Source: a virus
Lineage: Duplodnaviria; Caudoviricetes
Reading direction: 5' to 3' (one strand)
IMG/VR virus record: IMGVR_UViG_3300049782_000072
Coordinates: 1-62,642 of that record
DNA length: 62,642 nt
How positions within the stretch are numbered: the first letter of the stretch is position 1; every line of letters starts with the position of its first letter. This document shows positions 1 to 62,642 of this stretch, piece by piece. The notes beneath the pieces are model-generated. The model searched no databases, was not told where the DNA came from, and was given only the letters and a program-made list of their open reading frames with translations. Both the position numbers and the translations under genes were made by a program.

Positions 1-126
1 CCTCGGTGGCGGGCGGGCAGTTGCCGCAGTCGCAGGGCTGGTCGGGGAAGTGCTCGGTGTTGCGGTAGTGCCGGACCGCGGCGTCCCAGGCGGCCTTCGG
101 CAGGGACCACTCCGGGGGCGGGCCGG
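1..126 (+). repeat. Terminal direct overlap, copy 1 (circularity signature)
   Basis: 1-126 is identical to 62509-62634. Confidence 0.95.
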
Positions 127-319
127 GCGGGCTGGATCCGGTGGGCCATGCGCCGGGCCGGTGGCCGGGCGGCTTCGGAGCCGCGGGTTTCGGCGGCGGG
201 GTGCGGCGGGCGCGGCCGATGTCGATCTGCGCTCGCATCAGGGCCTGGAGTTCGCTGCGGCCCTCGGCCCGGACGGCCTTGATGTCGTCGACGCCGATCT
301 CGTCCGGCTCCTCGGTCAC
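1..319 (-). CDS. Hypothetical Pro-rich protein spanning the circular junction (continues to the stop at 62498-62500)
   Basis: GTG at 319 overlaps the upstream stop; reads MTEEPDEIGVDD...PCDCGNCPPATEETQ* across the overlap. Confidence 0.75.
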   Translation of the reverse strand, partial: MTEEPDEIGVDDIKAVRAEGRSELQALMRAQIDIGRARRTPPPKPAAPKPPGHRPGAWPTGSSPPGPPPEWSLPKAAWDAAVRHYRNTEHFPDQPCDCGNCPPATE

Positions 320-621
320 GAGGTGGCCTCCTGATCGGCCACGGGGATGCTTACGACCCGCGCATCGAAGGGGGTGACCATCACGTCGCGACTGCGGTCG
401 GTGCGCACGCGGTAGGCGCCGGGCCTGCTGCACCGGCTCCCCGCCTCCTCGATCTGCTCGACGGACGCGGTGGAGGACTGGTCGGCCTCGTGGAAGCACA
501 CGCCGCATGGCCAGTTCGCGGCGACGAAGCCGAGGTCGCGGTAGTGGCGTCCCTTGCTGATCCAGGCGATCCAGACGCGGGTGCCGATTGGCAGCACGGG
601 CATGGCGACGGCGGACCTCAT
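316..621 (-). CDS. Hypothetical protein
   Basis: ATGA-coupled to the DnaC-like gene; Cys-containing. Confidence 0.6.
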   Translation of the reverse strand: MRSAVAMPVLPIGTRVWIAWISKGRHYRDLGFVAANWPCGVCFHEADQSSTASVEQIEEAGSRCSRPGAYRVRTDRSRDVMVTPFDARVVSIPVADQEATS

Positions 622-1337
622 GCGACACCGAGCCGTCGGTCGTTGCCGCCGATGGCGACGACGGTGGTGGTCTGGGCGAGCCGGGAGGTGATGCGCTGCC
701 CAAGCTGATCTTTGAGGTCCGGTCCGTTCGGGTCCGCGACCGGCAGGTTGCTGGTGATGATCAGCGGGCGGCATTCGTTGTACCGCTCGTTGAGGATCCG
801 GTAGGTGGCTTCCTCGGTGAACTCGCTGATCTTCTCGGTGCCGAGGTCGTCGATGAGCAGCAGCGGTATCCGCATGAGCCGCTTTACCTCGTACTCGGGC
901 CCCTTCTCGCTGCCGCCCGGACGCATGAGGGCGTACATGTCCGGGGCTGTGAGCGCGACAAGCTCGAACCGGTCGGGTCCGGCCTCGGCGATGCGACGGA
1001 GTGCGCCGTAGGCCTGGTGGGTTTTGCCGGTGCCGAACGGGCCGGTGAGGAAGAGGATCCCGGCTGTGCGCGGGTCGTCAATGACCCGGTCGGCCCACGC
1101 AATGACCTGGGGGTGTGTGGCTTCGGCTCCCTGGTAGCGGTACGGGGTGGCGGTGGTCCAGCGGCTGACGGCGATGTTGGCACGCTGGCGGCGGTGGTAC
1201 TCCGGGTGGCCGGGTTCGTCGGGGGTGGGGGTGTCGTCGATGGGGCCGGCGGTGATGTGGCCGAGGCCGCGCGCTTCGAGCATCTGCTGCATGCGCTGCA
1301 TGACGGCTTCACTCGCCAGAGGCTTGGGGTCGGGCAT
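618..1337 (-). CDS. DnaC/IstB-like AAA+ ATPase (helicase loader)
   Basis: Walker A GPFGTGKT, Walker B LLLIDDLG, IITSN and RITSRL motifs; directly downstream of the initiator. Confidence 0.9.
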   Translation of the reverse strand: MPDPKPLASEAVMQRMQQMLEARGLGHITAGPIDDTPTPDEPGHPEYHRRQRANIAVSRWTTATPYRYQGAEATHPQVIAWADRVIDDPRTAGILFLTGPFGTGKTHQAYGALRRIAEAGPDRFELVALTAPDMYALMRPGGSEKGPEYEVKRLMRIPLLLIDDLGTEKISEFTEEATYRILNERYNECRPLIITSNLPVADPNGPDLKDQLGQRITSRLAQTTTVVAIGGNDRRLGVA

Positions 1338-2175
1338 GGGTGTGGAATCCGTTCTGGTAGACGGAGTGGTCTTCGGGGGCTTGGTAGTGCTGGTGGCGTT
1401 GGCCGCCGACTGGGCGGAGGTTGGGCTTGCCGTTGGGCTCGGGCGCGTACTTGTCCTCGTAGCGGCGCTCGCGAAGCCAGTTGGCGGAGTGCTTGACGTA
1501 CTGGAAGTCCTTGCCTGCGACTTCGCGGGCGTAGGCGACGGCAGCAGTGGTGATCTTCTGCGGGTCGGTGCCGCCGAGTACTGCGGCAGTCCAGGACTCG
1601 AGCGTCTTGTCGTAGTCCTTGCTCTTCGGGTAGAGCGCCCAGAAGTTGCCGAATTCCTTCTTTTCGTCGGCGGTGATTTCGCGGGCCGCAGTAGAAGGGG
1701 TAGCGGTGGCTCCCCCTTGCGTAGATGTTTCTTCCTCTTGAGGAGCTGAGGGGTCTGAGGAGTAGGGGGTAGCCGTGGCTCCTTCAGAGTGAGCCGTGGC
1801 TCCTTCTGAGTGAGCCGTGGCTACCCCTTGGGGTAGCGGTGGCTCCCCCTTAGAGGTAGCGGTGGCTCCCCCTTCGAAGGGGGGAACGATGAACGTCATC
1901 CGGACGCCGGGTACGGCGTAGAGGATCCGGCCGTCCTTGCCCTTGCCGATAGGGACACGGAACTCCCAGCCGGCGGCAGCGAGTCGCTTCAGGGCGTTGC
2001 GGACAACAACGGCGTCCTTCGCCCCGGTCCAGCGGGCGAGGTCTTCGAGGGCGGCCCAGCTCCTTCGGGTGTCCTCTTTGGCGTCGTCCGCGATCTCCAG
2101 AGCAACGGCGCGTTGCAGGCCGGTGATGTCCGGTCCCAGCGCCTCGCGCAGTTTGCGGCGGAGCTCGTAGCCCAT
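1309..2175 (-). CDS. Phage replication initiator (lambda O-like architecture)
   Basis: N-terminal HTH-like region, repetitive linker containing iterons, C-terminal FWALYPK...ANWL...RY domain; followed by the loader gene. Confidence 0.8.
   Translation of the reverse strand: MGYELRRKLREALGPDITGLQRAVALEIADDAKEDTRRSWAALEDLARWTGAKDAVVVRNALKRLAAAGWEFRVPIGKGKDGRILYAVPGVRMTFIVPPFEGGATATSKGEPPLPQGVATAHSEGATAHSEGATATPYSSDPSAPQEEETSTQGGATATPSTAAREITADEKKEFGNFWALYPKSKDYDKTLESWTAAVLGGTDPQKITTAAVAYAREVAGKDFQYVKHSANWLRERRYEDKYAPEPNGKPNLRPVGGQRHQHYQAPEDHSVYQNGFHTHARPQASGE
1699..1874. repeat. Iteron cluster, putative replication origin inside the initiator gene
   Basis: Six copies of AGC(C/G)GTGGCT; three are the exact 20-mer GGTAGCGGTGGCTCCCCCTT; five are spaced 21-23 bp apart. 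Confidence 0.75.
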
Positions 2176-2282
2176 CGGTTCTCTTCTCTCGGGAGGGGTG
2201 TCGCTCGTTTCGGCTGCTGGTTCTGGACAGCCCTCATGGGGGCGGGATGGCCTCGAGGGGAGAGGCTTCCCGCCCCCTCGAA

Positions 2283-2290
2283 TTGTACAA
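2283..2290. promoter_or_regulatory. TTGTACAA palindrome, putative Phd/YefM-type operator
   Basis: TGTACA-core palindrome about 45 bp upstream of the phd-like gene. Confidence 0.5.
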
Positions 2291-2332
2291 CCCGACGGAC
2301 ATTACAACAGGGCTTATGTGTATCCTGGTCGC

Positions 2333-2632
2333 ATGAGTGAGTCCGGGATCCGACAGCTGGGCGTCTCCGAAGCCCGCGCGAACATGACCGAGGTCATCGC
2401 CGAGGTACGCCTCCTCGGAAAGCCCGTCGCGCTCACCCGCCGCGACAAGCCGCAGGCGATGCTCGTCTCCATGGACCGCTGGAAGCAGGCCGTCCTCGAC
2501 GCCGAGGTTCGCCCCTTCCACGACGACGTCGTCCGCCGACTCAAGGCCCTGCTCGAGGACAAAGAGTTCGCGGACCTGCTCGAGCGCAAAGACCCCACGT
2601 TGTACGAGGTTCTTGACGCCGACGCGCTCTGA
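2333..2632 (+). CDS. Phd/YefM-family antitoxin-like protein (no adjacent toxin)
   Basis: LGVSEARANMTEVIAEV...VALTRRDKPQAMLVS matches the Phd N-terminal pattern. Confidence 0.8.
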   Translation: MSESGIRQLGVSEARANMTEVIAEVRLLGKPVALTRRDKPQAMLVSMDRWKQAVLDAEVRPFHDDVVRRLKALLEDKEFADLLERKDPTLYEVLDADAL

Positions 2633-2655
2633 CATCCCACCCCTCCTCTCCTCCG

Positions 2656-2678
2656 GGCCCCGCGGGCGCGGGGCCTTT
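2656..2678 (+). terminator. Intrinsic terminator after the phd-like gene
   Basis: GGCCCCGCG/CGCGGGGCC stem followed by TTT. Confidence 0.55.
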
Positions 2679-2863
2679 GTCGTGTGCGGGTTGATGGTTG
2701 GCTGATGCCGTTCTTGATCGACACGGGCGCCGCGTTTGCATCGGGTGCCGGGTGCGCTAGTCCCGTGTCTCGTCGTGCTGGCCGGTGGCGGCCGGGTCGG
2801 CTGGTGCCGTCAACCGGCCGAGACGGAGATCACCCGGTCCGGCGCGCGGCCGGCGGACCGCGG

Positions 2864-3196
2864 TCACGCGGCGGCCCGGCTGCGGGCTCGGTGGACGGTG
2901 CGGCGGGAGCAGCGGATCCGTTCGGCGATGGCCGCCGAGGACAGGCCCCGCTGGTCGAGTCGGGTGATCGCTGCCTGCCGTTCGCGCGGAGTGAGCCGCT
3001 CAGGCGGATCCCCGGCCGCGGCCCGCTCGATGGCGGCCTCATCGGGCTCCGCGGCAGGGCGCCTGGCGCGGACGCGGTTGCACTCCCGGCAGTAGAGCCA
3101 GCCGCGGGAGTCGCGGGCCGCGTTCTCCGGGAACGGATGGCCGTGCCTGCAGGCCGGACTGGACTCGCTCGTGCGCTTCCGCTGCTGGCCGCTCAT
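2864..3196 (-). CDS. Zn-finger plus HTH DNA-binding protein
   Basis: CRHGH...CRECNR motif and C-terminal SAAIAERIRCSRRTVHR HTH. Confidence 0.7.
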   Translation of the reverse strand: MSGQQRKRTSESSPACRHGHPFPENAARDSRGWLYCRECNRVRARRPAAEPDEAAIERAAAGDPPERLTPRERQAAITRLDQRGLSSAAIAERIRCSRRTVHRARSRAAA

Positions 3197-4044
3197 GCCG
3201 CCACCCCCAGGTCGTCTTCGGGGTGCTCGCGGAGGGCATGGTCGACGTAGGACTTGTGGACGCCGAGGCGTTCGGCGGTGGCGAATCGGTCGAGGTTGTT
3301 GGTGCGCATGAGCCAGTGCGCGTTCTCGGCGATGACCTGCCGCCGGGGCGTTGCGTCCTGGACAGCCGGCGTGAAGTCCGGATTGTCGTAGTCGTCGGGG
3401 TCCCAGTAGGCGGTGCCAGCCCAGCCCTTGCCAGCGGCCGTTTTGCGGATGCGTTCGGCGATGTGGGCGGCAACGCCGTGGTCTTCCGGCTGCTGCCCGG
3501 CGAGCTGGGCGGACAGTGCGGCGACGTAGTCGGCGACCCAGCGGCGGACCATCGTGGTGCCGGGGTTGCTGTTCTGCAGGTAGACGATGAACTGCTTGCG
3601 CTTTCCGCAGAGCTCGCCCAGCTGGCCGGCCGGCCAGCCGTCGGCGGCCAGGGCCCGGAGGCGGAGGATCGTGCCGCGCCCGGAGATGTGGACGCCGGAG
3701 CGCGGTGTGTCGACCTGGCGCGGCTTGACGGCCAGGATGCGGGCCTCGCTGTCCCGGCGGATGTCGCTGCGCTGCCCGACGATCCGGTAGAAGACGTTCT
3801 GGCACAGGCCCGATTCGGCTTGGATCTCCTTGTCGGACATGCCGTGGCTGCGGAGGAGTTCGATGTGGCGGGCGGCTCGCTGCGGGCTGACCTTGGTGCC
3901 GCGCCCGGTGTTGCGGAGGTAGCGCTGTCGGCGGACGGTGGCGGTCATGCCGGTCGTGCAGGTGGCGCAGCGGCAGCCGCGGCGGTAGCGGCGCGGGTCG
4001 CCGTGCTCGAAGGCTTCGGCGGGGATGGCGGGGCGGCCCATCAC
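3193..4044 (-). CDS. Hypothetical HTH-containing phage protein
   Basis: HG...YRRGCRCATC N-terminus, HTH-like segments, coupled start/stop. Confidence 0.65.
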   Translation of the reverse strand: MMGRPAIPAEAFEHGDPRRYRRGCRCATCTTGMTATVRRQRYLRNTGRGTKVSPQRAARHIELLRSHGMSDKEIQAESGLCQNVFYRIVGQRSDIRRDSEARILAVKPRQVDTPRSGVHISGRGTILRLRALAADGWPAGQLGELCGKRKQFIVYLQNSNPGTTMVRRWVADYVAALSAQLAGQQPEDHGVAAHIAERIRKTAAGKGWAGTAYWDPDDYDNPDFTPAVQDATPRRQVIAENAHWLMRTNNLDRFATAERLGVHKSYVDHALREHPEDDLGVAA

Positions 4045-4226
4045 TTCTCCTTCCGGGTGGCGGTGGGCAGTGCGGCGATGCGGCGGCAGGTGATGTAGGC
4101 GTCGATGTCGGTGGGCGGCTGGTTGTCGGCCGCGGCGGGGAGGTGGCGGCGCTCGCGCCAGGCGGTGCGGACGGCCATCACGGCGCCGGGGGCGAGGACG
4201 GCGGGCACGAGCCAGGCGAGGTTCAT
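4041..4226 (-). CDS. Small membrane-anchored hypothetical protein
   Basis: Hydrophobic N-terminus; coupled in operon. Confidence 0.55.
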   Translation of the reverse strand: MNLAWLVPAVLAPGAVMAVRTAWRERRHLPAAADNQPPTDIDAYITCRRIAALPTATRKEK

Positions 4227-4495
4227 CAGCGCTCCTCCGTTCCGTCGAAGCCGAGCTGCCCGGCGACCTGGGTGAGGGGCTCGGGCGGCATGAGGGCGTC
4301 GAGGGCCGTCTGGTGCTCGGTGTCGCCGGAGGCGCAGAACACCTTGCGGTCGGCGGTGATGGTCCAGCCGGTGCCGACCAGCGCCTTACGGGCCTCGTTG
4401 AGGTCAGCGAAGTGGGCGGTGTACTCGTCCTCGTCCCAGGTGTAGCGGCAGACGTCGCAGGTGACGGTGATGCAGGCGTGGGTCTTGATCGGCAT
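4226..4495 (-). CDS. Hypothetical Zn-binding protein
   Basis: CDVC...GW...FC motif; coupled. Confidence 0.6.
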   Translation of the reverse strand: MPIKTHACITVTCDVCRYTWDEDEYTAHFADLNEARKALVGTGWTITADRKVFCASGDTEHQTALDALMPPEPLTQVAGQLGFDGTEER

Positions 4496-4860
4496 CACGC
4501 CACCGCCTTCCGGAAGCTGACGGTGCCGGTCCACTGCTTGCAGATGGAGCCGTGGACGGTGGCCCGCTTGGAGCGGACGTAGCCGGCTTCCTCGATGACT
4601 CCGGCGCGGGCGGCGTTGTTGAACGCGGCTCCCCAGCGCGCGGGGTGGTCGGGCTCGTCGACGAGACCTTCGCGGATGAGGTCGGCGGCCTGGAAGGGCT
4701 GGCCGCGGCGGGCGAGGAGCTCTATGGCGCCGCGGCAGGCGGTGGCCCAGTCGGGCGGGGTGTTGGCGGTGGCGCGGGCGATGCCGTCCTGCTTGGCGGT
4801 CTCGGCGGCAGCCGGGGAGATGGTGCCCTGCACCGGCTCGGGGAACTGCAGCTGTGTCAT
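4495..4860 (-). CDS. Hypothetical phage protein (wHTH-like)
   Basis: AGGAG RBS; WGAAF...AARAGVI pattern. Confidence 0.65.
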   Translation of the reverse strand: MTQLQFPEPVQGTISPAAAETAKQDGIARATANTPPDWATACRGAIELLARRGQPFQAADLIREGLVDEPDHPARWGAAFNNAARAGVIEEAGYVRSKRATVHGSICKQWTGTVSFRKAVA

Positions 4861-4921
4861 GGTGGTCTCCTGAAGGTCGAGGAGGCCGCCCGCGATAGCA
4901 ACGCGGGCGGCGCCTCAGCGG

Positions 4922-5752
4922 CTACTCGGTGGAGGTGGCGGCCGGCTTGTCGGTCTTGCCGCCGGTGAGCTCGTCGGTGCTGACGCGTGGGGCCGGGAAC
5001 TCCTCCTCGGCGGTGACCTCGCCGCGCTGGATCGACTTGAAGATGACCAGCAGCTGGGCCACGTCGTGCTCGGTCCACTTGCCGGACTCGCGGTCGAAGC
5101 GGGCCTCGATCCGGTCCGCGGTCACGCCGAGCCCCTCGAAGGCCTTGATGGCGTCGGCGATGCGCTGGGCGAGGGGCTTGCCGCCGCCGTCGCGCAGGGT
5201 CTGGTTGCAGAGCTCCTTGGCCTCCTCGACGAACCAGGGCGGCAGGATCGCGAAGATCGCCTCACGGACGCGGCGGGCGCCGTTGTTGGCGTTGTTCTCG
5301 TAGATGTCCCGCATGTCGGTGAGCTGCTTGGTGCCGCTCTTCGTGTCGCGACGGTGAGGGACGATGAACGTCGAGGAGTTGCGGGAATTGGTCTGCACGT
5401 CCCAGGCGAAGGCCTGCATCTCGGACTGGCCGTAGTCGTCGTCGCGGCGCATTTCGACGAGGCCGTACTGGACGTTGCCCCAGACCCGGGCCAGCTCCCG
5501 GGCCAGGTGGACGGAGGCGCCGGTGACGGTGGAGCCGCCGCGGGAGTAGCGGAAGAAGGCGCGCTCGGCGAGGCCCTGCTGCTTGCACGACTCGCGCATC
5601 TCGGCGACCGCGGCCTGGATGTTGCGGGGGCACTGCTGGGCGACGACGACCGCGGCCTGCACCTCGGCGGCGGCGCGGGACTGCTCGACGGCGGTGCCCT
5701 GCCCGATGCGGGCCGGCGTGGTGGTGGACGGGATGGGGATGGGCTGGTTCAC
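4922..5752 (-). CDS. Conserved phage protein, putative single-strand annealing partner of the RecE-like nuclease
   Basis: 276 aa, coupled directly downstream of the exonuclease; function inferred from position only. Confidence 0.5.
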   Translation of the reverse strand: MNQPIPIPSTTTPARIGQGTAVEQSRAAAEVQAAVVVAQQCPRNIQAAVAEMRESCKQQGLAERAFFRYSRGGSTVTGASVHLARELARVWGNVQYGLVEMRRDDDYGQSEMQAFAWDVQTNSRNSSTFIVPHRRDTKSGTKQLTDMRDIYENNANNGARRVREAIFAILPPWFVEEAKELCNQTLRDGGGKPLAQRIADAIKAFEGLGVTADRIEARFDRESGKWTEHDVAQLLVIFKSIQRGEVTAEEEFPAPRVSTDELTGGKTDKPAATSTE

Positions 5753-6669
5753 GCGTACTCCTCGTGGTCGCGCCGCTCGGCCCAGGCGGGCAGCGGCAAG
5801 TAGGTGATGCGGTCGTTGAAGCCGGGCCAGTTGCCGGTGCGCTCGCAGTCGGCGTAGATCCGCAGTGCCTTCTCGTTGCGGGCGGCGCCGAGGGCGAGGG
5901 CCGGGAAGTCGAGCTCGACCAGGTGCACCAGGTACGGCGGCGTCTTGGACTGAAAGACGAAGACGAACGCGGGCTCCTGGTCACCGTGCAGGCCTAGCGC
6001 CTTGGAGCCTTCGAGGTAGAAAGCGGCCTGGGCGTGATAGCCGTGCTCGTACACGGCCCGCTGCAGGGCGGCGGGGTCGACCGCCCTGGCCGACTTGAGG
6101 TCGACGACGATGAGGCGGCCCTCCCCGGCCGGCTTCAGCCAGTCCGGGCGTATCCGGCAGCGCACCCCGGTCGCCGGGTCGGTCCAGTAGATGGACCGTT
6201 CGGCGATCCCCGTGCCGGGGGCGAAGAGCGGGCCGGCGACGGGGTGCTTGCGCACCGCTTCAGCCATCGCCTGGACCTGCTCCCACTCGTGGCGGAGCAG
6301 AGGTACGACGCCCATGTGGCGGGCCTCGTCGCGTGCTTCCTTGGCCGCCTTCGTCACATAGCTGTCGAAGGGCAGTACGTCGACCTCGCAGCCCTCCCCC
6401 AGTACCTCGGTGTGGACGGCGTGCCCGAGGTCGAACTCGCGTTTCGGCGCCGGGGGGTTGTCGCGGTCGTGCTTGAACTGGGCGGGGCAGCCGGGCGGCA
6501 GCAGGGCCCGCAGCCCGGTCGACGAGACCGTGGTGCGGTCGGCGTGGTAGTCGTCGGCGGACAGGCCGTCGACCCAGCCGGGCTGGCCGTCTTCGCAGTT
6601 CTCGCAGAGGCCGTCCCGGGTGAACGGCCCGCCGGTAGCGCCGCACTGGCGGCAGGCGAGCGGGCTCAA
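5749..6669 (-). CDS. PD-(D/E)XK RecE/exonuclease VIII-like nuclease (DUF3799-like)
   Basis: YHAD..VSSTGL, G.AVH, RIRPDWL...VDLKS and YHAQAAFY motifs. Confidence 0.88.
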   Translation of the reverse strand: MSPLACRQCGATGGPFTRDGLCENCEDGQPGWVDGLSADDYHADRTTVSSTGLRALLPPGCPAQFKHDRDNPPAPKREFDLGHAVHTEVLGEGCEVDVLPFDSYVTKAAKEARDEARHMGVVPLLRHEWEQVQAMAEAVRKHPVAGPLFAPGTGIAERSIYWTDPATGVRCRIRPDWLKPAGEGRLIVVDLKSARAVDPAALQRAVYEHGYHAQAAFYLEGSKALGLHGDQEPAFVFVFQSKTPPYLVHLVELDFPALALGAARNEKALRIYADCERTGNWPGFNDRITYLPLPAWAERRDHEEYA

Positions 6670-6905
6670 AACGGGTACTCCTTCGCGGGGTTGCGGCGGG
6701 GCCAGAGGCGGAGGCTCCAGGTGCGGAGCCAGGCGAGGCAGTGGCAGTCCTCCCAGTCGGGGTCGCCGGCCGGGGTGATGTAGCCGTGGCCTCCGTGTCC
6801 GTGGCAGGACTGGCAGTTCGGGTCGGGCTTGGGGTGCCGGGTGAGGTAGATCGCCCGCTGGTGCAGTTCGATCTGCCAGCGGCCGAAGGTGCGGGTGAGG
6901 TACAT
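6666..6905 (-). CDS. Hypothetical Zn-finger protein
   Basis: CQSCHGHGG...CHC. Confidence 0.6.
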   Translation of the reverse strand: MYLTRTFGRWQIELHQRAIYLTRHPKPDPNCQSCHGHGGHGYITPAGDPDWEDCHCLAWLRTWSLRLWPRRNPAKEYPF

Positions 6906-7038
6906 GAGGCCCCGTTTCTGGGTGTGCTGATTGGCGGGCCCGCCGCTGGCGGTGGGGGTGCCGCGAACGGCGGGCCCTGGGGTGGCGGCGCGGAGTGGGG
7001 GGCTCGACGCGTCGCCGGTATGGGGGATGTGCGGATGG

Positions 7039-7368
7039 TCAGGCGAGGGCGGGGATCTCGCATGCCGCCCAGGCGAGCTGCTCGTACAGCTCGTCGGGGT
7101 CGAGGACGGCCCGAAGTTCGTCGGCGGGCTTCGTCCAGTCGGCGAAGTCGGCGACCTTCTGGGCGCCGCGGGTTGCGTCGTCCTCGTACATGGCGGAGGC
7201 GATGAGCCGGCCGGAGTGGTGGCCGATGCTCCACCGGAGGCCGCTGGTGGGCTCGACCTCGTCGGGGATCTCGTAGACGAACAGTCCGGGGACGGGGCTG
7301 GTGGCGGGCACGGTGAAGTCGCCCATGTCCGTGTGGAAGGTGTGGGTGAGCGTGACGGTGCTGGTCAC
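7039..7368 (-). CDS. Hypothetical protein
   Basis: AGGAG RBS; protein-like composition. Confidence 0.6.
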   Translation of the reverse strand: MTSTVTLTHTFHTDMGDFTVPATSPVPGLFVYEIPDEVEPTSGLRWSIGHHSGRLIASAMYEDDATRGAQKVADFADWTKPADELRAVLDPDELYEQLAWAACEIPALA

Positions 7369-7440
7369 GGTGATCTCCTATGGGATGCTGGTGGTTGACC
7401 CCCGCCCGCTGGACCCGGGTGGGGTTCTTGCTGTCCGGCC

Positions 7441-7881
7441 TCAGGCGGTGCGGCCGGGGTCGGTGACGGGCTGGATGTCGAGGGCGTCCCAGAGCGGCCG
7501 GACGTCGATGGGCCCGGTGGCCTGGTCCTCGGGCCCGTCGACCGGGCGCACCATGGGCGGCACGTCGATGCGGTGGGCGTTGGCTTCGGCCGCGAGGTGC
7601 GGGCCGAACCGGGCCTTGAGTGCGAGGGCTTCGTCCCGCCAGTAGTCGCGCTCGGTGGTGAGCTCGTCGAGGGTGGCCTGCTGCTGGACGGCGATCTCCT
7701 GCGCTTCGTCGAGCTGGTGATGGGCGACGGTGAGGTCCCACCGCAGCAGCGCCACCTCGTCGCCCGCCGCGGCGAGGGCCGTCTCTAGCTGCTGCTCGCG
7801 CTCCCGCAGCCGCTCCACCTCGTCGACGGCGCGGCGCCGGCCGTGGCCTTTCAGGGCGGGGATCAGGTCGTTGAGGGTCAC
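7441..7881 (-). CDS. Hypothetical coiled-coil protein
   Basis: GTGA coupling; heptad-rich. Confidence 0.6.
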   Translation of the reverse strand: MTLNDLIPALKGHGRRRAVDEVERLREREQQLETALAAAGDEVALLRWDLTVAHHQLDEAQEIAVQQQATLDELTTERDYWRDEALALKARFGPHLAAEANAHRIDVPPMVRPVDGPEDQATGPIDVRPLWDALDIQPVTDPGRTA

Positions 7882-8357
7882 GACGCCTCCGCCGGCAGTT
7901 CCACGTCTTCCACGGAGCGCTGCTTCACCGCCGCCAGCGACACCACCTCGGCGGTCTCCTCGCGCGGCGTGCACTGTGCCGAGCCGCCCGCCAGGCAGAT
8001 GCGCTCGACGAACCGCATCTGCTCCGACGCCTTCTCGTCCCACTCGACGCGGCGCTGCTCCAGGATCTCGGCCGTGTTGTGGCCGACAAACAGGAAGGGC
8101 GAGCCCGGATGGCCGGGCCAGCGGTCACCGGTGCGGGGGTCGAAGTGCGTGTTGCGGTAGCCGAGCCACATCTGGGCGTGCTTGCCGCACATGCCCTTCG
8201 GTCGGCTGACGTTGAACCGCTCGTCCGGCGGATACATGCGGTTGGTGTTGCGGTACTGCTGCTGGCGCCAGGCGGCGGCTTCCCAGGTGCGCCACTGGGT
8301 CTTGAGGTGCTCGGGCACGGGCTGCCCGAGGAACGTGTCGGGTGCTGCGGTGTTCAC
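7878..8357 (-). CDS. Hypothetical protein
   Basis: GTGA coupling at both ends. Confidence 0.6.
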   Translation of the reverse strand: MNTAAPDTFLGQPVPEHLKTQWRTWEAAAWRQQQYRNTNRMYPPDERFNVSRPKGMCGKHAQMWLGYRNTHFDPRTGDRWPGHPGSPFLFVGHNTAEILEQRRVEWDEKASEQMRFVERICLAGGSAQCTPREETAEVVSLAAVKQRSVEDVELPAEAS

Positions 8358-8548
8358 GGCCCCTCCAGTCCGGTGCGGTCGATGTAGCCGGCGGCTGCCG
8401 TGTCGGCGAAGTCGCGGGCGGTGGTGAGTTCGAAGTTGCGCTCTTGCTCGGCGGCGATCTGGTGGGCGAGTTCGATGGCGCGGGCGCTGAGCCGGTCGAT
8501 GGCGGCGCGGATCTCGGCGTCCGTGGTCGGCTCGACCGGGGCGGTCAC
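8354..8548 (-). CDS. Hypothetical protein
   Basis: Coupled small ORF. Confidence 0.5.
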   Translation of the reverse strand: MTAPVEPTTDAEIRAAIDRLSARAIELAHQIAAEQERNFELTTARDFADTAAAGYIDRTGLEGP

Positions 8549-8850
8549 CGGGCGAGCCCGTCGGCAGCGGCCCGCAGCCCGGCCACGACCTGCTCCTGGG
8601 TGCGGCCCGGTGTGCGCTCCCACGGCACGATGAGCCGTTCGTCGAGGTGCGTGACGAGCGCGTCCCAGGCAGCGAGGGTGGTTTCCTCGGCGTCCGGCGT
8701 GCCCTTGCCGGGGACGTAGCCGGCGGCACGGTCGATGGCGTCCATCACCGGGTTCCGCAGCGGGTCCCAGCCCTCCGTCTCCAGCAGGGTGGCGGTGTCG
8801 CGGAGGACGGTGGCGACGCGGGAGCGGGTCACGGACAGGGTCATCATCAC
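8545..8850 (-). CDS. Hypothetical protein (DUF6197-like)
   Basis: LLETEGW...W...PGRTQEQVVAGLRAAA pattern. Confidence 0.55.
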   Translation of the reverse strand: MMMTLSVTRSRVATVLRDTATLLETEGWDPLRNPVMDAIDRAAGYVPGKGTPDAEETTLAAWDALVTHLDERLIVPWERTPGRTQEQVVAGLRAAADGLAR

Positions 8851-9047
8851 GCGGCCTCCTGCTGGTGGGTGCGCAGCCAGTGGCGGCGGTGGTTGTAGCG
8901 GACGTGGACCTGTTCGATGCGGTCGATGTACTCGTCGGGCGTCCAGGGGCGGGCGCCTCGGGCGCGGCGGGCGAACTCCTGCTCGACGCGGGCGAGGGCG
9001 TCCTGCTCCAGGTCGGCCAGCGGGCGGGGTTCGGCGGCGGTGGCCAT
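8847..9047 (-). CDS. Hypothetical protein
   Basis: Coupled small ORF. Confidence 0.55.
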   Translation of the reverse strand: MATAAEPRPLADLEQDALARVEQEFARRARGARPWTPDEYIDRIEQVHVRYNHRRHWLRTHQQEAA

Positions 9048-9877
9048 CACCAGCACCTGCCGATCTCGCGCAGGGATCCGGTCTCGTCGGCGACGTCCCG
9101 GACGTCCTGTTCGACGGCCGCTTCTGGCTGCACGGGCACGACCCACTCGGTGCCTTCGTCGCTGCAGACGGAGATCCAGCCGTTGCCCTTGCCGTCGATG
9201 TAGAGGCGGCGCCGGTTGTCGTTCGGGTCGTCGTCCCCAGCGTCGGGCGGCTGCTGCTCCGCCTCCAGCTCAGCGACGCGCGCCTCGGCCTTCTCGGCTC
9301 GCTCGCGCCAACGCTGCTTGCCCGCCTGATGGTGCTCGACGGTGCGGCGGAGCTCCGGAAGCGTGTTCCGCTCCATGAAGGCGGCGTCCTCGCGGGCGCT
9401 GGCCAGTTCCGCCTTGAGGCGCTCGACCTCGGCCAGCAGGGCGGCCTCTCGGTCGTACAGTCGCTCCGCCCGAAGCCTCAGGGCATCCCGCTCCTCGAAG
9501 TGCAGCGGACGGTCCTTCGTCGCACGGATCGTGTCGAGCGAGTCCTCGCGTTCCGCGAGCCGCGCATCGTCGAGCGGCTGGGGCTGGTCGCCGACCGGCA
9601 CCGGCAGCGCACCCTGCGCGGCCACAGCGGCGGCCGTCTCCTCGGTGTGGGCCTCCGCGAACTGCTCCTCGGTCACCGGGTCGACGTGGCTGAGGGCGAT
9701 GCAGGCGCTGTGCCCGTCCACCCAGACGACGTCAGTGTGACCGCCGAGCACGGTGGCCGCACTGCGGGTGCGGGTGACGAGGCGAGTGACGTCGCCGTGG
9801 TCCTCCGGTCGGGCGCCCGGGTAGGCGAGCACCGGTGTGCCGATCGGGTAGAGCGCGTTCCACTGCTCGGCGTTCAC
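9047..9877 (-). CDS. Mosaic hypothetical protein with coiled coil
   Basis: WNALYPIGTPV...TRTRS N-terminal domain common in actinophages. Confidence 0.65.
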   Translation of the reverse strand: MNAEQWNALYPIGTPVLAYPGARPEDHGDVTRLVTRTRSAATVLGGHTDVVWVDGHSACIALSHVDPVTEEQFAEAHTEETAAAVAAQGALPVPVGDQPQPLDDARLAEREDSLDTIRATKDRPLHFEERDALRLRAERLYDREAALLAEVERLKAELASAREDAAFMERNTLPELRRTVEHHQAGKQRWRERAEKAEARVAELEAEQQPPDAGDDDPNDNRRRLYIDGKGNGWISVCSDEGTEWVVPVQPEAAVEQDVRDVADETGSLREIGRCW

Positions 9878-10188
9878 TGGCCCTCACCGTCCTCGCGCTC
9901 CGCCTTGAGACGGGCGATCTCCTCGCGAGCAGCGGCCAGTTCGTCCACAGCGGTGCGCTCCCGCTCGACCTCGCCGACGATGGTGTTGCGCCATTCGGTG
10001 ACGCCCTTCAGGAACGCCTCAGCAACCTGCACCCGCTCCTCAGGGCTCAGCCTGTTGGGCATGTGCATCGCGATGTGCCCAGGGCCATGCCAGCCGTCAG
10101 GCTCGATGTACAGGACCGGGTTCGGGACCCCGCTCCCCCGCACGTTGGTACGCGCCTCCAGGAAGACGGTGATGTTGTAGTTGCTCAT
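9874..10188 (-). CDS. Hypothetical protein
   Basis: ATGA coupling; GGAGG RBS. Confidence 0.6.
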   Translation of the reverse strand: MSNYNITVFLEARTNVRGSGVPNPVLYIEPDGWHGPGHIAMHMPNRLSPEERVQVAEAFLKGVTEWRNTIVGEVERERTAVDELAAAREEIARLKAEREDGEGQ

Positions 10189-10454
10189 GCCGCACCTCCC
10201 ATGGCCTCGAACGCGGCGCGGGCTTCGCGGTCGGCCTGCAGTGCGGTCCACCAGCAGTAGAAGAGAGCGTCCAGCGCGGCCGGCTTCTCCTCGTCGGGCA
10301 GGCAGTCGAAGGCGATCCGGCCGATCTCCTCGACCTCGAAGCCCTCCGGGTGCGTCTTGCGCAGCAGCTCCTCCGCCTCGTTCCAGGAGGCCTGGAAGGC
10401 GGACAGCTGCGGGAGCTTCGCGGTGATCTCGTCGAACGGGGTCAGGTCGCTCAC
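10185..10454 (-). CDS. Hypothetical protein
   Basis: GTGA coupling. Confidence 0.6.
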   Translation of the reverse strand: MSDLTPFDEITAKLPQLSAFQASWNEAEELLRKTHPEGFEVEEIGRIAFDCLPDEEKPAALDALFYCWWTALQADREARAAFEAMGGAA

Positions 10455-10693
10455 GACGCACCGCCCGAGAGGTCGCAGGCCAGCGTCTTGAGGCGGTCGA
10501 TCGCCCAGTCGACGCCCTCCGAGAACTCGGCGCTGTGATCCGGGTTGATCACTTCCAGCGTGTTCGCGATGTCCCGCAGCTTCTCGGCGAGGTAGGCGTC
10601 GAGCTTGCCCTGCGGGTCGGCGTAGCGGTCGAGCAGTGCGAGCAGGCGATGGTGCGCCGTGCCCGGCTGAGGGGTCTGGGATGATGTGGACAT
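10451..10693 (-). CDS. Hypothetical protein
   Basis: AGGAG RBS. Confidence 0.55.
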   Translation of the reverse strand: MSTSSQTPQPGTAHHRLLALLDRYADPQGKLDAYLAEKLRDIANTLEVINPDHSAEFSEGVDWAIDRLKTLACDLSGGAS

Positions 10694-10784
10694 GGTCCAC
10701 GCTCCTGTTCTTCAGGGTGCTGGTGGTGTGGATCGCGAGGCCGTTCCCCGTGCTTGGCCGTTCGGGGGGCGGCCTCATTGCCGC

Positions 10785-11069
10785 TCAGGCGGCGGCGCGG
10801 GCTCGCGGTCGGCCGGCGCGGGTGGGTGCGTTCCGGTGCATGGCCGCGATCTGGGCCAGGTCGGAGTCGCTGAACATCAGTCGGCGGCCGAAGCGGTGGT
10901 GCGGCCATCCCTTGTGGTTGACTCCGTCGCGCAGCCAGCGCTCGCCGGACTCGTTGTCCGCGCTGGGGTCGTTCGGATCGACGGGGATGAGCTTCTTGGC
11001 GGCCTGCTTGACCGTGTAGAAGGTCTCCAGCTTCGTGACGGAAGCCGAGCGGGGGGATCGGGTAGGCAT
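10785..11069 (-). CDS. Excisionase-like (MerR/HTH_17) DNA-binding protein
   Basis: YTVKQAAK...RWLRDG...PHHRFGRRLMFS; second gene of the early lytic operon. Confidence 0.7.
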   Translation of the reverse strand: MPTRSPRSASVTKLETFYTVKQAAKKLIPVDPNDPSADNESGERWLRDGVNHKGWPHHRFGRRLMFSDSDLAQIAAMHRNAPTRAGRPRARAAA

Positions 11070-11078
11070 GTCACCTCT

Positions 11079-11321
11079 CTAAGGCGGGTCCTCGGTGGGG
11101 CTGAGGAGTTGGGTGGAGTCGGCCGGCAGGCCGAGCGCTTGGCGGAGACGGCTGTACGTGTGCGGTCTCATGCGGGTGCGGTAGCCGTTTTCGAGGTGGT
11201 TGAGGTAGCGCCCGCTGAGGCGCGCTGCTCTTGCCAGCTCGGTAGTGCTCAGCCCTGCCTGTATGCGGAGCTTTCGGATTTCCGCCCCGTTCACCGTGAC
11301 GGTGTTGGGGGTTGCTTCCAT
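11079..11321 (-). CDS. Cro-like XRE HTH regulator
   Basis: IRKLRIQAGLSTTELARAARLSGRYLNHLENG; divergent from the repressor. Confidence 0.85.
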   Translation of the reverse strand: MEATPNTVTVNGAEIRKLRIQAGLSTTELARAARLSGRYLNHLENGYRTRMRPHTYSRLRQALGLPADSTQLLSPTEDPP

Positions 11322-11326
11322 GCAGA

Positions 11327-11390
11327 GAAGCTAGCGGAAGTTCGCGGATGTTGTCTAGCGAAAGCTCGCAGAAGTTAGCGGAAGATGGCT
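11327..11390. promoter_or_regulatory. Immunity-switch operator array (10-bp direct repeats)
   Basis: GAAGCTAGCG GAAGTTCGCG ... AAAGCTCGCA GAAGTTAGCG GAAGATGGCT in the cro/repressor intergenic region. Confidence 0.7.
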
Positions 11391-11519
11391 ACCCGTCGGT
11401 AGCCGCTCGAACGCTTGCACCAGGGGCAATCCGGTCACAGTGCGCTTTCAAGCCGCCACGTTCCGGACTCCTTTGGCCCAGTCCTAGCTGGTCCTAGCGG
11501 GTCCTGCGAAGATGTCGCC

Positions 11520-11930
11520 ATGACCAGCCCCGACCTCGAGCGCCTGGCGACGCTCGTACAGAAGCGACGGACCGAGCTCCGGCTCGGCATCGAGCCCGCC
11601 GCCAAGCTCGGCGGGATCTCCAAAGACACGTGGAAACGAGTCGAGGCGGGCCAGAAAGTCTGGGACCGCTCCTACGCAGGAATCGACGAGGCACTCCAGT
11701 GGGCAGGCGGCAGCTGCCTCCTCGTACTCGCCGGCGGCGAGCCGATCACGAGCGAACCCACCGCAGCCAACGTCAAGATCACGGATGTGCCCAAGACGGA
11801 GCTCGCACGGATCGTCGGCGACGCCGTGCAGCACGCAGCCATCGCAACCAAGGGCTCGATGACCGGCGAGGAAATCCTCGAGCTGAACCGCCGCGTACTG
11901 GAAGAACTACGCGAACGCGGCGTCCTCTGA
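11520..11930 (+). CDS. CI-like XRE immunity repressor
   Basis: RRTELRLGIEPAAKLGGISKDTWKRVEAG HTH; divergent from cro, upstream of int. Confidence 0.82.
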   Translation: MTSPDLERLATLVQKRRTELRLGIEPAAKLGGISKDTWKRVEAGQKVWDRSYAGIDEALQWAGGSCLLVLAGGEPITSEPTAANVKITDVPKTELARIVGDAVQHAAIATKGSMTGEEILELNRRVLEELRERGVL

Positions 11931-12092
11931 CGAAAGTTCAGCCAAAAGGCGTACAACCATTTGCGGCCACGGGTTTCTTGCCACTTTTCCCTGCATCACT
12001 TTGGTCCTACCAGGTCCCAACACGACCTGATCATGGCAGAGTCGTTACCACACCTTGGGGGTCCCCGAAGCACCCATGAAGGGGGACCAGGT

Positions 12093-12287
12093 ATGCGGAG
12101 CAGTCTGTCCATAGTTGACGTCGGCCCTGAGTTCGCAGGATGGGCCGGCCCGGCCAATGGGAGAATGATCTGTGTAGCGCCTCCCGAGATCGAGACGAGC
12201 GAACAAGCACGACGCTCGATGCGAGAGATCGTGAAGCGCGTAGGAGGAGACTGCGAGGGCTGCCGAGGCTGCTGGCTCGGCACCTGA
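12093..12287 (+). CDS. Small Cys-rich protein between repressor and integrase
   Basis: GGGGGA RBS; C-terminal CEGCRGC. Confidence 0.55.
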   Translation: MRSSLSIVDVGPEFAGWAGPANGRMICVAPPEIETSEQARRSMREIVKRVGGDCEGCRGCWLGT

Positions 12288-12362
12288 GCACACGGCCGCG
12301 GAGTCCTGGCGGTAGGGGTACCTGCCGGACTACCGCGCCGATCATCCACCCAAGGGGGAACC

Positions 12363-13682
12363 ATGCCTTATGTGGAGGTGCGCGGAGGCAACATTCGCGT
12401 CAAATGGTGGGGCGGCGAGTACCACCTGGACGCCGAAGGCAGAGCCACCCGCCGCAAACGCTACGAGAGCGCCTCCGGCCCAGAGCCTGGCATCCCCTTC
12501 GAAGACGAGGACGAGGCGTACAACTACGGCCTCGACCGGGAACACGAAGTCCGCCACGGTACTCACATCCCCAGGGCCAGCGCCAAGACGCTCATGCGTG
12601 ACTACTGCTGGCTGTGGCTCGACGCCCAAGATCTACGCGAGACATCGATCTCGCGCTACCGCAGCCGGCTCCGCGCCCGCATCGTGCCCTACTGGGGAGA
12701 CCGCGCGGTCGGGGACATCACCACGTGGGAGTACGAAGCCTGGAAGAAGGGCTTGCAGGCCGCCGTCGACCGCAACGAGATGTCCCGGAACTACTTCGAC
12801 CAGCTGGTCGGGCTGTTCGGCATCCTCATGACGGACGCCGTGGTCAAGTACAAGCTGCGCGGCGAGTCCCCCGTCATCCGCCAGCGGCGCCGCGGACGCT
12901 TCACCAAGCAGAAGCGCGAGATCAAGCGGCCCATGCAGATGGAAGTGCTGCACGCCCTGGCATCAAACGCGTACCACGTGTGGGGCTTCACCGGCTGGAC
13001 ATACATCTGGACGCTCGCCTTCACCGGCATGCGGCCCCCCGGGGAGATGTGGGGCTTGCGTCGCGAGTTCTCCTCCCCGACCTGGCCGGCCAGCGACCCG
13101 GACAGGGAGCGGCGCGAGCACGCGCTGGAGCGGTACGGGCCCGACGTGATGCCCGCCATCCGGGTCCAGTACCAGAGCCAGTACGAGGGCGGCAAGCGAT
13201 CTCAGGTGGGCCCGAAGTACGACTCGCACAGGACACTGGTCGTCCCTCGCTTCCTGCACGAGATGCATGCGGCGCTCCTGGCGTCGCACGACTCGCCCTG
13301 GGTTTTCCCTGCCCTCGGGGGAGGCCAGATGGGCACCCAGTGGGGCAAGACCTACTGGCCCTACATTCGGGGCGGGTCTCCCGAGCGGTCCTCCCGCAGC
13401 GATCACCTCCGGCAGGTGATCCACCCGGTGCCGGAGATGGTCGGCAAGCGGATCTACCTTCTCCGTCACGGGCACCGGGAGTGGCTTGAGGAGGACGGCC
13501 ACCCCCGCATCGCGATGGAGACGCGCATGGGGCACGAGGTGGCCGGTGTGGAGGGCCTGTACTCGAACCTCACCCCTGCCATGGAGCGGCGGATCGCCGA
13601 GACCTTGCAGGACCGGTGGGAGACCTTCTGGCGTATGGGGGTCTGGTGGTCTCCCCCGCTTTCCCATTACTCTCCCATCTAG
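12363..13682 (+). CDS. int: Tyrosine integrase
   Basis: FTGMR box I, LLRH...MGH...Y box II, SAM-like core-binding region; adjacent att site. Confidence 0.92.
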   Translation: MPYVEVRGGNIRVKWWGGEYHLDAEGRATRRKRYESASGPEPGIPFEDEDEAYNYGLDREHEVRHGTHIPRASAKTLMRDYCWLWLDAQDLRETSISRYRSRLRARIVPYWGDRAVGDITTWEYEAWKKGLQAAVDRNEMSRNYFDQLVGLFGILMTDAVVKYKLRGESPVIRQRRRGRFTKQKREIKRPMQMEVLHALASNAYHVWGFTGWTYIWTLAFTGMRPPGEMWGLRREFSSPTWPASDPDRERREHALERYGPDVMPAIRVQYQSQYEGGKRSQVGPKYDSHRTLVVPRFLHEMHAALLASHDSPWVFPALGGGQMGTQWGKTYWPYIRGGSPERSSRSDHLRQVIHPVPEMVGKRIYLLRHGHREWLEEDGHPRIAMETRMGHEVAGVEGLYSNLTPAMERRIAETLQDRWETFWRMGVWWSPPLSHYSPI

Positions 13683-13904
13683 GGACCTGGCCCGGTCGTA
13701 GCTGCAGGTCCGATGGCCCCTGAGGAGTTTCTCATCGCGATGGTGGCGATGCTGCTGACGCTGTGAGGGGGCGGGTGAGTTACCTGCAACCCTTGAAACT
13801 TCCGCCTAGTCGGCTCCATGGCGACCTAGCAGTAGCTGGCGGAAGTTCGCGGTGGATGGCGGTTGCTCACCATGATCGTCTCCCATCTGTCTCCCATTTC
13901 CCAC
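13650..13904. other. attP: arm-type repeats flanking a core CATCGC-N7-GCGATG (13733-13751)
   Basis: TCTCCCAT-like direct repeats at about 13650, 13661, 13671 and at 13879, 13890, 13898; 6-bp inverted repeat with a 7-bp spacer between the two groups. Confidence 0.75.
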
Positions 13905-13946
13905 GGTGGATGAGCGTAGATGCCGCCCGAGGGCGTACTAAAGAGA

Positions 13947-14001
13947 CCGGAGCCGGAGTCGTCTTGCTCACCTTGGGGGTAGCGATCGACTCCGGCTCCG
14001 G
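13947..14001. terminator. 15-bp perfect inverted repeat (strong hairpin, possible terminator) downstream of attP
   Basis: CCGGAGCCGGAGTCG / CGACTCCGGCTCCGG. Confidence 0.55.
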
Positions 14002-14216
14002 CCTTCTGTATAACGAGTTCACCGCATCCCAGTGCCGGAAATTGGATCACCCGTTCGGGGGGATACCAGGTTGGGGTTGCCGGGTATCCGGATGAGTCGG
14101 CTTCCAGTCGCCTAGGGGGTACGCGGTGGTCCGCCGACTCTCGACGCCACGGGGACCTGAACCCCGCAGTGCCGAATTCTCACTGTTCAGCTGACAACGA
14201 CCCGCCTGAGCCACGC

Positions 14217-14230
14217 CTGGATATATCCAG
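14217..14230. promoter_or_regulatory. Perfect palindrome CTGGATATATCCAG, putative GntR operator
   Basis: 14-bp palindrome about 60 bp upstream of the GntR gene. Confidence 0.55.
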
Positions 14231-14287
14231 CCTGGGAGCTGGGTCATAGCTTCGGACCTCTCGTCATGATCGACGGCAGGGGTCCTG

Positions 14288-14911
14288 ATGCCAGAAGCGC
14301 GCCACCGGCGTATCGCTGCTGACATCCGCCGCCGTATCGCCGCCGGGGAATGGCGGCCGGGCCAGGACCTGCCTTCGCGAGCCGAGCTAGCTGCCGAACT
14401 CGGCGTGCACCCACAAACGGTGCGTCTCGCTTACGTGCTGCTGCGCCGCGCCGGCGTCCTCGAGGGTGAGGAGCGCCGCGCCGTGTATGTGGCGCATCCT
14501 CCTGCTATGCGCACTCTCACGGACGCAGACGCCGAGTGGCCCTACTCCAGCGAGACCACCGACACCCGCCCGCGCCCCGCCACGATGGAGCTTGCGGAGC
14601 GGCTTGACGTCCCAGTGGGAGCGCTGCTGCGGCACGAGACGGTGGAACGTCTGGATCCGGGCGGCAGGTCGGCGATGCTGGTGTCGTCGTGGTGGCGAGG
14701 TCAGCGTCGGCCGCACGTGTCGTATGCGGCGGAGCTGGGGGTTGTGACGCTGACTGCCGAGCAGGCGCATGCGCTGGGTCTGCTGGTGGACGCTGTCGCG
14801 TTCCGAGTGGTGCGCACTCGCTTCGACCATGACGGTCGCCCCCTGGAGACTGCTGACCTGATTCTGCCGATGGATCGTTGGCTCATTCGGTTGGCGCCCA
14901 CCGGAGGGTGA
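14288..14911 (+). CDS. GntR-family regulator with degenerate UTRA domain
   Basis: IAADIRRRIAAGEWRPGQDLPSRAELAAELGV wHTH; C-terminal R..FD..GRPLE. Confidence 0.85.
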   Translation: MPEARHRRIAADIRRRIAAGEWRPGQDLPSRAELAAELGVHPQTVRLAYVLLRRAGVLEGEERRAVYVAHPPAMRTLTDADAEWPYSSETTDTRPRPATMELAERLDVPVGALLRHETVERLDPGGRSAMLVSSWWRGQRRPHVSYAAELGVVTLTAEQAHALGLLVDAVAFRVVRTRFDHDGRPLETADLILPMDRWLIRLAPTGG

Positions 14912-15153
14912 GCGGTTGGGCCGGGCCTGTGGGGGGCGCCTGACTCAGGAGTAAAGCTGAGTTTCGGACCTGGCGGAAGATGTCCCCTGCATATTCTTCG
15001 ACTTTCTGTTCGCACCCTGTGTGTTTCTGTAACGACTGGTCAGGCGTTGGCCAAACGTTCCTGCGTTGCCGCAGGTCACCACCGCAAGGTGGCCCTAAGT
15101 GGTGCGACCTTGTGGCCGGAACCGTGCGTGCGAGTACCGGGCAGTCGCCCCGC

Positions 15154-15393
15154 TTAGGCACGCATCGCTCGGCTCGCCGCCTCCATAGCCGCCATGTAGT
15201 CCCGCCACAGCTGCTCGCCCGTGTCGCAGCGGCGGTCGACGTCCCGGCAGGCCCAGCAGCCGAGGAAGTGCGCGGCGTACCGGCCGTATGCCTTCTGTGG
15301 GGGTGCGAGTTCGCCGGCTATGGGCGGCCCGCTTCCCGCTGGGGGTGTGCCGTCTCTACCCTCGTCCACGTCGACGCTCCGATCGTCGGCCAT
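15154..15393 (-). CDS. Hypothetical Cys/His protein
   Basis: H..GC..C...C..G..LW motif. Confidence 0.55.
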   Translation of the reverse strand: MADDRSVDVDEGRDGTPPAGSGPPIAGELAPPQKAYGRYAAHFLGCWACRDVDRRCDTGEQLWRDYMAAMEAASRAMRA

Positions 15394-15447
15394 GCCCCCG
15401 GGCCGGTGACCGCCGGTCGCGGGGGTCCTGCTTGCAATTTCACGGTA

Positions 15448-15497
15448 CCGCTACATGCCGCTCTACACCGCTATATGGAGCAGCATGCCGCTACCTG
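15448..15497. repeat. Five imperfect 10-bp tandem repeats between divergent genes
   Basis: CCGCTACATG CCGCTCTACA CCGCTATATG GAGCAGCATG CCGCTACCTG. Confidence 0.6.
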
Positions 15498-15535
15498 AGG
15501 GCGCAGGCCGCGGCATGGCTCCCTACGTTCCACCT

Positions 15536-15799
15536 ATGGGTGATGATCAGCGTCCCGTGGACCCGTCCCGACCCGAGTACGTGTGGAAGCAGGCCGCGGA
15601 CTGGATCGCGGCCCGGATCGCTTCGGGCGAGCTGCAGCCGGGCGCCCGCCTGGAGGGTGAGCGGGAGCTGGCCGAGCAGCTCGGCGTCGCCGTCGGCACC
15701 GCGCGGCGGGCGGTGGAAGACCTGCGCGAGCGCGGCCTGGTCGTGACGCTGCCGTCGAAGGGCACGTACATCGCAGAGAGGGCCGCCGAGAATCCGTAG
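15536..15799 (+). CDS. GntR wHTH-only regulator
   Basis: GELQPGARLEGERELAEQLGVAVGTARRAV...KGTYI. Confidence 0.88.
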   Translation: MGDDQRPVDPSRPEYVWKQAADWIAARIASGELQPGARLEGERELAEQLGVAVGTARRAVEDLRERGLVVTLPSKGTYIAERAAENP

Positions 15800-15832
15800 C
15801 CGCTGTCAGACCGGGCGGCTACCCTGATCGCC

Positions 15833-16024
15833 ATGTCCCCCAACGTCCCGTCGCGGCCTGCGCTGCGCTCGGCTGCCGAGCTGAACGCGGCGATCCGCGC
15901 GCTGTGGACCGGGCCGGGCGGGCATCCGACGCTGCGGCTGACGGATGAGCAGCGCGAGGAGTACAGCCGGCTGCTGGCCGAGCTGCGGCGGGTCGAGCGC
16001 GGGGGCGTCGTCGAAGCCGCGTAG
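15833..16024 (+). CDS. Hypothetical protein
   Basis: RSAAELNAAIRALW pattern. Confidence 0.6.
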   Translation: MSPNVPSRPALRSAAELNAAIRALWTGPGGHPTLRLTDEQREEYSRLLAELRRVERGGVVEAA

Positions 16025-16032
16025 CATGCACG

Positions 16033-16070
16033 ACGAAGCCCCGGCCACTGATCCTGGCCGGGGCTTCGTT
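16033..16070. terminator. Bidirectional terminator hairpin
   Basis: ACGAAGCCCCGGCCA / TGGCCGGGGCTTCGT between convergent genes. Confidence 0.7.
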
Positions 16071-16080
16071 CGCGCCTCCA

Positions 16081-16293
16081 TCAGGCGTCGGGGATCTCGT
16101 CAGCGTGCACGGTTTCGAAGTGCCACCACCGGCCGCCCTCCCACTGCATGACCTTCGCAGTGTCCGCTCCGGAGCGGAGAGCGGCGCGGACGTGCGCGAA
16201 CGCCTTCGCCTCACTGGTGTGCGAGACCTCGACCAACTGGATCCCGCCCTGGGTCAGGATGACGCGCCAGGGTTCACGGGGCCTCGTCGCCAT
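16081..16293 (-). CDS. Hypothetical protein
   Basis: Coupled ORF MATRPREPWRV... Confidence 0.55.
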   Translation of the reverse strand: MATRPREPWRVILTQGGIQLVEVSHTSEAKAFAHVRAALRSGADTAKVMQWEGGRWWHFETVHADEIPDA

Positions 16294-16427
16294 CAGCTCT
16301 CCTCGACCTTGGTGATCTCGAACCCGAACGGCACCTCGGGGCAGGCGTCGTAGATCTCCTCGCGGATCTGTTCCACGTTGATCTCGTCGTCCGCCTCGAT
16401 CCGCATCGTCAGCGTGTACGTCTTCAT
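16293..16427 (-). CDS. Small acidic hypothetical protein
   Basis: GAGGA RBS; MKTYTLTMRIE... Confidence 0.5.
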   Translation of the reverse strand: MKTYTLTMRIEADDEINVEQIREEIYDACPEVPFGFEITKVEES

Positions 16428-16438
16428 GGACGGGTTCC

Positions 16439-16735
16439 TCACTTCTTCTCGTGGACCTTGCGGATGTGATTGCGGATGCTGAGCGGGGCTCCGGCGTACT
16501 CGCAGTACGGGCATTCTTCCCAGCCGCCTTCCTCAACGGCTGCCTGGAGGACGGACTTGTCGGGCCCGAAGCCGTGGTGTTCGAGGAGTCGGGCTACGGA
16601 GCTTTCGTAGCGGACGGCGAGGAGGGCGGCTTCAGCGACCTTGTCGTGTCCGCGCGAGAAGAAGCTGCCGATGCTCGTCCTGCCGCCGCATCCGCACCAG
16701 CAGCTTCCGGTCGGGAGGAGACGGTCGTCGCTCAC
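16439..16735 (-). CDS. Zn-finger hypothetical protein
   Basis: CWCGCG...F..GHD and CPYC...H...H motifs. Confidence 0.7.
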   Translation of the reverse strand: MSDDRLLPTGSCWCGCGGRTSIGSFFSRGHDKVAEAALLAVRYESSVARLLEHHGFGPDKSVLQAAVEEGGWEECPYCEYAGAPLSIRNHIRKVHEKK

Positions 16736-16899
16736 TTCTCCTCCAGCAGTGCGCCGATCGCGGCCACGACATCGGACACGGCCTGGTTGTAGGCCTCGTC
16801 CTCCGGGGTGCCGGTCTGGTCCTCCAGGTACTCGCCGCGCGCCGCCTCGATCGCTTCGTTGAGGGCCTGGGCGCGGATCGCGCTCTCCGGTTTCGTCAT
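16732..16899 (-). CDS. Hypothetical protein
   Basis: Coupled to the downstream gene. Confidence 0.55.
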   Translation of the reverse strand: MTKPESAIRAQALNEAIEAARGEYLEDQTGTPEDEAYNQAVSDVVAAIGALLEEK

Positions 16900-16916
16900 G
16901 CCATCAAGATAGCCGT

Positions 16917-16935
16917 TCTTGATTGGCAATCAAGA
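16917..16935. promoter_or_regulatory. Palindromic operator TCTTGATTG-G-CAATCAAGA in a divergent promoter region
   Basis: Perfect 9-bp arms; an extra ATCAAGA half-site near 16903. Confidence 0.55.
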
Positions 16936-16980
16936 TGGACTAGGAAAGATACGCCCGCTGCTGTCATAAGATCCTGATCC

Positions 16981-17178
16981 GTGAGCGACATAGAGTTCCC
17001 CGACGACCTGATAGCCCTGGAGCGCGCCGCCTGGGAGGAGCATCAGGCCGGGCGGCTCACCGTCGCCACCGCCAACGCCGTCCAGGACGCCATCACGGCG
17101 CACGCGAAGGCGGCCGGGCTGGACCGGTACACGGTGGAGATGGCGCTGAAGAAGGCCGTGCGGCACGCGGAGGGCTAG
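16981..17178 (+). CDS. Hypothetical protein
   Basis: IEFPDDLIALERAA...R..VEMALKKAVRH. Confidence 0.6.
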   Translation: MSDIEFPDDLIALERAAWEEHQAGRLTVATANAVQDAITAHAKAAGLDRYTVEMALKKAVRHAEG

Positions 17179-17588
17179 GGCCGCCACTCCGGCTTGAGCG
17201 CCGGGTGGTCGGCGTACACGACGAGATCCCGCAGGACGACTCGCTTCAGCACCGCCCACTCCGCGCGCGCGGCGTTGTATCGAGCGGTGTCACGGTCGCG
17301 AGCAGCCCGATCCATCGTCTCCTCGGCCGCCTCCAACTCGGCGAGGTTCTGCCGCTTGGACTCGACCTCAACGAGGACGCGGGCCGGGTCATGGCGGGCG
17401 ATGTGCTCGGCGTCTGCACGCCCCTGATCGCTGTCGTCGGCTTCGACCCCGGCTCCGGGGCGCCCGAAGCTGACCCCCCACCCGTACTCGCCGATGCCGC
17501 TCTGCTCCCAGGGGCCGGGCGTTGCGGCGCGCGCCGCCGCCTCGTCCTCGTCAAGCCGCTCCCGCAGGAACTGCACCAGGTCGTCCAC
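17175..17588 (-). CDS. DUF6221-like protein
   Basis: MDDLVQFLRERLDEDE...HDPARVL.EVE.K...YADHP...EWRP. Confidence 0.75.
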   Translation of the reverse strand: MDDLVQFLRERLDEDEAAARAATPGPWEQSGIGEYGWGVSFGRPGAGVEADDSDQGRADAEHIARHDPARVLVEVESKRQNLAELEAAEETMDRAARDRDTARYNAARAEWAVLKRVVLRDLVVYADHPALKPEWRP

Positions 17589-17681
17589 GGCCCCTCCTTA
17601 GCAGCAAGCCCCGCCTCGGTGCATCACGCCGCGGCGGGGCCAGAGCAAACCCGACTTGCTCGTCGGGATGATGAGCTCAGG

Positions 17682-17897
17682 CTACGCGCCACCACTGACA
17701 ACGCCGGGGCGTCGCGTCGACAGGACGTAGGCGCCCGCAGTTGGGAGCGCGGCGAAAGCGGCCCGCATCCGCTCGCCGGCTTCGCGGCCGCTGGGCTGCG
17801 CAGCGCGGAACAGCAGGTGCGGCGGGAGTTCGTTGCGGTGCCGGCGCATGATCTGCCGCAGGGCACGCTCGCGGACCGGGTAGGGGCGGTGGGCCAT
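17682..17897 (-). CDS. Hypothetical protein
   Basis: MAHRPYP..ERALRQ pattern. Confidence 0.45.
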   Translation of the reverse strand: MAHRPYPVRERALRQIMRRHRNELPPHLLFRAAQPSGREAGERMRAAFAALPTAGAYVLSTRRPGVVSGGA

Positions 17898-17918
17898 AGC
17901 GGACAGCATGCCAGCAGA

Positions 17919-18125
17919 TCACGCCTCGTCCGGCCACTCCGTCAACGTCGTGCCGGTGTCCTCGTCGACGAGGGTGATGCGGACCCCGGGCCCGCCCCAG
18001 TCTCCGATCCAGTCCCGGATCCGGTCGCGGGCCACGGCCTCGCTCCCCCACCAGCCGTGCATGGCCGGCCGGCCGTCGCGGGTCAGGGTGAGGTGGTAGC
18101 GGCCGGGGCCGATGTTGCTGCTCAC
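17919..18125 (-). CDS. Hypothetical protein
   Basis: RYHLTLT.DGRP.MHGWW...TL.DE.TG..L..WP. Confidence 0.6.
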   Translation of the reverse strand: MSSNIGPGRYHLTLTRDGRPAMHGWWGSEAVARDRIRDWIGDWGGPGVRITLVDEDTGTTLTEWPDEA

Positions 18126-18136
18126 GGGCACCACCC

Positions 18137-18157
18137 TAGACTCGAACACATGAACGA
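18137..18157 (+). promoter_or_regulatory. Putative -10 (TAGACT) overlapped by a degenerate LexA SOS box
   Basis: TCGAAC-ACAT-GAACGA has 2 mismatches to the actinobacterial consensus TCGAAC-N4-GTTCGA. Confidence 0.4.
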
Positions 18158-18488
18158 CATGCCGCCCGAGGAGCGCCTCGCAAAACTCAGCGCGCTGGAG
18201 GAGTGGCTGGACTACCAGCTGCGGACGACCCGGGCGCGGCTCCAGACGCTGCAGGCGGAGGTGGAGCGCGGCCGGAAAGCCGAGGCCCGGGCGTGGGCGG
18301 AGCAGCGCTGGAAGCTGGAGCCGGCCCGCGACCGGCGCACCGTCCTCCACCGCGGCGGCTGCGGCATCTGGAAAGGCGGCCACGGATTCCTCAGCCGGGA
18401 TGAGGCGCTCCTGGCGCTGGGGGACGAGAGCCTGCACGTCGAGATGTGCCAGGTCTGCAACCCCGAGCCGGGCCTGCGGCAGACGTGA
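18150..18488 (+). CDS. DUF6233-like protein
   Basis: Coiled coil then LHRGGC...A..AL...CQVCNPE. Confidence 0.7.
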   Translation: MNDMPPEERLAKLSALEEWLDYQLRTTRARLQTLQAEVERGRKAEARAWAEQRWKLEPARDRRTVLHRGGCGIWKGGHGFLSRDEALLALGDESLHVEMCQVCNPEPGLRQT

Positions 18489-18551
18489 CAGACCCCGCCG
18501 AGACGGGGGAGCCCGGCGGGGCCTACGGCCAGTGTGGCACGGGGGCGTGCG

Positions 18552-19379
18552 TCAGCGTTGAGAAAGCAGGCGAGCCGCACGCTCGCGCCGCTGCTGCTCC
18601 TTGCGCTCGGCGCGGGCCCTAGCGGACTGCTGCCGCGCCTTCTCTCGAGCCTCTGGGGAAAGCAGCCGTTGCACGGTGGTCGGGTGCCATTTCCCGCCGC
18701 GCTTGCTGCGGAGCTCCTGCTCGTTGGCGCGGTTGCAGATGGCCCGGATGCTGAGGCCCTCCTCATCACGCCAGCGCTCGAACGTCTCCGCGATCTCGTT
18801 CTCCCGCTCGTCGGCGGTGAGCTCCTTGTCCTCTACGCGCTGCCCGAACCGGGGGGCTCCGTAGGCGTAGCCGCCGCGCTCACCCTTGGCCGCGCGGCCC
18901 TCGGTGAGCCGCTTGATGATGAGCCCGCGGTCGAGCTGGTGGAAGACGCCGCGCATCTGCCGCATGGCCGTGCGCATGGGGTCGGACGCATCGTCCTCCA
19001 GGTGCTCGCCGTGGTCGGCGGTGAACACCCGGCCGCCCAGGGCCCAGACGTAGGAGAGCACGGCTTCCTGCACGGTGAGCTCACGGGCGAGCCGGTCCAG
19101 GTTCGGGGCGAGGATCCCGTCCGCCTTGCCCTCTGCGATCCACTCCACGGCCTCCATGAGTCCGGGGCGCTCGTCGAGCAGTGTCGTGCCTGACTTCCCG
19201 GCCTTGCCGTCCCCGTCCGTGACCATGTGGACGATCCGCACGCGGGTGGTCTGGCCCTTGGCCCACTTCCGGCAGTCGGCTTCCTGGGCGGGGAGGCCGT
19301 AGCCGTCGACTGCCTGGCCGGCGGTGGAGACGCGGCGGACCAACACCAGGCGGAGCGCGGGGATGCGAGGGGTCGTCAT
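18552..19379 (-). CDS. Serine recombinase (resolvase catalytic domain plus short recombinase DNA-binding domain)
   Basis: RVST catalytic motif, SG...RPGL, LDRLAR, G..YG.PRFG, GGKWHPTTV; 275 aa. Confidence 0.9.
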   Translation of the reverse strand: MTTPRIPALRLVLVRRVSTAGQAVDGYGLPAQEADCRKWAKGQTTRVRIVHMVTDGDGKAGKSGTTLLDERPGLMEAVEWIAEGKADGILAPNLDRLARELTVQEAVLSYVWALGGRVFTADHGEHLEDDASDPMRTAMRQMRGVFHQLDRGLIIKRLTEGRAAKGERGGYAYGAPRFGQRVEDKELTADERENEIAETFERWRDEEGLSIRAICNRANEQELRSKRGGKWHPTTVQRLLSPEAREKARQQSARARAERKEQQRRERAARLLSQR

Positions 19380-19393
19380 GGCCACCACTGTAC

Positions 19394-19413
19394 ACATCTA
19401 TGGGCATAGATGT
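19394..19413. promoter_or_regulatory. Putative serine-recombinase crossover/binding site ACATCTATG-GG-CATAGATGT
   Basis: Perfect 9-bp arms around a 2-bp centre, immediately upstream of the recombinase gene. Confidence 0.6.
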
Positions 19414-19517
19414 AACATCCCAGGTCAGAAGCCAGGGTATGGCATGTTATCGAGAGTCGGGCAGGGTGACTTCGGCTCGCCAGCAGCCAACCTGACGGCA
19501 GCGTTAGCCTCCAGCCC

Positions 19518-19796
19518 ATGAACAAGTACACGGGCCTCGCGGTCCTGCTCATCGAAGACGGCCGCAAGTTCGACACCGCGGCGGACCTCACCAAGGACTC
19601 GAACGGGAGCTGGCAGGGGACGCTCACCTTCAACGACGAGACGCTCTTCCCCGTGCTGGTGAACGTCCGGGACGGCCACGTCCTGATCAACGACCGGCCC
19701 GGCGAGTTCGTCCGCCCCGACACCTCCGACTGGGCGGCCTCGGCCAGCGGCCCGTTCATCATGCGGATCCTGGGCAGCGGCGGCGCGCCCTTCTGA
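19518..19796 (+). CDS. Hypothetical beta-rich protein (moron-like)
   Basis: Own probable -10 and downstream hairpin terminator at about 19805-19845. Confidence 0.65.
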   Translation: MNKYTGLAVLLIEDGRKFDTAADLTKDSNGSWQGTLTFNDETLFPVLVNVRDGHVLINDRPGEFVRPDTSDWAASASGPFIMRILGSGGAPF

Positions 19797-19929
19797 CAAC
19801 GACGAAGCGCCCCGCTCCCCTGCCGAAGCAGGAGGGCGGGGCGCTGTCGTGTCACGGCTCGGTGACGGAGGGGTACCTGTAGGGCGCACGTGCTCTACGG
19901 TGTTCCGACGTTCAACCTTGGGGGGACCT

Positions 19930-20559
19930 ATGCGCGTTCGCGCTACGGCGGCAACGGCCGTCCTGCTCCTGGCCGCACTCACGGCATGCGGCGGCGGGGG
20001 CAGCGACAGCTCATCGGCCAAGACGAAGGCACCGGCCGGCAAGACGAAGAGGGTCGACTGCACGGACCAGACCCTCGACCAGGCCGAGTGGACGGAGCAC
20101 TGCGCCGACGAGGCCAGCACCGACTCCGGCGCCGAGGCGAAGTCGACGGGCCTGAAGTTCGGCGAGTCCTACAAGTGGCCCGACGGGCTCAAGGTCACCG
20201 TCGTCGATGCGAAGGTGTTCACCGACTTCAACAAGGATCTCCTGGAGTCGCCGGAGCCCGGCAGTACCGACTTCCGGGTGACGCTGAAGCTGGAGAACGG
20301 CAGCAAGGAGCCGGTCGCCCTGGACGACCTGCCCCTCATCGTGGAGGGCGCGACGAACGGCGGGGAAGCGGCGTTCACCATGTTCGAGAACGGCTCTCAG
20401 CCGCTCGAAGGGCGGATGGCGCCGGGCGTGACCGCCACGAAGAACGCGGACCACGTGCTGGAGACGAAGTACGGCAAGAAGATCGTGGTGACGGTTCAGC
20501 GGAACAGCGAGAACTTCGACCTGGACTTCGCCGAGTTCAACGGTGAGATCATCGGCTGA
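19930..20559 (+). CDS. Lipoprotein with Ig-like (DUF4352-like) domain, possible superinfection exclusion
   Basis: Signal peptide with lipobox LTAC; opposite strand to the lysis genes. Confidence 0.75.
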   Translation: MRVRATAATAVLLLAALTACGGGGSDSSSAKTKAPAGKTKRVDCTDQTLDQAEWTEHCADEASTDSGAEAKSTGLKFGESYKWPDGLKVTVVDAKVFTDFNKDLLESPEPGSTDFRVTLKLENGSKEPVALDDLPLIVEGATNGGEAAFTMFENGSQPLEGRMAPGVTATKNADHVLETKYGKKIVVTVQRNSENFDLDFAEFNGEIIG

Positions 20560-20570
20560 GCCCGCAACGA

Positions 20571-20602
20571 AGCGCCCCCACCGCCGGAGCGGTGGGGGCG
20601 CT
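20571..20602. terminator. Bidirectional terminator at the end of the late operon
   Basis: AGCGCCCCCACCGC / GCGGTGGGGGCGCT. Confidence 0.7.
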
Positions 20603-20607
20603 GTGGT

Positions 20608-20766
20608 TCACGCGGGTTCGTCGTCCGGCGGCCAGTCCGGTTCGAGGAACGGGTCCGCGGCGGGCGCCGGCACGGGCGGGGGGTCTTCCTGGCCGAGCTG
20701 CACCAGCGACCTGACGTCCGCGGCCGTGTCGTCCCGGCGCGGCCGGAGAGGAATCGGATCCGGCAT
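20608..20766 (-). CDS. Small Pro/Asp-rich protein
   Basis: MPDPIPLRPRRDD...; follows the lysis genes. Confidence 0.5.
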   Translation of the reverse strand: MPDPIPLRPRRDDTAADVRSLVQLGQEDPPPVPAPAADPFLEPDWPPDDEPA

Positions 20767-20767
20767 G

Positions 20768-21130
20768 TCACACTCCAGTTCGGTAGTACTCGTCGACCAG
20801 AGGGTGCGGCGGCTCCGGCTCGATGCCGGCGCGGTGCATCTGCCGGGCCCACCGGTCAGTGGTCGTGGCGAACGCCCGCAGCATCGCCTCCAGTCGGGCC
20901 ATGCGGCCCCGCAGCGATCCGTTCTCCTCGTCGACCCGCTTCACCGTCGCTTCGAGGACGGCGAACTCCTGGGCGCGCGCTTGGGGAGCCGCTTGGATCG
21001 CGGCGACCGCCTCGTTGGCGCGGGCCGTGGCCTGCGCTGCCCGGACGGTGGCTCGGGCGACGAACCATCCCCCGCCTCCGAGGACGCTGCCGGCGGCGCC
21101 GATGATGGCTGCCCACTCGCCCACGTTCAT
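20768..21130 (-). CDS. Membrane-anchored coiled-coil lysis accessory protein
   Basis: N-terminal TM plus coiled coil; coupled. Confidence 0.65.
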   Translation of the reverse strand: MNVGEWAAIIGAAGSVLGGGGWFVARATVRAAQATARANEAVAAIQAAPQARAQEFAVLEATVKRVDEENGSLRGRMARLEAMLRAFATTTDRWARQMHRAGIEPEPPHPLVDEYYRTGV

Positions 21131-21567
21131 GCGGCCTTGCCTCTCCGGGCGCGCACGGGCGGGGGGACCGAGTACTCGGGAACCGCGCTCGCCCACAGAA
21201 TCACCCCGACGTGACTCGTCAGGTACCAGACTGCGACGAACCCGCCGCGGGAGTAGTCGCCGGTGATGACGGCGACGGTGTAGGCGGTGGCCCACACGGT
21301 GGGGGGAAGTAGTGCAGCGAGGAACCCGAACCAGTCCCGGCCGACGCGAAGAAACGCGGAGCCGAGGGTGACGAGTCCGCACACGATCCACAGGCACGAC
21401 CAGTGCCGCAGGGAGCACAGGCCGGTGAGGAGTTCGAGGCCCTGGTCGCTGGGCGGGTTGACGAGAAACGACACGCCCCAGCAGGTCTTGCCGACGCCGA
21501 GGATCGCGAGGAAGACGCCGCGGCGGCCCAGGGCCTTGTACAGCCGCCGGGCCACACGGCGCAGCAT
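21127..21567 (-). CDS. Multi-TM membrane protein (lysis cassette)
   Basis: About four hydrophobic segments. Confidence 0.7.
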   Translation of the reverse strand: MLRRVARRLYKALGRRGVFLAILGVGKTCWGVSFLVNPPSDQGLELLTGLCSLRHWSCLWIVCGLVTLGSAFLRVGRDWFGFLAALLPPTVWATAYTVAVITGDYSRGGFVAVWYLTSHVGVILWASAVPEYSVPPPVRARRGKAA

Positions 21568-21929
21568 CAGACCGTCCGCTGCGACTCGGCGGCGGCGGGG
21601 GCGGACGGGTTGGCCGGCGAGACCTGGCCGCGGGTGAGCAGGCCGAGCGTGGCGAGGACGACCGCGTTCAGCGCGCCGATCTTCTCCGGTCCGAGCTCCA
21701 GCCCGTAGGCGGCGAGCAGCGCAGCGACCGCGGCGACGAGACCGGTGAACGCCGACGGCGCGGTGGGCCGGGTGACGGCGGCGGTGGCCGCGGCGAACAC
21801 CGCGGAGATGACGGCGACGATCGCACCGGCCTGCTCGGCGGACAGACCGAACTGGAAGGTGACCAACAGGGACAGGCCGGCCGAGACGGCGGCGATGACG
21901 AGAGCGGGCTCTCTGCCGAAGATGCGCAT
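21567..21929 (-). CDS. Holin
   Basis: MRIFGREPAL..., multiple TMs, ends RGQVSP; follows the endolysin. Confidence 0.8.
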   Translation of the reverse strand: MRIFGREPALVIAAVSAGLSLLVTFQFGLSAEQAGAIVAVISAVFAAATAAVTRPTAPSAFTGLVAAVAALLAAYGLELGPEKIGALNAVVLATLGLLTRGQVSPANPSAPAAAESQRTV

Positions 21930-21931
21930 GG

Positions 21932-22825
21932 TCAGGCTCCCTTGCTGGCGAGGAGGCGGTCGACGGCCTTTTGGATGGCGCGGACCCGGGTGGTGACGTC
22001 CTGGATGTGGGTCTGCCACGTCCAGGACTTGTTGGTCTGGTAGTCGGCGGCGTCGGACGGTGCGGTCAGGACGTCGTCGGTCTTGAGCAGCTTGTTGTAG
22101 ACCGCGTCGGCGATCTTCTTGATGTCGGCGTCGCTGAGCGCCACGTCGTTCTCCTCGGTGGTGGGCTCGCCCTTGGCGAGCTGGATGACGCGGGCGAAGT
22201 TGAGGGAGCCCGGGTCTCCGTGGTCGTTCTCGGGTACGTGCTGGTGGCCGCACCAGCCTTTGAAGGAGCGCCAGGCGGACTGCGACATGCGGGCCGGGCT
22301 GGCGCCGTAGGAGGCGGGCGTGACGCCGGGCCGGCGCGGGTCCTTGCCGTAGGCCAGCCAGTACTTCACGCAGGTGAGGGGCACGCCGTGGTAGTCGTGC
22401 AGCCAGCGCACCAGCCACGCCACTTCAGCGAGCGCCCACTCGGGGGCGGTCGGCCAGTGCAGGTAGTCGACGCCGACGCGCTTGCGCGACCATGTCGTCC
22501 GCTTCGAGTCGTCGCAGGTGCCAACGAGTTCGATCTGGAAGACGTTGGCGGTGTTCGTCTCGACGCCGCCGAGCTTGTTGGCGAGCGCCCGGGCGGACTC
22601 GTCGACGTCGTAGTGCTGGTACCAGCGGATCCGCTTGGCCTTGATGTCGGGGACGCCCGTCACGGTCGGGGCCATCGCGCCGCCGTTGTAGGACGGCAGG
22701 CTCATGCCCTCGGTGGTGTGGACGACTCCGCAGTTGACCTCCATGTCGGTGCCGGAGTAGCGGCCGGCGCCGTAGAAGTAGGACTGCGAGGCGCCGGGGA
22801 TCTTCTGCGGGCCGGTGCGCGCCAC
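21932..22825 (-). CDS. Endolysin (Zn amidase_2-like)
   Basis: HTTE, QIELVG and GHQHVPENDHGDPG motifs. Confidence 0.88.
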   Translation of the reverse strand: MARTGPQKIPGASQSYFYGAGRYSGTDMEVNCGVVHTTEGMSLPSYNGGAMAPTVTGVPDIKAKRIRWYQHYDVDESARALANKLGGVETNTANVFQIELVGTCDDSKRTTWSRKRVGVDYLHWPTAPEWALAEVAWLVRWLHDYHGVPLTCVKYWLAYGKDPRRPGVTPASYGASPARMSQSAWRSFKGWCGHQHVPENDHGDPGSLNFARVIQLAKGEPTTEENDVALSDADIKKIADAVYNKLLKTDDVLTAPSDAADYQTNKSWTWQTHIQDVTTRVRAIQKAVDRLLASKGA

Positions 22826-22838
22826 GGGCGGCCTCCTT

Positions 22839-23429
22839 TCAGAAGGTGGTGCGGATGAAGGTGAGCTGGAACCGGAGGTTCGTGCCGGTGCTGATGGTTC
22901 CGCTGGAGGTGCGCAGGGTGACGATGCCGTCGACGCCGATGACGAAGCCGCCGTGGCGGATGCCGGAGTCCCAGCAGCCGGAGATGGTGGCGTGGGTGGG
23001 CCGCCAGCTGGTCGGCACGGTCGCGACGACCAGGTCGACGAGGTTGCCGTTGCTGAGGGTGATGTCGCCGCCGGTACGCGTCAGGTAGAAGTCGATGCTG
23101 GTGACGCGGCCCTGCCGGTGCCCGAAGAAGTCGATGACGGAGAACCCTGACGCGGCGGACAAGCCGGTGGTGCCGGAGACGAGCGACGGCTCGGGCGTGA
23201 TCCAGGCGGAACCGTTGTAGATCTCCAGCCGGTTGACGTCCCTCAGCCACGTGGCCATGCCCTCAACGGGCTCGTCGAGGGTGGCGCCGCGTTCGGATGC
23301 GGAGTCGAACCACATCACGGTGTGCGGGATGATCCCGTCGGCGAGTGCCTGGGCGGCGCCGTCGATGGATGGCGGGTCCGTCCTCTGCCAGATCTGGACG
23401 TCCTGGCCGTACTGGTCGGGCGCGGTCAC
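22839..23429 (-). CDS. Minor tail / short tail-fibre protein
   Basis: Last gene of the tail module; beta-rich head-domain pattern. Confidence 0.65.
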   Translation of the reverse strand: MTAPDQYGQDVQIWQRTDPPSIDGAAQALADGIIPHTVMWFDSASERGATLDEPVEGMATWLRDVNRLEIYNGSAWITPEPSLVSGTTGLSAASGFSVIDFFGHRQGRVTSIDFYLTRTGGDITLSNGNLVDLVVATVPTSWRPTHATISGCWDSGIRHGGFVIGVDGIVTLRTSSGTISTGTNLRFQLTFIRTTF

Positions 23430-23440
23430 GGGCCCCCCTC

Positions 23441-23710
23441 TCAGGTCGCGAGCTTGCCGAGGACGGCCCAGTTGCCGTTGCCGAAGTCGGCGAGGACGAC
23501 GAGGTCTCCGTCTGCGGGTGTGGTGTAGGAGGCGAGACGCCGGACTTCCATGTCACCGTCGACTTCGATGAGGCCCCCGGTGAGGACGCCGGTGACGGTG
23601 CCGAGCATGAGGCGGGAGCCGCGCACGCTCGGGGCGTTCTCGCCTGCCCGGACCGCCTCTTCCGCCTGGAACTGGGCGACCGCGCGCGCGTGCGCGTGGA
23701 GGCTTTTCAC
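23441..23710 (-). CDS. Small tail-tip protein
   Basis: ASYT.P..GD.V...WAVLG; coupled. Confidence 0.6.
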   Translation of the reverse strand: MKSLHAHARAVAQFQAEEAVRAGENAPSVRGSRLMLGTVTGVLTGGLIEVDGDMEVRRLASYTTPADGDLVVLADFGNGNWAVLGKLAT

Positions 23711-24798
23711 GCGTCCTCCTTGGCGCTGATGGTGGAGATGGGGAAGTCGCCGCCGATGTCGAGCGGCACCGAGAACGAAGCCACCTGGTGGAGTTCGCGG
23801 CTGCCGTCCTCGTGCACCACCCGCAGCACGTCGCCTGGCTCCAGCGCCGGGTTCGGCAGGCTGGAGATGTCGCCGCCCGCGTTCGGCGCCTTGGCCTCGG
23901 CGAGCTTGAGCCGGGCCGCGTTCTGGCAGGCCGCGAGCGTGGTTAGCGTCGACGAGCTGTAGAAGAGGGGCCGGCGGCCGTAGGGCCCGCCCCAGTAGGT
24001 GGGGCTGTTGGGGTCGCTGTCGGTGGCCAGATAGGACACCGGCGGGATGCTGTCGGAGGTGCTTTCCCCGCGTGCGAGGACGGCATTGTGTACGCCGTCG
24101 CTGGTCATGGCCCGGTCGCCGGAGATGTAGACGCCGCCCTCGGTCGCCTCGACCGCCCATACCGGGTCGACGGCCGCAAGGTCCGGCATGACCCGGATGA
24201 CGAACACGCCGTCCGCGTTCGCGTACACCTCCGCACCCGCGGCCGCGGCGATCTCCTGACACCCGGCCCACGGGTCGGCCTCGACGTCGAACCAGCGGGC
24301 GCCGATGGCCGTGTCGGTGATCTCGCTGATGACGTCGGCGCCGATGATGCTGCGGCGGATCAGGCTGGTGATGGCGGTGACGACCGTGCCGGAGGCCCGG
24401 TATCGAGTGGTGAACCTGTCGTCCTGGACGACTACCTCAAGGCCCTTGCCCTGCAGCGTCACCGGGCCGTCCGAGACGTCGCCGTCCACCGAGTCCAGGC
24501 GGAACACCCCGAGCGGCACCAGCTCGCTCGTGCCGTCGCCGTACTCGACGCCGCGGGCGATCCGCAGCCGCGCCCCGTAGGTGGCGAGCTGATCCGAGGG
24601 GGTGCGCGGGATCAGCGACGGGTCCGGGCAGGTGACGGTGCACGTGCGGCGGATCGCCTGGCTGCGGTCCACCGTCACCGACCCGCCGATGTGCGGCAGG
24701 TCGATGACCTCGCCCGTCGTGAGGAACAGCTGCACCTGCGTGACCGGCGTGTGAGACTCGGCGAGCCGCGCCAGGAAGCGATCCGACACCGGATACAT
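23707..24798 (-). CDS. Baseplate hub-like minor tail protein (DUF5047-like)
   Basis: GGSVTVDRSQAIRRTC...VPLGVF...PNPALEPGD. Confidence 0.8.
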   Translation of the reverse strand: MYPVSDRFLARLAESHTPVTQVQLFLTTGEVIDLPHIGGSVTVDRSQAIRRTCTVTCPDPSLIPRTPSDQLATYGARLRIARGVEYGDGTSELVPLGVFRLDSVDGDVSDGPVTLQGKGLEVVVQDDRFTTRYRASGTVVTAITSLIRRSIIGADVISEITDTAIGARWFDVEADPWAGCQEIAAAAGAEVYANADGVFVIRVMPDLAAVDPVWAVEATEGGVYISGDRAMTSDGVHNAVLARGESTSDSIPPVSYLATDSDPNSPTYWGGPYGRRPLFYSSSTLTTLAACQNAARLKLAEAKAPNAGGDISSLPNPALEPGDVLRVVHEDGSRELHQVASFSVPLDIGGDFPISTISAKEDA

Positions 24799-24801
24799 CG
24801 A

Positions 24802-27033
24802 TCACCCCCGGCGGTCGAGCAGCAGATCCTCGGACGTGGCGTACACGTCGAGCAGGTCGGCGCAGGTGGCGAACTCGGTGACCACGTCCTGGCAGGTACG
24901 CCCACCCGAGCCGTTGACGCCGAGCGTGACCGGCATGTCCTGCTGGGTCAGGGGCAGCGTCCACGCCCGCCAAGGTTCCTGCGCGAGCGCACCCACCCGG
25001 GCCTCGGAGATCTGGGCGACGGACACGTACAGATCGGAGGCGCCCATGCCCGGCGCGGCCTGCCACAGCAGCGTGTTGCCGGAGTCGAGCAGCAGATGCA
25101 GGGCCTGCCGCTCCTCGTCGCTGCGCGTCCAGATCGCCAGCTCACCTTCCAGGCCGCCCCGGACGCCCGACAGGACGATCGGGTTACGGCGGCCCCGCAC
25201 CCGGTGCACGGCCTGCTCGATGGGCCGGGCCCAGTCGGGCGCCCGCTGCACCAGCACCCGCAGGTTGCGCTGCGGCATCGACGGGTCCTTCAGCCACGCC
25301 TCGTTGAGGTCGGCCAGCACCAGCGTGACGGGGCCCGACGAGCGGGTGCTGACCACCGCACCGTCGCTGTCGCGGATGGTCATCGCGTAGTAGAACTGGA
25401 TGCCGAACGGCGCCTCATGGTCCTCGACGATGAGGAGGTCCGAGGTGATGGACTGCCGCTCGATGAGGCCGGCCGGGCCGCGCACGAGCGTGCGGGTCCC
25501 GTCGGCGGCGACCCGCTGCACGGTGATCGTGTAGTCGTCGAGAGGGAGTTCCCGCAGCGTCAGCGTGGCGTAGCCGCGGTCGGAGTCGACGGTGACCGCG
25601 GTCTGCGGCAGCACTTCCCACAGGGTGACCAGGTCGACGTGCAGGACGCTGGCCACGGCGGCCGCGGTGACGACCAGGTCGATAGAGGCCTGCGTCGCTC
25701 CGGCGGGGGCGACGCTGTCGGAGGGCATGACGTACCAGTCGGAGCCGGGCACCCCGTAGGAGATGCCTCCGCTGACGCCCACCTCGACGTCGACGTCGTC
25801 GAACCAGCGGACCCGCACCACCACCGACGTCCACGAGCCCGCGTCGGCGTGCGCGAGGACCTGCGCCCGCCAGTTCACGTTCTCCCGCACTGGGAAGCGA
25901 GCGGACCGGATCGTCGAGGTGGTGGCGGTGCTGCTGGTGATGGCCAGCGAGTAGGCGCCCTCGAAGAACGAGTCACCCCACGGGCTGGTGCGGGCGATGG
26001 TGGCCACCCCGTTGGCCACGGTCCATCCGGCGACGCCCTGCTCGAAGCTGCCGTCGGCGTAGGGGACGACGGTGCCGGACTGCAGCTGCGGGGCCGCGGC
26101 GATGACGACGGTCTCCAGGCGAAGCACCTGCCCGGCCGACGCACCGTCCAGGCCCGCCGCGAGCGAGCACGTGGCCGCGCCCGCCGGGGCGATGTCGGAG
26201 ACACGCTGCCGGTACATGCCGGTCGCCGGTGTCGGCGGGGCCAGCACGCTGCGAGTGGCCTGGATCTGGTTGCCGTTGGAGTCGTAGAAGCGCAGCTCGA
26301 TCCACGCCGTCGACGCGACGGTCGGCGGCTGCAGGTAGGCGTAGGCCAGATACTCCTGGCCCGGCGTGACCGCAGGCCTGTCCACCGCCAGGATCGACGC
26401 GTTGCCCGCGGCGACCGCGGTCATCGCGAGGGTGTGGCCGCCGGCGGTGTAGTTGGTGACCGCCCAGCTCACCACCGGCACCTGCCGGGAGACGGTGGCG
26501 TTGACGACGGGCGCCCAGCCGGAGGCGTCCACCTCGGACGATTCGGTGTTGAAGGGGAAGAGGTTGCCGAGGGTCCTGATAGGCGCGCCGAGGTAGACGT
26601 TCTCCCAGAAGTGCGAGACGTTCGCCGCGGTCTCCGTCGACGACAGGAGAACCTGCGCCTGCGTGGCCTCGGCCGGGGCCGCACCGGCAACGGACACGCG
26701 ATGCCACGCCCCGGAGGAGCCTGTCGTCGGCACCGACCAGGTGATGCCCATCTGGATCGACCCGTACAGCCAGCGGATGCCGATCCGCTCCCCCACCACC
26801 CCGGCCGTGTCGGCGAACGCGTAGTACGTCGTCCCGGCCGTGACGGGGTAGGAGGAGACGGTGCGGGCCTGCATCTCGCCTGCGGCCACCGACCGGACGG
26901 ACAGGCAGCCGCCCCCGCCCGTCCGGCCGCCGATGCCCATGTGGATCGTGCAGTTGAGATGCGACGTCCAGCCCGAGGTGTTCGGATCGATCGTCTCCGT
27001 CGTCGCCGACAGCAGGTTCCCGGGGATCGGCAT
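24802..27033 (-). CDS. Distal tail-like protein with three N-terminal carbohydrate-binding-like repeats
   Basis: Follows the tape measure; three related blocks (GNLL...SGW, GNLF...SGW, GSFEQGVAGW). Confidence 0.7.
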   Translation of the reverse strand: MPIPGNLLSATTETIDPNTSGWTSHLNCTIHMGIGGRTGGGGCLSVRSVAAGEMQARTVSSYPVTAGTTYYAFADTAGVVGERIGIRWLYGSIQMGITWSVPTTGSSGAWHRVSVAGAAPAEATQAQVLLSSTETAANVSHFWENVYLGAPIRTLGNLFPFNTESSEVDASGWAPVVNATVSRQVPVVSWAVTNYTAGGHTLAMTAVAAGNASILAVDRPAVTPGQEYLAYAYLQPPTVASTAWIELRFYDSNGNQIQATRSVLAPPTPATGMYRQRVSDIAPAGAATCSLAAGLDGASAGQVLRLETVVIAAAPQLQSGTVVPYADGSFEQGVAGWTVANGVATIARTSPWGDSFFEGAYSLAITSSTATTSTIRSARFPVRENVNWRAQVLAHADAGSWTSVVVRVRWFDDVDVEVGVSGGISYGVPGSDWYVMPSDSVAPAGATQASIDLVVTAAAVASVLHVDLVTLWEVLPQTAVTVDSDRGYATLTLRELPLDDYTITVQRVAADGTRTLVRGPAGLIERQSITSDLLIVEDHEAPFGIQFYYAMTIRDSDGAVVSTRSSGPVTLVLADLNEAWLKDPSMPQRNLRVLVQRAPDWARPIEQAVHRVRGRRNPIVLSGVRGGLEGELAIWTRSDEERQALHLLLDSGNTLLWQAAPGMGASDLYVSVAQISEARVGALAQEPWRAWTLPLTQQDMPVTLGVNGSGGRTCQDVVTEFATCADLLDVYATSEDLLLDRRG

Positions 27034-30000
27034 CAGGGCCTCCTCCCGCCACGGCCAGCAGCCATCACCAGGCGATCCCGCTCTATAACCACCTGCTGCG
27101 CCTCACCCCGCACCCGGCCCAGGAACTCGCCCGAGTCGAGGTAGAGGTCGCCCTCGAACTTGGCCGGGCCGCTGGAGCTGCCGCGCGCCGCCAGCGAGGT
27201 GAGTGCGCTGGCCTGGGCTGTGGTGAACACCGGCTCGGGCCGGCCGGTGCCGTTGTAGGCGAGGTTGAGCCCGGGCTGGAGGTAGCCGCCCGAGTCGTAC
27301 TTGCCCGGCATGAATCCGTACCAGCTGTTGAACAGCCGGTCCTTGTAGCCGCGGGCCCGAGAACCGACGACGACGCCGTCACCACCGCGCGACTCGACGT
27401 TGACCTTGCCGAGAGTTCCCGCGGTGTGGCCGACACCGGCATTCGTGATGCCGACCTTGAACGCGGAATTGCCGTGGTAGACCCACCCGGGCGGCGCGGT
27501 CTTGCCGTGGAACGCCATCGTCGCCCAGCGCCGGTGCGGCTTCTGGCCGCGGATGACGGACTCGATGGCCGACATGAACCCGGAGCAGTCCCAGGACGGG
27601 TCGCCGTTGCCGGCCCACTGGTACGGCTTGCCGTGCTGGGTCTTCGCCCACTTCAGCGCTGCGGCGATTCGCGGGCCGCCGATGCCGCCGGCACCCCGCT
27701 TGTCGGCCTCCTTCGAGTAGCCGAACATGGCGTCGATGATTCGCGTGGGGATACGGCGGATCATCGATCCGAAGCCGGTGTCCATGCCGGGGAAGTTCCG
27801 CAGCAGCGGGTCGACGACGTTCTTGACGCCGGCGCGGGCCGACGCTTCGAGGGTGTCGTTGAGCCAGGAGGCTCCCTTCTTGACGAAGTTCCAGGCCTCC
27901 GATCCTGCGCCGACCGCGGCGCTCGCCGTCTTCTTGATCCATCCGAAGATGCCGCCGTCGGCGAACCGCTGCACCACGCCGCCGCCCGCGTAGCGCAGGG
28001 ACGTGTCGGTCGGAGTATTCGGGTTGCCACCGAGGACAGGCGCCAGGGCCGCCTTGACGCCTTGGGCGCCCCGGGATCGGGCGATGCGGTTGAAGTAGCC
28101 GACGAAGCCGGAGCCGACCGCGCGGGTGAACTCGGGTCGCATGATGGCTTCGCCACCGGACAGCTCCAGCTGCCCGCCGGTCGGTGAGACGAAGCGGTGC
28201 ACGTCTCGGCCCGGGGTGTAGCCGGGCATGATGCCGCCTTGCGCGAACGTGTACTTCGGCAGCTTCGGCGCCCCGAAGGCGCTCGCGACCTTGTTCCAGA
28301 CGCCGCGGATGCCGTTGTTGTAGACGACGTCCACCACGTACTGGACGGGCTCACGCGCCACCCCTTTCAGCTTGTCCCAAGCGATCTTGATGGCCTTGCG
28401 TGCCGACTCGAAGGAATCACCGACCGTCTTGACCGCGGACTTGATCGCGTTGAAGGCGGGGCGCAGGCCCTTGGTCCAGGCGACGGTGGCCACGGACACG
28501 ATGCCGTCCCAAACGGGCTTCAGTGCGTTCTTCCACAGCCAAGTGCCCTGCTGGCCGACCGCTCGCATGCCCTCCCGGATGGCCCTGAAGATGGGGCGCA
28601 GGGCGTTCTCCCACAGCCACTTGGCACCGGACTGGATGCTGGACCACGCGGGCTTGATCGCGTTATTCCACAGCCACTTCGCCTTGTCGCCGATCCACTG
28701 GAAGGCGGGCTTGAAGGCGTTCGTCCATAGCCACATGGCGATCGCGCCGATCGCCTCGAACGCCGGCCTGATCGCGTTGGACCACAGCCACCTGGCGATG
28801 GCGCCCACGATCTTGATCGCCGCGACGATCGGCAGCAGCGCCAGAGTGACGAGCGCCGTGAGCAGGACCCTCCCGGCCAGGACGATGAAGTCGAACGCCG
28901 GCTTGATGGCGTTCGACCACAGCCACATCGCCCAGCGCCCGACCGTCTGGAGCCCACCCCAGATAGCGGTGAAGGCGGGTCTCAACCCGTTGTTCCACAG
29001 CCACATCGCGGCGGTCTGAATCGCCGACCAGACGGCCTGCACCGCGGTGCGGAACCACTCGAACCGGCGGTACATGTACAGCACGGCGAGGACCACGGCT
29101 CCGATGGCGAGGACGATCCACCCCCACGGGCCGGCCTTGGAGATGAGCTGGAAGGCGACCGTCGCCCCATTCGCGACGAACATCGCGGCGGCCCACAGGC
29201 GGGTCACCACGAACAGGCCCCACATCGCGATGACCAGCTCGGGGACGTTCGTGGCCAGGGAGCTGATGCCCTGCGCCATGGCGCCGAGCGTGGCGAGCAG
29301 CGGACCCGAGACGGGCTCCAGGGCCTGGCCGATGTCGATGAATGCCACGGCGATCTTGCCGAAGGTGTCGGCGAGCAGCGGGGCATGCTCCGAGGAGTAC
29401 GCCAGGAACCGCTCGAACGCAGGGCTGCCCCTCAGGCTGGTGCCCCAGTCCGCGAAGCGCTTCGTGATCCGCTGCATGCGCTCCGAGATGGAGTCCATGT
29501 GCGGGAAGAAGGCCTGCAGCACCCCGGCCATGCCCTTGAAGGTGTTACCGAAGGCGACACCGAGCCCGATGATCGCGGGCCGCATGGCACCCCGCAGGTC
29601 CTTCTTGAAGGACTGCCACCAGGGCGACTTGAAACCGGCCGAGGCCCGGTCCTGCAGACTCTTAATGGCGCTCGCGGCTTCCAGCACGAACGGCGTCAGC
29701 CCCGGCAGGCTGTTCTTCAGCCCCACCAAGGCCCGCGTGAAGATCGGCATCACGGCCGGCTGAAGCGACTTCGACCAGTCCGAAAACGCGGACTTCAGGT
29801 CAAGGAATGCGTCGAACGTCTCCCGTGCCGCAGGGGTGAGCTTGGCCAGCTCAGCCCGGTACTTCGCCTGCGCGATGGCAGCCTGATCCACGCCCCCGGC
29901 CGCCGAAAGCGACGCGGAGGCGATCTGGCGCTGAGCCGATGCGATCGAATCGGCGGCTGACTGCTGCGCCTCGGCTAGCTGTTCCTGGGCGCGGGCCACC

Positions 30001-31559
30001 GACCGGGCCCCGTCCTCCTGGGTGCGCGCGACGTTCCGCTGAGCCTCCGCCACCTCACGCTGGGCCTCGACCTGCTGACGGGCCGCATCCTGCCGCGCCT
30101 GCGCGAGCTCCCGCTGCTGGTCCGCGACCGCCTCGTCGGCCTGCCGCAGACGCTCCTGGGCGTCCTGCACCGTCTTGGAGCCCTCGACGCCGGCCTTGTC
30201 TGCCGCCTTCTTCTGCTGCGTCAGACTCTTCGTCTCGGCCTGCTGCTCCTTGAGCCGCTGCACGGCCTGGTCGTAGGCGAGCTGCGCCCGCTGCTGCTCC
30301 AGCAGCGACGCCTTCGATCCTGCCGCCTGCACCTGGCGCAGCCGGTTGCGTGCCTCCTCGACAGAGAGCACCGCGTCCCGCTCGGACAGCTGGGCGTTGG
30401 CGAGGCGGGTCTCCAGGTCTTCGAGTTCCTGCGCGGCGTCGCGGCGGGCCTGGTTCAGGTCCAGCTGGGCCTGTCGGGCGTCACGCTGCGCGTCCGCCAG
30501 CGACTCCTCGGCGCGGCTCACCTGCTCCGCGGCCTGCCGCTGCCGGTCCGCCGCCTGCTGCACCGCGTCGGCGAGCTGCTGCTTCGCCCGGCGGTTCGCC
30601 TCCGAAGCGGAACGCACCGCGTCCGCCACGCCCTGCTCCGCCTGTCGGATCTGCCGGGCGGCGTTGCGGTGCGCGGACGCCAGGGACTGCTGGGCCGACG
30701 CCATCTGCAGAGCCCGCTGGGCGCCCTGCGACGCCGCCTGCCCGCCCCTGAGGGCCGCGTTCGTGGAGGCGTCCTGGGCGGCCTTCTGGGCCTGCATGAC
30801 CTTGCCCATCTGGACGAAGGCCGGCACGGCGACGAGTGCGATGCCGCCGATGCCGACGGCTGCGGCCGTGGCCGCCGCGGCAATCGCGCCCAGCCCGGCC
30901 GCGACCACAGGCAGGGCCGGAATGATCGCGGGGCCGAACATGATGGCGGCGGAGGTGAGCATCCGCATGTTCGCTGCCGCGGAGCGAGTGTCGACGTCGA
31001 CGGTGGCCGTCTGTCCGTCCAGCCGATTCACCTGCGCCTGGATCGCGGCCAGCGTGGTGGCCGCACTGGCCGCGTCCACGCGGATCGCCACGTCCGCGTC
31101 GGACGCGGACAGCCGCTGGAGGCGCTGCTGCAGGTGGTTGATGACAGCGACCGCATCGGCGGAGCTGATATCGATCCCGATCCGGGAGTCCTGCAGGGTC
31201 TGCAGCTGCCGCCGGATGTTGTAGATCTCCCGCTGGGCGTCCGTGCTGTTGGCGTGCAGCCGGACCTCGGGCAGGTTCCGAAGAGCGGCTTCCAGTGTCG
31301 TGCGCAGCGAGCGGGCGAACGTGCTGCCCGTCGCCTGGCCCTGGCGGGCGGCCGGGGCCTGCGCCGTCCGACCGCCGGCGGTGACGCCGTTGCGGATGGC
31401 CTGCGCCACCTGGGTGGAGACATGCCGACCGATGATGCGGCCGACCTCGTCGCCGACCTGATCCGCGGCAGGGACGAGGCTGCGCTGGAGCTGCCTGCGG
31501 ATTCCGCGAGTGTTGGGGACGACATCGACCTCGACGGAGCCCACGCTGATGGCGGCCAC
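27033..31559 (-). CDS. Tape measure protein with C-terminal NlpC/P60-like peptidoglycan hydrolase
   Basis: 1508 aa, coiled coil, Trp-periodic repeats, PYQWAG...WDCSGF...GHT. Confidence 0.93.
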   Translation of the reverse strand: MAAISVGSVEVDVVPNTRGIRRQLQRSLVPAADQVGDEVGRIIGRHVSTQVAQAIRNGVTAGGRTAQAPAARQGQATGSTFARSLRTTLEAALRNLPEVRLHANSTDAQREIYNIRRQLQTLQDSRIGIDISSADAVAVINHLQQRLQRLSASDADVAIRVDAASAATTLAAIQAQVNRLDGQTATVDVDTRSAAANMRMLTSAAIMFGPAIIPALPVVAAGLGAIAAAATAAAVGIGGIALVAVPAFVQMGKVMQAQKAAQDASTNAALRGGQAASQGAQRALQMASAQQSLASAHRNAARQIRQAEQGVADAVRSASEANRRAKQQLADAVQQAADRQRQAAEQVSRAEESLADAQRDARQAQLDLNQARRDAAQELEDLETRLANAQLSERDAVLSVEEARNRLRQVQAAGSKASLLEQQRAQLAYDQAVQRLKEQQAETKSLTQQKKAADKAGVEGSKTVQDAQERLRQADEAVADQQRELAQARQDAARQQVEAQREVAEAQRNVARTQEDGARSVARAQEQLAEAQQSAADSIASAQRQIASASLSAAGGVDQAAIAQAKYRAELAKLTPAARETFDAFLDLKSAFSDWSKSLQPAVMPIFTRALVGLKNSLPGLTPFVLEAASAIKSLQDRASAGFKSPWWQSFKKDLRGAMRPAIIGLGVAFGNTFKGMAGVLQAFFPHMDSISERMQRITKRFADWGTSLRGSPAFERFLAYSSEHAPLLADTFGKIAVAFIDIGQALEPVSGPLLATLGAMAQGISSLATNVPELVIAMWGLFVVTRLWAAAMFVANGATVAFQLISKAGPWGWIVLAIGAVVLAVLYMYRRFEWFRTAVQAVWSAIQTAAMWLWNNGLRPAFTAIWGGLQTVGRWAMWLWSNAIKPAFDFIVLAGRVLLTALVTLALLPIVAAIKIVGAIARWLWSNAIRPAFEAIGAIAMWLWTNAFKPAFQWIGDKAKWLWNNAIKPAWSSIQSGAKWLWENALRPIFRAIREGMRAVGQQGTWLWKNALKPVWDGIVSVATVAWTKGLRPAFNAIKSAVKTVGDSFESARKAIKIAWDKLKGVAREPVQYVVDVVYNNGIRGVWNKVASAFGAPKLPKYTFAQGGIMPGYTPGRDVHRFVSPTGGQLELSGGEAIMRPEFTRAVGSGFVGYFNRIARSRGAQGVKAALAPVLGGNPNTPTDTSLRYAGGGVVQRFADGGIFGWIKKTASAAVGAGSEAWNFVKKGASWLNDTLEASARAGVKNVVDPLLRNFPGMDTGFGSMIRRIPTRIIDAMFGYSKEADKRGAGGIGGPRIAAALKWAKTQHGKPYQWAGNGDPSWDCSGFMSAIESVIRGQKPHRRWATMAFHGKTAPPGWVYHGNSAFKVGITNAGVGHTAGTLGKVNVESRGGDGVVVGSRARGYKDRLFNSWYGFMPGKYDSGGYLQPGLNLAYNGTGRPEPVFTTAQASALTSLAARGSSSGPAKFEGDLYLDSGEFLGRVRGEAQQVVIERDRLVMAAGRGGRRP

Positions 31560-31577
31560 GGCACCTCCCCCGTGGCG

Positions 31578-32023
31578 CTACGCGGCGCCCCCCTGGATGA
31601 GTTTGAGCAGCGTGTTCGCGCTCTTCTCGGTCAGCTTCGGCTTGGCCTTGCGTGGCTTCGCGCCGGGCCTGCGGATCGGCTCTGGCGGGTCCGGGCGCTT
31701 CGACTTCTGCTCGATGTTCACGCAGAGCAGCACCCACTCCAGGCGGGCCACCCGGTCGGCGACGACAGCTACAAGCTGCTCCAGCTGAGACCAGCGCGCC
31801 TTCTCCGGCTCGCCGTGCTCCGCCTGCTTGGCGAGTTCCTCGGCCGGGGTGTCGTTCCGCATCGCTGTCATCGTGCGAGAGTGAGGCGGCAGGCCCTCGA
31901 TGAGGATGCGCAGACGTCGCCAGGACAGCCGCCCTCGGTGAAGATCCAGCAGATCCACTTTGGGCAGCAGGTCGTCCTCTAGCTCCTCCGCGTACCGCTC
32001 CCAGACCTGGAACGTCCACTGGA
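31578..32023 (-). CDS. Tail assembly chaperone, frameshifted C-terminal part (gpT-like)
   Basis: Open -1 frame after the slippery site; DLLDLHRGRLSWRRLRILIEGLP. Confidence 0.8.
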
Positions 32024-32329
32024 CTTTCCCAGGGCCTCGCCGCTGACCCGGCTGACGTCGGCGACGAACTTGCCGAAGCCGTCCATGGTCGGGTCGAGTT
32101 CCTCGAAGATCTCGAAGTCGTCCGGGTGGAGGTTGGTCTCCATGAACGTGTCGACGTCGCCGGAGTTGAGGGCGCGGATCGTCGAGGCGCGCCACCTTCC
32201 GGCGGGTACGCAGCGGACGTCCTTGGTGACCCCGTCGTGCCCGGCGAGGGGCACGGTGACGTACTCCTGCTCACCGGCCTCCGCCTCCTGGGCGCGGGCG
32301 GCTTCGATCTGGTCCTTGGTGGCGGGCAT
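31979..32329 (-). CDS. Tail assembly chaperone (gpG-like)
   Basis: Between major tail and tape measure; ends ...GEALGKSS. Confidence 0.85.
   Translation of the reverse strand: MPATKDQIEAARAQEAEAGEQEYVTVPLAGHDGVTKDVRCVPAGRWRASTIRALNSGDVDTFMETNLHPDDFEIFEELDPTMDGFGKFVADVSRVSGEALGKSSGRSRSGSGTRRS
32024..32030 (-). other. Programmed -1 frameshift heptamer GGGAAAG
   Basis: Identical to the lambda G/GT slippery sequence, at the Gly-Lys codons. Confidence 0.85.
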
Positions 32330-32416
32330 GGCGCGGGCCTCCTTCGTTCATGGCGCGGGCAGGGATGAAAGGTGGACGGGCCGGGCCCGCGCCAGGGTGG
32401 CGACCCGTCCACCAGC

Positions 32417-33004
32417 TCAGGACCCGGTGTACGCCTCGGTCTCCGGGACGCGGTCGAAGTGGTAGACCGTGTTGCCGGCGGTGTCCGGGTAGGCGGTGAT
32501 CGTCCACTCGAAGCCAGCGATCTCGTCCTGCTTGTGGGTCACGTCAGACCGCTCGGTGATCTCGCCCTCGGGCACGTAGAAGCCGCGCTGGAAGTTGTCG
32601 CCGTCGAGGACGACGAACCAGAACGCGCGGCGGTCCGGGGTGGGGCTGGCGGTCTCGGCGAACGTCGTCAGACCCGACGTGGGGGTCAGGTCCGCGCTGT
32701 CGATGCGGTACTGCAGCGACTGCACCGTGGTGCGGCCGGTCTCCCACACCGTCAGCCCGAACGTGCGCAGAGAGCTGGTGATGGTGGTGCGGATCGGGGC
32801 GGTGTAGCCCCACGGAGTGAAGGACTGGGTGTCCTCCTCGAAGCCCTGCACCAGGCCGTCGTCGCTGATGGCGCCCAGCGGCAGCCACGGCGACAGGGGC
32901 TGCACCGCCGGGTCGCCAGGCGAGGTGGTGCCCAAGGGGGCGACCCAGCCGCCGCCGTTCGCGCCGACTTCCAGAAGGTCCGCCGCGCGGGTGATCGAAA
33001 CCAT
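32417..33004 (-). CDS. Major tail tube protein
   Basis: APLGT..P...LGAISDDG...TITAYPD; position. Confidence 0.88.
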   Translation of the reverse strand: MVSITRAADLLEVGANGGGWVAPLGTTSPGDPAVQPLSPWLPLGAISDDGLVQGFEEDTQSFTPWGYTAPIRTTITSSLRTFGLTVWETGRTTVQSLQYRIDSADLTPTSGLTTFAETASPTPDRRAFWFVVLDGDNFQRGFYVPEGEITERSDVTHKQDEIAGFEWTITAYPDTAGNTVYHFDRVPETEAYTGS

Positions 33005-33078
33005 GAAGGGTCTCCAGACATGCGAAGACCCCGCGGCAGGCGGGGTCGGATTACAGGGTCCGGCGCGGGCCCAGCCGG

Positions 33079-33480
33079 TCAGGAGACCGGGTGACTGTAG
33101 ATCTCGTAGACCGCCCCGACGCGTCGCAGGGCGGTGTTCTCGTAGGGGCGGACACCCGGAGCGCTGATCGTGCCCACCCGGCTGAACACGGCCGCCTCAG
33201 TCGAGGCGCCGCGCAGCTCGCCGAGCAGCAGCCCGCGGATCTTCGCTGACAGGGCGATCGCCTCGGCGCGCGTCGCGGCGTACACGTCGATGTCGATGAA
33301 GGCCCGGTCGAGGCGGATGCCGTCATCGCCGCCCGACGGGATCCGCTGGACCTGCACTGTGGGCAGCTCGTCGAGGAGGTTGTTGTCCGTCTCGTCCCGC
33401 ACGACGACGCTCGGATCGAGGCGGGCGCGCAGCCACACGATGACCTCCAGCTCGACGTCGACCGAGCCGACGGCGGCCAT
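33079..33480 (-). CDS. Tail terminator
   Basis: P.VQVQRI..GG...IDIDVYA; position. Confidence 0.78.
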   Translation of the reverse strand: MAAVGSVDVELEVIVWLRARLDPSVVVRDETDNNLLDELPTVQVQRIPSGGDDGIRLDRAFIDIDVYAATRAEAIALSAKIRGLLLGELRGASTEAAVFSRVGTISAPGVRPYENTALRRVGAVYEIYSHPVS

Positions 33481-33806
33481 CAGTCGCCGCCCGAGGCCGC
33501 GGCCCGCAGCAGGACGTGGTGGGCCGGCACCCGTTCGGTGCCGTACTCCACCCAGCGGGCGTAGTACGTCGGGTTCCGCACGTAGGCGACGGCCCGGTCT
33601 CGGCGACGGCCGCCGCGCCGTGTGCTGCTCACTTCCCAGGCGCCCTTGTACTGGCCTGGGTGCTCATCGCCCGCGCCGCCAACCGGAGAGATCGCCACCG
33701 CTGTCGCCTTGATGTTCTTGGCGCGGCGCACAAGATCCGCCCGGATCATCTCCGACCGGAGCAGCTGGCCCACACCCTTCCGCTTCATCTTGAACCGTGC
33801 CGCCAT
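33480..33806 (-). CDS. HK97 gp10-like neck protein
   Basis: YARWVEYGT motif. Confidence 0.8.
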   Translation of the reverse strand: MAARFKMKRKGVGQLLRSEMIRADLVRRAKNIKATAVAISPVGGAGDEHPGQYKGAWEVSSTRRGGRRRDRAVAYVRNPTYYARWVEYGTERVPAHHVLLRAAASGGD

Positions 33807-33814
33807 GGCACCTC

Positions 33815-34186
33815 CTAGCCGGTCACCCGGTCCGCAGCGAACTGCACGACGCCACGGAGCCCGGTGAAGGGGTTGCGACCCCAGTCGCCGGGCTCGCCTG
33901 TGATCTCGCAGGTGACGCCCCGGATGCGGGCCTTGTCGGTGGTGCGCAGCGGCATCTTCGGATGATCGGGCGGGGCGTACACGGTCCAGCCGACGATGAC
34001 GGTGTCCCGGCCCTGCTGCTCCGAGCCGCCCACCGTCGGCGTCTGCTCCCGTGGCGCCACCACGCAGCCCGGCAAGTCGAACGACTCGTCCGGGCCCGGC
34101 AGCGGCTGGCCGCGGGGATCACGCCCGGGTGAGGGGCCGGAGCGCAGGATCCGCACCGTCTCCCCGAACGGATAGGGGGCAGGCAC
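33815..34186 (-). CDS. Head-tail joining (stopper) protein
   Basis: GETV.ILR...EITGEPGDW..PF; position. Confidence 0.75.
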   Translation of the reverse strand: MPAPYPFGETVRILRSGPSPGRDPRGQPLPGPDESFDLPGCVVAPREQTPTVGGSEQQGRDTVIVGWTVYAPPDHPKMPLRTTDKARIRGVTCEITGEPGDWGRNPFTGLRGVVQFAADRVTG

Positions 34187-34603
34187 CTACACCCACCCCC
34201 AGCCCGGCTCGTACTCCAGGGGAGGCCCGTAGCCGTCATCGACCGGGTACGTCGGTGACGGATCCGCTGTGGCCGGGGTCGGGTCGACGGTGAACGCGCC
34301 ACCTCGGCCGGCCGCGCTCTTCAGGGCCGCCTTGTCGGCCCGCGTCAGATACAGGCCGCCCGAGCCGGACGGACGCTGCACCGACATGGGGCCGATCGTC
34401 TCGTAGGACACCTGCTGCGGATTGACGTAGGCCCGGCCGGCGGCCGACAGCACCACGGCGGTGGCCTGGTCCGGCAGCGGCTTCACCACCGTCTCGCACA
34501 GAGCCACAGCCTGCTGGATGAGCAGGTCAGCCCGGGCGCCGTCTATCTCAGGGAGCCCGAGGTACAGGCCGAGCTCCTCCGCTGTCGGTGCCACGAACGC
34601 CAC
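34187..34603 (-). CDS. Head-tail adaptor
   Basis: RAYVNPQ...ETIGP.S...GLYLT. Confidence 0.8.
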   Translation of the reverse strand: MAFVAPTAEELGLYLGLPEIDGARADLLIQQAVALCETVVKPLPDQATAVVLSAAGRAYVNPQQVSYETIGPMSVQRPSGSGGLYLTRADKAALKSAAGRGGAFTVDPTPATADPSPTYPVDDGYGPPLEYEPGWGWV

Positions 34604-34612
34604 GGCGACCTC

Positions 34613-35638
34613 CTAGGCCAGGGCCTCCACGGCGTCGCACCAGGAGGCCAGTTCAGCGGTCGGATCGAGCTCGGCAGACCGGGCCTTGGCCCGCTTGGAG
34701 GCCAGTCGGTACTCGGCGGGCGTGAGGAGCTTGCGCAGCACCGCCTCGTAGCCCGCCACGTCGTTGCGGTCTACGAACACTCCGGCCTCACCGAGTGACT
34801 CGCACAGGCCCGGCGTGGGATGGGCCACGACGGGGATGCCCGAGGCGAGTGCCTCGGCACCCGCCCGGCCCCAGGACTCGTAGGAGGACGGCATCAGCAG
34901 CACCTTCGTGCGGCTGTAGACCTTCTCGCGCATCTCCTCGCCGCGGACGTGGTCGACAACCTCGACGTTCGGCAGATCGGGGAGAACCTGTTCGCCGTAG
35001 GCGCCCTTCACGGCGAGGAACTGCTGATCCGGCATACGGCGCGCCAGGGCCTCCAGGACCTTGCCGCCCTTCTCCGGGTTGCAGTTGACCAGCGTAATCG
35101 CCTTGCCGGGCCGGGTGGCGTACTCGTCTGCGAACACCGGCGGGCGCACGATCAGCTCGGCGCCCGGGCGCACGGCCTTCGGGTACTCGGCGAAGAACAA
35201 CTCCGCCTCCCGCTGCATCCAGCGAGAGTTGTACACGGCCAGGGCCGTGCCGCCCGCCGCAGCGTCCCGGAACGTGGGCCGGTGCGTGTTGTGGCAGACG
35301 ACCACCACCGGCTTGCCGTAGCCGCGGGCCAGGGCCGACGTGGACGGCACGCACTCCAGATGCGAGATGAGCACGTGCGCCTTACGGACTGCCGTGGGGA
35401 AGTCCAGGCGGGCCTCCAGCGGCACCACGCGGATGCCCCGGTAGTCATAGACCTTGCTGGCCTTGCCGTACCGGGACAGCCACACGGACACGTCGTGCCC
35501 ACGCTCCACCAGGGGCCGCAGCATAGAGACGAGCATGTGCTCGGCGCCCGCGTTGTGCTCGGGCGGCATCGCGTGAACGCGGGCCACGATGCTGAGCGGC
35601 GCGGTCCCGCCCGGCGCGGAAGCCGGGACCGCCCCCAT
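34613..35638 (-). CDS. GT-B (family 4-like) glycosyltransferase
   Basis: AGAE, H, NS, EKGG and MPSSYESWGRAGAEALASGIPV (EX7E) motifs; TGATG-coupled to the capsid gene. Confidence 0.9.
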   Translation of the reverse strand: MGAVPASAPGGTAPLSIVARVHAMPPEHNAGAEHMLVSMLRPLVERGHDVSVWLSRYGKASKVYDYRGIRVVPLEARLDFPTAVRKAHVLISHLECVPSTSALARGYGKPVVVVCHNTHRPTFRDAAAGGTALAVYNSRWMQREAELFFAEYPKAVRPGAELIVRPPVFADEYATRPGKAITLVNCNPEKGGKVLEALARRMPDQQFLAVKGAYGEQVLPDLPNVEVVDHVRGEEMREKVYSRTKVLLMPSSYESWGRAGAEALASGIPVVAHPTPGLCESLGEAGVFVDRNDVAGYEAVLRKLLTPAEYRLASKRAKARSAELDPTAELASWCDAVEALA

Positions 35639-36597
35639 CAGGAACCGCTCGGCGTGCCGGTGAACTTGACGAACGCTTCGGCGTCGCCCAGGACGAAGCC
35701 GTAGTACGCCTCGGCCAGCAGCAGCACCAGGTTCTCCTGGAACGCCGAGTGGACGCCGCCGTCCTCGTCGATGTACGTCGCCTCGCGGGACAGACGGATG
35801 CTGATCTCCATGCCCACGCCGTAGGCGGCCTGCGAGAAGTCGCCGCCGATCGCGCGCAGCCCTGAGTCGACCGAGGTGGACTGGCGGCGCAGCTTGCCGG
35901 AGACGCTGCGGGAGTAGGCGATCGGCTCGCCGATCAGCTCGCCCTGCAGTGCAGCCCCGGTGCCGGCGCCCGGCTGGCGGGTCGCCACGAACAGCGGCTC
36001 GCCCGTGGTGGACGTGGCGGCCAGCAGCTTCGGCTTCAGGCGGTTGTCGGCGACGGTGCCGGTGTAGTCCCAGTCGTCGTCGATGATCTCCTCCATGCCG
36101 GAGACGAAGTCGCCCCAGATGCCGCCCTGGTTCTGGGCTGTCGTGCCGAGCGAGACGGCCTTGGAGGTGGCGGCCAGGTAGTCGGCGAAGGGGCCGGTGC
36201 CGCCCTTCATGTTCTTGCCGTGGATCGTGGCCATGTCGAAGGCCCGGGCGAACGCGGTGGGCAGGTCGCGCTGCAGCTGCGTCCACAGCCCGGCCGCGTT
36301 GGAGTTCGCGACCTCCATCGACACCGGGATGAGGACGGCGATCTTCTTGCCGCTCATCTGCTTGACCTCGACGCCGCCCGAGCTGAGCGGCTTACGGCCA
36401 CCCTCGGACACCCAGTCCGCCATCGGCACGTCCAGCGGCACCGGCACCGCGGTGTTCGCCGTCATCGACAGCGGCACCCGGCGGGCCAGCGACATGACGG
36501 CGCTGCCCTCGACGGACTTCTCGAAGATGGGGCCGACCAGCGTCTCCGGCAGGAAGATCGGGTCGATGGTGGACAGCTTGATGGGATTCGTCGCCAT
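35638..36597 (-). CDS. Major capsid protein (HK97 fold)
   Basis: ADWVSEG..KP, KKIAVLIPVS.E, GDFS, FQEN; follows the scaffold. Confidence 0.92.
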   Translation of the reverse strand: MATNPIKLSTIDPIFLPETLVGPIFEKSVEGSAVMSLARRVPLSMTANTAVPVPLDVPMADWVSEGGRKPLSSGGVEVKQMSGKKIAVLIPVSMEVANSNAAGLWTQLQRDLPTAFARAFDMATIHGKNMKGGTGPFADYLAATSKAVSLGTTAQNQGGIWGDFVSGMEEIIDDDWDYTGTVADNRLKPKLLAATSTTGEPLFVATRQPGAGTGAALQGELIGEPIAYSRSVSGKLRRQSTSVDSGLRAIGGDFSQAAYGVGMEISIRLSREATYIDEDGGVHSAFQENLVLLLAEAYYGFVLGDAEAFVKFTGTPSGS

Positions 36598-36612
36598 CGG
36601 GGGCTACCTCTC

Positions 36613-37209
36613 TCAGTGGCCCCGTGCGAGGCCCTGGCTCATGAAGTCGGCGAACACAGCCGCCGGATCGTTGGGGGTTCGGTTGCCGTTGCCCGAGGAG
36701 CCCTGCGTGCGGTCCGCCTTCGGCGCCCGCGGCGAGGTATCGGCCGGCTTGGCGAGATGCGGCTTGCGCTTCAGCAGGTCCTTCAGGTCCTGCTGGATCG
36801 CAGCCGTGTCGACGTCGCCGTCGTCGTCCACGTAGGAGTTGAGGTCGAGGAACGCGTGCGCGTCCTCCGGGTCGGCGAACTCGGCAGCCGCCAGGGCCTT
36901 CACCTCGGAGCGCACGGCCCGCTGCCGGAAGGACTGGATGCGCTGCTCGGCAGCGGTGAGCTGCTCGGTGAGCCGCTCCTGCTCCGTCTTCTGCGCGTCC
37001 TGAAGCTCCTGCGCCTTCTGCGCCAGAGGCTTGGTCTCCTGGTACTTCGTGCGCCAGCCGGCAGACTCCTTGCGCAGCTTCTCGATCTCCTTGCGCGCCG
37101 CCTCGGGGTCCGCCCACGGATCCGCCTTCGCCTGCGCCGCCTCCGGGGCGGTCGCGGTCTCCTGCGGCTCCGTCTCGACCTGTTCGGTCGTCTCCTCGTT
37201 CTCGGGCAT
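36613..37209 (-). CDS. Capsid scaffolding protein
   Basis: Acidic coiled coil, IEKLRKE.A..R; upstream of the capsid gene. Confidence 0.85.
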   Translation of the reverse strand: MPENEETTEQVETEPQETATAPEAAQAKADPWADPEAARKEIEKLRKESAGWRTKYQETKPLAQKAQELQDAQKTEQERLTEQLTAAEQRIQSFRQRAVRSEVKALAAAEFADPEDAHAFLDLNSYVDDDGDVDTAAIQQDLKDLLKRKPHLAKPADTSPRAPKADRTQGSSGNGNRTPNDPAAVFADFMSQGLARGH

Positions 37210-37268
37210 GGTGAAGTCGCCCTCCAGGGGCTGAGAGAGGCCGCCACCAGGACGGCCGTAAGGGTTGG

Positions 37269-38042
37269 TCAGTGCGAGCCCGGCAGCGGATTGCTGTCGT
37301 GCTCGGCGAGCGCCCGCCGGAACAGGCGCAGCTGGTCGCCCGGGTGGCCCTGCGCGTACTCGCGGTAGAGCCGGTCCCACTCGGCCGCATGCTCAGACAG
37401 TTCGAAGCGCTGGCCGCGGAACACCGGGATGATCGTGCAGTGGCAGTTGTCGTGGAACTTCACGACGCTGGCTTCGCCTGAGAATCGCTCGTCGGCTTCC
37501 CGGCCTGCCGTGCCAGCGGTCTTGTAAACGGCGCCCCGGGACGCCATCAGCTTGCAGAACGAGCAGGCGCCGAGAGCAGCCGCGCGGGCGTATGCGACCG
37601 CGTCGCGATCCTGGCGCACGGCCCGCCGCAGGGTTTCGCGGCCTTGGTCGAGGACCAACTTCTGTGCGGCGCCCTCCGCCTTCGACTGCGCTACGTCGAG
37701 CGGCCCGCCGTCCCACAGGTCCGCAGCAGCCCAGCGCAGCGACGCTTCCACCTGCTCGTCCGGTGGCGCCGGGGAAGGCTCCGCAGCGAAGCGGCTGCGG
37801 ATGCCGGCGGCCTCGCGTCGCTCCTCGTAGGCCGTAGCGGCCAGCGAGGACGAGGCCGCCCCGTACTGGTCCACCAGCGACCTCACCGCGGCGATCCAGT
37901 CCGGCACCGTCTCCCTCAGCCGCGCAGGATCGATCAGCCGGCGCAGGATGCGCATATCCCGCAGCAGCAAGGCGATCAGAGCGGCCTGGGCTCGCCGGTC
38001 CCGGGCGGCGGCACCGCTGTCGTCAGAGATCCTCGTCGCCAT
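37269..38042 (-). CDS. MuF-like minor head / capsid maturation protein
   Basis: ACSFCKLMASRG...FHDNCHC; follows the portal. Confidence 0.8.
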   Translation of the reverse strand: MATRISDDSGAAARDRRAQAALIALLLRDMRILRRLIDPARLRETVPDWIAAVRSLVDQYGAASSSLAATAYEERREAAGIRSRFAAEPSPAPPDEQVEASLRWAAADLWDGGPLDVAQSKAEGAAQKLVLDQGRETLRRAVRQDRDAVAYARAAALGACSFCKLMASRGAVYKTAGTAGREADERFSGEASVVKFHDNCHCTIIPVFRGQRFELSEHAAEWDRLYREYAQGHPGDQLRLFRRALAEHDSNPLPGSH

Positions 38043-39438
38043 CCGGCTCCTCGGTCTCCGGCGCCTCGGGCTCGCCGGCCGCCGCCTGCGTCAATCGCTG
38101 CAGCAGCGCGTTGCCCTGCGCTCGGCGCCGTTCGGCGGCCACCCGGCGCCGCTGGTCCTCGCTCAGCCCGGCCATCTCCAGCACGACGTCGCCGTCGGCC
38201 GGCAGGATGCCCGCCTGGACGAGCTTCACCGCGGCGTCGGCTTGGGCCGCGACCGTCGGCGTTGCGGGGTTGCGCCAGACGCATTCGATGCGGCGCGACT
38301 TGTCCGGCGGCTCCCCGTCGCGGAACCACAAGGCGAGCCTCATCGCGTCCCGGTGCGTCGCCGAGAAGCGACGGATGCGCCGCTCTGCCTTCTTGATCTG
38401 GCCGTTGTCCGCGAAGCGGATCGCGTCCGCGCTGGCCGGGTTGTCGCTGGTGTAGCCGAGCACGTGAGGGGCCACCGACAGCTGCGACGCCATGATGCGG
38501 GCGTACAGGTCGATGATTTTCGTCTGCCCGGAGGGGTCGTGGGCAGCGAACTGCCCGACCGTGGGCACTTCCCCGTTCTCGTCCCGCTCCAGCGCCAGCA
38601 CCCGGCCGATGTAGGTCTCCCACGCCGACTTGGCGTTGCCCTCCGCGTCCTGGAAGGCGCTCTCCGACACGCCCAGGATGTAGCGCTGCGGCGCCTGGAA
38701 GAACTCGGCACCCACCTCGATGCCCATCAGCCGGCGACAGGCCGCATCCGTGATCGACATGACCTCCGGCGTGATCTCCGACTTGCCGACGCGGTCCGCG
38801 GTGCGCTGCCGGTTCGCCATCCGCAGCACCGGCACCATGCCCAGGTTGTGGATGTCCCGGTCGAAGACCTCCCAGCCGCCATCGACCTCGGCCGCGTACA
38901 CCGTCTGATCCGGCAGGTACAGGGTCGCGATCCGCACCCCGTCCTCGACCGACTCCCGCAGCGCGGCCGTCGCCAGCCGCAGCCGGGCGTCCCAGAACAT
39001 CGTCATGTCGAGTGGCGACTCGAACGTGATCAGCGGTGGATCGTCGCCCTCCCCCGAGCCGACCGCCACGTACTCGCGGCCATAGGTCAGCGCATCCAGG
39101 TGCGCCAGACTCGCCTCGTCGTACAGGTCGTTCGACTCGGCGATCTCCTCCAGATCGGCTGAGTCCGTGCCGTCCGCCCAGCGGACCGCCTCCAGGTCGA
39201 GACGCTGCTCCAGCGACTCCACCCCGATGCGCGGCCAGCCGATCACCGTGTGAAGGCCCTTGAGCTGCGGCGGGATCGAGATGCCCAGATCCCGGATGAG
39301 CTGCTCGCCGTTGAAGTACGCATCGAGCAACTCCAGCTTGAACCTCTGCGACAGCAGGTCCGAACGCAGCGCCGTCAGCAGTTGCGCCTCGTCGCCCGAC
39401 AGCGACAGCAGCGGCAGTTCGGGGATGGTCGCAGTCAT
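38023..39438 (-). CDS. Portal protein (SPP1 gp6-like)
   Basis: WPRIGV, GKSEIT, PQRYILG, NPASADAI and WRNP motifs. Confidence 0.92.
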   Translation of the reverse strand: MTATIPELPLLSLSGDEAQLLTALRSDLLSQRFKLELLDAYFNGEQLIRDLGISIPPQLKGLHTVIGWPRIGVESLEQRLDLEAVRWADGTDSADLEEIAESNDLYDEASLAHLDALTYGREYVAVGSGEGDDPPLITFESPLDMTMFWDARLRLATAALRESVEDGVRIATLYLPDQTVYAAEVDGGWEVFDRDIHNLGMVPVLRMANRQRTADRVGKSEITPEVMSITDAACRRLMGIEVGAEFFQAPQRYILGVSESAFQDAEGNAKSAWETYIGRVLALERDENGEVPTVGQFAAHDPSGQTKIIDLYARIMASQLSVAPHVLGYTSDNPASADAIRFADNGQIKKAERRIRRFSATHRDAMRLALWFRDGEPPDKSRRIECVWRNPATPTVAAQADAAVKLVQAGILPADGDVVLEMAGLSEDQRRRVAAERRRAQGNALLQRLTQAAAGEPEAPETEEPDGDEDL

Positions 39439-41174
39439 CGAAGCACCACCACCCGTCCCTTACCGGGCGTGCCGCGCTTCGCCCACGCCGTCGAGTTCAA
39501 CATCATCCGGCGCAGCATCCGCGCCCCGATCGCACACACCGCCAGGTCGACCTTCCGGGCAGACTCACGGTGCTCCTTGCCGATCGTGTAACCCCACTGG
39601 TTCGTGCGACGCCGCGCGTTCGCCACGTGCTGCCGCAGCACCCTGTGCCCGTCATGGAACAGCTGCCGCTCCAGCACGTCCCGATAGAAGCGGTCCACGG
39701 CCTCGGTGAACGCCTGCTGGCGACGGCGGTCACGCATGTCCCACAGCACCGCATGCCGGTTCGCGCCGCCGGTCACCGCCTTCAACTTCAGCTTCCTGCC
39801 GTAGCGCTGCGCCCAGGCGTCGATGTAGCCGTCCCAGTAGCGCTCGCCATCAGCGTCGTCGTGGCCGGCGCCCGGGTCTGCGAAGAACGCGATCGGCCGG
39901 TAGTCCGCGAACACCTGGTCCACCATCCCGTCGACCTCCTCGCGCGGCACCCGCCACGGCACGTCCCCCGGCCAGTTCGCCGGCCGCTGCCACACACCGA
40001 GCGCCGTGACGAAGCCGTCCGACATACGGCAAGCCGCCAGGCCCGTCGCGTCGTCGCTCTTGGACCCGTCGAAGAACAGGACGATCTCGTCGCCCTGCTG
40101 CAGACCAGCACCCTCCCGGCGGCAGGCGTCCCACTCATACGGGGCGAGAAACGCATCCTCCGCCGCGACGATCTGGTTGAACCAGAACCGACGCGACCGG
40201 CTCGGCGGGTTCCGAACGTCCAGGATCGACGCCTTCAGCCGCTCGATGTCCAGCCACGTCGAATCCCCGCGGACCGCCCGCAGCGTCGGCTCGATCCACG
40301 CCTCCGTCAGCTTCGCCTCCGCCGGAGCCTCCAGCGAGTCGTAGAACAGCCCCGTGTCCGCCGCGCGCCCGGCCTCGGCCGCCTCGAAAGCCTCACGAGT
40401 CCGCTCGGCAACCGAATCCTCACCCGGCTCGTAGGCGTTCGTGTTCGCGAGAGTCCGCGACTGGCCATCCGCGCTCTTGGTCGCGTTGCGCTCGATGACG
40501 GCGGCCATCTCGTGGCCCTGGTTGCCCTCCACCCAGTGGTGGGTCTCGCCCAGGTTCACCGCCGTCGGCCGACCGCCCTCCAAGGCGCGTGGCGACGAGG
40601 TGACCGCCTCGATGCGGGCTCGCCCCTTGTCGGCGTAGATGATCTCCTTGCCGAGGTCGATGCGGTACTCCTCAATCGCCCGCTTCGACAGGATCGACGG
40701 GAACAGCGTCATCGTGTTCCGCGTCTGATCCTGGCTGACGGCTGCAATCTGCACCCAGGCCGCCGGATGCTGAACCCCCAGCGGCTGGCCAGCCGGGACA
40801 CCCCACTCGTTGCCCTCGTCCGCAACCCGGCCGAACCGGCACGGGCCGACAAACTCGAACGCCGACCACGTCGCGATCAGCGGGTCCTTGCCCCAGCCCT
40901 TCAACCGCTGGATGACGCCGTCCCGCCACAGGAACCGGTTCGTCGCCGGATCCATCGCGTACCACCACAGCGTCAGGCGAGCCTGCTCGGCGGTGTACCG
41001 CCACGGCGCACCCACGAAGTGCTGAAGGTACGTCGCCGTCCACGCCAGGCAGTGCCAGCCCAGCGTGTACTCGGGCAGGATGAACCGACCGTCCGGGCCA
41101 CGCTTCCACGTCGGCCCGATCGTGAACGGCTCCACGACCTCCGGGACGGCCTCGTCAGCCACCAGCGAGGTCAC
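39435..41174 (-). CDS. terL: Terminase large subunit
   Basis: QRLKGWGKDP, AAVSQDQT, ETHHW, FFDGS..DDAT and KVDLAV motifs. Confidence 0.93.
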   Translation of the reverse strand: MTSLVADEAVPEVVEPFTIGPTWKRGPDGRFILPEYTLGWHCLAWTATYLQHFVGAPWRYTAEQARLTLWWYAMDPATNRFLWRDGVIQRLKGWGKDPLIATWSAFEFVGPCRFGRVADEGNEWGVPAGQPLGVQHPAAWVQIAAVSQDQTRNTMTLFPSILSKRAIEEYRIDLGKEIIYADKGRARIEAVTSSPRALEGGRPTAVNLGETHHWVEGNQGHEMAAVIERNATKSADGQSRTLANTNAYEPGEDSVAERTREAFEAAEAGRAADTGLFYDSLEAPAEAKLTEAWIEPTLRAVRGDSTWLDIERLKASILDVRNPPSRSRRFWFNQIVAAEDAFLAPYEWDACRREGAGLQQGDEIVLFFDGSKSDDATGLAACRMSDGFVTALGVWQRPANWPGDVPWRVPREEVDGMVDQVFADYRPIAFFADPGAGHDDADGERYWDGYIDAWAQRYGRKLKLKAVTGGANRHAVLWDMRDRRRQQAFTEAVDRFYRDVLERQLFHDGHRVLRQHVANARRRTNQWGYTIGKEHRESARKVDLAVCAIGARMLRRMMLNSTAWAKRGTPGKGRVVVLR

Positions 41175-41595
41175 GGTAGGCGTCCAGCGGGCTCACCGAC
41201 GCCAACTGCGCGCCGGCAGGCTTCTTCCGCTCCAGCTCCATGCGCGCCCGACGCCGGTCGCCCTCCGTCGTCAGTAGGCTCGTCATCACGCTGTTCAGCG
41301 CCGCGACGTACTGGCCATTCGGCGGCCGATCCGAGGACAGGCCCCGCGACATGAGCTCCGCCGCGTAGCGGGCCATCGCCCAGTCCGACGGCTCATAGAA
41401 CGCGGCCTGGCCCGACTCGCGCAGGGACAGATACCAGTCGGTGGCGATCGGATGCCATAGCGCGTCAGGCTCCGGCAAATCCGGCAGGTCGGTCGGGGCC
41501 CCCGAAGGAGCCTTGGTGATTGAGTCCTTCTCTTCCTTCGAGCGGTGACCCATGCGCTCCTCAGAGCGCTTACCGATAGGTCCACGAGCGCCCAT
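41155..41595 (-). CDS. terS: Terminase small subunit
   Basis: RGP...W.SL..SGQ....EPSDW...TEGDRRR; overlaps terL. Confidence 0.85.
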   Translation of the reverse strand: MGARGPIGKRSEERMGHRSKEEKDSITKAPSGAPTDLPDLPEPDALWHPIATDWYLSLRESGQAAFYEPSDWAMARYAAELMSRGLSSDRPPNGQYVAALNSVMTSLLTTEGDRRRARMELERKKPAGAQLASVSPLDAYRDLAGG

Positions 41596-41675
41596 AGCGA
41601 CCTCCAGGGTCAAGGCGCGCCACCGGGGCGCGCAGGGGCGGGGATAACGAGCCCCGCCCGGGCGCCACCAGGGCG

Positions 41676-42320
41676 TCAGACCAGCGAGGCAATCACACCG
41701 GCCGCATCATGCAGCTCGGCAAGCTCAAGCGGCGTCCCGCTCACGCGGTCGCCGACGATGATGTAGCGGCGGTCCGAGTAGAACTCGACTGCCACCTCGC
41801 CGCGGCGGATCCGTCGACCAGACGGCACCGAACCGCGGAACCACAGGTGCAGGCCCGAACCAGACCGGCCCCGCTCCATGTACGTCGCCGGCAGGGCGTT
41901 CACGATCCGCTGCGCCCACGGCAGGATGCACCCGCCCTCGACCGCGTGGTCCAGGTCGACGACGACGATCCCGTCACCGGCCGTCAGCACGAAGCCCACA
42001 CCCTCACCGGCCGTGGCCCTGGCCGCAGTCGGGAAGTCCGACCAGCTCGACGGGTTGTCCACGGCGGCGAACCGGCCGTCCACCCGCAGCGGCACCTTCC
42101 GCGACGAGAACCGCACCCACCGCGGACGCTCCGTCAACTCCACCGGCACCCGCGCGGCCTGCTCGACCGTCACCCGCGCCTGCTCGACACGACGCCGCAT
42201 CCGGTACGCGGCCTGCCGGCACGGCGACGAGCAGAACCGCGCATCGGCCCGGGCCATCAGCGGCATCGGGCCGGCGCAGCGCTCGCACTCGGCGCGGCGG
42301 GCGGCGGGGGCGGTGGTCAT
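41676..42320 (-). CDS. Stand-alone primase-polymerase (AEP) domain with N-terminal Zn finger
   Basis: CERC...FCSSPCR; GVGFVL...VVVDLDH; SGSGLHLW; EFY. Confidence 0.78.
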   Translation of the reverse strand: MTTAPAARRAECERCAGPMPLMARADARFCSSPCRQAAYRMRRRVEQARVTVEQAARVPVELTERPRWVRFSSRKVPLRVDGRFAAVDNPSSWSDFPTAARATAGEGVGFVLTAGDGIVVVDLDHAVEGGCILPWAQRIVNALPATYMERGRSGSGLHLWFRGSVPSGRRIRRGEVAVEFYSDRRYIIVGDRVSGTPLELAELHDAAGVIASLV

Positions 42321-42525
42321 GGGGCCATCGTACCGGGTCCGCGTTACGGCTACAGGCGTTTGACCTGCGCCGTAACCATCCTGAGACCACGCCGAGCGCC
42401 CCAGGTGGACTAGACCTGACAGGCATACCCGCAGGTCAGCGGCCTTGGAAACCCGGGCGGGATGTCAGGTGCTATACGAGGCCGATCCCTGAAGATCGCG
42501 GGGAGGGGGATCTCCCCCAGGGTGA

Positions 42526-42723
42526 TCATGGACCTGATGGCCGGTCAGGGCTGCTGGCCGGCGCCTCGTGGGTCCACACGTGAGCGATGGCATCCGTGAG
42601 GTCGGGCTCAACGTTGACGATCAAGCTGTCGCCTCTGCGAGTCGGCGCCTTGTGGACCAGCTCGATCGGCAGTGCGACGTCGCACTCGGGACAGTGGACC
42701 TGGACCGCACCGACCACTGCCAT
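42526..42723 (-). CDS. Small CxxC protein
   Basis: GGAGG RBS; CPEC...H...H. Confidence 0.55.
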   Translation of the reverse strand: MAVVGAVQVHCPECDVALPIELVHKAPTRRGDSLIVNVEPDLTDAIAHVWTHEAPASSPDRPSGP

Positions 42724-42756
42724 GCTGCCTCCCCTGCGCCCGGGTGGCCGGCTGCC

Positions 42757-42984
42757 CTACCGCCTGCGCCTGCCGACGTTGGCCCTGCTCCCCGTGTACA
42801 CGCCTGTGGCCCTGCGGTGCAGGAGCTGGCAGTAGCCTTTGGCCCTGGCTCCCATGTACTTGTGCAGCTGGCGTGTGCACCTGGTCCAGTCGCCGGGCGT
42901 ACCCCATCGGATCTTGGCTACGCCTGGTCCTGTGCTCCAGTACCTGCGCAGTGTGGATGCGTTGCCTCGTCCCTTGCTGGCCAC
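42757..42984 (-). CDS. Small basic conserved actinophage protein
   Basis: LRRYW..G.G.AKIRWGTPGDW.RC...GYC. Confidence 0.7.
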   Translation of the reverse strand: MASKGRGNASTLRRYWSTGPGVAKIRWGTPGDWTRCTRQLHKYMGARAKGYCQLLHRRATGVYTGSRANVGRRRR

Positions 42985-42990
42985 AGTGGA

Positions 42991-43191
42991 TCACTCCTCT
43001 TGCGGCGCGGGCTGCTGTACGTCTACCCGTTGGATGGACGCTCCTTGCCCGCTGGGTATGGCGAGGCAGATGCCGTACTCGTCGGCGAGGATGGCCCAGC
43101 CCGCCTCGAAGCGGAGGGTGAGGGCGGGGTCTTCGATGAGGAGGTCGTCCCGCTTCTGATCGCGGGGGTGGGTGACAAGGTAGGCCGGCAT
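42991..43191 (-). CDS. Hypothetical protein
   Basis: RBS; protein-like composition. Confidence 0.55.
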   Translation of the reverse strand: MPAYLVTHPRDQKRDDLLIEDPALTLRFEAGWAILADEYGICLAIPSGQGASIQRVDVQQPAPQEE

Positions 43192-43193
43192 CC

Positions 43194-43487
43194 TCACCTC
43201 AGCCCGGGGTGTTGTTCGGGGGGTCGTGTCCGTCCGGGTCGAGGGTTGCCGCGCTGGGCCTCGTTCCCTTCGGCGCTGGACTTGCGGTCGTGGCATGGGC
43301 CACACACGCCCTGCAGATCCTCGTCGCCATGCCGGTCAGCCTTGGCCACGATGTGATCGCAGTGAGTGCTAGGCCGCACGCCGCAGAGAACGCAGATCGG
43401 ATCGCGGGCCAGGATGCGGGCTCGGATCTTCGCCCAGCCGGACGGCAGCCGGGCCTTGCGGTCCGAGCTCTGCCAGCCGCCACTCAC
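43194..43487 (-). CDS. HNH endonuclease (terminase-associated)
   Basis: CVLC...DHI...LQGVCGPCHDRKS. Confidence 0.88.
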   Translation of the reverse strand: MSGGWQSSDRKARLPSGWAKIRARILARDPICVLCGVRPSTHCDHIVAKADRHGDEDLQGVCGPCHDRKSSAEGNEAQRGNPRPGRTRPPEQHPGLR

Positions 43488-43657
43488 TGCTCGTTGTCGT
43501 CCTGGCGCACGATGCTGCGGACGTTGACGACGGGGATGTAGGCGCTGGCGGATCCGTCCGCCGCCCAGCCTACGTAGTGGCTGCCGGAGGGTTCGAGGGT
43601 GTGCGCTTCGACGGTTTCGGTCTCGCCGTCGGTGTAGGAGATGCGGTAGCTGGCCAT
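43484..43657 (-). CDS. Hypothetical protein
   Basis: Coupled to the HNH gene. Confidence 0.55.
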   Translation of the reverse strand: MASYRISYTDGETETVEAHTLEPSGSHYVGWAADGSASAYIPVVNVRSIVRQDDNEQ

Positions 43658-43683
43658 GGCGCAGGCCTTTCGTGTTGTAGGGA

Positions 43684-44226
43684 TCACGCGCGGCGACTCC
43701 ACCACCAGCAGCCGAGTGTCTCGCCTCGCATCGACTGGGCCCGCCCGCCGAGTTCAACGAGGACGGAGTCCATGTCGTCGGCGTCCCAGTGGTGCACGTG
43801 CTCTTCGTGCGGGTTGCCGTCGACTTCGCCCTGTGGCGCTTCGACGATCGGCAGGCTGATGAGGATGTTCCACGCGCCGGCCGCTTCGGCCTTGCGCAGG
43901 AGGTCGACGGCGTCTTCGCGGGCCATGTGTTCCAGGACGTCGCCGAAGATGACGAGGTCACGGTGGAACAGGTGCTCGGGTGCGACGCGGGCGTCGAGGT
44001 TGTGGATCTCGTCGTACATGGTCCGCGTCTTGGTGGACTTCAGTCCGTAGCGCCGGATGTACGGCTTGTGGATCTCGATGGCCGTCCACCAGATGCCCTG
44101 GTGTGCTGGCCGGAAGAGCTTGGCGTAGGTGCCTTCACCGGGGCCGATGTCGCAGACGGTGTCGGGCTTGTGCTGCTCGAAGAGGCGGAGGGACCAGTCC
44201 TTGCCCTCGGCGATGCTGGTGGGCAT
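43684..44226 (-). CDS. Class I SAM-dependent methyltransferase (not DNA-type)
   Basis: DIGPGEG motif I, IEIH, GDVLEH; no DPPY or PC motif. Confidence 0.85.
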   Translation of the reverse strand: MPTSIAEGKDWSLRLFEQHKPDTVCDIGPGEGTYAKLFRPAHQGIWWTAIEIHKPYIRRYGLKSTKTRTMYDEIHNLDARVAPEHLFHRDLVIFGDVLEHMAREDAVDLLRKAEAAGAWNILISLPIVEAPQGEVDGNPHEEHVHHWDADDMDSVLVELGGRAQSMRGETLGCWWWSRRA

Positions 44227-44235
44227 GGCGGTCTC

Positions 44236-44490
44236 CTACGTCGGGACGATGGTGATCTGCGGCTGGGTGACGACGAGCTTGCGCCCGTACTTGGCGAGGA
44301 CCTGCTCGATCTCGGTGCGGCAGGCTTCGTCCTGCTGCCGCTCGTGCTCGGCGAGGAGGAGGCGCGCGTCGGCGAGCGGGTCGGTCTCGACCTGCTGGTC
44401 CTCGGCGTGCGGATAGCCGGGGCACGGAACGACGTTGCCTTCGCCGTCGGTGTGCAGAACGGCGCAGGTTGTGGTGGTGTGATCGGCCAT
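44236..44490 (-). CDS. Hypothetical protein
   Basis: ORF with RBS in the late operon. Confidence 0.55.
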   Translation of the reverse strand: MADHTTTTCAVLHTDGEGNVVPCPGYPHAEDQQVETDPLADARLLLAEHERQQDEACRTEIEQVLAKYGRKLVVTQPQITIVPT

Positions 44491-44526
44491 GGGCGCGGGC
44501 CTTTCGGGATGCGGGTTGGGTGCCGG

Positions 44527-45864
44527 TCAGGGTCCGATGGCGACCCAGGGGCCGGCGAAGCCTGCGGCAACGTTGCTGCCGGGCGTGATGGACGCGGGGA
44601 GTGTGGTCTGGGCGGTGCCGTTGGTGGCGAACCGGTAGGTGCCGGAGGTGAGTCCGGCGTTGACGGCGGTGGCGAGGCCCCCGCTGCCGGTGGCCCGGGC
44701 GATGGTGGGCGCGGTGGTCGCGTTGAACACCATCGCCACCCACACGAACGATCCGGCGGTGAGGTTGACGCCGGTGATCGTGGTGGTCTTCAGCCCGGTG
44801 CTGGCGACGGAGGCGTCGACGCCCGTGGTGGCGAGCCGTGTGCCGGCCGCGCTGTAGAGGCCGACCCAGTTCTGCCCGGCGGTGGCGGTGGCCCCGGCGG
44901 TGGTCACCCACCAGTAGATCTTGGTGATGGTGACGTCGTCCGGGATGTGGATCTTCGACAGGTAGACGGTGCCGTTCGTCAGCAGCGAGCCCGTCGTCGC
45001 GATGACCGGGTCGTAGGTCCAGCCGGTCATCCCGTGATTGACGGGCAGCTGCTCCCCGAACGCGCCGGTCGCCGTGTAGATGCTGCCGGCGGCCGGGACG
45101 GTGACGAGGTTGGCCCCGCCGTTGCGCAGGGTCAGCAGCCGGCCCGTGGTGCCGCCGTCGGTCGACGTGACGAAGATCCCCTGGGCCGCAGTGCCGGCCG
45201 CCGACCCCCGCTTGAGGTCGATGGACAGGGCGGAGGAACTGGTGTCGTCCGTGGCGCCAGAACCGCCGTTGGTGTGCGTCACTTTCAGCGTGCCGCGGGG
45301 CAGCGTCTCGTGCCCCGAGATGTAGACCGCGGACGTCTCCCGGTTGTCGGAGATCAGGTTGAGCGCGGCGGCCACGTCGACGCCGGTGGTGGACGCCTGG
45401 TAGATGGTGACCGCGTGCTGCGTCGGGCTCGTGGTCTTCAGGAACGCGGCCCGGACCGTGTCGTCGGCGGTGATGCCGCCGTTGACGTCCAGACCGCCGT
45501 TCGCGGTGAGCGCCCCGGTGATCGTCCCGCCGGACTTGGTCAGGAACTGGCCGCTGGCCCAGGCGCGGTCGCCGTGCGGGTCCGCTGCGGCGACGTGCGC
45601 GTTGACCTTCGCGGTGGCGTCCGCGGCGGCGGCATCGATGGCGGCGGCTTGCGCTCCGGCCGCGGCTTCGAGGGCCGTCGTCAGCACGGCCGCCGCGGAG
45701 CCTGCCGGATCGGCGCCGACCGTCTCGGCGGTGAGCGTGACCCCGCCCGTCTGGCCGTTGACGCTGGACACGAGGCCGGCTGAGACCTCGACGATGCGGG
45801 CCTGCTGGCCGGTGGTGACCTCGATGGCGTCGCTGAACGCCTCGCCGGTGACTTCGATCCTCAC
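44527..45864 (-). CDS. Fibre-like virion protein
   Basis: VSSVNGQTG, H....DPHGD and GGTITG fibre motifs; Thr/Gly/Ala-rich. Confidence 0.75.
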   Translation of the reverse strand: MRIEVTGEAFSDAIEVTTGQQARIVEVSAGLVSSVNGQTGGVTLTAETVGADPAGSAAAVLTTALEAAAGAQAAAIDAAAADATAKVNAHVAAADPHGDRAWASGQFLTKSGGTITGALTANGGLDVNGGITADDTVRAAFLKTTSPTQHAVTIYQASTTGVDVAAALNLISDNRETSAVYISGHETLPRGTLKVTHTNGGSGATDDTSSSALSIDLKRGSAAGTAAQGIFVTSTDGGTTGRLLTLRNGGANLVTVPAAGSIYTATGAFGEQLPVNHGMTGWTYDPVIATTGSLLTNGTVYLSKIHIPDDVTITKIYWWVTTAGATATAGQNWVGLYSAAGTRLATTGVDASVASTGLKTTTITGVNLTAGSFVWVAMVFNATTAPTIARATGSGGLATAVNAGLTSGTYRFATNGTAQTTLPASITPGSNVAAGFAGPWVAIGP

Positions 45865-46976
45865 CGGGTCACCTCCAGCGACATGACGACCCGGCCCTGC
45901 AGGAGCCGCACGACGGTGGAGCCGTCGACCATCTCCAGGTCCCACAGGCCGTTGCGGGTGAGGGTTTCGGTGACGGCGGCGGGGAGGGCGAGCCGCACCG
46001 TGTCCCCGATGATCGCCAGGTAGTCGGTGAGGTCGAGGAGGAGTTCGCCGTTATCGGAGGCGGCCGCGGAGCGGATCTGGGCTCGGGCGGTCCAGCCGTC
46101 CCACGTGAAGCCGGGCTCGCCGATCACGCGGAGGTTCTGGACGTAGGTGGCGCCCTGCTCAATGTGGAGGTCGAAGATGCCTGCGGCCAAGCCAGCCACC
46201 TCCGGGATCTCGCTGGATGCCGCGTCGGCGGTCAGGGTCGCCTGCGCGGACAGGGCGGCTGCGGTGTGCGCTGAGAGGGCCAGCGCGCCGGTGAGGCTGC
46301 TGTCGGTGCTGAGGGCGGCCGATCCGCGGGCTGCCAGAGTCGCCGTGCCCGTGAGCCCGGTCTGCCCGGACAGGGCGGCGGACGCGGTCCACACGGCCCC
46401 GTTCGAGAGGGTGTTGACCAGGTCGAACTCGGCGTAGTCGGCCGTACCGGCGTCGCGGTGGGCGGACATGTCGAGCGCGCACGCTTCGGCGTCGGTCACG
46501 ATCCACGCGGGGGTGGCGAGGGTGCGGCGGTTCGTCCACGTCGACCCGTCCGGTGACGTGTCCCAGTAGAGGTTGGTGCCGTCCTCGCGGATCCGCAGGA
46601 ACAGGTGGGCGACAGGGTCGTAGGTGATCTCGACGGCGTCGTCGTCCCAGTAGTCCGTCTCCGACACGCACCGCAGGAGCTGGGTGACCGCGTTCATCGA
46701 GAAGCCGACCCGGGTGCCTTCGGTGGCCCCTTGGACGGTGACCGCGAAGTATGCCTCGACGGTGGCCCCGGTCGCCGCGGGGGCGGTGGGCACCTGCACG
46801 AACAGGGTGGCCCCGGCCAACGTCCAGGCGTAGGCGGTCTGGCAGCCGGCGTATCCGGTGGTGCAGGGCACCCGGGCTCGGCCGCCGACGACCGCCGTTC
46901 CGCCGTAGCTGTTGCCCCATTCGGGGCCGAGCGTGCCGGCGTTGAAGTTGTCGACGAGGGTGGACAGGGACGGCAC
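45861..46976 (-). CDS. Virion accessory protein (lectin-like N-terminus, Ig-like C-terminus)
   Basis: C-terminal IEQGAT...ARAQIR...WDLE...RLLQG...EVTR. Confidence 0.65.
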   Translation of the reverse strand: MPSLSTLVDNFNAGTLGPEWGNSYGGTAVVGGRARVPCTTGYAGCQTAYAWTLAGATLFVQVPTAPAATGATVEAYFAVTVQGATEGTRVGFSMNAVTQLLRCVSETDYWDDDAVEITYDPVAHLFLRIREDGTNLYWDTSPDGSTWTNRRTLATPAWIVTDAEACALDMSAHRDAGTADYAEFDLVNTLSNGAVWTASAALSGQTGLTGTATLAARGSAALSTDSSLTGALALSAHTAAALSAQATLTADAASSEIPEVAGLAAGIFDLHIEQGATYVQNLRVIGEPGFTWDGWTARAQIRSAAASDNGELLLDLTDYLAIIGDTVRLALPAAVTETLTRNGLWDLEMVDGSTVVRLLQGRVVMSLEVTR

Positions 46977-46986
46977 CGGCGCCTCC

Positions 46987-47370
46987 CTACTGCAGCGACA
47001 ACGTCAGGGACCCGGCGGTGAGCCTCAGTTCGTCGCCGGCGGCGACGGTGCGGGAGGCGGACAGTGGCCCGTACCAGAGCCGCACGGGTGTGCCTGCGTT
47101 GTCCCAGATCTCGACGCCGACGACGGTGGCGGCCGGCATGCCCGTCCACACGAGGTCGGCACTGTTACTGGTGGCGCCTGCGACGGCCGCGGCAACGGAC
47201 AGGTTCTGCCGCGCGTAGGAGCCGCCGGTGACCTCGGTGCCCGCGGTGGTGTCGTCGCCGTTCGCGGTGACGAGGGCGACCTTCAGCGGGGTGGTGGGGG
47301 CGGTGGCGGACAGGCCCAGGATGAAGTCGAGGGCCCGGTTCTCGCCGGTGTTGGTCAAGTTGTCGGCCAC
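46987..47370 (-). CDS. Fibre-associated structural protein
   Basis: EVTGGSYARQ...IWD...GD...AGSL. Confidence 0.65.
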   Translation of the reverse strand: MADNLTNTGENRALDFILGLSATAPTTPLKVALVTANGDDTTAGTEVTGGSYARQNLSVAAAVAGATSNSADLVWTGMPAATVVGVEIWDNAGTPVRLWYGPLSASRTVAAGDELRLTAGSLTLSLQ

Positions 47371-47456
47371 GCGGCCTCCTCACGGGTGGGCGCCGCGTGG
47401 CGCAAGGTGGGAGCCCCGCCGTCCGGGACCGGAGCAAGCACGGGCGGCGGGGACGA

Positions 47457-47705
47457 TCAGGCGACTCGGCGGCCGCGTTGCGGCATGGGCCGGTACGTCT
47501 TGGCGCGCTCTGCGATCTCGGGGAGGGCGTACATGGTCTTGTACTCGTGGCCCTGCCCGGTGAGCTGTCCGTCGCCTTGGAAGCGGTGGATCTTCCCGCG
47601 GCGGGCCCACTGCCGGATGACCTGGCCGGGTACGCCGGTCGCTTGGGTCGCTTCGTGCTCGTAGACGAGGTCGTCGGGGTACAGCTCGGTAACGTCCACA
47701 GGCAC
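47457..47705 (-). CDS. Small HTH DNA-binding protein, first late gene
   Basis: EA...TGVPGQVIRQWARRGKI. Confidence 0.7.
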   Translation of the reverse strand: MPVDVTELYPDDLVYEHEATQATGVPGQVIRQWARRGKIHRFQGDGQLTGQGHEYKTMYALPEIAERAKTYRPMPQRGRRVA

Positions 47706-47717
47706 CCCCGGGCATGC

Positions 47718-47746
47718 AAAAGGCCCCCGGCAGTAGCTGGGGGCCT
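47718..47746 (-). terminator. Intrinsic terminator in the late leader
   Basis: Minus strand AGGCCCCCAG-CTACTG-CCGGGGGCCT followed by TTT. Confidence 0.75.
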
Positions 47747-47783
47747 AAGAGGCTTGCGGGCACACGTGTCCTGCCCTGGGGGC

Positions 47784-47813
47784 ACTGTGACATACGGTGA
47801 TCGTCGGGGTCAA
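47784..47813 (-). promoter_or_regulatory. Putative late promoter (TTGACC-N18-CACAGT)
   Basis: Housekeeping-sigma-like -35/-10 on the minus strand pointing into the late operon. Confidence 0.55.
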
Positions 47814-47883
47814 GCCGCTTCGATAGTCCGGGATACCCGGCTATAACAAACGACATCCAGAGATACCCAAAGGTTGCTCAGCG

Positions 47884-48351
47884 TCACTGCTGGTTGGTGG
47901 TCTTGGCCCACATGCCGCGGGTGCGGCTGTGGACGGTGCGCTGGTCTACGGGCCCGGTGTAGTGGTGGTGGTGCACGTCCGGGACGGCGTCCTTGGCGCC
48001 GCGCAGGAGCCGGGCAACGGCGAAGATCGGCACGGCCACGAACGCCGGGGCGGCGCAGATCATGCCGATGACCGCCGGGTTGGCGTACCCGGAGGCGAGC
48101 ATCGCGCCGATAGCGATGGCGCCGGGCGGGATGGTGGCAACGCTCGCGGACAGCATGACCGTGCTGAGGTCGACGGCCTTCTGCGACATCGGCGGCCGGC
48201 CCGGTTGCGGGACCGGAGGCGCCGTTCCGTGCCGGGGCACGGGGGTCTTGTCGCGGTAGCTGGTGACGAAGTCGGCGATGATCCGGTCCGCCTCGACGGC
48301 GGCCTCCTGCTCAGTCATCGCGGTGCGGATCGGGTCGGTCTCGGCGGGCAT
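47884..48351 (-). CDS. Spd-like (plasmid spread) two-TM membrane protein
   Basis: PPVPQPGRPPMS, two TMs, HHHHYTGPV..RT tail; directly downstream of traB. Confidence 0.6.
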   Translation of the reverse strand: MPAETDPIRTAMTEQEAAVEADRIIADFVTSYRDKTPVPRHGTAPPVPQPGRPPMSQKAVDLSTVMLSASVATIPPGAIAIGAMLASGYANPAVIGMICAAPAFVAVPIFAVARLLRGAKDAVPDVHHHHYTGPVDQRTVHSRTRGMWAKTTNQQ

Positions 48352-48398
48352 GGCGGTCTCCTGCGGGTGATCGTTTCGGGTGGGCTGAGGGCTGTTGG

Positions 48399-48570
48399 GG
48401 CCGTCCTGACCCCCGTCCGGGCCTGTGTTTGTGCTGGTCAGGGCTCGGCTGGGGCCCGCCCGCGGGGATGTGGAGCCCGTCCAGGCCGGACGAGGCTGCG
48501 GCAGCCAGGACGAGGGGCGGACGGGGGCATATCGGATCAAACTAGGGCACTGGACGGGGGTTGGACGGGC
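48399..48570. repeat. clt-like cluster of 8-bp repeats GGACG(A/G)G(G/C)
   Basis: Five direct copies (48488, 48508, 48519, 48552, 48563) and three inverted copies (48399 with one mismatch, 48411, 48475) in the non-coding gap after traB. Confidence 0.6.
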
Positions 48571-48571
48571 C

Positions 48572-50674
48572 TCACAGGCTGATGTCGTAGCGGTTGAGCA
48601 CCGCCCGGCGGACCGCGGCGAGCGGGTAGACGGACACCTTGCTGCCGTTGACCTCCTGCCGGCGCTTCTCCTCCTCGGTGCGCGGCACGAGCGCGGCCAG
48701 CCGATCGGCGGTCACCGGGTAGCCGGCCGAGCCGAGCCCTTCGGTGACCCGGGCCGCGGGCAGCACGTCGACGCCCTCCGCGTACAGGCCGAACAGGGTG
48801 GCGAGGATCTCGCCGTCCTCGCCGGCGGCACGCAGCCGGTCCATCGGGCCGAGCGGCAGCGTCCCGGCTTCCTGCCGCAGCGCGTAGGCGCGCTGCATGA
48901 TGGCGGCGACCTCGTCGTCGTCGTAGTAGTCGCCACGGACCAGCTCCGGCTCGGCGCCCTCGCCGTCCATGTAGATGCCCACGCCGCGCTGGGACTTGAG
49001 GATGTCCTGCGCGTTGTGGCCGGCGGAGGCGTAGCCCTGGCCGAGGATCGTGTCGGAGGCCTGCGGGGTGAGGCAGCGCATCGCCCAGCGAATGGACAGG
49101 ATGTCGCGGATGCCGGTGGGCACCGAGTCGCTGTCGGGCTTCTGTGTGGCGGCGAGGCTGATGATGCCGAGCGCCCGACCCTGCTGGACGATCAGCCGCA
49201 GCAGCCGTTCCATCTCCTGCCGGGTCTTCTGGTCGGCGGCGGCGCCGTAGGACGACCATTCGTCGACGAGGAGCACCGCCAGGCAGACCCGCGGGTCGAC
49301 GGCCGCCATCGCCTCGGTCAGCTTCCGGGAGCCGTGCTCCTTGGCCAGCGCCCGCCGTTCTTTGATCTCGACGTCCCACATGTGCTGCAGGATGTCGAGG
49401 AGCCTGTCGGGATCGCCGTCGGTGTCGAACATCGCGGCGATCGGCTCGAACGGGGTGATGTCGGCGCCGGCCTTGCCGTCGGCGAGGTACATGCGCACCG
49501 TCGGGTCGAGCGCGGCAGCGAGCAGCAGGTCGTTGGCGGCCGCGGACTTGCCGGAGCCGGGCTCGCCACCGAACAGGCCGGATCGCTCGACCCACGAGGT
49601 GAAGACTTCCTCGCCGCGCAGGTTGACGCCCATCCGGATGGGCTGCCACAGGTTGACCCGCTCGGCGTCGAGCAGCGGGCCCCGGGTGGGCTTGGTGGAG
49701 AACGGTAGCTTCAGCGACACCCGCAGATGGATGGTGTCTTCGCGGTTGCCGCGGGTCTGGTGGACCTGCTGCACGGAGACGCCGAAGCCGTTGGCGATGC
49801 CTTCGCGGGCGCCGAGCGCCTTCTTGGCGGGGATGCCGGACGGCAGTTGGAAGACGACCTGCCAGGCCTTGCCGTCGGCGGTGAGGGTGCAGGGGGTGAT
49901 GAGGCGCAGTTCGTCGTCGGCGGCGATGACGCGGGCGTCGCGGTAGACCCGGTTGACCATGCTGTCGGTCATGCGGTCCCCGTCGCCGATCTTGGCGTCG
50001 CGGTCGGTGTACAGCTCGCCCGCGGTGGTGCGCCGGCCGATCAGCGCGAACGTGGCGAGCGTCGCGGCGGTGGCTGCGAGCCCGCCGGGCGCGCCGAGCA
50101 GCTGCAGTCCGGCGCCCTCGACCCCGGCGATCGGCGCGAGGGCGGCGATGCCGCGCACGGCACGCCGCATGCGGGCTTCGCGCTGCGCCGACCGGTACTT
50201 GCTCATCGCGGACGCCGAGTCCTTGAACGCGTCCTCCATCTCCCGGCGGCGCTTCTCCTTCTCCTTGCCGGGCATGAGCCGCCGGTCGTGCGCCCACTTC
50301 GCGGCCTTGTAGTCGCGCTGCGTCTGCTGCAGCTCATGCCGGGCGGCGGTCACCTGGGCGCCCTCGGTGCCCTGCACCCACAGCGCCACGCGGCGGATGC
50401 CGCGGCCGATCTGGGAGGCGTGCCCGTGCTCGGTGGCCTGCCGGCGCAGCCACTTGCGGAAGCCGCGCACCGTGTTGACCCGACCGACCTGGGCGCGGCT
50501 CTTCCACCCGATGCGGGTCTTCGTCCACGCCGGGGTGAGGGGGGTGTCGCCCATCAGGTCGACGGACGTGGCCGGCTTCTCGACCGCTGCCTCGCCGGGG
50601 CCGTTCAGGTAGCCGCCGACGATGCGCTCCCACTCCGGGTCCGGGCTGCTGCTCGGGGTCGTCTCGATGCTCAC
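48572..50674 (-). CDS. traB: TraB-like FtsK/SpoIIIE conjugative DNA translocase
   Basis: N-terminal TM region, GGEPGSGKS, ADGK, LLVDE, QGRALGI...ATQKP, C-terminal wHTH-sized tail; 700 aa; Spd/Kor-like neighbours. Confidence 0.85.
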   Translation of the reverse strand: MSIETTPSSSPDPEWERIVGGYLNGPGEAAVEKPATSVDLMGDTPLTPAWTKTRIGWKSRAQVGRVNTVRGFRKWLRRQATEHGHASQIGRGIRRVALWVQGTEGAQVTAARHELQQTQRDYKAAKWAHDRRLMPGKEKEKRRREMEDAFKDSASAMSKYRSAQREARMRRAVRGIAALAPIAGVEGAGLQLLGAPGGLAATAATLATFALIGRRTTAGELYTDRDAKIGDGDRMTDSMVNRVYRDARVIAADDELRLITPCTLTADGKAWQVVFQLPSGIPAKKALGAREGIANGFGVSVQQVHQTRGNREDTIHLRVSLKLPFSTKPTRGPLLDAERVNLWQPIRMGVNLRGEEVFTSWVERSGLFGGEPGSGKSAAANDLLLAAALDPTVRMYLADGKAGADITPFEPIAAMFDTDGDPDRLLDILQHMWDVEIKERRALAKEHGSRKLTEAMAAVDPRVCLAVLLVDEWSSYGAAADQKTRQEMERLLRLIVQQGRALGIISLAATQKPDSDSVPTGIRDILSIRWAMRCLTPQASDTILGQGYASAGHNAQDILKSQRGVGIYMDGEGAEPELVRGDYYDDDEVAAIMQRAYALRQEAGTLPLGPMDRLRAAGEDGEILATLFGLYAEGVDVLPAARVTEGLGSAGYPVTADRLAALVPRTEEEKRRQEVNGSKVSVYPLAAVRRAVLNRYDISL

Positions 50675-51918
50675 TGCGACTCCTTCTTCGCGGCGGTCTG
50701 CTTGGCGGTGAGAGAGGCCGCGCGACGAGCGGCCGGGCTGTACTTCACGTCGCCCGTGGTGCGCCGTCCGGGGCGCGCGGGCGGGTTGTAGACGCGGGGC
50801 TTCTTCGCACCGGGCACTTGCGATGCGACCTGCTGTGATGATCGGTTCACGGGGCGCTTCTGCCGGGCGGCTTCGACCCTCGCCTCGGCGGCGTTGCGCA
50901 GTCGGATAATCTCCGCGGACTCGGACGGGTCGGCACCCTCGACGTCGCGGTGCGCGCGCTTCCACACGGCCTCGGTGACGGTCGTCTCGCCGAGTGCCGC
51001 GGCGAGCCGCAGGGCGTGCTGCCACACCTTCGGGAACTCCTTGGCGCGGGCCTGCGCGAGCTTCTCCGCAGCCTCCGCGGCGGCACGCTCGGCGGCCTCC
51101 TTCTCAGCGGCGCGGCGCTTCTCGTCCGCGGCCTTGCGGGCGGCTTCCGCACGCTCGGCCTTGGCCTGCGCCTTGCGCTGCCGCCGCGACAGCTTGCCGT
51201 CCCGCTTGCGGATCTGGCCGTGCTCGTGGAGGTCGTACACGCCGGGGCCGGCGATGGACGCGAACGCGGTACCGATCGCTGTGGCCGGGTCGAAGGCGTG
51301 CAGCCCGTGCCACAGGTTGATGGCGGCAGCGATGAAGGCCAGTACCCAAGCGATGAGCCGGTAGTGCCAGTGCGGCCGGTGGTCGGCGGCTGCGGCCCGG
51401 GCGCCCTTGAGGACGACCCACGCCCCACCTTCGAGCATGATCGGCGCGGCCATCAGCCACAGAGCGTTGGGGTTGTAGAACGCGGCGATCTGCACGGGCA
51501 GGGCGACGATCGAGCAGACGGCGTAGAACCTGAGCGCGTACTGGCGCCACTGCTCCTCGGCGGCAGCGACCTCGGCGGCCTTCGCCGCTTCTGCCTGCTC
51601 CTGCGCGGCGGCCTTCTCATCGGCCTCGCGAGCGGCCCGTTCCTGCTCCTCGCGTTCCCGGTTGAGCTTCGCGATGCGAGCCTCCCGGGCGGCCTGCTCC
51701 TCGCGGGCACGGGCCTCGGCCTTGTCGTTGGCGATCTTCTGCTTGCGGGCTTCCTCCGCGGCCTTGATCTTCTCGGCTTCGGCCTTGCCCTCGGCTTGGA
51801 TGCGGGCGGCTTCGGCTTCGGCGGCGGCGCGGGTCCGGATCGCCTCCGCCTCGGCCAGCGCGACCGGGTCGAAGCCGTGGTCGTGGCCGTTGAGCCTCTC
51901 GATCGACGTGGCGGTCAC
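50671..51918 (-). CDS. Coiled-coil multi-TM protein (SpdB2/DUF2637-like transfer accessory)
   Basis: Coiled coils flanking about four TMs with AAINLWH; GTGA-coupled to traB. Confidence 0.65.
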   Translation of the reverse strand: MTATSIERLNGHDHGFDPVALAEAEAIRTRAAAEAEAARIQAEGKAEAEKIKAAEEARKQKIANDKAEARAREEQAAREARIAKLNREREEQERAAREADEKAAAQEQAEAAKAAEVAAAEEQWRQYALRFYAVCSIVALPVQIAAFYNPNALWLMAAPIMLEGGAWVVLKGARAAAADHRPHWHYRLIAWVLAFIAAAINLWHGLHAFDPATAIGTAFASIAGPGVYDLHEHGQIRKRDGKLSRRQRKAQAKAERAEAARKAADEKRRAAEKEAAERAAAEAAEKLAQARAKEFPKVWQHALRLAAALGETTVTEAVWKRAHRDVEGADPSESAEIIRLRNAAEARVEAARQKRPVNRSSQQVASQVPGAKKPRVYNPPARPGRRTTGDVKYSPAARRAASLTAKQTAAKKESQ

Positions 51919-51939
51919 GGGTATCAGTCCTTCCGGGTC

Positions 51940-52128
51940 TCAGCTGGCGGTGACGCGGGCGCGTCGGTACAGGCGGGTTGATTCGCCTTGGCGGGCGGAC
52001 GGCTGGGGGGTGAGCCCGTTGAACCGGTTCTCGCCGGGGGCGGTGGGCTGCCAGGCCCGGGCGGGCTTGGGGCCGCGGCTGTCGTCGGTGCGGGCGGCGC
52101 CGCCTTCGGTCTCGTTGTGCCAGGCCAT
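51940..52128 (-). CDS. Hypothetical protein (transfer operon)
   Basis: TGATG coupling. Confidence 0.5.
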   Translation of the reverse strand: MAWHNETEGGAARTDDSRGPKPARAWQPTAPGENRFNGLTPQPSARQGESTRLYRRARVTAS

Positions 52129-52325
52129 CAGGCGGCCCTCACCGGGGTCGGACGGTGCTTCAGCCAGGCGGCGACGGCGGCGAGGGCGAGCACGTGGCCC
52201 GGGATCAGGCCGACGATCACGGCGGCACCGGTCGCGGCCATACCGATCGGGGCGGCGGCCGCCGGCCACAAGCCGACGACGATCAGGAAGCTGGTCAACA
52301 GCAGCCAGCGGACGTAACGGGACAT
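52128..52325 (-). CDS. Small hydrophobic Spd-like membrane protein
   Basis: 65 aa, almost entirely hydrophobic. Confidence 0.6.
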   Translation of the reverse strand: MSRYVRWLLLTSFLIVVGLWPAAAAPIGMAATGAAVIVGLIPGHVLALAAVAAWLKHRPTPVRAA

Positions 52326-52366
52326 GGCGACCTCTTCGGGGGTCGGAACGGTTGGGGTGGTCTGGT

Positions 52367-52416
52367 TGGCGCCCCGGGCCGGATTCGATCCGGCAGCATC
52401 ACGCCGGGACCGGGGC
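52367..52416 (-). ncRNA. tRNA-like mini-structure 1 (acceptor stem, T-arm, CCA; no D or anticodon arm)
   Basis: GCCCCGG-N15-GCCGG-ATCGAAT-CCGGC-CCGGGGC-G-CCA. Confidence 0.6.
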
Positions 52417-52422
52417 TGAGGG

Positions 52423-52593
52423 TCAGCTGAGGCGCTCGACCTTGACGTCGAGGTCGCGCGGGTCGGTCTTGGCGGCCTTCACGCGACGATCGAGGTCGGC
52501 CTGGCTGTAGACGGTCACCGAGTCGGTGGAGCCGCCGAGCGGGTTGACCTTCTGGCCGGTGCGGCTGGTGGCGGTGAGCTTGAACTTCGGCAT
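52423..52593 (-). CDS. Hypothetical 56-aa protein
   Basis: GAGGA RBS; MPKFKLTATSRTG... Confidence 0.6.
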   Translation of the reverse strand: MPKFKLTATSRTGQKVNPLGGSTDSVTVYSQADLDRRVKAAKTDPRDLDVKVERLS

Positions 52594-52634
52594 GGGCTAG
52601 TCCTCTCGGGTCGGGTGGAGGATCGGGCTACCGG

Positions 52635-52787
52635 TCAGTCGTCGGATGCGGTGGAGGTGTAGGTGTTGCCGTGCTCGTCGGTGACGGTCTCGCCCGGCTG
52701 CACCGTGAAGGCCGACTCGACGTCCACGCCCTGCTCCTGCGGCGTGACGATCTCCCCGTCGGAGAAGCCGAACACCAGCCCGCCCAT
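52635..52787 (-). CDS. Small acidic protein
   Basis: TGATG coupling. Confidence 0.5.
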   Translation of the reverse strand: MGGLVFGFSDGEIVTPQEQGVDVESAFTVQPGETVTDEHGNTYTSTASDD

Positions 52788-52957
52788 CAGCGGCGGCCCT
52801 TCTTCAGCTCGGACGCGCGGTCGAGGTTCGCGTCCATCGCCTCGCCGTAGGCCCGGGCCAGGTCCGGCCGGCCAGCCGCCTCCATGCGCTTCTGGATCTC
52901 GCGGCACTCGGCGGCGCCCTGCTCGTAGGTCCCGGCCGACTGCTTCTTCTTGAACAC
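52787..52957 (-). CDS. Small hypothetical protein
   Basis: GAAGGA RBS with GTG start. Confidence 0.55.
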   Translation of the reverse strand: MFKKKQSAGTYEQGAAECREIQKRMEAAGRPDLARAYGEAMDANLDRASELKKGRR

Positions 52958-52993
52958 GGTGGTCCTTCCGGATCGGTGAATGTGGGTGGTGCG

Positions 52994-53041
52994 TGCCCCG
53001 GGCCGGATCCGATCCGGCGGCATCGCGCTGGGGGCCGGGGC
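52994..53041 (-). ncRNA. tRNA-like mini-structure 2
   Basis: GCCCCGG-N16-GCCGG-ATCGGAT-CCGGC-CCGGGGC-A; paralog of 52367-52416. Confidence 0.55.
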
Positions 53042-53091
53042 TGGGTGCCGGGCGGGCAGGGGGATGGACCGCCGCCCAGCGGATCAGGGGG

Positions 53092-53334
53092 TCAGGCGGC
53101 GGCCGGGCGGGCGACGTGCAGCGGCAGGCAGTGCGTCCGCCAGTCCTGGTGCACCGGGCACGTGAGCCGCTCCGAGTCCGGCACCGAGTACGCGGTCTCG
53201 CGGTGCAGGGCGCGGGAGAAGTCGTCGCCGAACAGGTCGGCCATCACATCGGCGACCGTGACGCGCTCCCGGCGGCGGGCGGCCAGCGGAGTCGTCGCGG
53301 CGAGATCGGCATCGGACAGAACGAACGGAGACAT
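53092..53334 (-). CDS. Hypothetical protein
   Basis: GAGG RBS; CPVH..W..HC. Confidence 0.55.
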   Translation of the reverse strand: MSPFVLSDADLAATTPLAARRRERVTVADVMADLFGDDFSRALHRETAYSVPDSERLTCPVHQDWRTHCLPLHVARPAAA

Positions 53335-53505
53335 GGCGATCTAGACCTCTCGGGTCAGTAGGGGGTGTGGGTGGGGAGCCGCGGGCGGCGGGAAAGGGGG
53401 CGGTTTCAACCGCCACCCGCGGCGGTCTAGGTGGGCGTCAGCCCTGGGGGTGGGGCCTCGGGGGCCTGATCGGAAGCTCGGGTTTCGTGCGCTCGTGCTC
53501 GGCGC

Positions 53506-53724
53506 TCACGACGCGTCCCGCACCAGGCGCAGACGCGGACCGGGTCCCGGCTGCTGCTGGGGCGCTGCGGTGGCCGGCGTGAACCAGTGGCCCAGACGGC
53601 GCTGCGTCACCGGATCGACGACCGTCACCAGCACCGCCGGCGACTCGCCATCCCACGCCGGCAGCTTCGCGACGATCTCCTGCGCCGCCGACTGCAGCAG
53701 CGCCAGACGCTCCCGCTCCGTCAC
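53506..53724 (-). CDS. Hypothetical protein
   Basis: GTGA coupling. Confidence 0.5.
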   Translation of the reverse strand: MTERERLALLQSAAQEIVAKLPAWDGESPAVLVTVVDPVTQRRLGHWFTPATAAPQQQPGPGPRLRLVRDAS

Positions 53725-53885
53725 GACACGGCCTCCGCCACGATCAGGAACGCGTCGGCGTCCAAGTCCATGACGACCGTGGCCGGAGTACCAGCCGCCG
53801 TCAGCTCGGCGGCCTTCTCCTCCGCCGGCCAGCTGCCGCGCGGATTGCCAGCCGGGATGCGGTCGAGGACCTCGCGGGCGCTCAC
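53721..53885 (-). CDS. Hypothetical protein
   Basis: GTGA coupling; P.GSWPAEE.A. Confidence 0.5.
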   Translation of the reverse strand: MSAREVLDRIPAGNPRGSWPAEEKAAELTAAGTPATVVMDLDADAFLIVAEAVS

Positions 53886-54193
53886 GCCACACCACCGATG
53901 AGGTCCAAGCGGCCGGCGTCGGCGAGGGTGGCGCGGGCCCCGGCGGCAACGTCCTCGGCGTGGGCCAGGCTGTCCGCGTCGAGGTCCGTCATCTCGCCGG
54001 ACGCGGCGACCGCGGACAACTGCGCAGCCCGGGCGGAGGCCACCTCGTAGCGGGTCACTGCCCGGACGATCTCGACGGGGATCGTCAGCGCCAGCTCCAG
54101 CGAGCGGACCGCAGCAACAGCGGCCGACGACAGCGGGGCGGTGCCCGCGTTCTCGGCGCGCTCGGGCGCCGGGGTGATGGTCGTGCTGGTCAT
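53882..54193 (-). CDS. Hypothetical protein
   Basis: GGAGG RBS; coupled. Confidence 0.55.
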   Translation of the reverse strand: MTSTTITPAPERAENAGTAPLSSAAVAAVRSLELALTIPVEIVRAVTRYEVASARAAQLSAVAASGEMTDLDADSLAHAEDVAAGARATLADAGRLDLIGGVA

Positions 54194-54396
54194 CAGGCCA
54201 CCTCCGTGGCGGTCGGGGCGGGCGCGCCCGTCGAATTCAGGACGGACTCAGGGATACGCAGAGCGCCGGTCGCCTTGTCGCCCGGCGTGTAGGGCTGCCC
54301 GTTCCTGTAGGCCGGGAGAAAGCCCTGGTGGATCCAGCGGTAGACGGTCGCGGGGTGCACTCGGAAGTGCGTCGCGACGTCTCGAACTCGCAGCAT
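54193..54396 (-). CDS. Excisionase-like HTH_17 protein leading the transfer operon
   Basis: LRVRDVATHFRVHPATVYRWIHQG.L.A...LRIP. Confidence 0.82.
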   Translation of the reverse strand: MLRVRDVATHFRVHPATVYRWIHQGFLPAYRNGQPYTPGDKATGALRIPESVLNSTGAPAPTATEVA

Positions 54397-54420
54397 TACG
54401 CCTCCGATCGAGTGCTTCGC

Positions 54421-54524
54421 ATCTGTGAGCAACCTTAAAGGTTTGCCGAATAAGGTAGCAAGCCTCGCAGCACAGATTTGGCCAGGGAGTCACCGGTAGG
54501 CGTAAGCATCAAGGGCTTAAGGTT
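54421..54524. promoter_or_regulatory. Divergent kor/tra control region with palindrome AACCTT-A-AAGGTT (54431-54443)
   Basis: AT-rich palindrome, related TAAGGT half-sites, and ATCTGTG/CACAGAT inverted repeat. Confidence 0.5.
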
Positions 54525-54570
54525 GGTGAGGTCAGAAGAGGGATCGCCAGCCGGAGGGGAGGCTCAACAG

Positions 54571-55101
54571 ATGGCCGATATGCAGCGAACACCCGACTCG
54601 CTTGCCTACGTCAAGCCGCGCGGCGCTGGGGAAACAGACGCCTGGAGTGAAGAGACGGGGCAGCGGGGAGGGCAGCGGCTCGCCGAAGTCGCCGAGGTTG
54701 TCCCCCCACGCGAGGTGGCCAGCGCTCTGCGCCTCTCGACCGGCGCGAAGGCAGTCGTGCGGCGGCGCATCATCCTGCTCGACGGCGACGTCATCGAGCT
54801 GGCCGACTCGTACTACCCCCTCTCCGTCGCTCGCGGCACAGCGCTCACTGAGAAGCGAAAGATCAAGGGCGGCGCTCCGACCCTGCTGGCAGAGCTGGGC
54901 TACCGTCCCCGGCACGTCACCGAAGATCTTGAGTTCCGCCCGGCCAACGAGTTCGAGTGCACGACCCTCGCGCTACCAGACGGCGCCAGCGTGCTAACCC
55001 TCCTGCGCACCACATCCACCGAAGACGGGAGCCCCTACGAAGTGCAGCTGATGGTCATGAAGGCGCCTCGCCGCCTCCGCTACGAGATCGAGGTCGACTG
55101 A
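54571..55101 (+). CDS. UTRA-only protein (GntR/HutC effector domain without HTH)
   Basis: EVVPPREVA.ALRL, DSYYP, GG.P.LL.ELGY; paralogous to the C-terminus of the next gene. Confidence 0.8.
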   Translation: MADMQRTPDSLAYVKPRGAGETDAWSEETGQRGGQRLAEVAEVVPPREVASALRLSTGAKAVVRRRIILLDGDVIELADSYYPLSVARGTALTEKRKIKGGAPTLLAELGYRPRHVTEDLEFRPANEFECTTLALPDGASVLTLLRTTSTEDGSPYEVQLMVMKAPRRLRYEIEVD

Positions 55102-55102
55102 C

Positions 55103-55864
55103 ATGCCCGAGCCGCACGAGGACAAGCGCCCGCTCGCTGAGCGGATCGCCGCCGAGATCAGGAAGCTGATCATGTCGGGCGACTGGGAGCCCGGCCAGCA
55201 GGTGCCAACGAACGAGAAGCTCAGAACGCAGTTCAAGACGTCTAACGTCACCATCCAGCGCGCCTTGCAGATCCTCAAGGATGAGAAGTTCCTTGAAGGG
55301 CAGGCGGGTGTGGGCGTCTTCGTTCGTGGTGAACGCGCACAGACGATCCAGCCCGCCCACTACATCGCCCCCTCTGAGCCGGGCCAGCCGTACCGATGGC
55401 TGACCGAGGCCACAAACCGGCAGCAGCGCGGGAAGTACCGCATGCTGGAAGTCGGCGAGGTCGTGCCACCCCGGGAAGTCGCCAAAGCGCTCCGCCTCGA
55501 CGAGGGCAACACGGCGATGCTGCGCTCACGCATCGGCTTCCTCGACGACCAGCCGGCCGAGCTCGTGCACTCCTACTACCCGATCGAGCTGGCGCGCGAT
55601 ACCCGCCTCGCGGATCGACGGCTCATCCCAGGCGGGTCCCCAGCACTCCTGCACGAGATGGGCTACCCGACACGCTCACAGGACGACGCCGTGGCGGCTC
55701 GGCCAGCGACCACCGAGGAGTACGAAGCGCTGGAGATCCCTCGCGACGTACCAGTCATCGAGGTCTTTCGGGTGGTCTACAGCGACGGCCAGAAGCCGAT
55801 CGAGGTCACGCTCCTGACCAAGCCTGCACACCGGTTCAAGATGGGCTATCACATCGAGCTCTGA
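55103..55864 (+). CDS. KorSA/TraR-like GntR-UTRA repressor
   Basis: GntR wHTH plus UTRA; divergent from the traB operon. Confidence 0.87.
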   Translation: MPEPHEDKRPLAERIAAEIRKLIMSGDWEPGQQVPTNEKLRTQFKTSNVTIQRALQILKDEKFLEGQAGVGVFVRGERAQTIQPAHYIAPSEPGQPYRWLTEATNRQQRGKYRMLEVGEVVPPREVAKALRLDEGNTAMLRSRIGFLDDQPAELVHSYYPIELARDTRLADRRLIPGGSPALLHEMGYPTRSQDDAVAARPATTEEYEALEIPRDVPVIEVFRVVYSDGQKPIEVTLLTKPAHRFKMGYHIEL

Positions 55865-55880
55865 CGCGAACCCGAAGTAG

Positions 55881-55905
55881 CCCCCGGTCGTTGACCGGGG
55901 GTTTT
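55881..55905 (+). terminator. Intrinsic terminator
   Basis: CCCCCGGTC/GACCGGGGG followed by TTTT. Confidence 0.7.
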
Positions 55906-56000
55906 CGCGTATCCCGACAGGAGGCTTGATACATGTATGAGTACGGGATACGGTCGATGCCGTGAGAGTGGCCGACGCCACACGCTCAGTTAGGAGTGGC

Positions 56001-56480
56001 ATGTCTGTGCCTCCCGAGCGCACCGCGCTCTACCGCCTTTTCGACGCCGAGGGAGTGCTGTTGTGCGTCGGCATAGCGAAGGACGTCCGTAAGCGCTGGC
56101 GAATGCACGAGTGGGAGAAGACGTGGTGGCACCTTGTCTCAGACAGCCACATCGACTGGTTCCCTTCTCGTAGCGATGCTCGCGCAGCGGAACTTGCCGC
56201 CATGAGGAATGAGTCGCCCCTGTACAACGGCGTATGGCATCCCGACGGGAGCTACACGCAGAACAAGTACGACGACACGGCGGAGAGAGAGCATGCAGTA
56301 GAGCAGCTACGCCGCGACATCGAGAACGGGACGCTGAAGCCTGGCCAGATGATCCGCATCACTCGGCTTGGTCGTCGGTACGGCGTCTCAGCGCTCAGTG
56401 TTGGGATGGCGCTTCATGCCCTTCCGCCGGGATCAACGTTCCAGCGGGGCAACTATCGATATGTCGGCCCGGAGGCGTAA
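56001..56480 (+). CDS. GIY-YIG-like domain fused to a GntR-type wHTH
   Basis: ALYRLFD...LLCVGI...RW..H...AE..AM..ESP.YN followed by IENGTLKPG...YGVS. Confidence 0.72.
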   Translation: MSVPPERTALYRLFDAEGVLLCVGIAKDVRKRWRMHEWEKTWWHLVSDSHIDWFPSRSDARAAELAAMRNESPLYNGVWHPDGSYTQNKYDDTAEREHAVEQLRRDIENGTLKPGQMIRITRLGRRYGVSALSVGMALHALPPGSTFQRGNYRYVGPEA

Positions 56481-56588
56481 GTCTCCTCGTCACGCGAACG
56501 GCCGGGCGCTACCAACGCCCGGCCAGTTCATTCACCAGCGGTGCCAGCCGCTGATCACCAACCCCTACCAAGGAATCGGAGTACACCC

Positions 56589-56882
56589 ATGACCTTAGCG
56601 CAGAGTTGCCCTATCCCTCAGCAGGCAACGTGCACCGACATCCTCGATGCCCCACTTCCCCAGCTCCTCGCCGAGCTGGACGTCGAGCTGGTCGACTCGT
56701 CGATCACGGACGCCGGCTTCTTCGGCGCCCTGGTGGAGCGTCGTGACGGCTCCCGCATCCTGTCGATGCCGGTCGGCCGGTCGGCGTTCGAGCGCGACAC
56801 GGCGGCCCGGATGCTGCTGGCCGAGGGCCTGGGTCTGGATGCCCCGCCGGTGCCGGCGCCGCTTGCGGTGTCCCGCGCCTGA
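56589..56882 (+). CDS. Hypothetical protein
   Basis: GGAG RBS; followed by a hairpin at about 56898-56923. Confidence 0.6.
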   Translation: MTLAQSCPIPQQATCTDILDAPLPQLLAELDVELVDSSITDAGFFGALVERRDGSRILSMPVGRSAFERDTAARMLLAEGLGLDAPPVPAPLAVSRA

Positions 56883-57016
56883 CCGCCCCACCAGCAACGC
56901 CCCCGCCTCTCCGGCGGGGGCGTCCGCATGTGCGCCCACTTCGCGCCCTTGTGCCGCTTTCGCGCGCGGTCGACCGTTGTGTGGGTTGGTTGTCGGTGCA
57001 CTGACAGGGGGCCTTC

Positions 57017-57271
57017 GTGCAGCGTGGGTGGAACGACTTGGCGGGCCGGTTACTGCTGACTGCGGCGGTGTTCCTGCACCGCACGGTGGCGGGCAGGGTG
57101 GCGCGGGAGCGGTGGCAGCTGCGGCGGAACGCGGCGTTGCGGGCGGCGTGGCGGCATGGTGTGCCGGTGGCGGAGCTGGCGGCGCGGCTGGGGCTGTCCG
57201 AGGGATGGGTGCGTCAGGTGCTGAACGGGCGGAAGCCGGCCGAGCCGCCTGTGGTCGAAGAGGCGGCGTAG
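57017..57271 (+). CDS. Small HTH protein
   Basis: GVPVAELAARLGLSEGWVRQVL. Confidence 0.6.
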   Translation: MQRGWNDLAGRLLLTAAVFLHRTVAGRVARERWQLRRNAALRAAWRHGVPVAELAARLGLSEGWVRQVLNGRKPAEPPVVEEAA

Positions 57272-57286
57272 GCGGACACGCGAATG

Positions 57287-57316
57287 GGCCCCGCTCCCCA
57301 ACCGGGGAGCGGGGCC
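57287..57316. terminator. Bidirectional terminator at the right edge of the transfer cassette
   Basis: GGCCCCGCTCCCC/GGGGAGCGGGGCC. Confidence 0.7.
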
Positions 57317-57320
57317 TTCG

Positions 57321-57620
57321 TCATGCCCGGCGCCATCTGCGGCGCTTCTGGGGCTGCTGCGCGATGGGGCTGTCAAGCCATCGCGACGGCCCGACGGACC
57401 ACTGCGGGTAGCCGCGGTGGCCGCAGGGGTGGAACGTCAGGATCAGTACGCCGTCGCGCCATTCCTCGCTGAAGTCTTGCGGCACGGGCCAGGCGTGCAC
57501 GGGGCAGGTGTCGTCGAGCGGCCCGCCGGTGGCCACGGCGCGCTCCCAGTTCGCCGTCTTGCGGACCCCCATGGGAAAGATCAGTTCACGGTCGTGCCAC
57601 TCGCGGCGTCGGATGCTCAC
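57321..57620 (-). CDS. Hypothetical protein
   Basis: GTGA coupling. Confidence 0.5.
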   Translation of the reverse strand: MSIRRREWHDRELIFPMGVRKTANWERAVATGGPLDDTCPVHAWPVPQDFSEEWRDGVLILTFHPCGHRGYPQWSVGPSRWLDSPIAQQPQKRRRWRRA

Positions 57621-58246
57621 GCCGCCCGCCTCTCAGCGAGCGGCAGGTGAAACAGCCCTTCCCGGTCGTACTGGGTGAGGCAGGTGTCGCAGCGCATGGC
57701 GGGGCTTTCGATGGTGATGCGGAGGGTGGCGCCGCAGGTGCAGACGACGCCGAACCTGCGTGCCGGCCGTTCGCCGCCGGTGGCCGACTCGCACTGCCGC
57801 CGCAGCTGCCCGGTCTCGCGGGCGAACTCGTCGAACGCCCCGTGCTCTTCGGCGGCCCACGGCAGCAGGACGCGGAGCCGCTGGACGACTTGGTCGCACT
57901 GCTGCTGGAGGTCGCCGTCCCAGCGAGGGTGCCGGTAGCCGAGGATGTCGTGCCAGTCGATCAGCCACGTCTGCAGGACGGTCACCACGCCCCCACGGGC
58001 GGCCAAGGACAGCGGCTCCAGCCGCAGCGGCAGCGGCGCGGTGCGGCTGCCGGACACTGCGGGCCCGGCCGTCCCGCTGCCGGGGTGGAGGTTGTCGGCG
58101 AGGCGGGCGTACAGCCCGTCGGGGCCGGCGAGCGTCGTGAGGTCGCGGTCGACGCGCTCGGTGCAGGGGCGGCAGGCCTGGTGGGTGAGCTCGTGCTCGT
58201 ACAGGCCGTTGCGGCAGATCGTGCAGGCCGGGGCGAGTGCATCCAT
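57617..58246 (-). CDS. Zn-binding protein at the end of the early operon, candidate late-gene regulator
   Basis: CTIC...CRPC N-terminus and CTCG...CDTC C-terminus; position analogous to lambdoid Q. Confidence 0.55.
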   Translation of the reverse strand: MDALAPACTICRNGLYEHELTHQACRPCTERVDRDLTTLAGPDGLYARLADNLHPGSGTAGPAVSGSRTAPLPLRLEPLSLAARGGVVTVLQTWLIDWHDILGYRHPRWDGDLQQQCDQVVQRLRVLLPWAAEEHGAFDEFARETGQLRRQCESATGGERPARRFGVVCTCGATLRITIESPAMRCDTCLTQYDREGLFHLPLAERRAA

Positions 58247-58400
58247 CGTCGGCTCCTTGTGCGGGGCGGTGCGGGCTACTGGTGGTTCTGGTTGGCGCGT
58301 GCTGCTCGCCGCCGGGCCCGCAGCATCCGGTCGTGCCGGGCGAGGAGTGGCCAGGCGGCGAGTGCGGCGGCGGCCGCGGCGGCGAGCACGGGCCACTGGG

Positions 58401-58706
58401 TCATTCGCCGTGCTTTTCGAGCGACCAGAGCCGGTCGGCCTGGGCGCATTCGGCGACGCTGGGGCCGGCGTTGTGGACGGGCGGCTGGAGCGGCGGCACG
58501 TTGGCGGCGTCGAGTGCGGCCTGGACGGCGCGCCAGATGATCGCGTTGCGGTGGACCCTGTCGGGCGGCATGTAGTCGCCGAGCTCGCGAATGCGCGCGT
58601 ACACGGCGTCGTAGGCGTCTTGCCGCGGGTCGGCCGCGGCCTGCTGCTGGCGTTGGTCGGCGTAGTGGCGGGCCCAGTCGACGGGGCCGCGGGGCTGGTC
58701 GGTCAT
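58401..58706 (-). CDS. Hypothetical protein
   Basis: GAGG RBS. Confidence 0.55.
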   Translation of the reverse strand: MTDQPRGPVDWARHYADQRQQQAAADPRQDAYDAVYARIRELGDYMPPDRVHRNAIIWRAVQAALDAANVPPLQPPVHNAGPSVAECAQADRLWSLEKHGE

Positions 58707-58809
58707 GGATGCCTCTCCTGGGTCGCTGTGTTCGTCTCTGACGGCCTTTCGGCCTCGGGTTGGGGTGATGGGCCGGGGCGGGTCTTCTGGGCGTTCCTGT
58801 GGCCGTCTG

Positions 58810-59187
58810 TCACGCCGCGGCCTCTCCCGGATTGGCTGTGCGCCTCTGTGAGCGCCTGACGGGCGCCCGACCCTCCCGAGCCCCATCCGCGCGCTCTCGA
58901 CGCTTCTGGGGCCCGTCCAGCGCCTCCCGTGGCCCCGCAACGGTCGGCTCGGGCAAGTCGAGTTCGTCGAAGCGGATGACTCCTCGGTCGAGCGCGATGA
59001 CCGCAGCGTGAATGCGGGAGCGGGCGCCAAGCCGCACCCGGACCTCACGCAGCCGCAGGCTCACCCCGTCCTCCGTGGTGTTCAGGCGGGCCGCGATCTG
59101 CCGGCTGGTGAAGCCCGACGCTGCGAGGCGGAGCGCAGCCAACTGGCCGGGGCTGAGGGGCTGGCCCTCGACGCTGGGGCGTCTCAC
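58810..59187 (-). CDS. LuxR-type HTH protein
   Basis: LSPGQLAALRLAASGFTSRQIA...RLGARSRIHA. Confidence 0.82.
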   Translation of the reverse strand: MRRPSVEGQPLSPGQLAALRLAASGFTSRQIAARLNTTEDGVSLRLREVRVRLGARSRIHAAVIALDRGVIRFDELDLPEPTVAGPREALDGPQKRRERADGAREGRAPVRRSQRRTANPGEAAA

Positions 59188-59363
59188 GGCCGCCTCCCCT
59201 GCCGCGGTACGCGTCCGCGGATGTCGAGGACCCCGTCGGCGCGGGCCAACAGCAGCAGGGCGCGGCGCAGGACGCTGCCGGCCCGTTCGCCGCGGCGGGC
59301 GTAGGCGGCGAGGATCGCGGCACTGCCGTCGTCGGGCTGCCAGCGGATCGGCGGGCGGGTCAC
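59184..59363 (-). CDS. Small RHH-like protein
   Basis: Coupled ORF. Confidence 0.45.
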   Translation of the reverse strand: MTRPPIRWQPDDGSAAILAAYARRGERAGSVLRRALLLLARADGVLDIRGRVPRQGRRP

Positions 59364-60088
59364 GACCGGGCCCCGTCCTGCTGCGCCCCGGCGGCGGGCT
59401 GCTTGAAGCCGCCACGGGCGACCGCGCGGCGAACAGCGCGAGCCTCGTGCTCCCAGTACGACCGGTCGTTGTCCGTCAGGGCGTCCCACGTCTGTGCGTG
59501 CTGTCCCCGCGTTCCAAACCGCTGGTGTAGCCAGGCGGGGAGCGTGTCGTGCTGTTCGGGCTGCGCCTCGTCGGCCAGGCGCTGCAGCTGGTCGAGGGCG
59601 GTGCGGTCGTCGGAGCTGATCTCCAGGCTTCGGGCGTGGATCTCTTCCTGCGCGATATCAAGCGCGAAGCTGAGCATGGCCTTCGCGCGGCCGCTGAGCA
59701 CGGCGACCCAGTTGGTGGGCGTGGGCACCTCGGCCAGCACCGCGTCGGCGAGCGTCTCGACGTCACCGGTGCAGAGGGCGCACGAGATCGAGTAAGTGTG
59801 GCCGGGGCGATCACCGTGCTTGTGGTGATCCCACTTCTCCCTCCCCGGCTCGTAGGTCCAGCCCTCGCGGGGAGTGCCGAGGAGCGCCTCGGCGATGCGG
59901 TCGCGGAGCGCGGCCCGGTCGGCGGCGGGCGCCTGGACGGTAGGAGCGTTGAGGATCTCGCACATGCCGCACCTGAACGCGGACGGCTGGACGTCGCCCC
60001 GGGCCAGGATGCACGTCTGTTGGTGGATTTCGCGGGCGCGCTGAAGCAGATCGATGGCACGCACCGGGGCGGCGGTGTGGTCGGTCAT
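59360..60088 (-). CDS. Mosaic hypothetical protein
   Basis: DRAALRDRIAEAL modules; GGAGGA RBS. Confidence 0.6.
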   Translation of the reverse strand: MTDHTAAPVRAIDLLQRAREIHQQTCILARGDVQPSAFRCGMCEILNAPTVQAPAADRAALRDRIAEALLGTPREGWTYEPGREKWDHHKHGDRPGHTYSISCALCTGDVETLADAVLAEVPTPTNWVAVLSGRAKAMLSFALDIAQEEIHARSLEISSDDRTALDQLQRLADEAQPEQHDTLPAWLHQRFGTRGQHAQTWDALTDNDRSYWEHEARAVRRAVARGGFKQPAAGAQQDGARS

Positions 60089-60139
60089 GGGTCCTCCAGG
60101 GGCGGGGCCGGCCGCGCGAGACGGCCGGCGGGCGGGTGG

Positions 60140-60418
60140 TCAGGGGGTTGGCTTGCACCGGCACTCGTCGTCCCAGTTGCCCGGGTCGGTGGCCGGGGGG
60201 CGGAAGTCGGCGGGCAGGAGGTGCCCGCGCGAGCACTGGTAGCGCGGACGCGCCAGCTCTCGGCAGCGCTCCCCGCCGGCCGCGTGCCACTCCATCGCCG
60301 GGTTGCGCTTTGCACCGTGGTCGGGGCAGTCGGGGTCGGGGATGATCCCGCCGCACGCCTGCACCGGGCAGCGGCAGACGGCGGACCGGATGTCGTAGGG
60401 GATGGCGTGGCGGATCAT
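60140..60418 (-). CDS. Cys-rich hypothetical protein
   Basis: ATGA coupling. Confidence 0.5.
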   Translation of the reverse strand: MIRHAIPYDIRSAVCRCPVQACGGIIPDPDCPDHGAKRNPAMEWHAAGGERCRELARPRYQCSRGHLLPADFRPPATDPGNWDDECRCKPTP

Positions 60419-60723
60419 GCGGGCCTGCCGGTGGTGAGGAGCAGGTGCACGCGGGCGGCGATCTCCTGCGGCCTGGTGGCGTCGAGGGGCTGCGGGTCGC
60501 CGACGAGGTCGGCGCGGCCGAGTCCCCAGTCGACGCCGGCGCGCTCGCTCCAGCCGATGACGAACTGCTCGCCGGGGTCGGCGTCCAGGGCGCGCATCGA
60601 GGCGGGGGTGAGGTCGATGACGATGGCCGACTCGTGGCAGTCGACCACCTCGTGGCCGAACGTCTCGATGGCGTCGGTGACCTGACGGACCCAAGTGTCG
60701 GGCATCTCGTCGGTGATCTGCAT
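60415..60723 (-). CDS. Hypothetical protein
   Basis: GAGGA RBS. Confidence 0.55.
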   Translation of the reverse strand: MQITDEMPDTWVRQVTDAIETFGHEVVDCHESAIVIDLTPASMRALDADPGEQFVIGWSERAGVDWGLGRADLVGDPQPLDATRPQEIAARVHLLLTTGRPA

Positions 60724-60821
60724 GGGGGTTCCTCTCATGGTGGCGGGTACGGTGGTCACCAGGCCCGGGCGTGTTACGACCACGCCCGGGCCGTCTGCGG
60801 TCACGGGGCAGGGGTGGCGGC

Positions 60822-61637
60822 TCACGCCGTGGCGAAGAGGTCGAGCTGGTCCCCGAGCGGGCGGTTCGCCCACAGGACTTCGATCCGGGACTTGTCCGCC
60901 TTCGCGTTTCCGGTCATCGCTGCTGTCGCATACCGGTGCCAGCCGTCGTACAGCTCGGCGTACAGCGGGCTGTCGTAGCCCGACAGCACGACCGTGGCTC
61001 GGCAGTCGACGAGCGCGGCCGCCAGCTCACGGTGCGCGTCCTCGCCCTTCATCTCGACGCGGTAGTTCGACCACGCCCGGGTCGAGCCGAGGTACGGCGG
61101 GTCGACGTACAGCAGCACCTCGCGGCCGCGCCCGTACTTGCCGATCAGATCCAGGGCGGGCCGGCACTCCAGGCTGACCTCGTGCAGGCGCTCCGCGGCG
61201 GCCGCGAGACGGGTGACGGACGCGTCGAGCCGGTCGGGCATCGACGTGCCGGATCCGCACGGGTCGATGTAGTGCCTCCAGCCGGTGCGGCGCAGCGTGC
61301 CGCCGCGCCCCTGCGTGAGCCGGACCCAGACCCGACGGGCGATCTCCAGATCGTCGCCCGGCTCCTCGGTGAAGGCCGCGGCGTGCTCTGCGTGGGCGTG
61401 CGGGGTCAGCGCGCAAGCTCGGATGAGGTCCTGGGGACGCTCGCGCAGGACCCGCCAGAACGTCATGAGCTGGCCGTCGAGGTCGTTGACGGTCTCCATC
61501 AGCGATGGCGCCTTGGCCAGCAGCACGGAGAGCCCACCGGCGAACGGCTCGACGTAGTGCTCGTGGTCGGGCAGCAGCGAGGCGATCCATGGGGCGATGG
61601 TCTGCTTGCTGCCGAAGTACGGGACGGGGCTTTTCAT
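60822..61637 (-). CDS. DNA N6-adenine methyltransferase (Dam/D12 class)
   Basis: PYFGSK, VEPFAGG, ETVND and YVDPPY motifs. Confidence 0.92.
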   Translation of the reverse strand: MKSPVPYFGSKQTIAPWIASLLPDHEHYVEPFAGGLSVLLAKAPSLMETVNDLDGQLMTFWRVLRERPQDLIRACALTPHAHAEHAAAFTEEPGDDLEIARRVWVRLTQGRGGTLRRTGWRHYIDPCGSGTSMPDRLDASVTRLAAAAERLHEVSLECRPALDLIGKYGRGREVLLYVDPPYLGSTRAWSNYRVEMKGEDAHRELAAALVDCRATVVLSGYDSPLYAELYDGWHRYATAAMTGNAKADKSRIEVLWANRPLGDQLDLFATA

Positions 61638-61687
61638 CGGTGTCTCCTTGTGTGGTTGGTCAGGCGGGCATCAACGCGCGGCGGGCA

Positions 61688-61903
61688 TCAGGCGGCGGCT
61701 TGGCCATCGATGACGCGCAGGTGTGGGCGGCGGGGGTGTCGGTCGTAGGCGTCGAGTTCGGCTTCGAGGACGGCCAGGTGGGCGGCCTGCTCCTCCGGGG
61801 TCCAGGCGGGCGCTGGCTCGGCGTTGCGGACGGCGGTGGTGCGGGCGCGACCGAAGGTGCCGGTCGGAATGGCCTCGGCCATCAGGCGCTCGTAGGGGGT
61901 CAT
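61688..61903 (-). CDS. Hypothetical protein
   Basis: MTPYERLMAEAIPTG. Confidence 0.55.
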   Translation of the reverse strand: MTPYERLMAEAIPTGTFGRARTTAVRNAEPAPAWTPEEQAAHLAVLEAELDAYDRHPRRPHLRVIDGQAAA

Positions 61904-62196
61904 GCGGCCACCCCCGTCTCCACGGCGAGCCAGGCGCGGTGCGCGGCACGGTCGTAGGGCCCGGCGGCGATCCACTGGGCGGTCGCTTTGGCGGCTGCTT
62001 CCTGGCGCCAGCCGCGCTTGCTGGGGCGCGGGTAGAGCTCGCCGTCCTGCCAGCTGTCGCCGCAGTTGCAGCAGGTGATCGTGACGCCGTACCAGGCCTC
62101 GTCCTGGAAGAGCATGCGGCGCTTGGTCTTGCATGTGGGGCACGGGAAGATCCGGCGGATGGCGAACTGCCGGGCTCGGCAGACGATGACGTTCAT
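61900..62196 (-). CDS. Zn-ribbon hypothetical protein
   Basis: CPTC...CCNCGD.W. Confidence 0.6.
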   Translation of the reverse strand: MNVIVCRARQFAIRRIFPCPTCKTKRRMLFQDEAWYGVTITCCNCGDSWQDGELYPRPSKRGWRQEAAAKATAQWIAAGPYDRAAHRAWLAVETGVAA

Positions 62197-62501
62197 GCGG
62201 CGGTCTCCCTGGCTTCCTGCTGACGGCGGGCGTGGACGATCAGGAGGGCGCGGCCGTCTTCGTGGCAGGGCACGGTCGGGGTGACCTGGCACTGCGGGCA
62301 GCAGGCGACGGTCTGGGCCCAGGCGGAGACCCGCTGCGGGTGGGGCTGGGTCATGACCTGATTACGGGTGCGCAGAACGCACGGCCGGTGGGCGGCGGCC
62401 CCGCAGTGGGGGCAGTCGACTGCGCGGGCAGGGTGCTGCTTGGCGCGCAGGCCGTGGCGGATCGACTCGGGCATGGAGGCGGCGGGGCGGCGTGTGGTCA
62501 C
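62193..62501 (-). CDS. Double Zn-finger protein
   Basis: CPHC...PC...H..R occurs twice. Confidence 0.65.
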   Translation of the reverse strand: MTTRRPAASMPESIRHGLRAKQHPARAVDCPHCGAAAHRPCVLRTRNQVMTQPHPQRVSAWAQTVACCPQCQVTPTVPCHEDGRALLIVHARRQQEARETAA

Positions 62502-62508
62502 TGGGTCT

Positions 62509-62634
62509 CCTCGGTGGCGGGCGGGCAGTTGCCGCAGTCGCAGGGCTGGTCGGGGAAGTGCTCGGTGTTGCGGTAGTGCCGGACCGCGGCGTCCCAGGCG
62601 GCCTTCGGCAGGGACCACTCCGGGGGCGGGCCGG
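62509..62634 (+). repeat. Terminal direct overlap, copy 2
   Basis: Identical to 1-126; followed by 8 non-matching bases. Confidence 0.95.
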
Positions 62635-62642
62635 CACTACCG

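Follow-up and report, generated by a model that had tools for sequence, protein, structure and literature searches.

The transfer cassette and its phage

The window, that is the whole stretch of DNA analysed here, is a single virus record in IMG/VR, 62,642 bp long (CheckV completeness 96), which carries at 47884-57316 a cassette comprising a divergent GntR/UTRA regulator, an HTH gene, small genes, and genes for a SpdB2-like protein, TraB and a two-TM protein (Table 1). A sequence-only reading had placed here, within an intact siphovirus genome, a minus-strand operon divergent from a GntR-UTRA repressor. Indeed, all the listed parts were recovered, and the siphovirus gene set, with genes called under GC3 guidance and searched against Pfam (30+45 ORFs) and PHROGs (30+47 ORFs), is complete, scaffold, connectors and distal tail proteins being likewise represented. 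The genes for the small and large terminase subunits (39435-41613; PF25673, E 4.4e-41; phrog_9, E 5.5e-69) lie 7 kb downstream of the cassette, on the same strand.

The record is the whole, near-circular virus genome. Its first 126 bases are repeated with 100% identity at 62509-62634, and its circularity rests on this end overlap, which is followed by 8 discordant bases; the IMG/VR class of the record is linear. The Prim-Pol gene near the cassette belongs to the phage backbone, since TraB-less relatives have it too. The MerR-like gene at the downstream edge was found in six TraB-less relatives and adjoins the methyltransferase gene in the three of them that have one. The scan of 75 ORFs detected neither ParA nor ParB nor a plasmid Rep, and the cassette itself, as first read, contains neither Rep nor integrase (none within 44-57 kb).

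Table 1. Features of the phage genome and of its transfer cassette
Feature	Position	Strand	Evidence or remark
DnaC-like loader	618-1337		phage context
Replication initiator	1309-2175		phage context
Excisionase-like gene	10785-11069		phage context
Tyrosine integrase	12363-13682	+	phrog_1 E 3.5e-17; PF14659 E 4.8e-4
Endolysin-like	21932-22825		siphovirus set
Tape measure	27033-31559		siphovirus set
Tail tube	32417-33004		siphovirus set
Capsid	35638-36597		siphovirus set
Portal	38023-39438		siphovirus set
TerL	39435-41174	-	siphovirus set
TerS	41155-41613	-	siphovirus set
Prim-Pol	41676-42320		near cassette
Fibre-like genes, accessory	44236-47370		beside cassette
MerR-like backbone gene, 82 aa	47457-47705	-	phrog_2474 E 8.6e-5; downstream cassette edge
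Two-TM protein, 155 aa, Spd-region homologue	47884-48351	-	phrog_19266 E 1.5e-47
clt-like non-coding cluster	48352-48571	.	CCCGTCC / GGACGGG, direct and inverted; directly after traB stop
TraB, FtsK/SpoIIIE-type dsDNA translocase, 700 aa	48572-50674	-	PF01580 E 1.9e-8
SpdB2-like membrane protein, 415 aa	50671-51918	-	charged helical N-terminus, then TM helices
Six small ORFs	53882-54193, 53721-53885, 53092-53334, 52787-53023, 52423-52593, 52128-52325	-	
HTH_17 / excisionase-like DNA-binding protein	54193-54432	-	PF12728 E 1.1e-9; TIGR01764 E 1.1e-5
Divergent control region	54398-54477		palindrome AACCTTAAAGGTT at 54431-54443, read from sequence
UTRA-only paralogue, 207 aa	54478-55101	+	PF07702 E 2.9e-18, residues 62-196
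GntR+UTRA regulator, TraR/Kor-like	55103-55864	+	PF00392 E 4.1e-16; PF07702 E 2e-19
113-aa ORF and 84-aa HTH_31 protein	56541-57271	+	downstream of GntR genes

Regulators and Spd-like proteins

The GntR+UTRA regulator, which is divergent from the minus-strand transfer operon, is 26.8% identical over 257 aa to the GntR regulator of the Streptomyces plasmid pSVH1 (E 2.6e-20). Its UTRA-only paralogue has no recognisable HTH and is similar to the pSVH1 regulator's C-terminal half (30% identity, E 1.2e-11). The palindrome in the divergent region is a candidate operator; CTTAAGGTT occurs a second time at about 54517. The HTH_17 gene is the first of the minus-strand operon and probably starts at ATG 54397, with a GGAGG RBS in front. 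On the other side, the 113-aa ORF and the HTH_31 protein (57017-57271; PF13560, E 3.8e-6) are conserved in a prophage of S. azureus, at 71% and 78% respectively.

The six small ORFs, with a GC3 of 0.89-0.95, gave no match in the family searches, Pfam and PHROGs among them, and are patchily conserved among relatives; the product of 52128-52325 is a 65-aa membrane protein with hydrophobic helices. They occupy the position of the small spd genes in pSVH1. The SpdB2-like protein has three hydrophobic helices (129-147, 152-170 and 188-206) and matches both pSVH1 SpdB2 (32.2% over 214 aa, E 3.5e-12) and a DUF2637 protein of plasmid pFP11 (32.9% over 246 aa, E 1e-14); its dN/dS against orthologous alleles is 0.11-0.28. 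The two-TM protein (TM helices 65-83 and 94-112) is related to a spd-region ORF of pFP11 (33.8% over 145 aa, E 7.5e-12). Its gene most likely begins at ATG 48351 rather than at TTG 48540, because in the long form the PHROG match starts only at residue 66 and because an RBS-like GGAG stands in front of the ATG. With this start, a non-coding gap of 220 nt is left after traB.

The TraB translocase

Over 684 aa, the phage TraB shares 41.5% identity with the TraB of pSVH1, a characterised protein (E 1.4e-137), and its Walker A (GEPGSGKS at 370) and Walker B (AVLLVDE at 466) motifs are intact. In an AlphaFold2 model (pLDDT 88.7), the motor matches the FtsK motor structures 2ius and 6t8b (TMt 0.64-0.68), and the C-terminal domain scores Z 4.2-5.5 against winged-helix domains, which is under the distinctive level of the tool. 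The 700-aa FtsK/SpoIIIE ATPase of the sequence-only reading is thus present; the TM anchor ascribed to it is a weak one, the N-terminal segment at about 184-222 being a weakly hydrophobic, Ala/Gly-rich helical hairpin that stays below the Kyte-Doolittle threshold.

In a quick maximum-likelihood tree of 22 rows, the protein and nine prophage relatives form one clade (SH-aLRT 99), sister to the TraB proteins of pSVH1 and pFP11 (support 99) and apart from the chromosomal FtsK of S. azureus and three short AICE-type Tra proteins (support 96), as expected if the ATPase is a TraB and not an FtsK. By tblastn, FtsK reaches E 0.005 at best against TraB. The dN/dS of traB is 0.13-0.47 and, by this sequence measure, the gene evolves under purifying selection.

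The clt-like repeat cluster

Five of the 29 CCCGTCC/GGACGGG sites of the 62.6-kb record fall within the gap behind traB, where 0.12 are expected, and this gap is the record's densest 230-nt window for CCGTCC. As a positive control, the same k-mer count yielded GACCCGG/ACCCGGA after pSVH1 traB; since this agrees with the published recognition consensus of pSVH1, GACCCGGA (PMC5133688, excerpt), the method recovers the known motif.

In the related phage contigs, all the TraB-like genes examined have a repeat cluster behind them (17 of 17 rows, amounting to 16 distinct loci because L012 and L016 represent the same prophage); the top 7-mer of each locus is present in 3-7 copies against at most 0.26 expected. 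The motif switches together with the C-terminal domain of TraB. CCCGTCC is found in six rows (five distinct loci) where this domain has ..VSVYPLxAVRRAVLxRY.., CACAGGG in three rows where it has ..KRVWGWTLxxLQxAR, and CCTGGAC, TGCACCC and CCCGTGA at one locus each (L011, L018 and L013). At L007, TraB is 94% identical at residues 1-609, and both C-terminus and repeat are swapped. This co-variation implies that the phage bears its own cognate clt, as a predicted site to which TraB presumably binds through the CCCGTCC repeats, and it is the pattern to be expected if phage DNA is the substrate of TraB.

Occurrence in related phages

A TerL relative is also encoded in seven of the eight IMG/VR records that have a TraB relative, bearing out the suspected co-occurrence of terminase and TraB. 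Of the TerL family's 35 members that are near-complete, 15 have a PF01580 gene (697-980 aa) and 20 have no PF01580 match, so that the module is accessory. For the SpdB2-like protein, identity is 92% with some relatives and about 30-43% with others.

The order traB, fibre-like genes, methyltransferase, TerS, TerL is repeated in six other IMG/VR records, and the TraB module is found in species-representative genomes of isolates of three Streptomyces species. In S. azureus ATCC 14921, the cassette lies inside a 67-kb prophage, about 30 kb from each end, and the ends of this prophage are a perfect 91-bp direct repeat. The module is therefore not a misassembly, and the contiguity assumed at first stands. 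In Logan contigs of four further soil runs, 30 of 30 bins were covered, with no listed piece spanning the phage-cassette borders.

Comparison with known systems

In pSVH1 of S. venezuelae, as in the phage, a divergent GntR regulator, small genes, SpdB2, TraB, a repeat cluster and a spd-region gene follow each other in the same order, with the repeats directly behind traB and rounded identities of 41.5% (TraB), 32% (SpdB2) and 27% (regulator). Plasmids pFP11 and those of the pSG5 type are relatives close to the pSVH1 system. The carriers differ: here it is a tailed temperate phage of 62.6 kb that has a Tyr integrase, in pSVH1 a rolling-circle plasmid of 12.6 kb that has Rep. So do the repeats, CCCGTCC versus GACCCGGA. 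Unlike pSVH1, the phage has an operon that begins with an HTH_17 gene and a second, UTRA-only regulator. Transfer of pSVH1 requires traB alone, spreading and pock formation needing spdB2 together with other spd genes (PMC4447253, excerpt).

The direct precedent for a phage with Streptomyces-type conjugation, compared here by description only, is the plasmid-phage pZL12 / phiZL12 (Zhong et al. 2010, J Bacteriol 192:3747). pZL12 is reportedly 90 kb in size, and virion data are reported for it. In the excerpted literature it is already in print as a conjugative plasmid-phage and described as a plasmid that is autonomous and carries ParA and ParB (PMC3583192, PMC4487206), whereas our phage has an integrase and integrated relatives. 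Phage plus conjugation is thus less new as an idea. We found no published description of a prophage that integrates and has a TraB-clt pair of the pSVH1 type.

AICEs of the pSAM2, SLP1 and pMEA300 type are defined by Int, Rep and an FtsK/SpoIIIE Tra (Ghinet et al. 2011, PMC3218068). With its Tyr Int, Prim-Pol and Tra, the phage would pass this three-marker screen, and it has in common with AICEs that it integrates at a specific site, is excised as a circle and has just one FtsK-like Tra protein. Unlike them, it encodes a complete virion and a lysis module, and its TraB is of the long plasmid type whereas the pSAM2-type Tra is short. Three AICE Tra proteins of S. azureus (455-581 aa) have no significant similarity to the phage TraB and fall in a different clade.

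In the phage collection, TerL finds no match that exceeds 51% identity; among plasmids it has just two matches, at 77.5%, both in NBC strains. Plasmid unnamed2 of Streptomyces sp. NBC_01005 (NZ_CP108705.1; 88 kb, circular) has a structural module 47-88% identical to the phage proteins, in the same order. Its other proteins include homologues of the phage methyltransferase, of the two-TM protein (43%) and of the product encoded at 57617-58396. As it carries ParA and ParB, it is a phage-plasmid. It has no TraB match at E 1e-5; a 717-aa P-loop protein is weakly TraB-like (sub-threshold NF041214, E 3.5e-4), and no repeat cluster follows its gene.

Other hybrids are the S. pyogenes conjugative prophage Phi1207.3, the Streptococcus phage-ICE tandems and the E. 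coli conjugative phage-plasmid p1002-1, of which the last two rely on relaxase/T4SS single-strand transfer. According to excerpts of the reports, these hybrids also unite phage genes and conjugal transfer in one DNA unit, the tandems arising when a phage and an ICE accrete and p1002-1 when a conjugative plasmid fused with a phage-plasmid (10.1101/2025.03.14.643293). In contrast, the present phage has a single dsDNA translocase and a short repeat site, inside its own operon structure.

A model for transfer of the phage genome

We hold it rather probable that this is a temperate Streptomyces siphophage carrying a complete pSVH1-type dsDNA-transfer module, with the phage genome as substrate. The data support the original interpretation of a phage with a TraB/Spd/Kor cassette, from which we infer transfer. 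The module at the early/late gene junction would consist of a TraR-like repressor, Spd-region genes, a SpdB2-like pore or septum protein, a TraB hexamer and clt, that is 7-8-bp repeats right after traB, recognised by TraB. Once the repressor is relieved, the C-terminal DNA-binding domain of TraB would bind the CCCGTCC repeats on phage DNA, and TraB would pump the unprocessed double-stranded genome into an adjoining hypha; together with the Spd proteins, it could also move the genome through mycelial septal cross-walls. The substrate would be an excised or replicating circle, made by the phage tyrosine integrase, or possibly the prophage while still integrated, along with the chromosome next to it. 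If so, the phage would spread without virions and lysogenise the whole multicellular host. Against transfer of a phage circle, prophage excision normally lyses the donor, and conjugation needs a living donor.

This conflict does not arise if the module works from the integrated prophage, TraB acting on chromosomal clt to mobilise prophage and flanking host DNA in an Hfr-like manner, so that it would chiefly bring about host gene exchange or benefit the lysogen, rather than spread the phage as an autonomous circle. The relatives are integrated prophages of isolate genomes, and pSVH1 TraB is reported to mobilise chromosomal DNA via chromosomal copies of its recognition sequence (PMC5133688, excerpt). 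We nevertheless judge this unlikely: the end overlap of the record fits a free circular or concatemeric form having traB and clt, and a fragment, once transferred, could become established only by homologous recombination, whereas the phage has its own integrase.

It is also improbable that the cassette is a mere passenger, an AICE or plasmid remnant that recombination brought into a moron hot spot and that is inert or used otherwise (exclusion of plasmids or phages, retardation of neighbour growth), even though it is accessory, sits at a variable junction beside the accessory fibre-like genes, has mosaic neighbouring alleles, as SpdB2 illustrates, and encodes an FtsK/SpoIIIE-like family that PHROGs lists under 'moron, auxiliary metabolic gene and host takeover'. 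Indeed, traB and spdB2 are under purifying selection, the catalytic motifs of TraB are intact, and the ORFs scanned revealed neither an integrase or Rep nor a flanking att belonging to the cassette. Moreover, each copy retains a cognate repeat cluster, exchanged with the DNA-reading C-terminus, which would be hard to explain unless TraB acts in cis on phage DNA.

Finally, that the assembly fused a phage to a conjugative plasmid present in the same soil sample, as suggested by the metagenome-type source of the record and by the short, branching Logan contigs of related runs, is hardly conceivable and is refuted for the family by the recurrent gene order and by the isolate genomes of three species, one with an att-bounded prophage.

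A plasmid-like cassette in a temperate siphophage genome

By gene content (terminase, portal, capsid, tail tube, tape measure, lysin and integrase), the window is a temperate tailed phage of the siphovirus type. Its late module is complete on the minus strand in Pfam and PHROGs searches, and its nearest cultured phages, among them Streptomyces phages Kamino, Amela and phiCAM, share only about 50% identity in TerL. Because the GC content is about 70%, genes were called by GC3; 75 ORFs were scanned against Pfam and 77 against PHROGs. For positions 47884-57316, the sequence-only reading had listed a GntR-UTRA repressor divergent from a minus-strand operon comprising an HTH gene, small genes, a membrane protein, an FtsK/SpoIIIE-type ATPase, a repeat cluster and a two-TM protein. 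Pfam, PHROGs and the inspection of helices and motifs bear out this list (see the table of features). Two gene starts were revised: the HTH gene probably begins at ATG 54397, and the two-TM gene most likely at ATG 48351, so that a 220-nt gap opens after traB.

Positions of the features discussed in the text (window coordinates)
Feature	Position	Strand	Remarks
Terminal repeat	1-126; 62509-62634		100% identity; final 8 bases discordant
Replication-initiator gene	1309-2175	minus	early module
Tandem repeats	1771-1874		21-23 bp, 2.5-3.8 copies, in 5' half of initiator gene
Other early genes			DnaC-like loader, RecE-like exonuclease, Cro-like HTH, excisionase-like protein
Tyrosine integrase	12363-13682	plus	
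Short GntR-HTH-only gene	15455-15799		
Serine recombinase	18552-19397		281 aa; Resolvase and partial Recombinase domain
Late module		minus	TerS, TerL, portal, VG15/MuF-like, scaffold, HK97-type capsid, adaptors, tail terminator, tail tube, chaperone, tape measure, distal tail proteins, endolysin-like
Tape measure	27033-31559	minus	1508 aa
Tandem repeat in tape measure	28646-28805		57 bp, x2.8
HylP hyaluronidase-like gene	44527-45945		
phrog_14065 protein	45861-46976		
Gp80 fibre-like gene	46987-47370		
Two-TM protein	start 48351	minus	3' of repeat cluster
Repeat cluster	48352-48571		non-coding, 3' of traB
TraB ATPase	48572-50674	minus	700 aa; PF01580, Walker A and Walker B
SpdB2-like protein		minus	415 aa; charged helical N-terminus, three hydrophobic helices
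Six small ORFs		minus	follow HTH_17 gene in operon
HTH_17 gene	start 54397	minus	first in operon
UTRA-only paralogue	54478-55101	plus	
GntR+UTRA regulator	55103-55864	plus	PF00392, PF07702; divergent from minus-strand operon
D12-class adenine methyltransferase	60822-61637		
Lar-like restriction-alleviation ORF	61900-62292		

Four of the cassette proteins have counterparts in Streptomyces conjugative plasmids, and the order of the TraB, SpdB2-like, GntR and two-TM genes is that of pSVH1 and pFP11. The regulator shares 26.8% identity over 257 aa with the pSVH1 regulator (E 2.6e-20); with its GntR winged helix-turn-helix, its UTRA domain and its transcription away from the spd-tra operon, it is a predicted member of the TraR/Kor type. 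The SpdB2-like protein is without a Pfam match. It is 32% identical to pSVH1 SpdB2 (E 3.5e-12) and related to a DUF2637 protein of pFP11 (E 1e-14); its gene lies immediately before traB, and it is a putative SpdB2, integral to the membrane. The two-TM protein is 33.8% identical to an ORF of the pFP11 spd region (E 7.5e-12). Scans of 47300-57700 for expression signals were uninformative, with no sigma-70 promoter and two terminator-like sites vs 3.3 expected.

Between the cassette and the methyltransferase gene, at 44236-47370 and distant from the tail module, lie fibre-like genes. They are missing from relatives without TraB, for instance L037 and L101 (related phage loci), and often co-occur with the TraB cassette.

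The ATPase belongs with plasmid TraB

The ATPase carries the motor domain expected of a TraB (PF01580, E 1.9e-8; Walker A GEPGSGKS at 370, Walker B AVLLVDE at 466) and is 41.5% identical to pSVH1 TraB over 684 aa (E 1.4e-137). The septal FtsK encoded by the chromosome of S. azureus aligns with it over 114 aa only (E 0.005), and the protein is thus closer to the characterised TraB than to septal FtsK. A tblastn search of 72,556 plasmids matched 80 records, 56 of them from Streptomyces and 17 covering at least 80% of the query, with pSVH1 and pFP11 among the matches. In a quick maximum-likelihood tree of 22 rows, the window TraB and nine prophage relatives form one clade, sister to the TraB proteins of pSVH1 and pFP11. 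The clade that also includes these two has an SH-aLRT of 99 and excludes the chromosomal FtsK of S. azureus as well as three short AICE Tra proteins. The placement among TraB proteins that had been presumed from the sequence therefore holds in the phylogeny. NCBIfam plasmid_TraB (NF041214) scores the protein at E 5e-5, with 22 bits vs a cut-off of 800; the pSVH1-type family is outside the scope of this model, so membership rests on the direct comparisons.

An AlphaFold2 model (53-sequence alignment, pLDDT 88.7) matches the FtsK motor structures 2ius_D (TMt 0.68) and 6t8b_B (E 9.9e-16) and superposes also on TcpA, the coupling protein of pCW3. In place of the transmembrane anchor that had been assigned to the protein, hydropathy and the model show a helical hairpin at about residues 184-222 that is only weakly hydrophobic. 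The C-terminal 115 aa are modelled as a helix/strand domain (pLDDT 79.6) whose best matches are winged-helix DNA-binding domains (TFIIIC, Rex, RAP30, Zur, IclR, MCM8), with Z of only 4.2-5.5, an rmsd of 2.5-4 A and 60-73 aligned residues.

In a collection of 50,697 phage records, megablast of the 9.4-kb region gave no match, and tblastn of TraB one (26.8% identity, 46% of the query); at the sensitivity of these searches the collection yielded no cultured-phage relative of TraB. PHROGs has an FtsK/SpoIIIE-like family, filed as 'moron', that matches TraB at E 2.7e-118, which indicates that TraB-like phage genes have been catalogued, not interpreted.

A repeat cluster 3' of traB co-varies with the TraB C-terminus

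The 220 nt past the traB stop contain direct repeats of the CCCGTCC type followed by inverted GGACGGG copies. Five of the 29 CCCGTCC/GGACGGG sites in the window fall in this gap, vs 0.12 expected, and the gap is the densest 230-nt interval for CCGTCC across the whole record. Short repeats clustered just 3' of traB mark a predicted clt, the recognition site of TraB. As a positive control, the 7-mers following pSVH1 traB were counted; the result, GACCCGG/ACCCGGA, agrees with the recognition consensus described for pSVH1 TraB, GACCCGGA (PMC5133688).

The survey was extended to all TraB-like genes collected from related phage contigs, 17 rows in all: the window, 11 close relatives (L012 and L016 being one prophage) and five divergent TraB-like genes associated with the same TerL family. 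All 17 have a gap of 200-260 nt 3' of the gene, in which the top 7-mer occurs three to seven times vs at most 0.26 expected. In the alignment of related loci, the repeat motif tracks the C-terminal domain of TraB. The clearest case is L007, whose TraB is 94% identical to that of the window over residues 1-609 and whose C-terminus and repeat motif are both of another type; it is a natural exchange of a TraB domain together with its site.

TraB C-terminal type and repeat motif in related phage loci
Loci	TraB C-terminus	Motif
window, L006, L008, L012/L016, L017	..VSVYPLxAVRRAVLxRY..	CCCGTCC
L007, L009, L010	..KRVWGWTLxxLQxAR	CACAGGG
L011	own variant	CCTGGAC
L018	own variant	TGCACCC
L013	own variant	CCCGTGA
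L050, L072	divergent TraB	GACCGGG
L060	divergent TraB	GGCGTGA (GGCGTGAT read in sequence)
L063	divergent TraB	CAGTGAG

Specificity of the translocase for its own clt is documented for the TraB proteins of pJV1, pSVH1 and pIJ101 (PMC9513070) and for TraA of pWTY27 (PMC3583192). Taken with the co-variation of repeats and C-terminus, this predicts that the phage DNA itself carries what defines a TraB substrate. The natural swaps also amount to a ready-made specificity code, usable in engineering.

Spread and integrity of the module

The presence of terminase and TraB in the same element is not peculiar to the window. Seven of the eight IMG/VR records with a relative of TraB also encode a relative of TerL, the sole exception being a 24-kb fragment of 58% completeness. 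Contiguity holds as well, the order traB, fibre-like genes, methyltransferase, TerS, TerL being kept in six records. Among species-representative genomes, TraB occurs in S. azureus ATCC 14921 (93%), S. thermocarboxydovorans JCM 10367 (78%) and Streptomyces sp. NPDC094143 (74%). From the other direction, 80 of 112 IMG/VR relatives of TerL were taken, and the 35 of at least 45 kb examined; 15 of these 35 have a PF01580 match (E <=1e-3; ten over the cut-off), always within an ORF of 697-980 aa, and tblastn hints at two further weak cases. The record that contains L007 (G002; 76.6 kb) sets its TraB beside a TerL only 38% identical to that of the window, which argues that the module moves between phage backbones.

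The close relatives that have no TraB retain the MerR-like gene, TerS and TerL, and some of them the methyltransferase and Prim-Pol. Since these flanking backbone genes persist, the cassette can be placed at the early/late junction; the occurrence of Prim-Pol in such relatives likewise means that it is not the Rep of the cassette. Ratios of dN/dS range from 0.13 to 0.47 in traB, from 0.11 to 0.28 in orthologous spdB2-like alleles and from 0.05 to 0.11 in terL.

Seven soil-metagenome runs, drawn from six samples and six studies, contain at least 83% of the words that were sampled from 47401-57400, and two may be the source of the window. None of the listed runs is recorded as RNA. Contigs of these runs tile the region, and Logan contigs of four of them (X4-X7) cover every bin; among the contigs listed for those four, none spans the borders between phage and cassette. 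The cassette is neither an artefact nor rare.

Relation to phage-plasmids and AICEs

Phages and conjugative elements are usually regarded as two distinct ways in which genes travel. The integrating phage lineage described here, which is common both in Streptomyces genomes and in soil metagenomes, encodes a virion and also the minimal Streptomyces machine for double-stranded DNA transfer, along with its predicted recognition site. A Streptomyces precedent for combining phage and conjugation is the plasmid-phage pZL12, described as having phage particle genes plus ParA/ParB (PMC3583192, PMC4487206). Unlike phage-plasmids of the pZL12 or P1 type, the window has an integrase and its relatives are integrated between att repeats, and neither ParA/ParB nor a plasmid Rep was found among the 75 ORFs scanned. 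It resembles AICEs in having Int, Prim-Pol and an FtsK-like Tra, but differs from them in encoding a full virion and a lysis module. Other phyla are known to have conjugative phage-plasmids that arose through fusion, tandems of a phage and an ICE, and, in Phi1207.3, a conjugative prophage.

The 88-kb circular Streptomyces plasmid NZ_CP108705.1 shares the virion module of the window at 47-88% identity and carries ParA/ParB and a PhlD-type PKS gene, but no clear TraB; a repeat cluster was sought after its TraB-like gene and none was found. It is an unannotated phage-plasmid, and NZ_CP109578.1 is a second.

A literature search that reached few subscription journals and no supplements found no integrating Streptomyces prophage with a pSVH1-type TraB/Spd/TraR set and a clt. 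AICEs are catalogued in supplements to PMC9513070 and PMC3218068, where prophage-embedded Tra genes of this kind might already appear.

Possible movement of phage DNA without virions

For pSVH1, traB alone is reported to be essential for transfer, while spdB2, spdB3 and spd79 are required for intramycelial spreading and pocks; its TraR, a GntR repressor, is needed for the plasmid to become established (PMC4447253). Homology to this system, together with the clt evidence, is the basis for the following proposal. The GntR protein would hold the operon off, and the integrase would supply and resolve a circle. TraB would load onto the phage-borne repeats and pump double-stranded phage DNA into neighbouring hyphae and, with the Spd proteins, carry it across septa. 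The conjugative phage suggested by the sequence-only reading is thereby supported as a candidate mechanism, strengthened by the co-variation of clt and C-terminus. That a widespread lineage of Streptomyces temperate phages does move its genome virion-free through hyphal walls and septa by TraB, Spd and clt, in the manner of plant-virus movement proteins, is a proposal that we hold tentatively, rating it somewhat below an even chance. The main difficulty of the proposed mechanism is how the donor would be kept alive during prophage excision.

The chief rival explanation starts from the integrated state in which the relatives are found: the prophage would be mobilised along with the chromosome. 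A nested AICE is rejected on gene content, with repeats scanned for at spacings of up to 400 nt: as had been read from the sequence, the cassette has no Rep or integrase of its own, none being found among the genes between 44 and 57 kb, and Prim-Pol belongs to the phage backbone.

Were virion-free movement to be confirmed, lysogeny could spread by contact and within the mycelium with no need of free virus, and a single infection or induction event would be enough to convert or consume a multicellular mycelium as a whole. Current views of phage host range, immunity and defence in filamentous bacteria would then need revision. AICEs have long been seen as descended from both plasmids and phages (PMC2440964), and the lineage would provide a living intermediate.

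The Streptomyces azureus prophage

S. azureus ATCC 14921, available from a culture collection, allows the system to be tested directly: the relative that it carries has a TraB 93% and a TerL 96% identical to those of the window. Spreading by TraB and Spd proteins classically shows itself as pocks. In this genome (G009), the prophage occupies about 67.2 kb between perfect 91-bp direct repeats (C38:62686-62776 and 129818-129908), with the integrase adjoining one copy and the cassette deep inside. The copy next to the integrase is attR, and a 732-aa host ORF overlaps it with its 3' end; the prophage is therefore integrated in a protein-coding gene, not a tRNA gene.

According to the published genome note, spontaneous pocks of this strain are caused by the plasmid pSA1.1 and the lysogenic phage SAt2, the latter thought to correspond to a phage gene cluster in the genome; the note also says that no spoIIIE/ftsK-like gene was annotated. 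A six-frame search gave 15 PF01580 matches, which include an FtsK-like frame of 924 aa, EccC-like frames of 1340-1506 aa, three short AICE-type Tra frames and the prophage TraB. Searched with phrog_9 for terminase and with PF05065 for capsid, the genome gave only a single match to each. Since both matches lie inside the TraB-carrying prophage, this prophage is probably SAt2. If the virion-free reading is true, the pocks of this strain may make visible a spreading that the prophage drives through its TraB and Spd proteins.

Other features of the phage genome

The IMG/VR entry gives the 62,642-bp record a CheckV completeness of 96 and classes it as linear; the 126-base overlap of its ends, a k-mer overlap, fits a circular or concatemeric template. 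The window contains no tRNA gene and so offers no tRNA-based clue to its att site. The tandem repeats in the replication-initiator gene are possible origin iterons. A mixed-strand cargo zone extends over 13.7-21.9 kb and includes the short GntR-HTH-only gene and a DUF6221 gene; the serine recombinase is present besides the tyrosine integrase. The tape measure matches the 'endolysin' PHROG phrog_971 (E 7e-122), with a faint NlpC/P60 match near residue 1310. In the early region, the D12-class methyltransferase and the Lar-like ORF likely serve anti-restriction functions.

Follow-up and report, generated by a model that had tools for sequence, protein, structure and literature searches.

A conserved family of tRNA-like intercistronic elements in tra/spd operons of Streptomyces mobile DNA

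Two short repeats in the window (the whole stretch of 62,642 nucleotides that was analysed, from a Streptomyces phage-plasmid, with DNA of 70% GC) raise the question of what a structure resembling half a tRNA might be doing between the genes of a transfer operon. A preliminary description of the locus had read both repeats as a tRNA acceptor stem joined to a T arm, one of them ending in CCA, placed on the transcribed strand in the gaps of a transfer operon and bracketing three tiny ORFs. The repeats, the operon that carries them and their relatives in other plasmids, viral contigs and genomes were analysed computationally.

Two copies of one element and the surrounding operon

Positions 52416-52367 and 53041-52994 of the minus strand, which is the gene-sense strand as read from the sequence, hold two copies of one element. 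The stems, loops and tails originally described at both sites are exact in the sequence, and their parts are as follows.

52367..52416, minus strand: element copy 1; P1 formed by 52416-52410 with 52377-52371, 7 perfect pairs; 69.8 bits with covariance model R2
52409-52395, minus strand: copy 1 linker, in which J is 52409-52406
52405-52403 with 52397-52395, minus strand: copy 1 P2, a 3-bp mini-hairpin with loop GTGAT
52394-52390 with 52382-52378, minus strand: copy 1 P3, with loop ATCGAAT at 52389-52383
52370 and 52369-52367, minus strand: copy 1 tail, G73 and then CCA, from the sequence
52994..53041, minus strand: element copy 2; P1 formed by 53041-53035 with 53001-52995; 66.1 bits with R2; an 81% direct repeat of copy 1
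53028-53027 with 53021-53020, minus strand: copy 2 P2, weak, 2 bp
53018-53014 with 53006-53002, minus strand: copy 2 P3, with loop ATCGGAT
52994, minus strand: copy 2 tail, A73 and then CGC, from the sequence

A repeat search of the window recovered a direct repeat of 53 nt with 81% identity at a spacing of 624 nt, and a 24-mer common to both copies occurs twice in the window and in none of 100 dinucleotide shuffles. Run with filters off, R2, which was built from a gapless seed, returned the two copies at the scores listed and a next-best window match of 20.3 bits. The MFE fold of copy 1 recovers P1, P2 and P3; the inner hairpin has an alternative of 7 bp with a triloop, the MFE solution, which competes with the T-loop form. 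Folding energies of the copies are unexceptional against shuffles (z-scores of -0.92 and +0.40), and a loose search for the bare shape gave hundreds of chance matches in the GC-rich DNA of the window. The significance of the elements lies in the repeat and in the family found elsewhere, not in the fold alone.

ORF, domain and gap data bear out that both elements lie between cistrons of an operon with a TraB gene, on its transcribed strand. In order of transcription, the operon features around the copies are as follows.

53378..53423, minus strand: unrelated stable intercistronic hairpin, MFE -35.3 kcal/mol, z -5.0, 0 of 200 shuffles as stable
53092..53334, minus strand: 80-aa ORF upstream of copy 2, GC3 0.91, stop 50 nt before the element
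52787..52957, minus strand: 56-aa ORF, the first tiny ORF, GC3 0.96, start 37 nt past copy 2
about 52635-52787, minus strand: ORF of ~50 aa, the second tiny ORF, GC3 0.96, start overlapping the preceding stop (TGATG)
52423..52593, minus strand: 56-aa ORF, the third tiny ORF, GC3 0.95, stop 6 nt before copy 1
52128..52325, minus strand: 65-aa hydrophobic ORF, GC3 0.92, start 45 nt past copy 1
50671..51918, minus strand: 415-aa ORF between the small ORFs and TraB, GC3 0.89
48572..51025, minus strand: TraB-like FtsK/SpoIIIE DNA translocase (PF01580, E 2.9e-8; phrog_1358, E 2.7e-118)

The three bracketed ORFs look real, as their GC3 of 0.95-0.96 indicates. No match was found for the 80-aa ORF in Pfam or PHROG or for the 415-aa ORF in Pfam, and the 65-aa ORF gave a weak match to DUF7472 (E 0.004) that lies below the cut-off. 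Relatives of the 415-aa ORF adjoin the element elsewhere, at 26 of 152 element loci (tblastn). The coordinates given for the TraB-like translocase are those of the longest ORF, and its actual start is probably further downstream. The hairpin at 53378..53423 lies 14 nt past a stop and ~43 nt ahead of the next start, in an equivalent gap position; with just 20.2 bits in R2, it was rejected as a family member. A search for Rho-independent terminators gave no terminator-like site in 51800-56300, and in family members the 10 nt past the element stem are C/A-rich, with no U tract of the kind seen in intrinsic terminators.

The window also encodes an integrase-like protein, a serine recombinase and, at 60822-61637, a Dam-like methyltransferase. 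A link between the GATC of the element loop and this methyltransferase was dropped, there being 411 GATC sites throughout the window, and the Gbn site, given in the portion of PMC9239103 at hand as GATC followed by A/T and then T, is a mismatch with the GATCGA of the element.

A family with conserved fold, strand and position

The two copies belong to a family of roughly 46-50-nt elements that is conserved, strand-specific and fixed in intercistronic position. The covariance-model search proposed in the preliminary description recovered this family in plasmids, viral contigs and genomes: by pattern and covariance searches, the element was located in intergenic DNA of 16 Streptomyces plasmids, in 40 IMG/VR contigs and in at least 120 genome stretches, and 76 of the 80 matches listed were titled Streptomyces. 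When a pattern-independent sample of 151 Streptomyces genomes was searched, 35 matched at E<=1e-3, with about 24 true elements, or roughly one genome in six. Natural carriers include pFP11 and pCQ3. Elements occur one to five times per operon, and their sequence conservation is very high across more than 100 species. The family was previously uncatalogued and is absent from Rfam 15, in which no family matches; an E<=10 scan of 50000-56000 gave nothing on the window copies, and neither the 1.6-kb region nor the 61-nt element was matched when 50,697 phage records were searched with blastn. A literature search returned no description of the element; the IMG/VR structured-RNA catalogue (PMC10690425), represented in that search by a portion of its text, might include the motif.

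Members share a 7-bp outer stem (P1), a linker with a mini-hairpin of 2-3 bp (P2, loop GYGAN) and a 5-bp stem with a 7-nt loop (P3). In a tRNA, the acceptor stem on the T stem forms a 12-bp coaxial stack; among 168 strict family members there are zero nucleotides between the 3' strands of P1 and P3, giving the geometry of a 7+5 = 12-bp coaxial helix. Covariation supports all three helices. In alignments fitted to the model, and with cells counted as sequences, not independent events, 98.9% of stem cells are paired in the 168 distinct strict members and compensatory changes on both sides occur in 10 of 15 pairs (104 cells). P2.2 is CG in 106 members and GC in 52, P3.4 is GC in 136 and CG in 28, and in P1 a C-G pair has become U-A in 10 cells, compared with 2 C.A mismatches; G.U cells number 73 and A.C cells 22. 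None of 500 shuffles reached the observed pairing values, and when the partner column was slid by one, pairing fell to 51-63%. The patterns with which many members were collected fix part of P3 and part of the P1 3' strand. Selection on structure, suggested earlier from the comparison of the two window copies, is upheld by these compensatory changes and shuffles.

The loop has the consensus [A/T]TCRANT, in which positions 55, 56 and 57 are kept as U, C and R. At position 54, ~93% of members have A and 12 of 171 have T; at position 58, about a quarter have G, in the variants ATCGGAT (including copy 2) and ATCAGAT; because of the prevalence of A54 and the G58 of about a quarter of members, a canonical T-loop fold is uncertain. 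A purine occupies position 73 in 167 of 171 members, and 169 of 171 have C at position 74, both positions being outside the search patterns. The earlier claim of an acceptor/T arm with CCA holds for copy 1, which ends in CCA, but does not extend to the family, where CCA is encoded in just 17 of 171 members (10%). The stem GCCCCGG is found in about 95% of members and is conserved far beyond the needs of pairing, which could reflect sequence-specific protein recognition or recent spread.

Orientation relative to flanking genes was scored with a GC-phase test, as a strict ORF-based test left too many flanks unassigned. Of the upstream flanks assigned, 108 run in the direction of the element and 12 against it; of the downstream flanks, 134 run with it and 9 against it. 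At annotated plasmid loci, 8 of 8 elements lie on the strand of the flanking CDS. The element is almost always intergenic, starting 5-15 nt past a stop codon in 62 of 105 cases and ending 30-50 nt ahead of a start preceded by a Shine-Dalgarno (SD) sequence in 92 of 160. The 92 upstream flanking ORFs fall into 52 protein clusters and the 155 downstream ones into 70, and with flanking proteins this diverse a general punctuation role fits, rather than that of a gene-specific leader. From these patterns we infer that the element is transcribed and is an RNA structure under selection within tra/spd operon mRNA. A search of sequencing runs gave 24 that contain all or part of the window locus, none of them recorded as RNA.

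Relation to tRNA-Arg(CCG) and possible roles

In sequence, the element looks derived from tRNA-Arg(CCG). Local alignments of the two scored 32-39, compared with 14 +/- 2.3 (maximum 26) for shuffles. The acceptor stem of this tRNA is that of the element save for one flipped pair, and its T arm, the GCCGTG of its variable region, its discriminator A and its CTC trailer all align with the element; the host tRNA-Arg gene is without an encoded CCA and reads A-CTC, the commonest element tail. Unlike tRNA-Arg(CCG), the element is without a D arm and most of the anticodon arm, has A at position 54, and sits within protein-coding operons of mobile elements. Six weak genome matches of R2 were inspected, and four of them proved to be real tRNA-Arg(CCG) genes, at 34-37 bits; one further weak match was a partial 3' copy of tRNA-Arg, in locus L202. 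The likeness to the acceptor/T-arm half of a tRNA is thus sustained by the alignment with the 3' part of tRNA-Arg(CCG) and by the 12-bp stack geometry. Existing models, to which one might look for support, reject the window copies: this holds for ARAGORN and for the tRNA, tmRNA and mascRNA models of Rfam. ARAGORN reported no tRNA gene and no tmRNA in the window and no tRNA gene at the elements in 48 loci, and there was no match to the Rfam tmRNA model.

The elements are probably punctuation or stability signals in transfer-gene mRNA. Our leading reading, held tentatively, is that they are tRNA-like elements in tra/spd mRNA that would be recognised in cis by the tRNA-end-processing machinery of the host and would separate cistrons. 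On conjugative plasmids, integrated elements and plasmid-phages of Streptomyces, the element would be transcribed as a segment of a polycistronic tra/spd (transfer/spread) mRNA. A putative RNase P cut at its 5' G and a putative cut by RNase Z (or another nuclease) after the discriminator would then divide the operon mRNA 5-15 nt past one cistron and 30-50 nt ahead of the next, the cistrons would gain independent, structure-protected ends and differing stabilities, and expression of the toxic TraB translocase could differ in level from that of the small spread genes, with a mini-tRNA-like RNA possibly released as a by-product. A decoy role and processing by RNase P or RNase Z are both plausible. 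A more elaborate version, doubtful as a whole, would make the element an internally deleted tRNA-Arg gene, domesticated as a punctuation cassette that is excised by RNase P and RNase Z and sets the ends and stability of small cistrons, that also serves as a crossover point for the swapping of modules, and whose freed mini-tRNAs may act as decoys for host enzymes that target acceptor ends.

The same covariation, co-orientation and position data fit a generic intercistronic stabiliser or insulator hairpin, which would block exonucleases arriving from either direction or uncouple translation, its tRNA likeness being a legacy of origin and no tRNA-processing enzymes taking part; this we regard as possible, though on the unlikely side. 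The unrelated hairpin (z -5.0) in the equivalent gap of the same operon suggests that generic structure may suffice, and the MFE inner stem of 7 bp with a triloop instead of a T-loop, the breaking of T-loop rules by A54 and G58, and the unconserved CCA are in keeping with it. Such a hairpin would nonetheless have no need of an invariant, gapless 7+5-bp geometry, of the loop [A/T]TCRANT, of the GYGAN mini-hairpin or of R73-C74, and the high sequence conservation across more than 100 species, next to diverse flanking genes, suggests that specific features are recognised. Acceptor/T-arm mimicry, the conservation of R73-C74, the presence of several copies per operon and carriers that are mobile elements establishing themselves in new hosts would also suit a decoy, in which a released mini-tRNA of ~47 nt acts in trans as a sponge or substrate for the CCA-adding enzyme, tRNA-targeting toxins or defence nucleases of the recipient and so protects the incoming element. 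The fixed distance to adjacent stop and start codons points instead to a role in cis, and the decoy is in our estimate distinctly improbable.

Other readings place the function in DNA. The element could be a recombination site or linker for small-ORF modules, used either by homologous recombination over the 50-bp identity or by an integrase that targets tRNA genes and would act here on a folded or cruciform (attC-like) site. In the comparison of loci, both flanks were shared in 26 of 485 similar pairs (5.4%) at the element, compared with 11-16% at control positions +/-350-500 nt away and 45% at +700 nt, and one-sided similarity extends right up to the element. Locus L028 shares with the window the downstream flank of copy 2 alone (89%), and L025, L020, L016 and L014 share the downstream flank of copy 1 alone; between pCQ3 and a related plasmid the difference is exactly one element-plus-spacer unit; the element resembles the att-borne part of tRNA-Arg, of which L202 has such a partial 3' copy; and the two recombinases of the window, integrase-like and serine, were noted above. 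These regions are mosaic everywhere, however, so that the excess at the element is only two- to three-fold, and any conserved repeat draws homologous recombination as a side effect. In addition, conjugation in Streptomyces transfers double-stranded DNA, according to the portion of PMC3583192 at hand. Compensatory changes 35 nt apart over an asymmetric linker, together with more G.U than A.C cells, fit a single-strand fold better, and we hold a recombination site to be unlikely. A TraB-binding clt/TRS site, or another double-stranded protein operator of the transfer system, would agree with the position of the elements within about 1.4-2 kb upstream of traB, with their GC-rich inverted repeats and with an octamer, present in some linkers, that is one base off what we take to be the TraB recognition repeat of pSVH1. 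That octamer is unconserved, and covariation and strand bias are unexpected for a duplex operator. As far as the available parts of two sources describe them, clt is plasmid-specific (PMC3583192), whereas the element keeps almost the same sequence in plasmids whose flanking genes differ, and the sps palindrome CGTCACGTGACG (PMC4170104) differs from the element; an operator is on these grounds very improbable. Lower still we place decayed tRNA att remnants, a possibility raised in the preliminary description, or functionless chance palindromes of GC-rich DNA, both disfavoured. Although the 3' part of tRNA-Arg(CCG) that the element resembles is typically duplicated at att sites and the folding z-scores are unremarkable, the acceptor-like stem has both of its strands, which covary, and hundreds of copies, one to five per operon, keep their position and orientation in operons of many species. 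With up to 3 mismatches allowed, the tRNA-Arg 3' end has no copy in the window, the genuine att-type 3' remnant of tRNA-Arg in L202 looks different from the element, and in 4 complete genomes checked no host tRNA shares the 3' strand of the element, the sole candidate having turned out to be coding sequence.

Irrespective of mechanism, a well-supported structured RNA family is added, and the compact sequence of the element can serve to mark tra/spd modules, both in genomes and in 'viral' contigs. In mitochondria, transcripts are punctuated by tRNAs; if the element is processed as proposed, it would be a bacterial counterpart of such organelle punctuation and of mascRNA-type processing, found on mobile elements of the chief genus of antibiotic producers, and it would explain how a toxic translocase and tiny, rapidly evolving spread genes come to be expressed unequally from long operons. 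Were the cassette reading true, this bacterial tRNA-punctuation system would double as a recombination linker. An insulator of 50 nt that is processed by the host could be of use in the construction of Streptomyces operons, and the ties of the element to tRNA-Arg and to mosaic junctions are relevant to the connections among tRNA genes, integration sites and modular exchange in actinomycete mobile elements.

Comparison with known systems

An acceptor stem stacked on a T stem-loop suffices for recognition by RNase P, as minimal model substrates show, and in Escherichia coli RNase P cuts between the cistrons of some operon mRNAs. We know of no conserved, recognisable sequence family among those E. 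coli mRNA sites, whereas the element is one conserved module in hundreds of operons, at which cleavage is putative. The mascRNA module, which is cut by RNase P and RNase Z, is like the element a small tRNA-like module that lies within a longer transcript or at its end; it is eukaryotic, keeps a fuller cloverleaf and differs in sequence. The corresponding Rfam model (RF01684, mascRNA-menRNA, the MEN-beta tRNA-like RNA) gave no match on the window copies and faint matches to sister elements, at 22.6 bits in L070 and 22.2 bits in L090 (E 3.8-4.9), compared with a gathering score of 42.5. Integron attC sites conserve structure and not sequence, and IntI recombines them as folded single-stranded DNA. 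Like the element, they are structured, strand-specific imperfect palindromes placed past the stops of diverse, co-oriented small genes at module boundaries; in contrast to attC, the element is highly conserved in sequence and tRNA-like, and its mosaic signal is modest.

On Streptomyces conjugative plasmids, sps and clt/TRS are, like the element, conserved or repeated non-coding motifs near spd and tra. In the portions of the two sources at hand, sps is a 12-bp duplex palindrome, CGTCACGTGACG, that is bound by SpdA and associated with spdA (PMC4170104), and clt loci consist of direct repeats of 5-9 bp, in arrays that differ from plasmid to plasmid, adjoin tra and are bound by TraB/TraA (PMC3583192). 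As there described, both are unlike the element in sequence, size, copy pattern and covariation, and assignment of the element to the clt repeat arrays of PMC3583192 was rejected, since it is ~50 nt long, is present in the window as two dispersed copies and is near-identical across unrelated plasmids.

The plant mitochondrial t-elements, as described in the portion of Forner et al. 2007 (PMC1920247) at hand, are tRNA-like structures at mRNA ends that are thought to direct cuts by RNase P and RNase Z; some accumulate as small RNAs, and their ends were mapped. They are organellar, whereas the Streptomyces elements are on bacterial mobile elements and have ends predicted from sequence. Forner et al. 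describe, in that portion, cloverleaf-like t-elements with the motif GGTTCRANYCC, which is absent from the window copies; these read GGATCGAATCC and GGATCGGATCC at the equivalent place (T54 changed to A) and have no D or anticodon arm, while a sister class in other loci has GGTTCGACTCC. To the extent covered by the same portion, both are non-canonical tRNA-like folds that lie in longer transcripts beside protein genes and both contain an acceptor stem with a T-arm motif, and the t-elements thus provide a precedent for tRNA-like processing signals in mRNA (PMC1920247).

The two copies and their genomic setting

Two tRNA-like mini-RNAs had been described in a transfer operon of the window, and their sequence was reproduced on the minus strand. 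Each copy has a 7-bp outer acceptor-like stem (P1), a 2-3-bp mini-hairpin with a GYGAN loop (P2) and a 5-bp T-arm-like stem with a 7-nt loop (P3).

Features of the window
52416-52367 (-): copy 1, reading GCCCCGG, TCCC, GGC-GTGAT-GCT, GCCGG-ATCGAAT-CCGGC, CCGGGGC, G, CCA
53041-52994 (-): copy 2, with another linker, loop ATCGGAT and tail A-CGC, otherwise as copy 1
12363-13682 (+): weak tyrosine-integrase-like ORF
18552-19397 (-): serine recombinase
54193-54432 (-): excisionase-like HTH_17 protein

The copies form a 53-nt direct repeat (81% identity, spacing 624 nt), have a 24-mer in common that occurs twice in the window and in 0 of 100 shuffles, and, as the preliminary description had it, bracket three tiny ORFs (GC3 0.95-0.96). 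Copy 1 starts 6 nt past a stop codon and ends 45 nt ahead of the next start; for copy 2 the distances are 50 nt and 37 nt. The sense-strand RNA of copy 1 folds into the outer stem, a 3-bp mini-hairpin and an inner hairpin. Folding energies of the copies are ordinary for 70% GC DNA (z -0.92 and +0.40), and a shape-only search matched the bare element shape throughout the window, so the fold alone is no proof. ARAGORN called no tRNA or tmRNA in the window, and no Rfam family matched the elements (Rfam 15; E<=10 over 50000-56000, or gathering scores over the whole window).

The window, at 62,642 bases, is an IMG/VR virus record that looks complete (96%). Its genes include those for an SPP1-type portal, a capsid protein and a Prim-Pol, along with an ORF of tape-measure size (1,508 aa). 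At the end of its block of small minus-strand ORFs lie an ORF of 415 aa and a FtsK/SpoIIIE translocase resembling TraB (PF01580, E 2.9e-8; phrog_1358, E 2.7e-118). The transfer operon label is reasonable. The integrase-like ORF, serine recombinase, HTH_17 protein and TraB, together with a full phage structural gene set, are a phage-plasmid or AICE-like mixture, and the window host is a phage-plasmid-like element. No sigma-70-like promoter or U-tract terminator was found in 51800-56300. A plus-strand hairpin followed by UUUUC at 55863-55907, with a faint rdlD-like Rfam match (E 9), resembles a terminator that faces the operon on the minus strand. At 53378-53423 (-), a very stable hairpin unrelated to the elements (MFE -35.3 kcal/mol) occupies an intercistronic position of the type they do, 14 nt past a stop codon and with the next start ~43 nt further on. 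GATC is over-represented in the window (411 sites, where base composition predicts 170 and dinucleotides 284) and present in the element loops, and a D12-class (Dam-like) adenine methyltransferase is encoded at 60822-61637.

Distribution and covariation of the family

The 61-nt element matched by blastn at 21 places in 16 Streptomyces plasmids, all in unannotated gaps (one of the 16 records being without any annotation), and had no match in the phage collection. At all eight annotated plasmid loci inspected, including pFP11 and pCQ3, it lies between small same-strand CDS in tra/spd regions; at several plasmid loci it adjoins genes annotated TraA/TraB, FtsK/SpoIIIE or DUF2637 and lies downstream of GntR-type regulators. 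The element 3' half was found in 40 IMG/VR contigs by IUPAC pattern search, and a looser pattern matched at least 120 stretches of GTDB species genomes; among the 80 matches listed, 76 were titled Streptomyces, the others being Actinacidiphila, Amycolatopsis, Streptantibioticus and one Actinomycetota MAG. A covariance-model search, suggested in the preliminary description, was run with a model (R2) seeded by a gapless 14-sequence alignment and found the family in plasmids, IMG/VR contigs and Streptomyces genomes, with 62 matches in the window and the plasmid and IMG/VR loci taken together and 112 in 80 genome loci. In a pattern-independent sample, 35 of 151 Streptomyces species genomes matched R2 at E<=1e-3, 24 strongly (42 bits or more) and 11 weakly. 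Within the fetched DNA, a TraB-like gene was present in at least 38 of the 106 loci of at least 6 kb.

Pairing was counted in alignments fitted to the model, with cells representing sequences rather than independent events. In a 112-row alignment, 98.0% of cells pair and both sides change in 10 of 15 pairs; none of 500 shuffles reached the observed pairing, and sliding the 3' partner by one column reduced it to 55-63%. Many aligned rows were gathered with patterns that fix parts of P3 and restrict the P1 3' strand to purines. The sample not chosen by pattern gave 98.8% pairing, both-side changes in 8 of 15 pairs and 0 of 500 shuffles; its alignment holds five tRNA-Arg-derived rows (four genes, one partial copy) and two rows of a sister class of 6+6-bp relatives, which inflate the count, and pairs were therefore recounted on strict members, defined by unpaired features only (a loop starting ATC and a GYGA linker; n=168, distinct). 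Among these, 98.9% of cells are paired and compensatory change occurs in 10 of 15 pairs (104 cells). Pair P2.2 is C-G in 106 and G-C in 52, P3.3 is C-G in 157 and G-C in 9, and P3.4 is G-C in 136 and C-G in 28 (three non-pairs, one G.U); in P1, 10 of the 12 A residues on the 3' strand face a U on the 5' strand, which was left unconstrained. As first proposed, the structure of the element is, on this covariation in homologs, under selection.

Related forms at other loci
L090 2664-2710 and 3034-3080; also L070, L079, L062, L102, L107, L119, L053: sister class, R2 rows below about 36 bits
L103 4796-4873; L093 6158-6230 and 6493-6565; L018 6361-6431; L077 564-639; others: longer variants with an extra hairpin between P1 and P2, giving a four-way, cloverleaf-like outline

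The sister class (~44-47 nt) has 5' strand GCCCCGA, a ~10-nt linker, T arm CCGGG-TTCGACT-CCCGG with a canonical loop (canonical GGTTCGACTCC) and CCGGGGC-R-C; it frequently shares operons with the main class and matches the Rfam mascRNA model faintly (E about 4-5). At L093, a locus with three element copies, 7424-7581 (-) matched the Rfam gntR-DTE RNA (RF02989; 99 bits vs gathering score 63.6), a second catalogued non-coding motif in these transfer regions, with no match in the window.

Intercistronic position and mosaic flanks

By a crude test that mislabelled at least one annotated case, the upstream flank was co-oriented with the element in 108 cases, opposed in 12 and undetermined in 54, and the downstream flank in 134, 9 and 31, respectively. 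G.U cells number 73 vs 22 A.C cells, mostly at the P2 closing pair. Elements start 5-15 nt past a stop codon in 62 of 105 cases with an upstream ORF found, and end 30-50 nt ahead of an SD-preceded start in 92 of 160. The flanking proteins are very diverse (92 upstream ORFs in 52 clusters, 155 downstream ORFs in 70); rather than a leader tied to a single gene family, the element is a module of general use between cistrons. The data show a tRNA-like fold in the gaps between cistrons that is conserved, covaries, keeps to one strand and holds a fixed position.

Elements also lie where mosaic segments join: in a set of 192 without duplicates, the upstream flank is common to 208 pairs, the downstream flank to 578 and both flanks to only 45. 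Compared with the window, L028 is alike only downstream of copy 2 (89%), and four loci only downstream of copy 1. A ~135-nt insertion of one spacer-plus-element unit separates pCQ3 from a related S. albidoflavus plasmid (L004 2507-2595 vs L006 2503-2740), with homology resuming exactly at the element tail. An attC-like or linker site acting at the DNA level is a minority reading; it is favored by pairs alike on both sides being fewer at the element (5.4%) than at +/-350-500 nt (11-16%; 45% at +700 nt), all measured on one set of 151 elements. Mosaicism, however, runs through the whole region, the excess at the element is modest, and any conserved 50-bp repeat would cause it, so that the excess is likely a side effect of homologous recombination.

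tRNA likeness, proposed processing and known systems

Every strict member keeps the 7+5-bp stack with 0 nt between 3' strands. Loops (n=171) include ATCGAAT (65), ATCGACT (40), ATCGGAT (33) and TTCGACT (11); in tRNA numbering, U55-C56-R57 is kept, position 54 is mostly A and position 58 sometimes G. Beyond the stem, where no pattern applied, a purine occupies position 73 in 167 members of 171, and C follows at position 74 in 169. The CCA end reported earlier is encoded in copy 1 but is found in only 17 of 171 members.

Of six weak genome matches inspected, four overlap ARAGORN-called tRNA-Arg(CCG) genes, one is a partial 3' copy and one a sister-class element. Local alignment of the element with tRNA-Arg(CCG) scored 32-39 vs 14 +/- 2.3 for shuffles (maximum 26) and spans anticodon stem to trailer; a single flipped pair distinguishes the two acceptor stems, and the host gene, without encoded CCA, continues A-CTC, the commonest element tail. 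We infer that a tRNA-Arg(CCG) gene that lost positions about 8-30 gave rise to the family. A decayed att remnant, raised at the outset, was rejected: the acceptor stem retains its two strands, which covary, the element recurs in multiple copies within operons, four complete genomes checked hold no tRNA with the element 3' strand, and the window lacks a tRNA-Arg 3' copy. Separately, L202 1497-1549 holds a partial tRNA-Arg(CCG) copy (anticodon stem to 3' end plus trailer, preceded by unrelated sequence) that looks like an att-site remnant and suggests that mobile elements integrate into this gene in Streptomyces.

RNase P is known to cut the mRNAs of E. coli operons and to accept minimal acceptor/T-stem substrates; CCA-less substrates are RNase Z substrates. 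The element, read as RNA, may be recognised by tRNA-end machinery. RNase P would cleave on the 5' side of G+1, so that a short 3' tail stays on the upstream cistron, and cleavage after R73 (the discriminator-like purine) by RNase Z or another nuclease would give the next cistron a 30-50-nt leader. A strict tRNA mimic is argued against by A54 and G58, which deviate from T-loop rules, by the MFE fold, in which the inner stem lengthens and closes in a triloop, and by the unrelated hairpin in an analogous gap (53423-53378, z -5.0), which leaves a plain RNA stabiliser or insulator hairpin a strong rival to the processing signal.

Full-text literature searches turned up no description of the element; the IMG/VR structured-RNA catalogue (PMC10690425) may list the motif unnamed. 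Published clt sites (PMC3583192) and the sps palindrome (PMC4170104) both differ from the element. We rate it as a well-supported RNA motif, its mechanism a proposal, that belongs among tRNA-like cis elements in mRNAs, the nearest documented precedent for the proposed mechanism being the plant mitochondrial t-element (PMC1920247).
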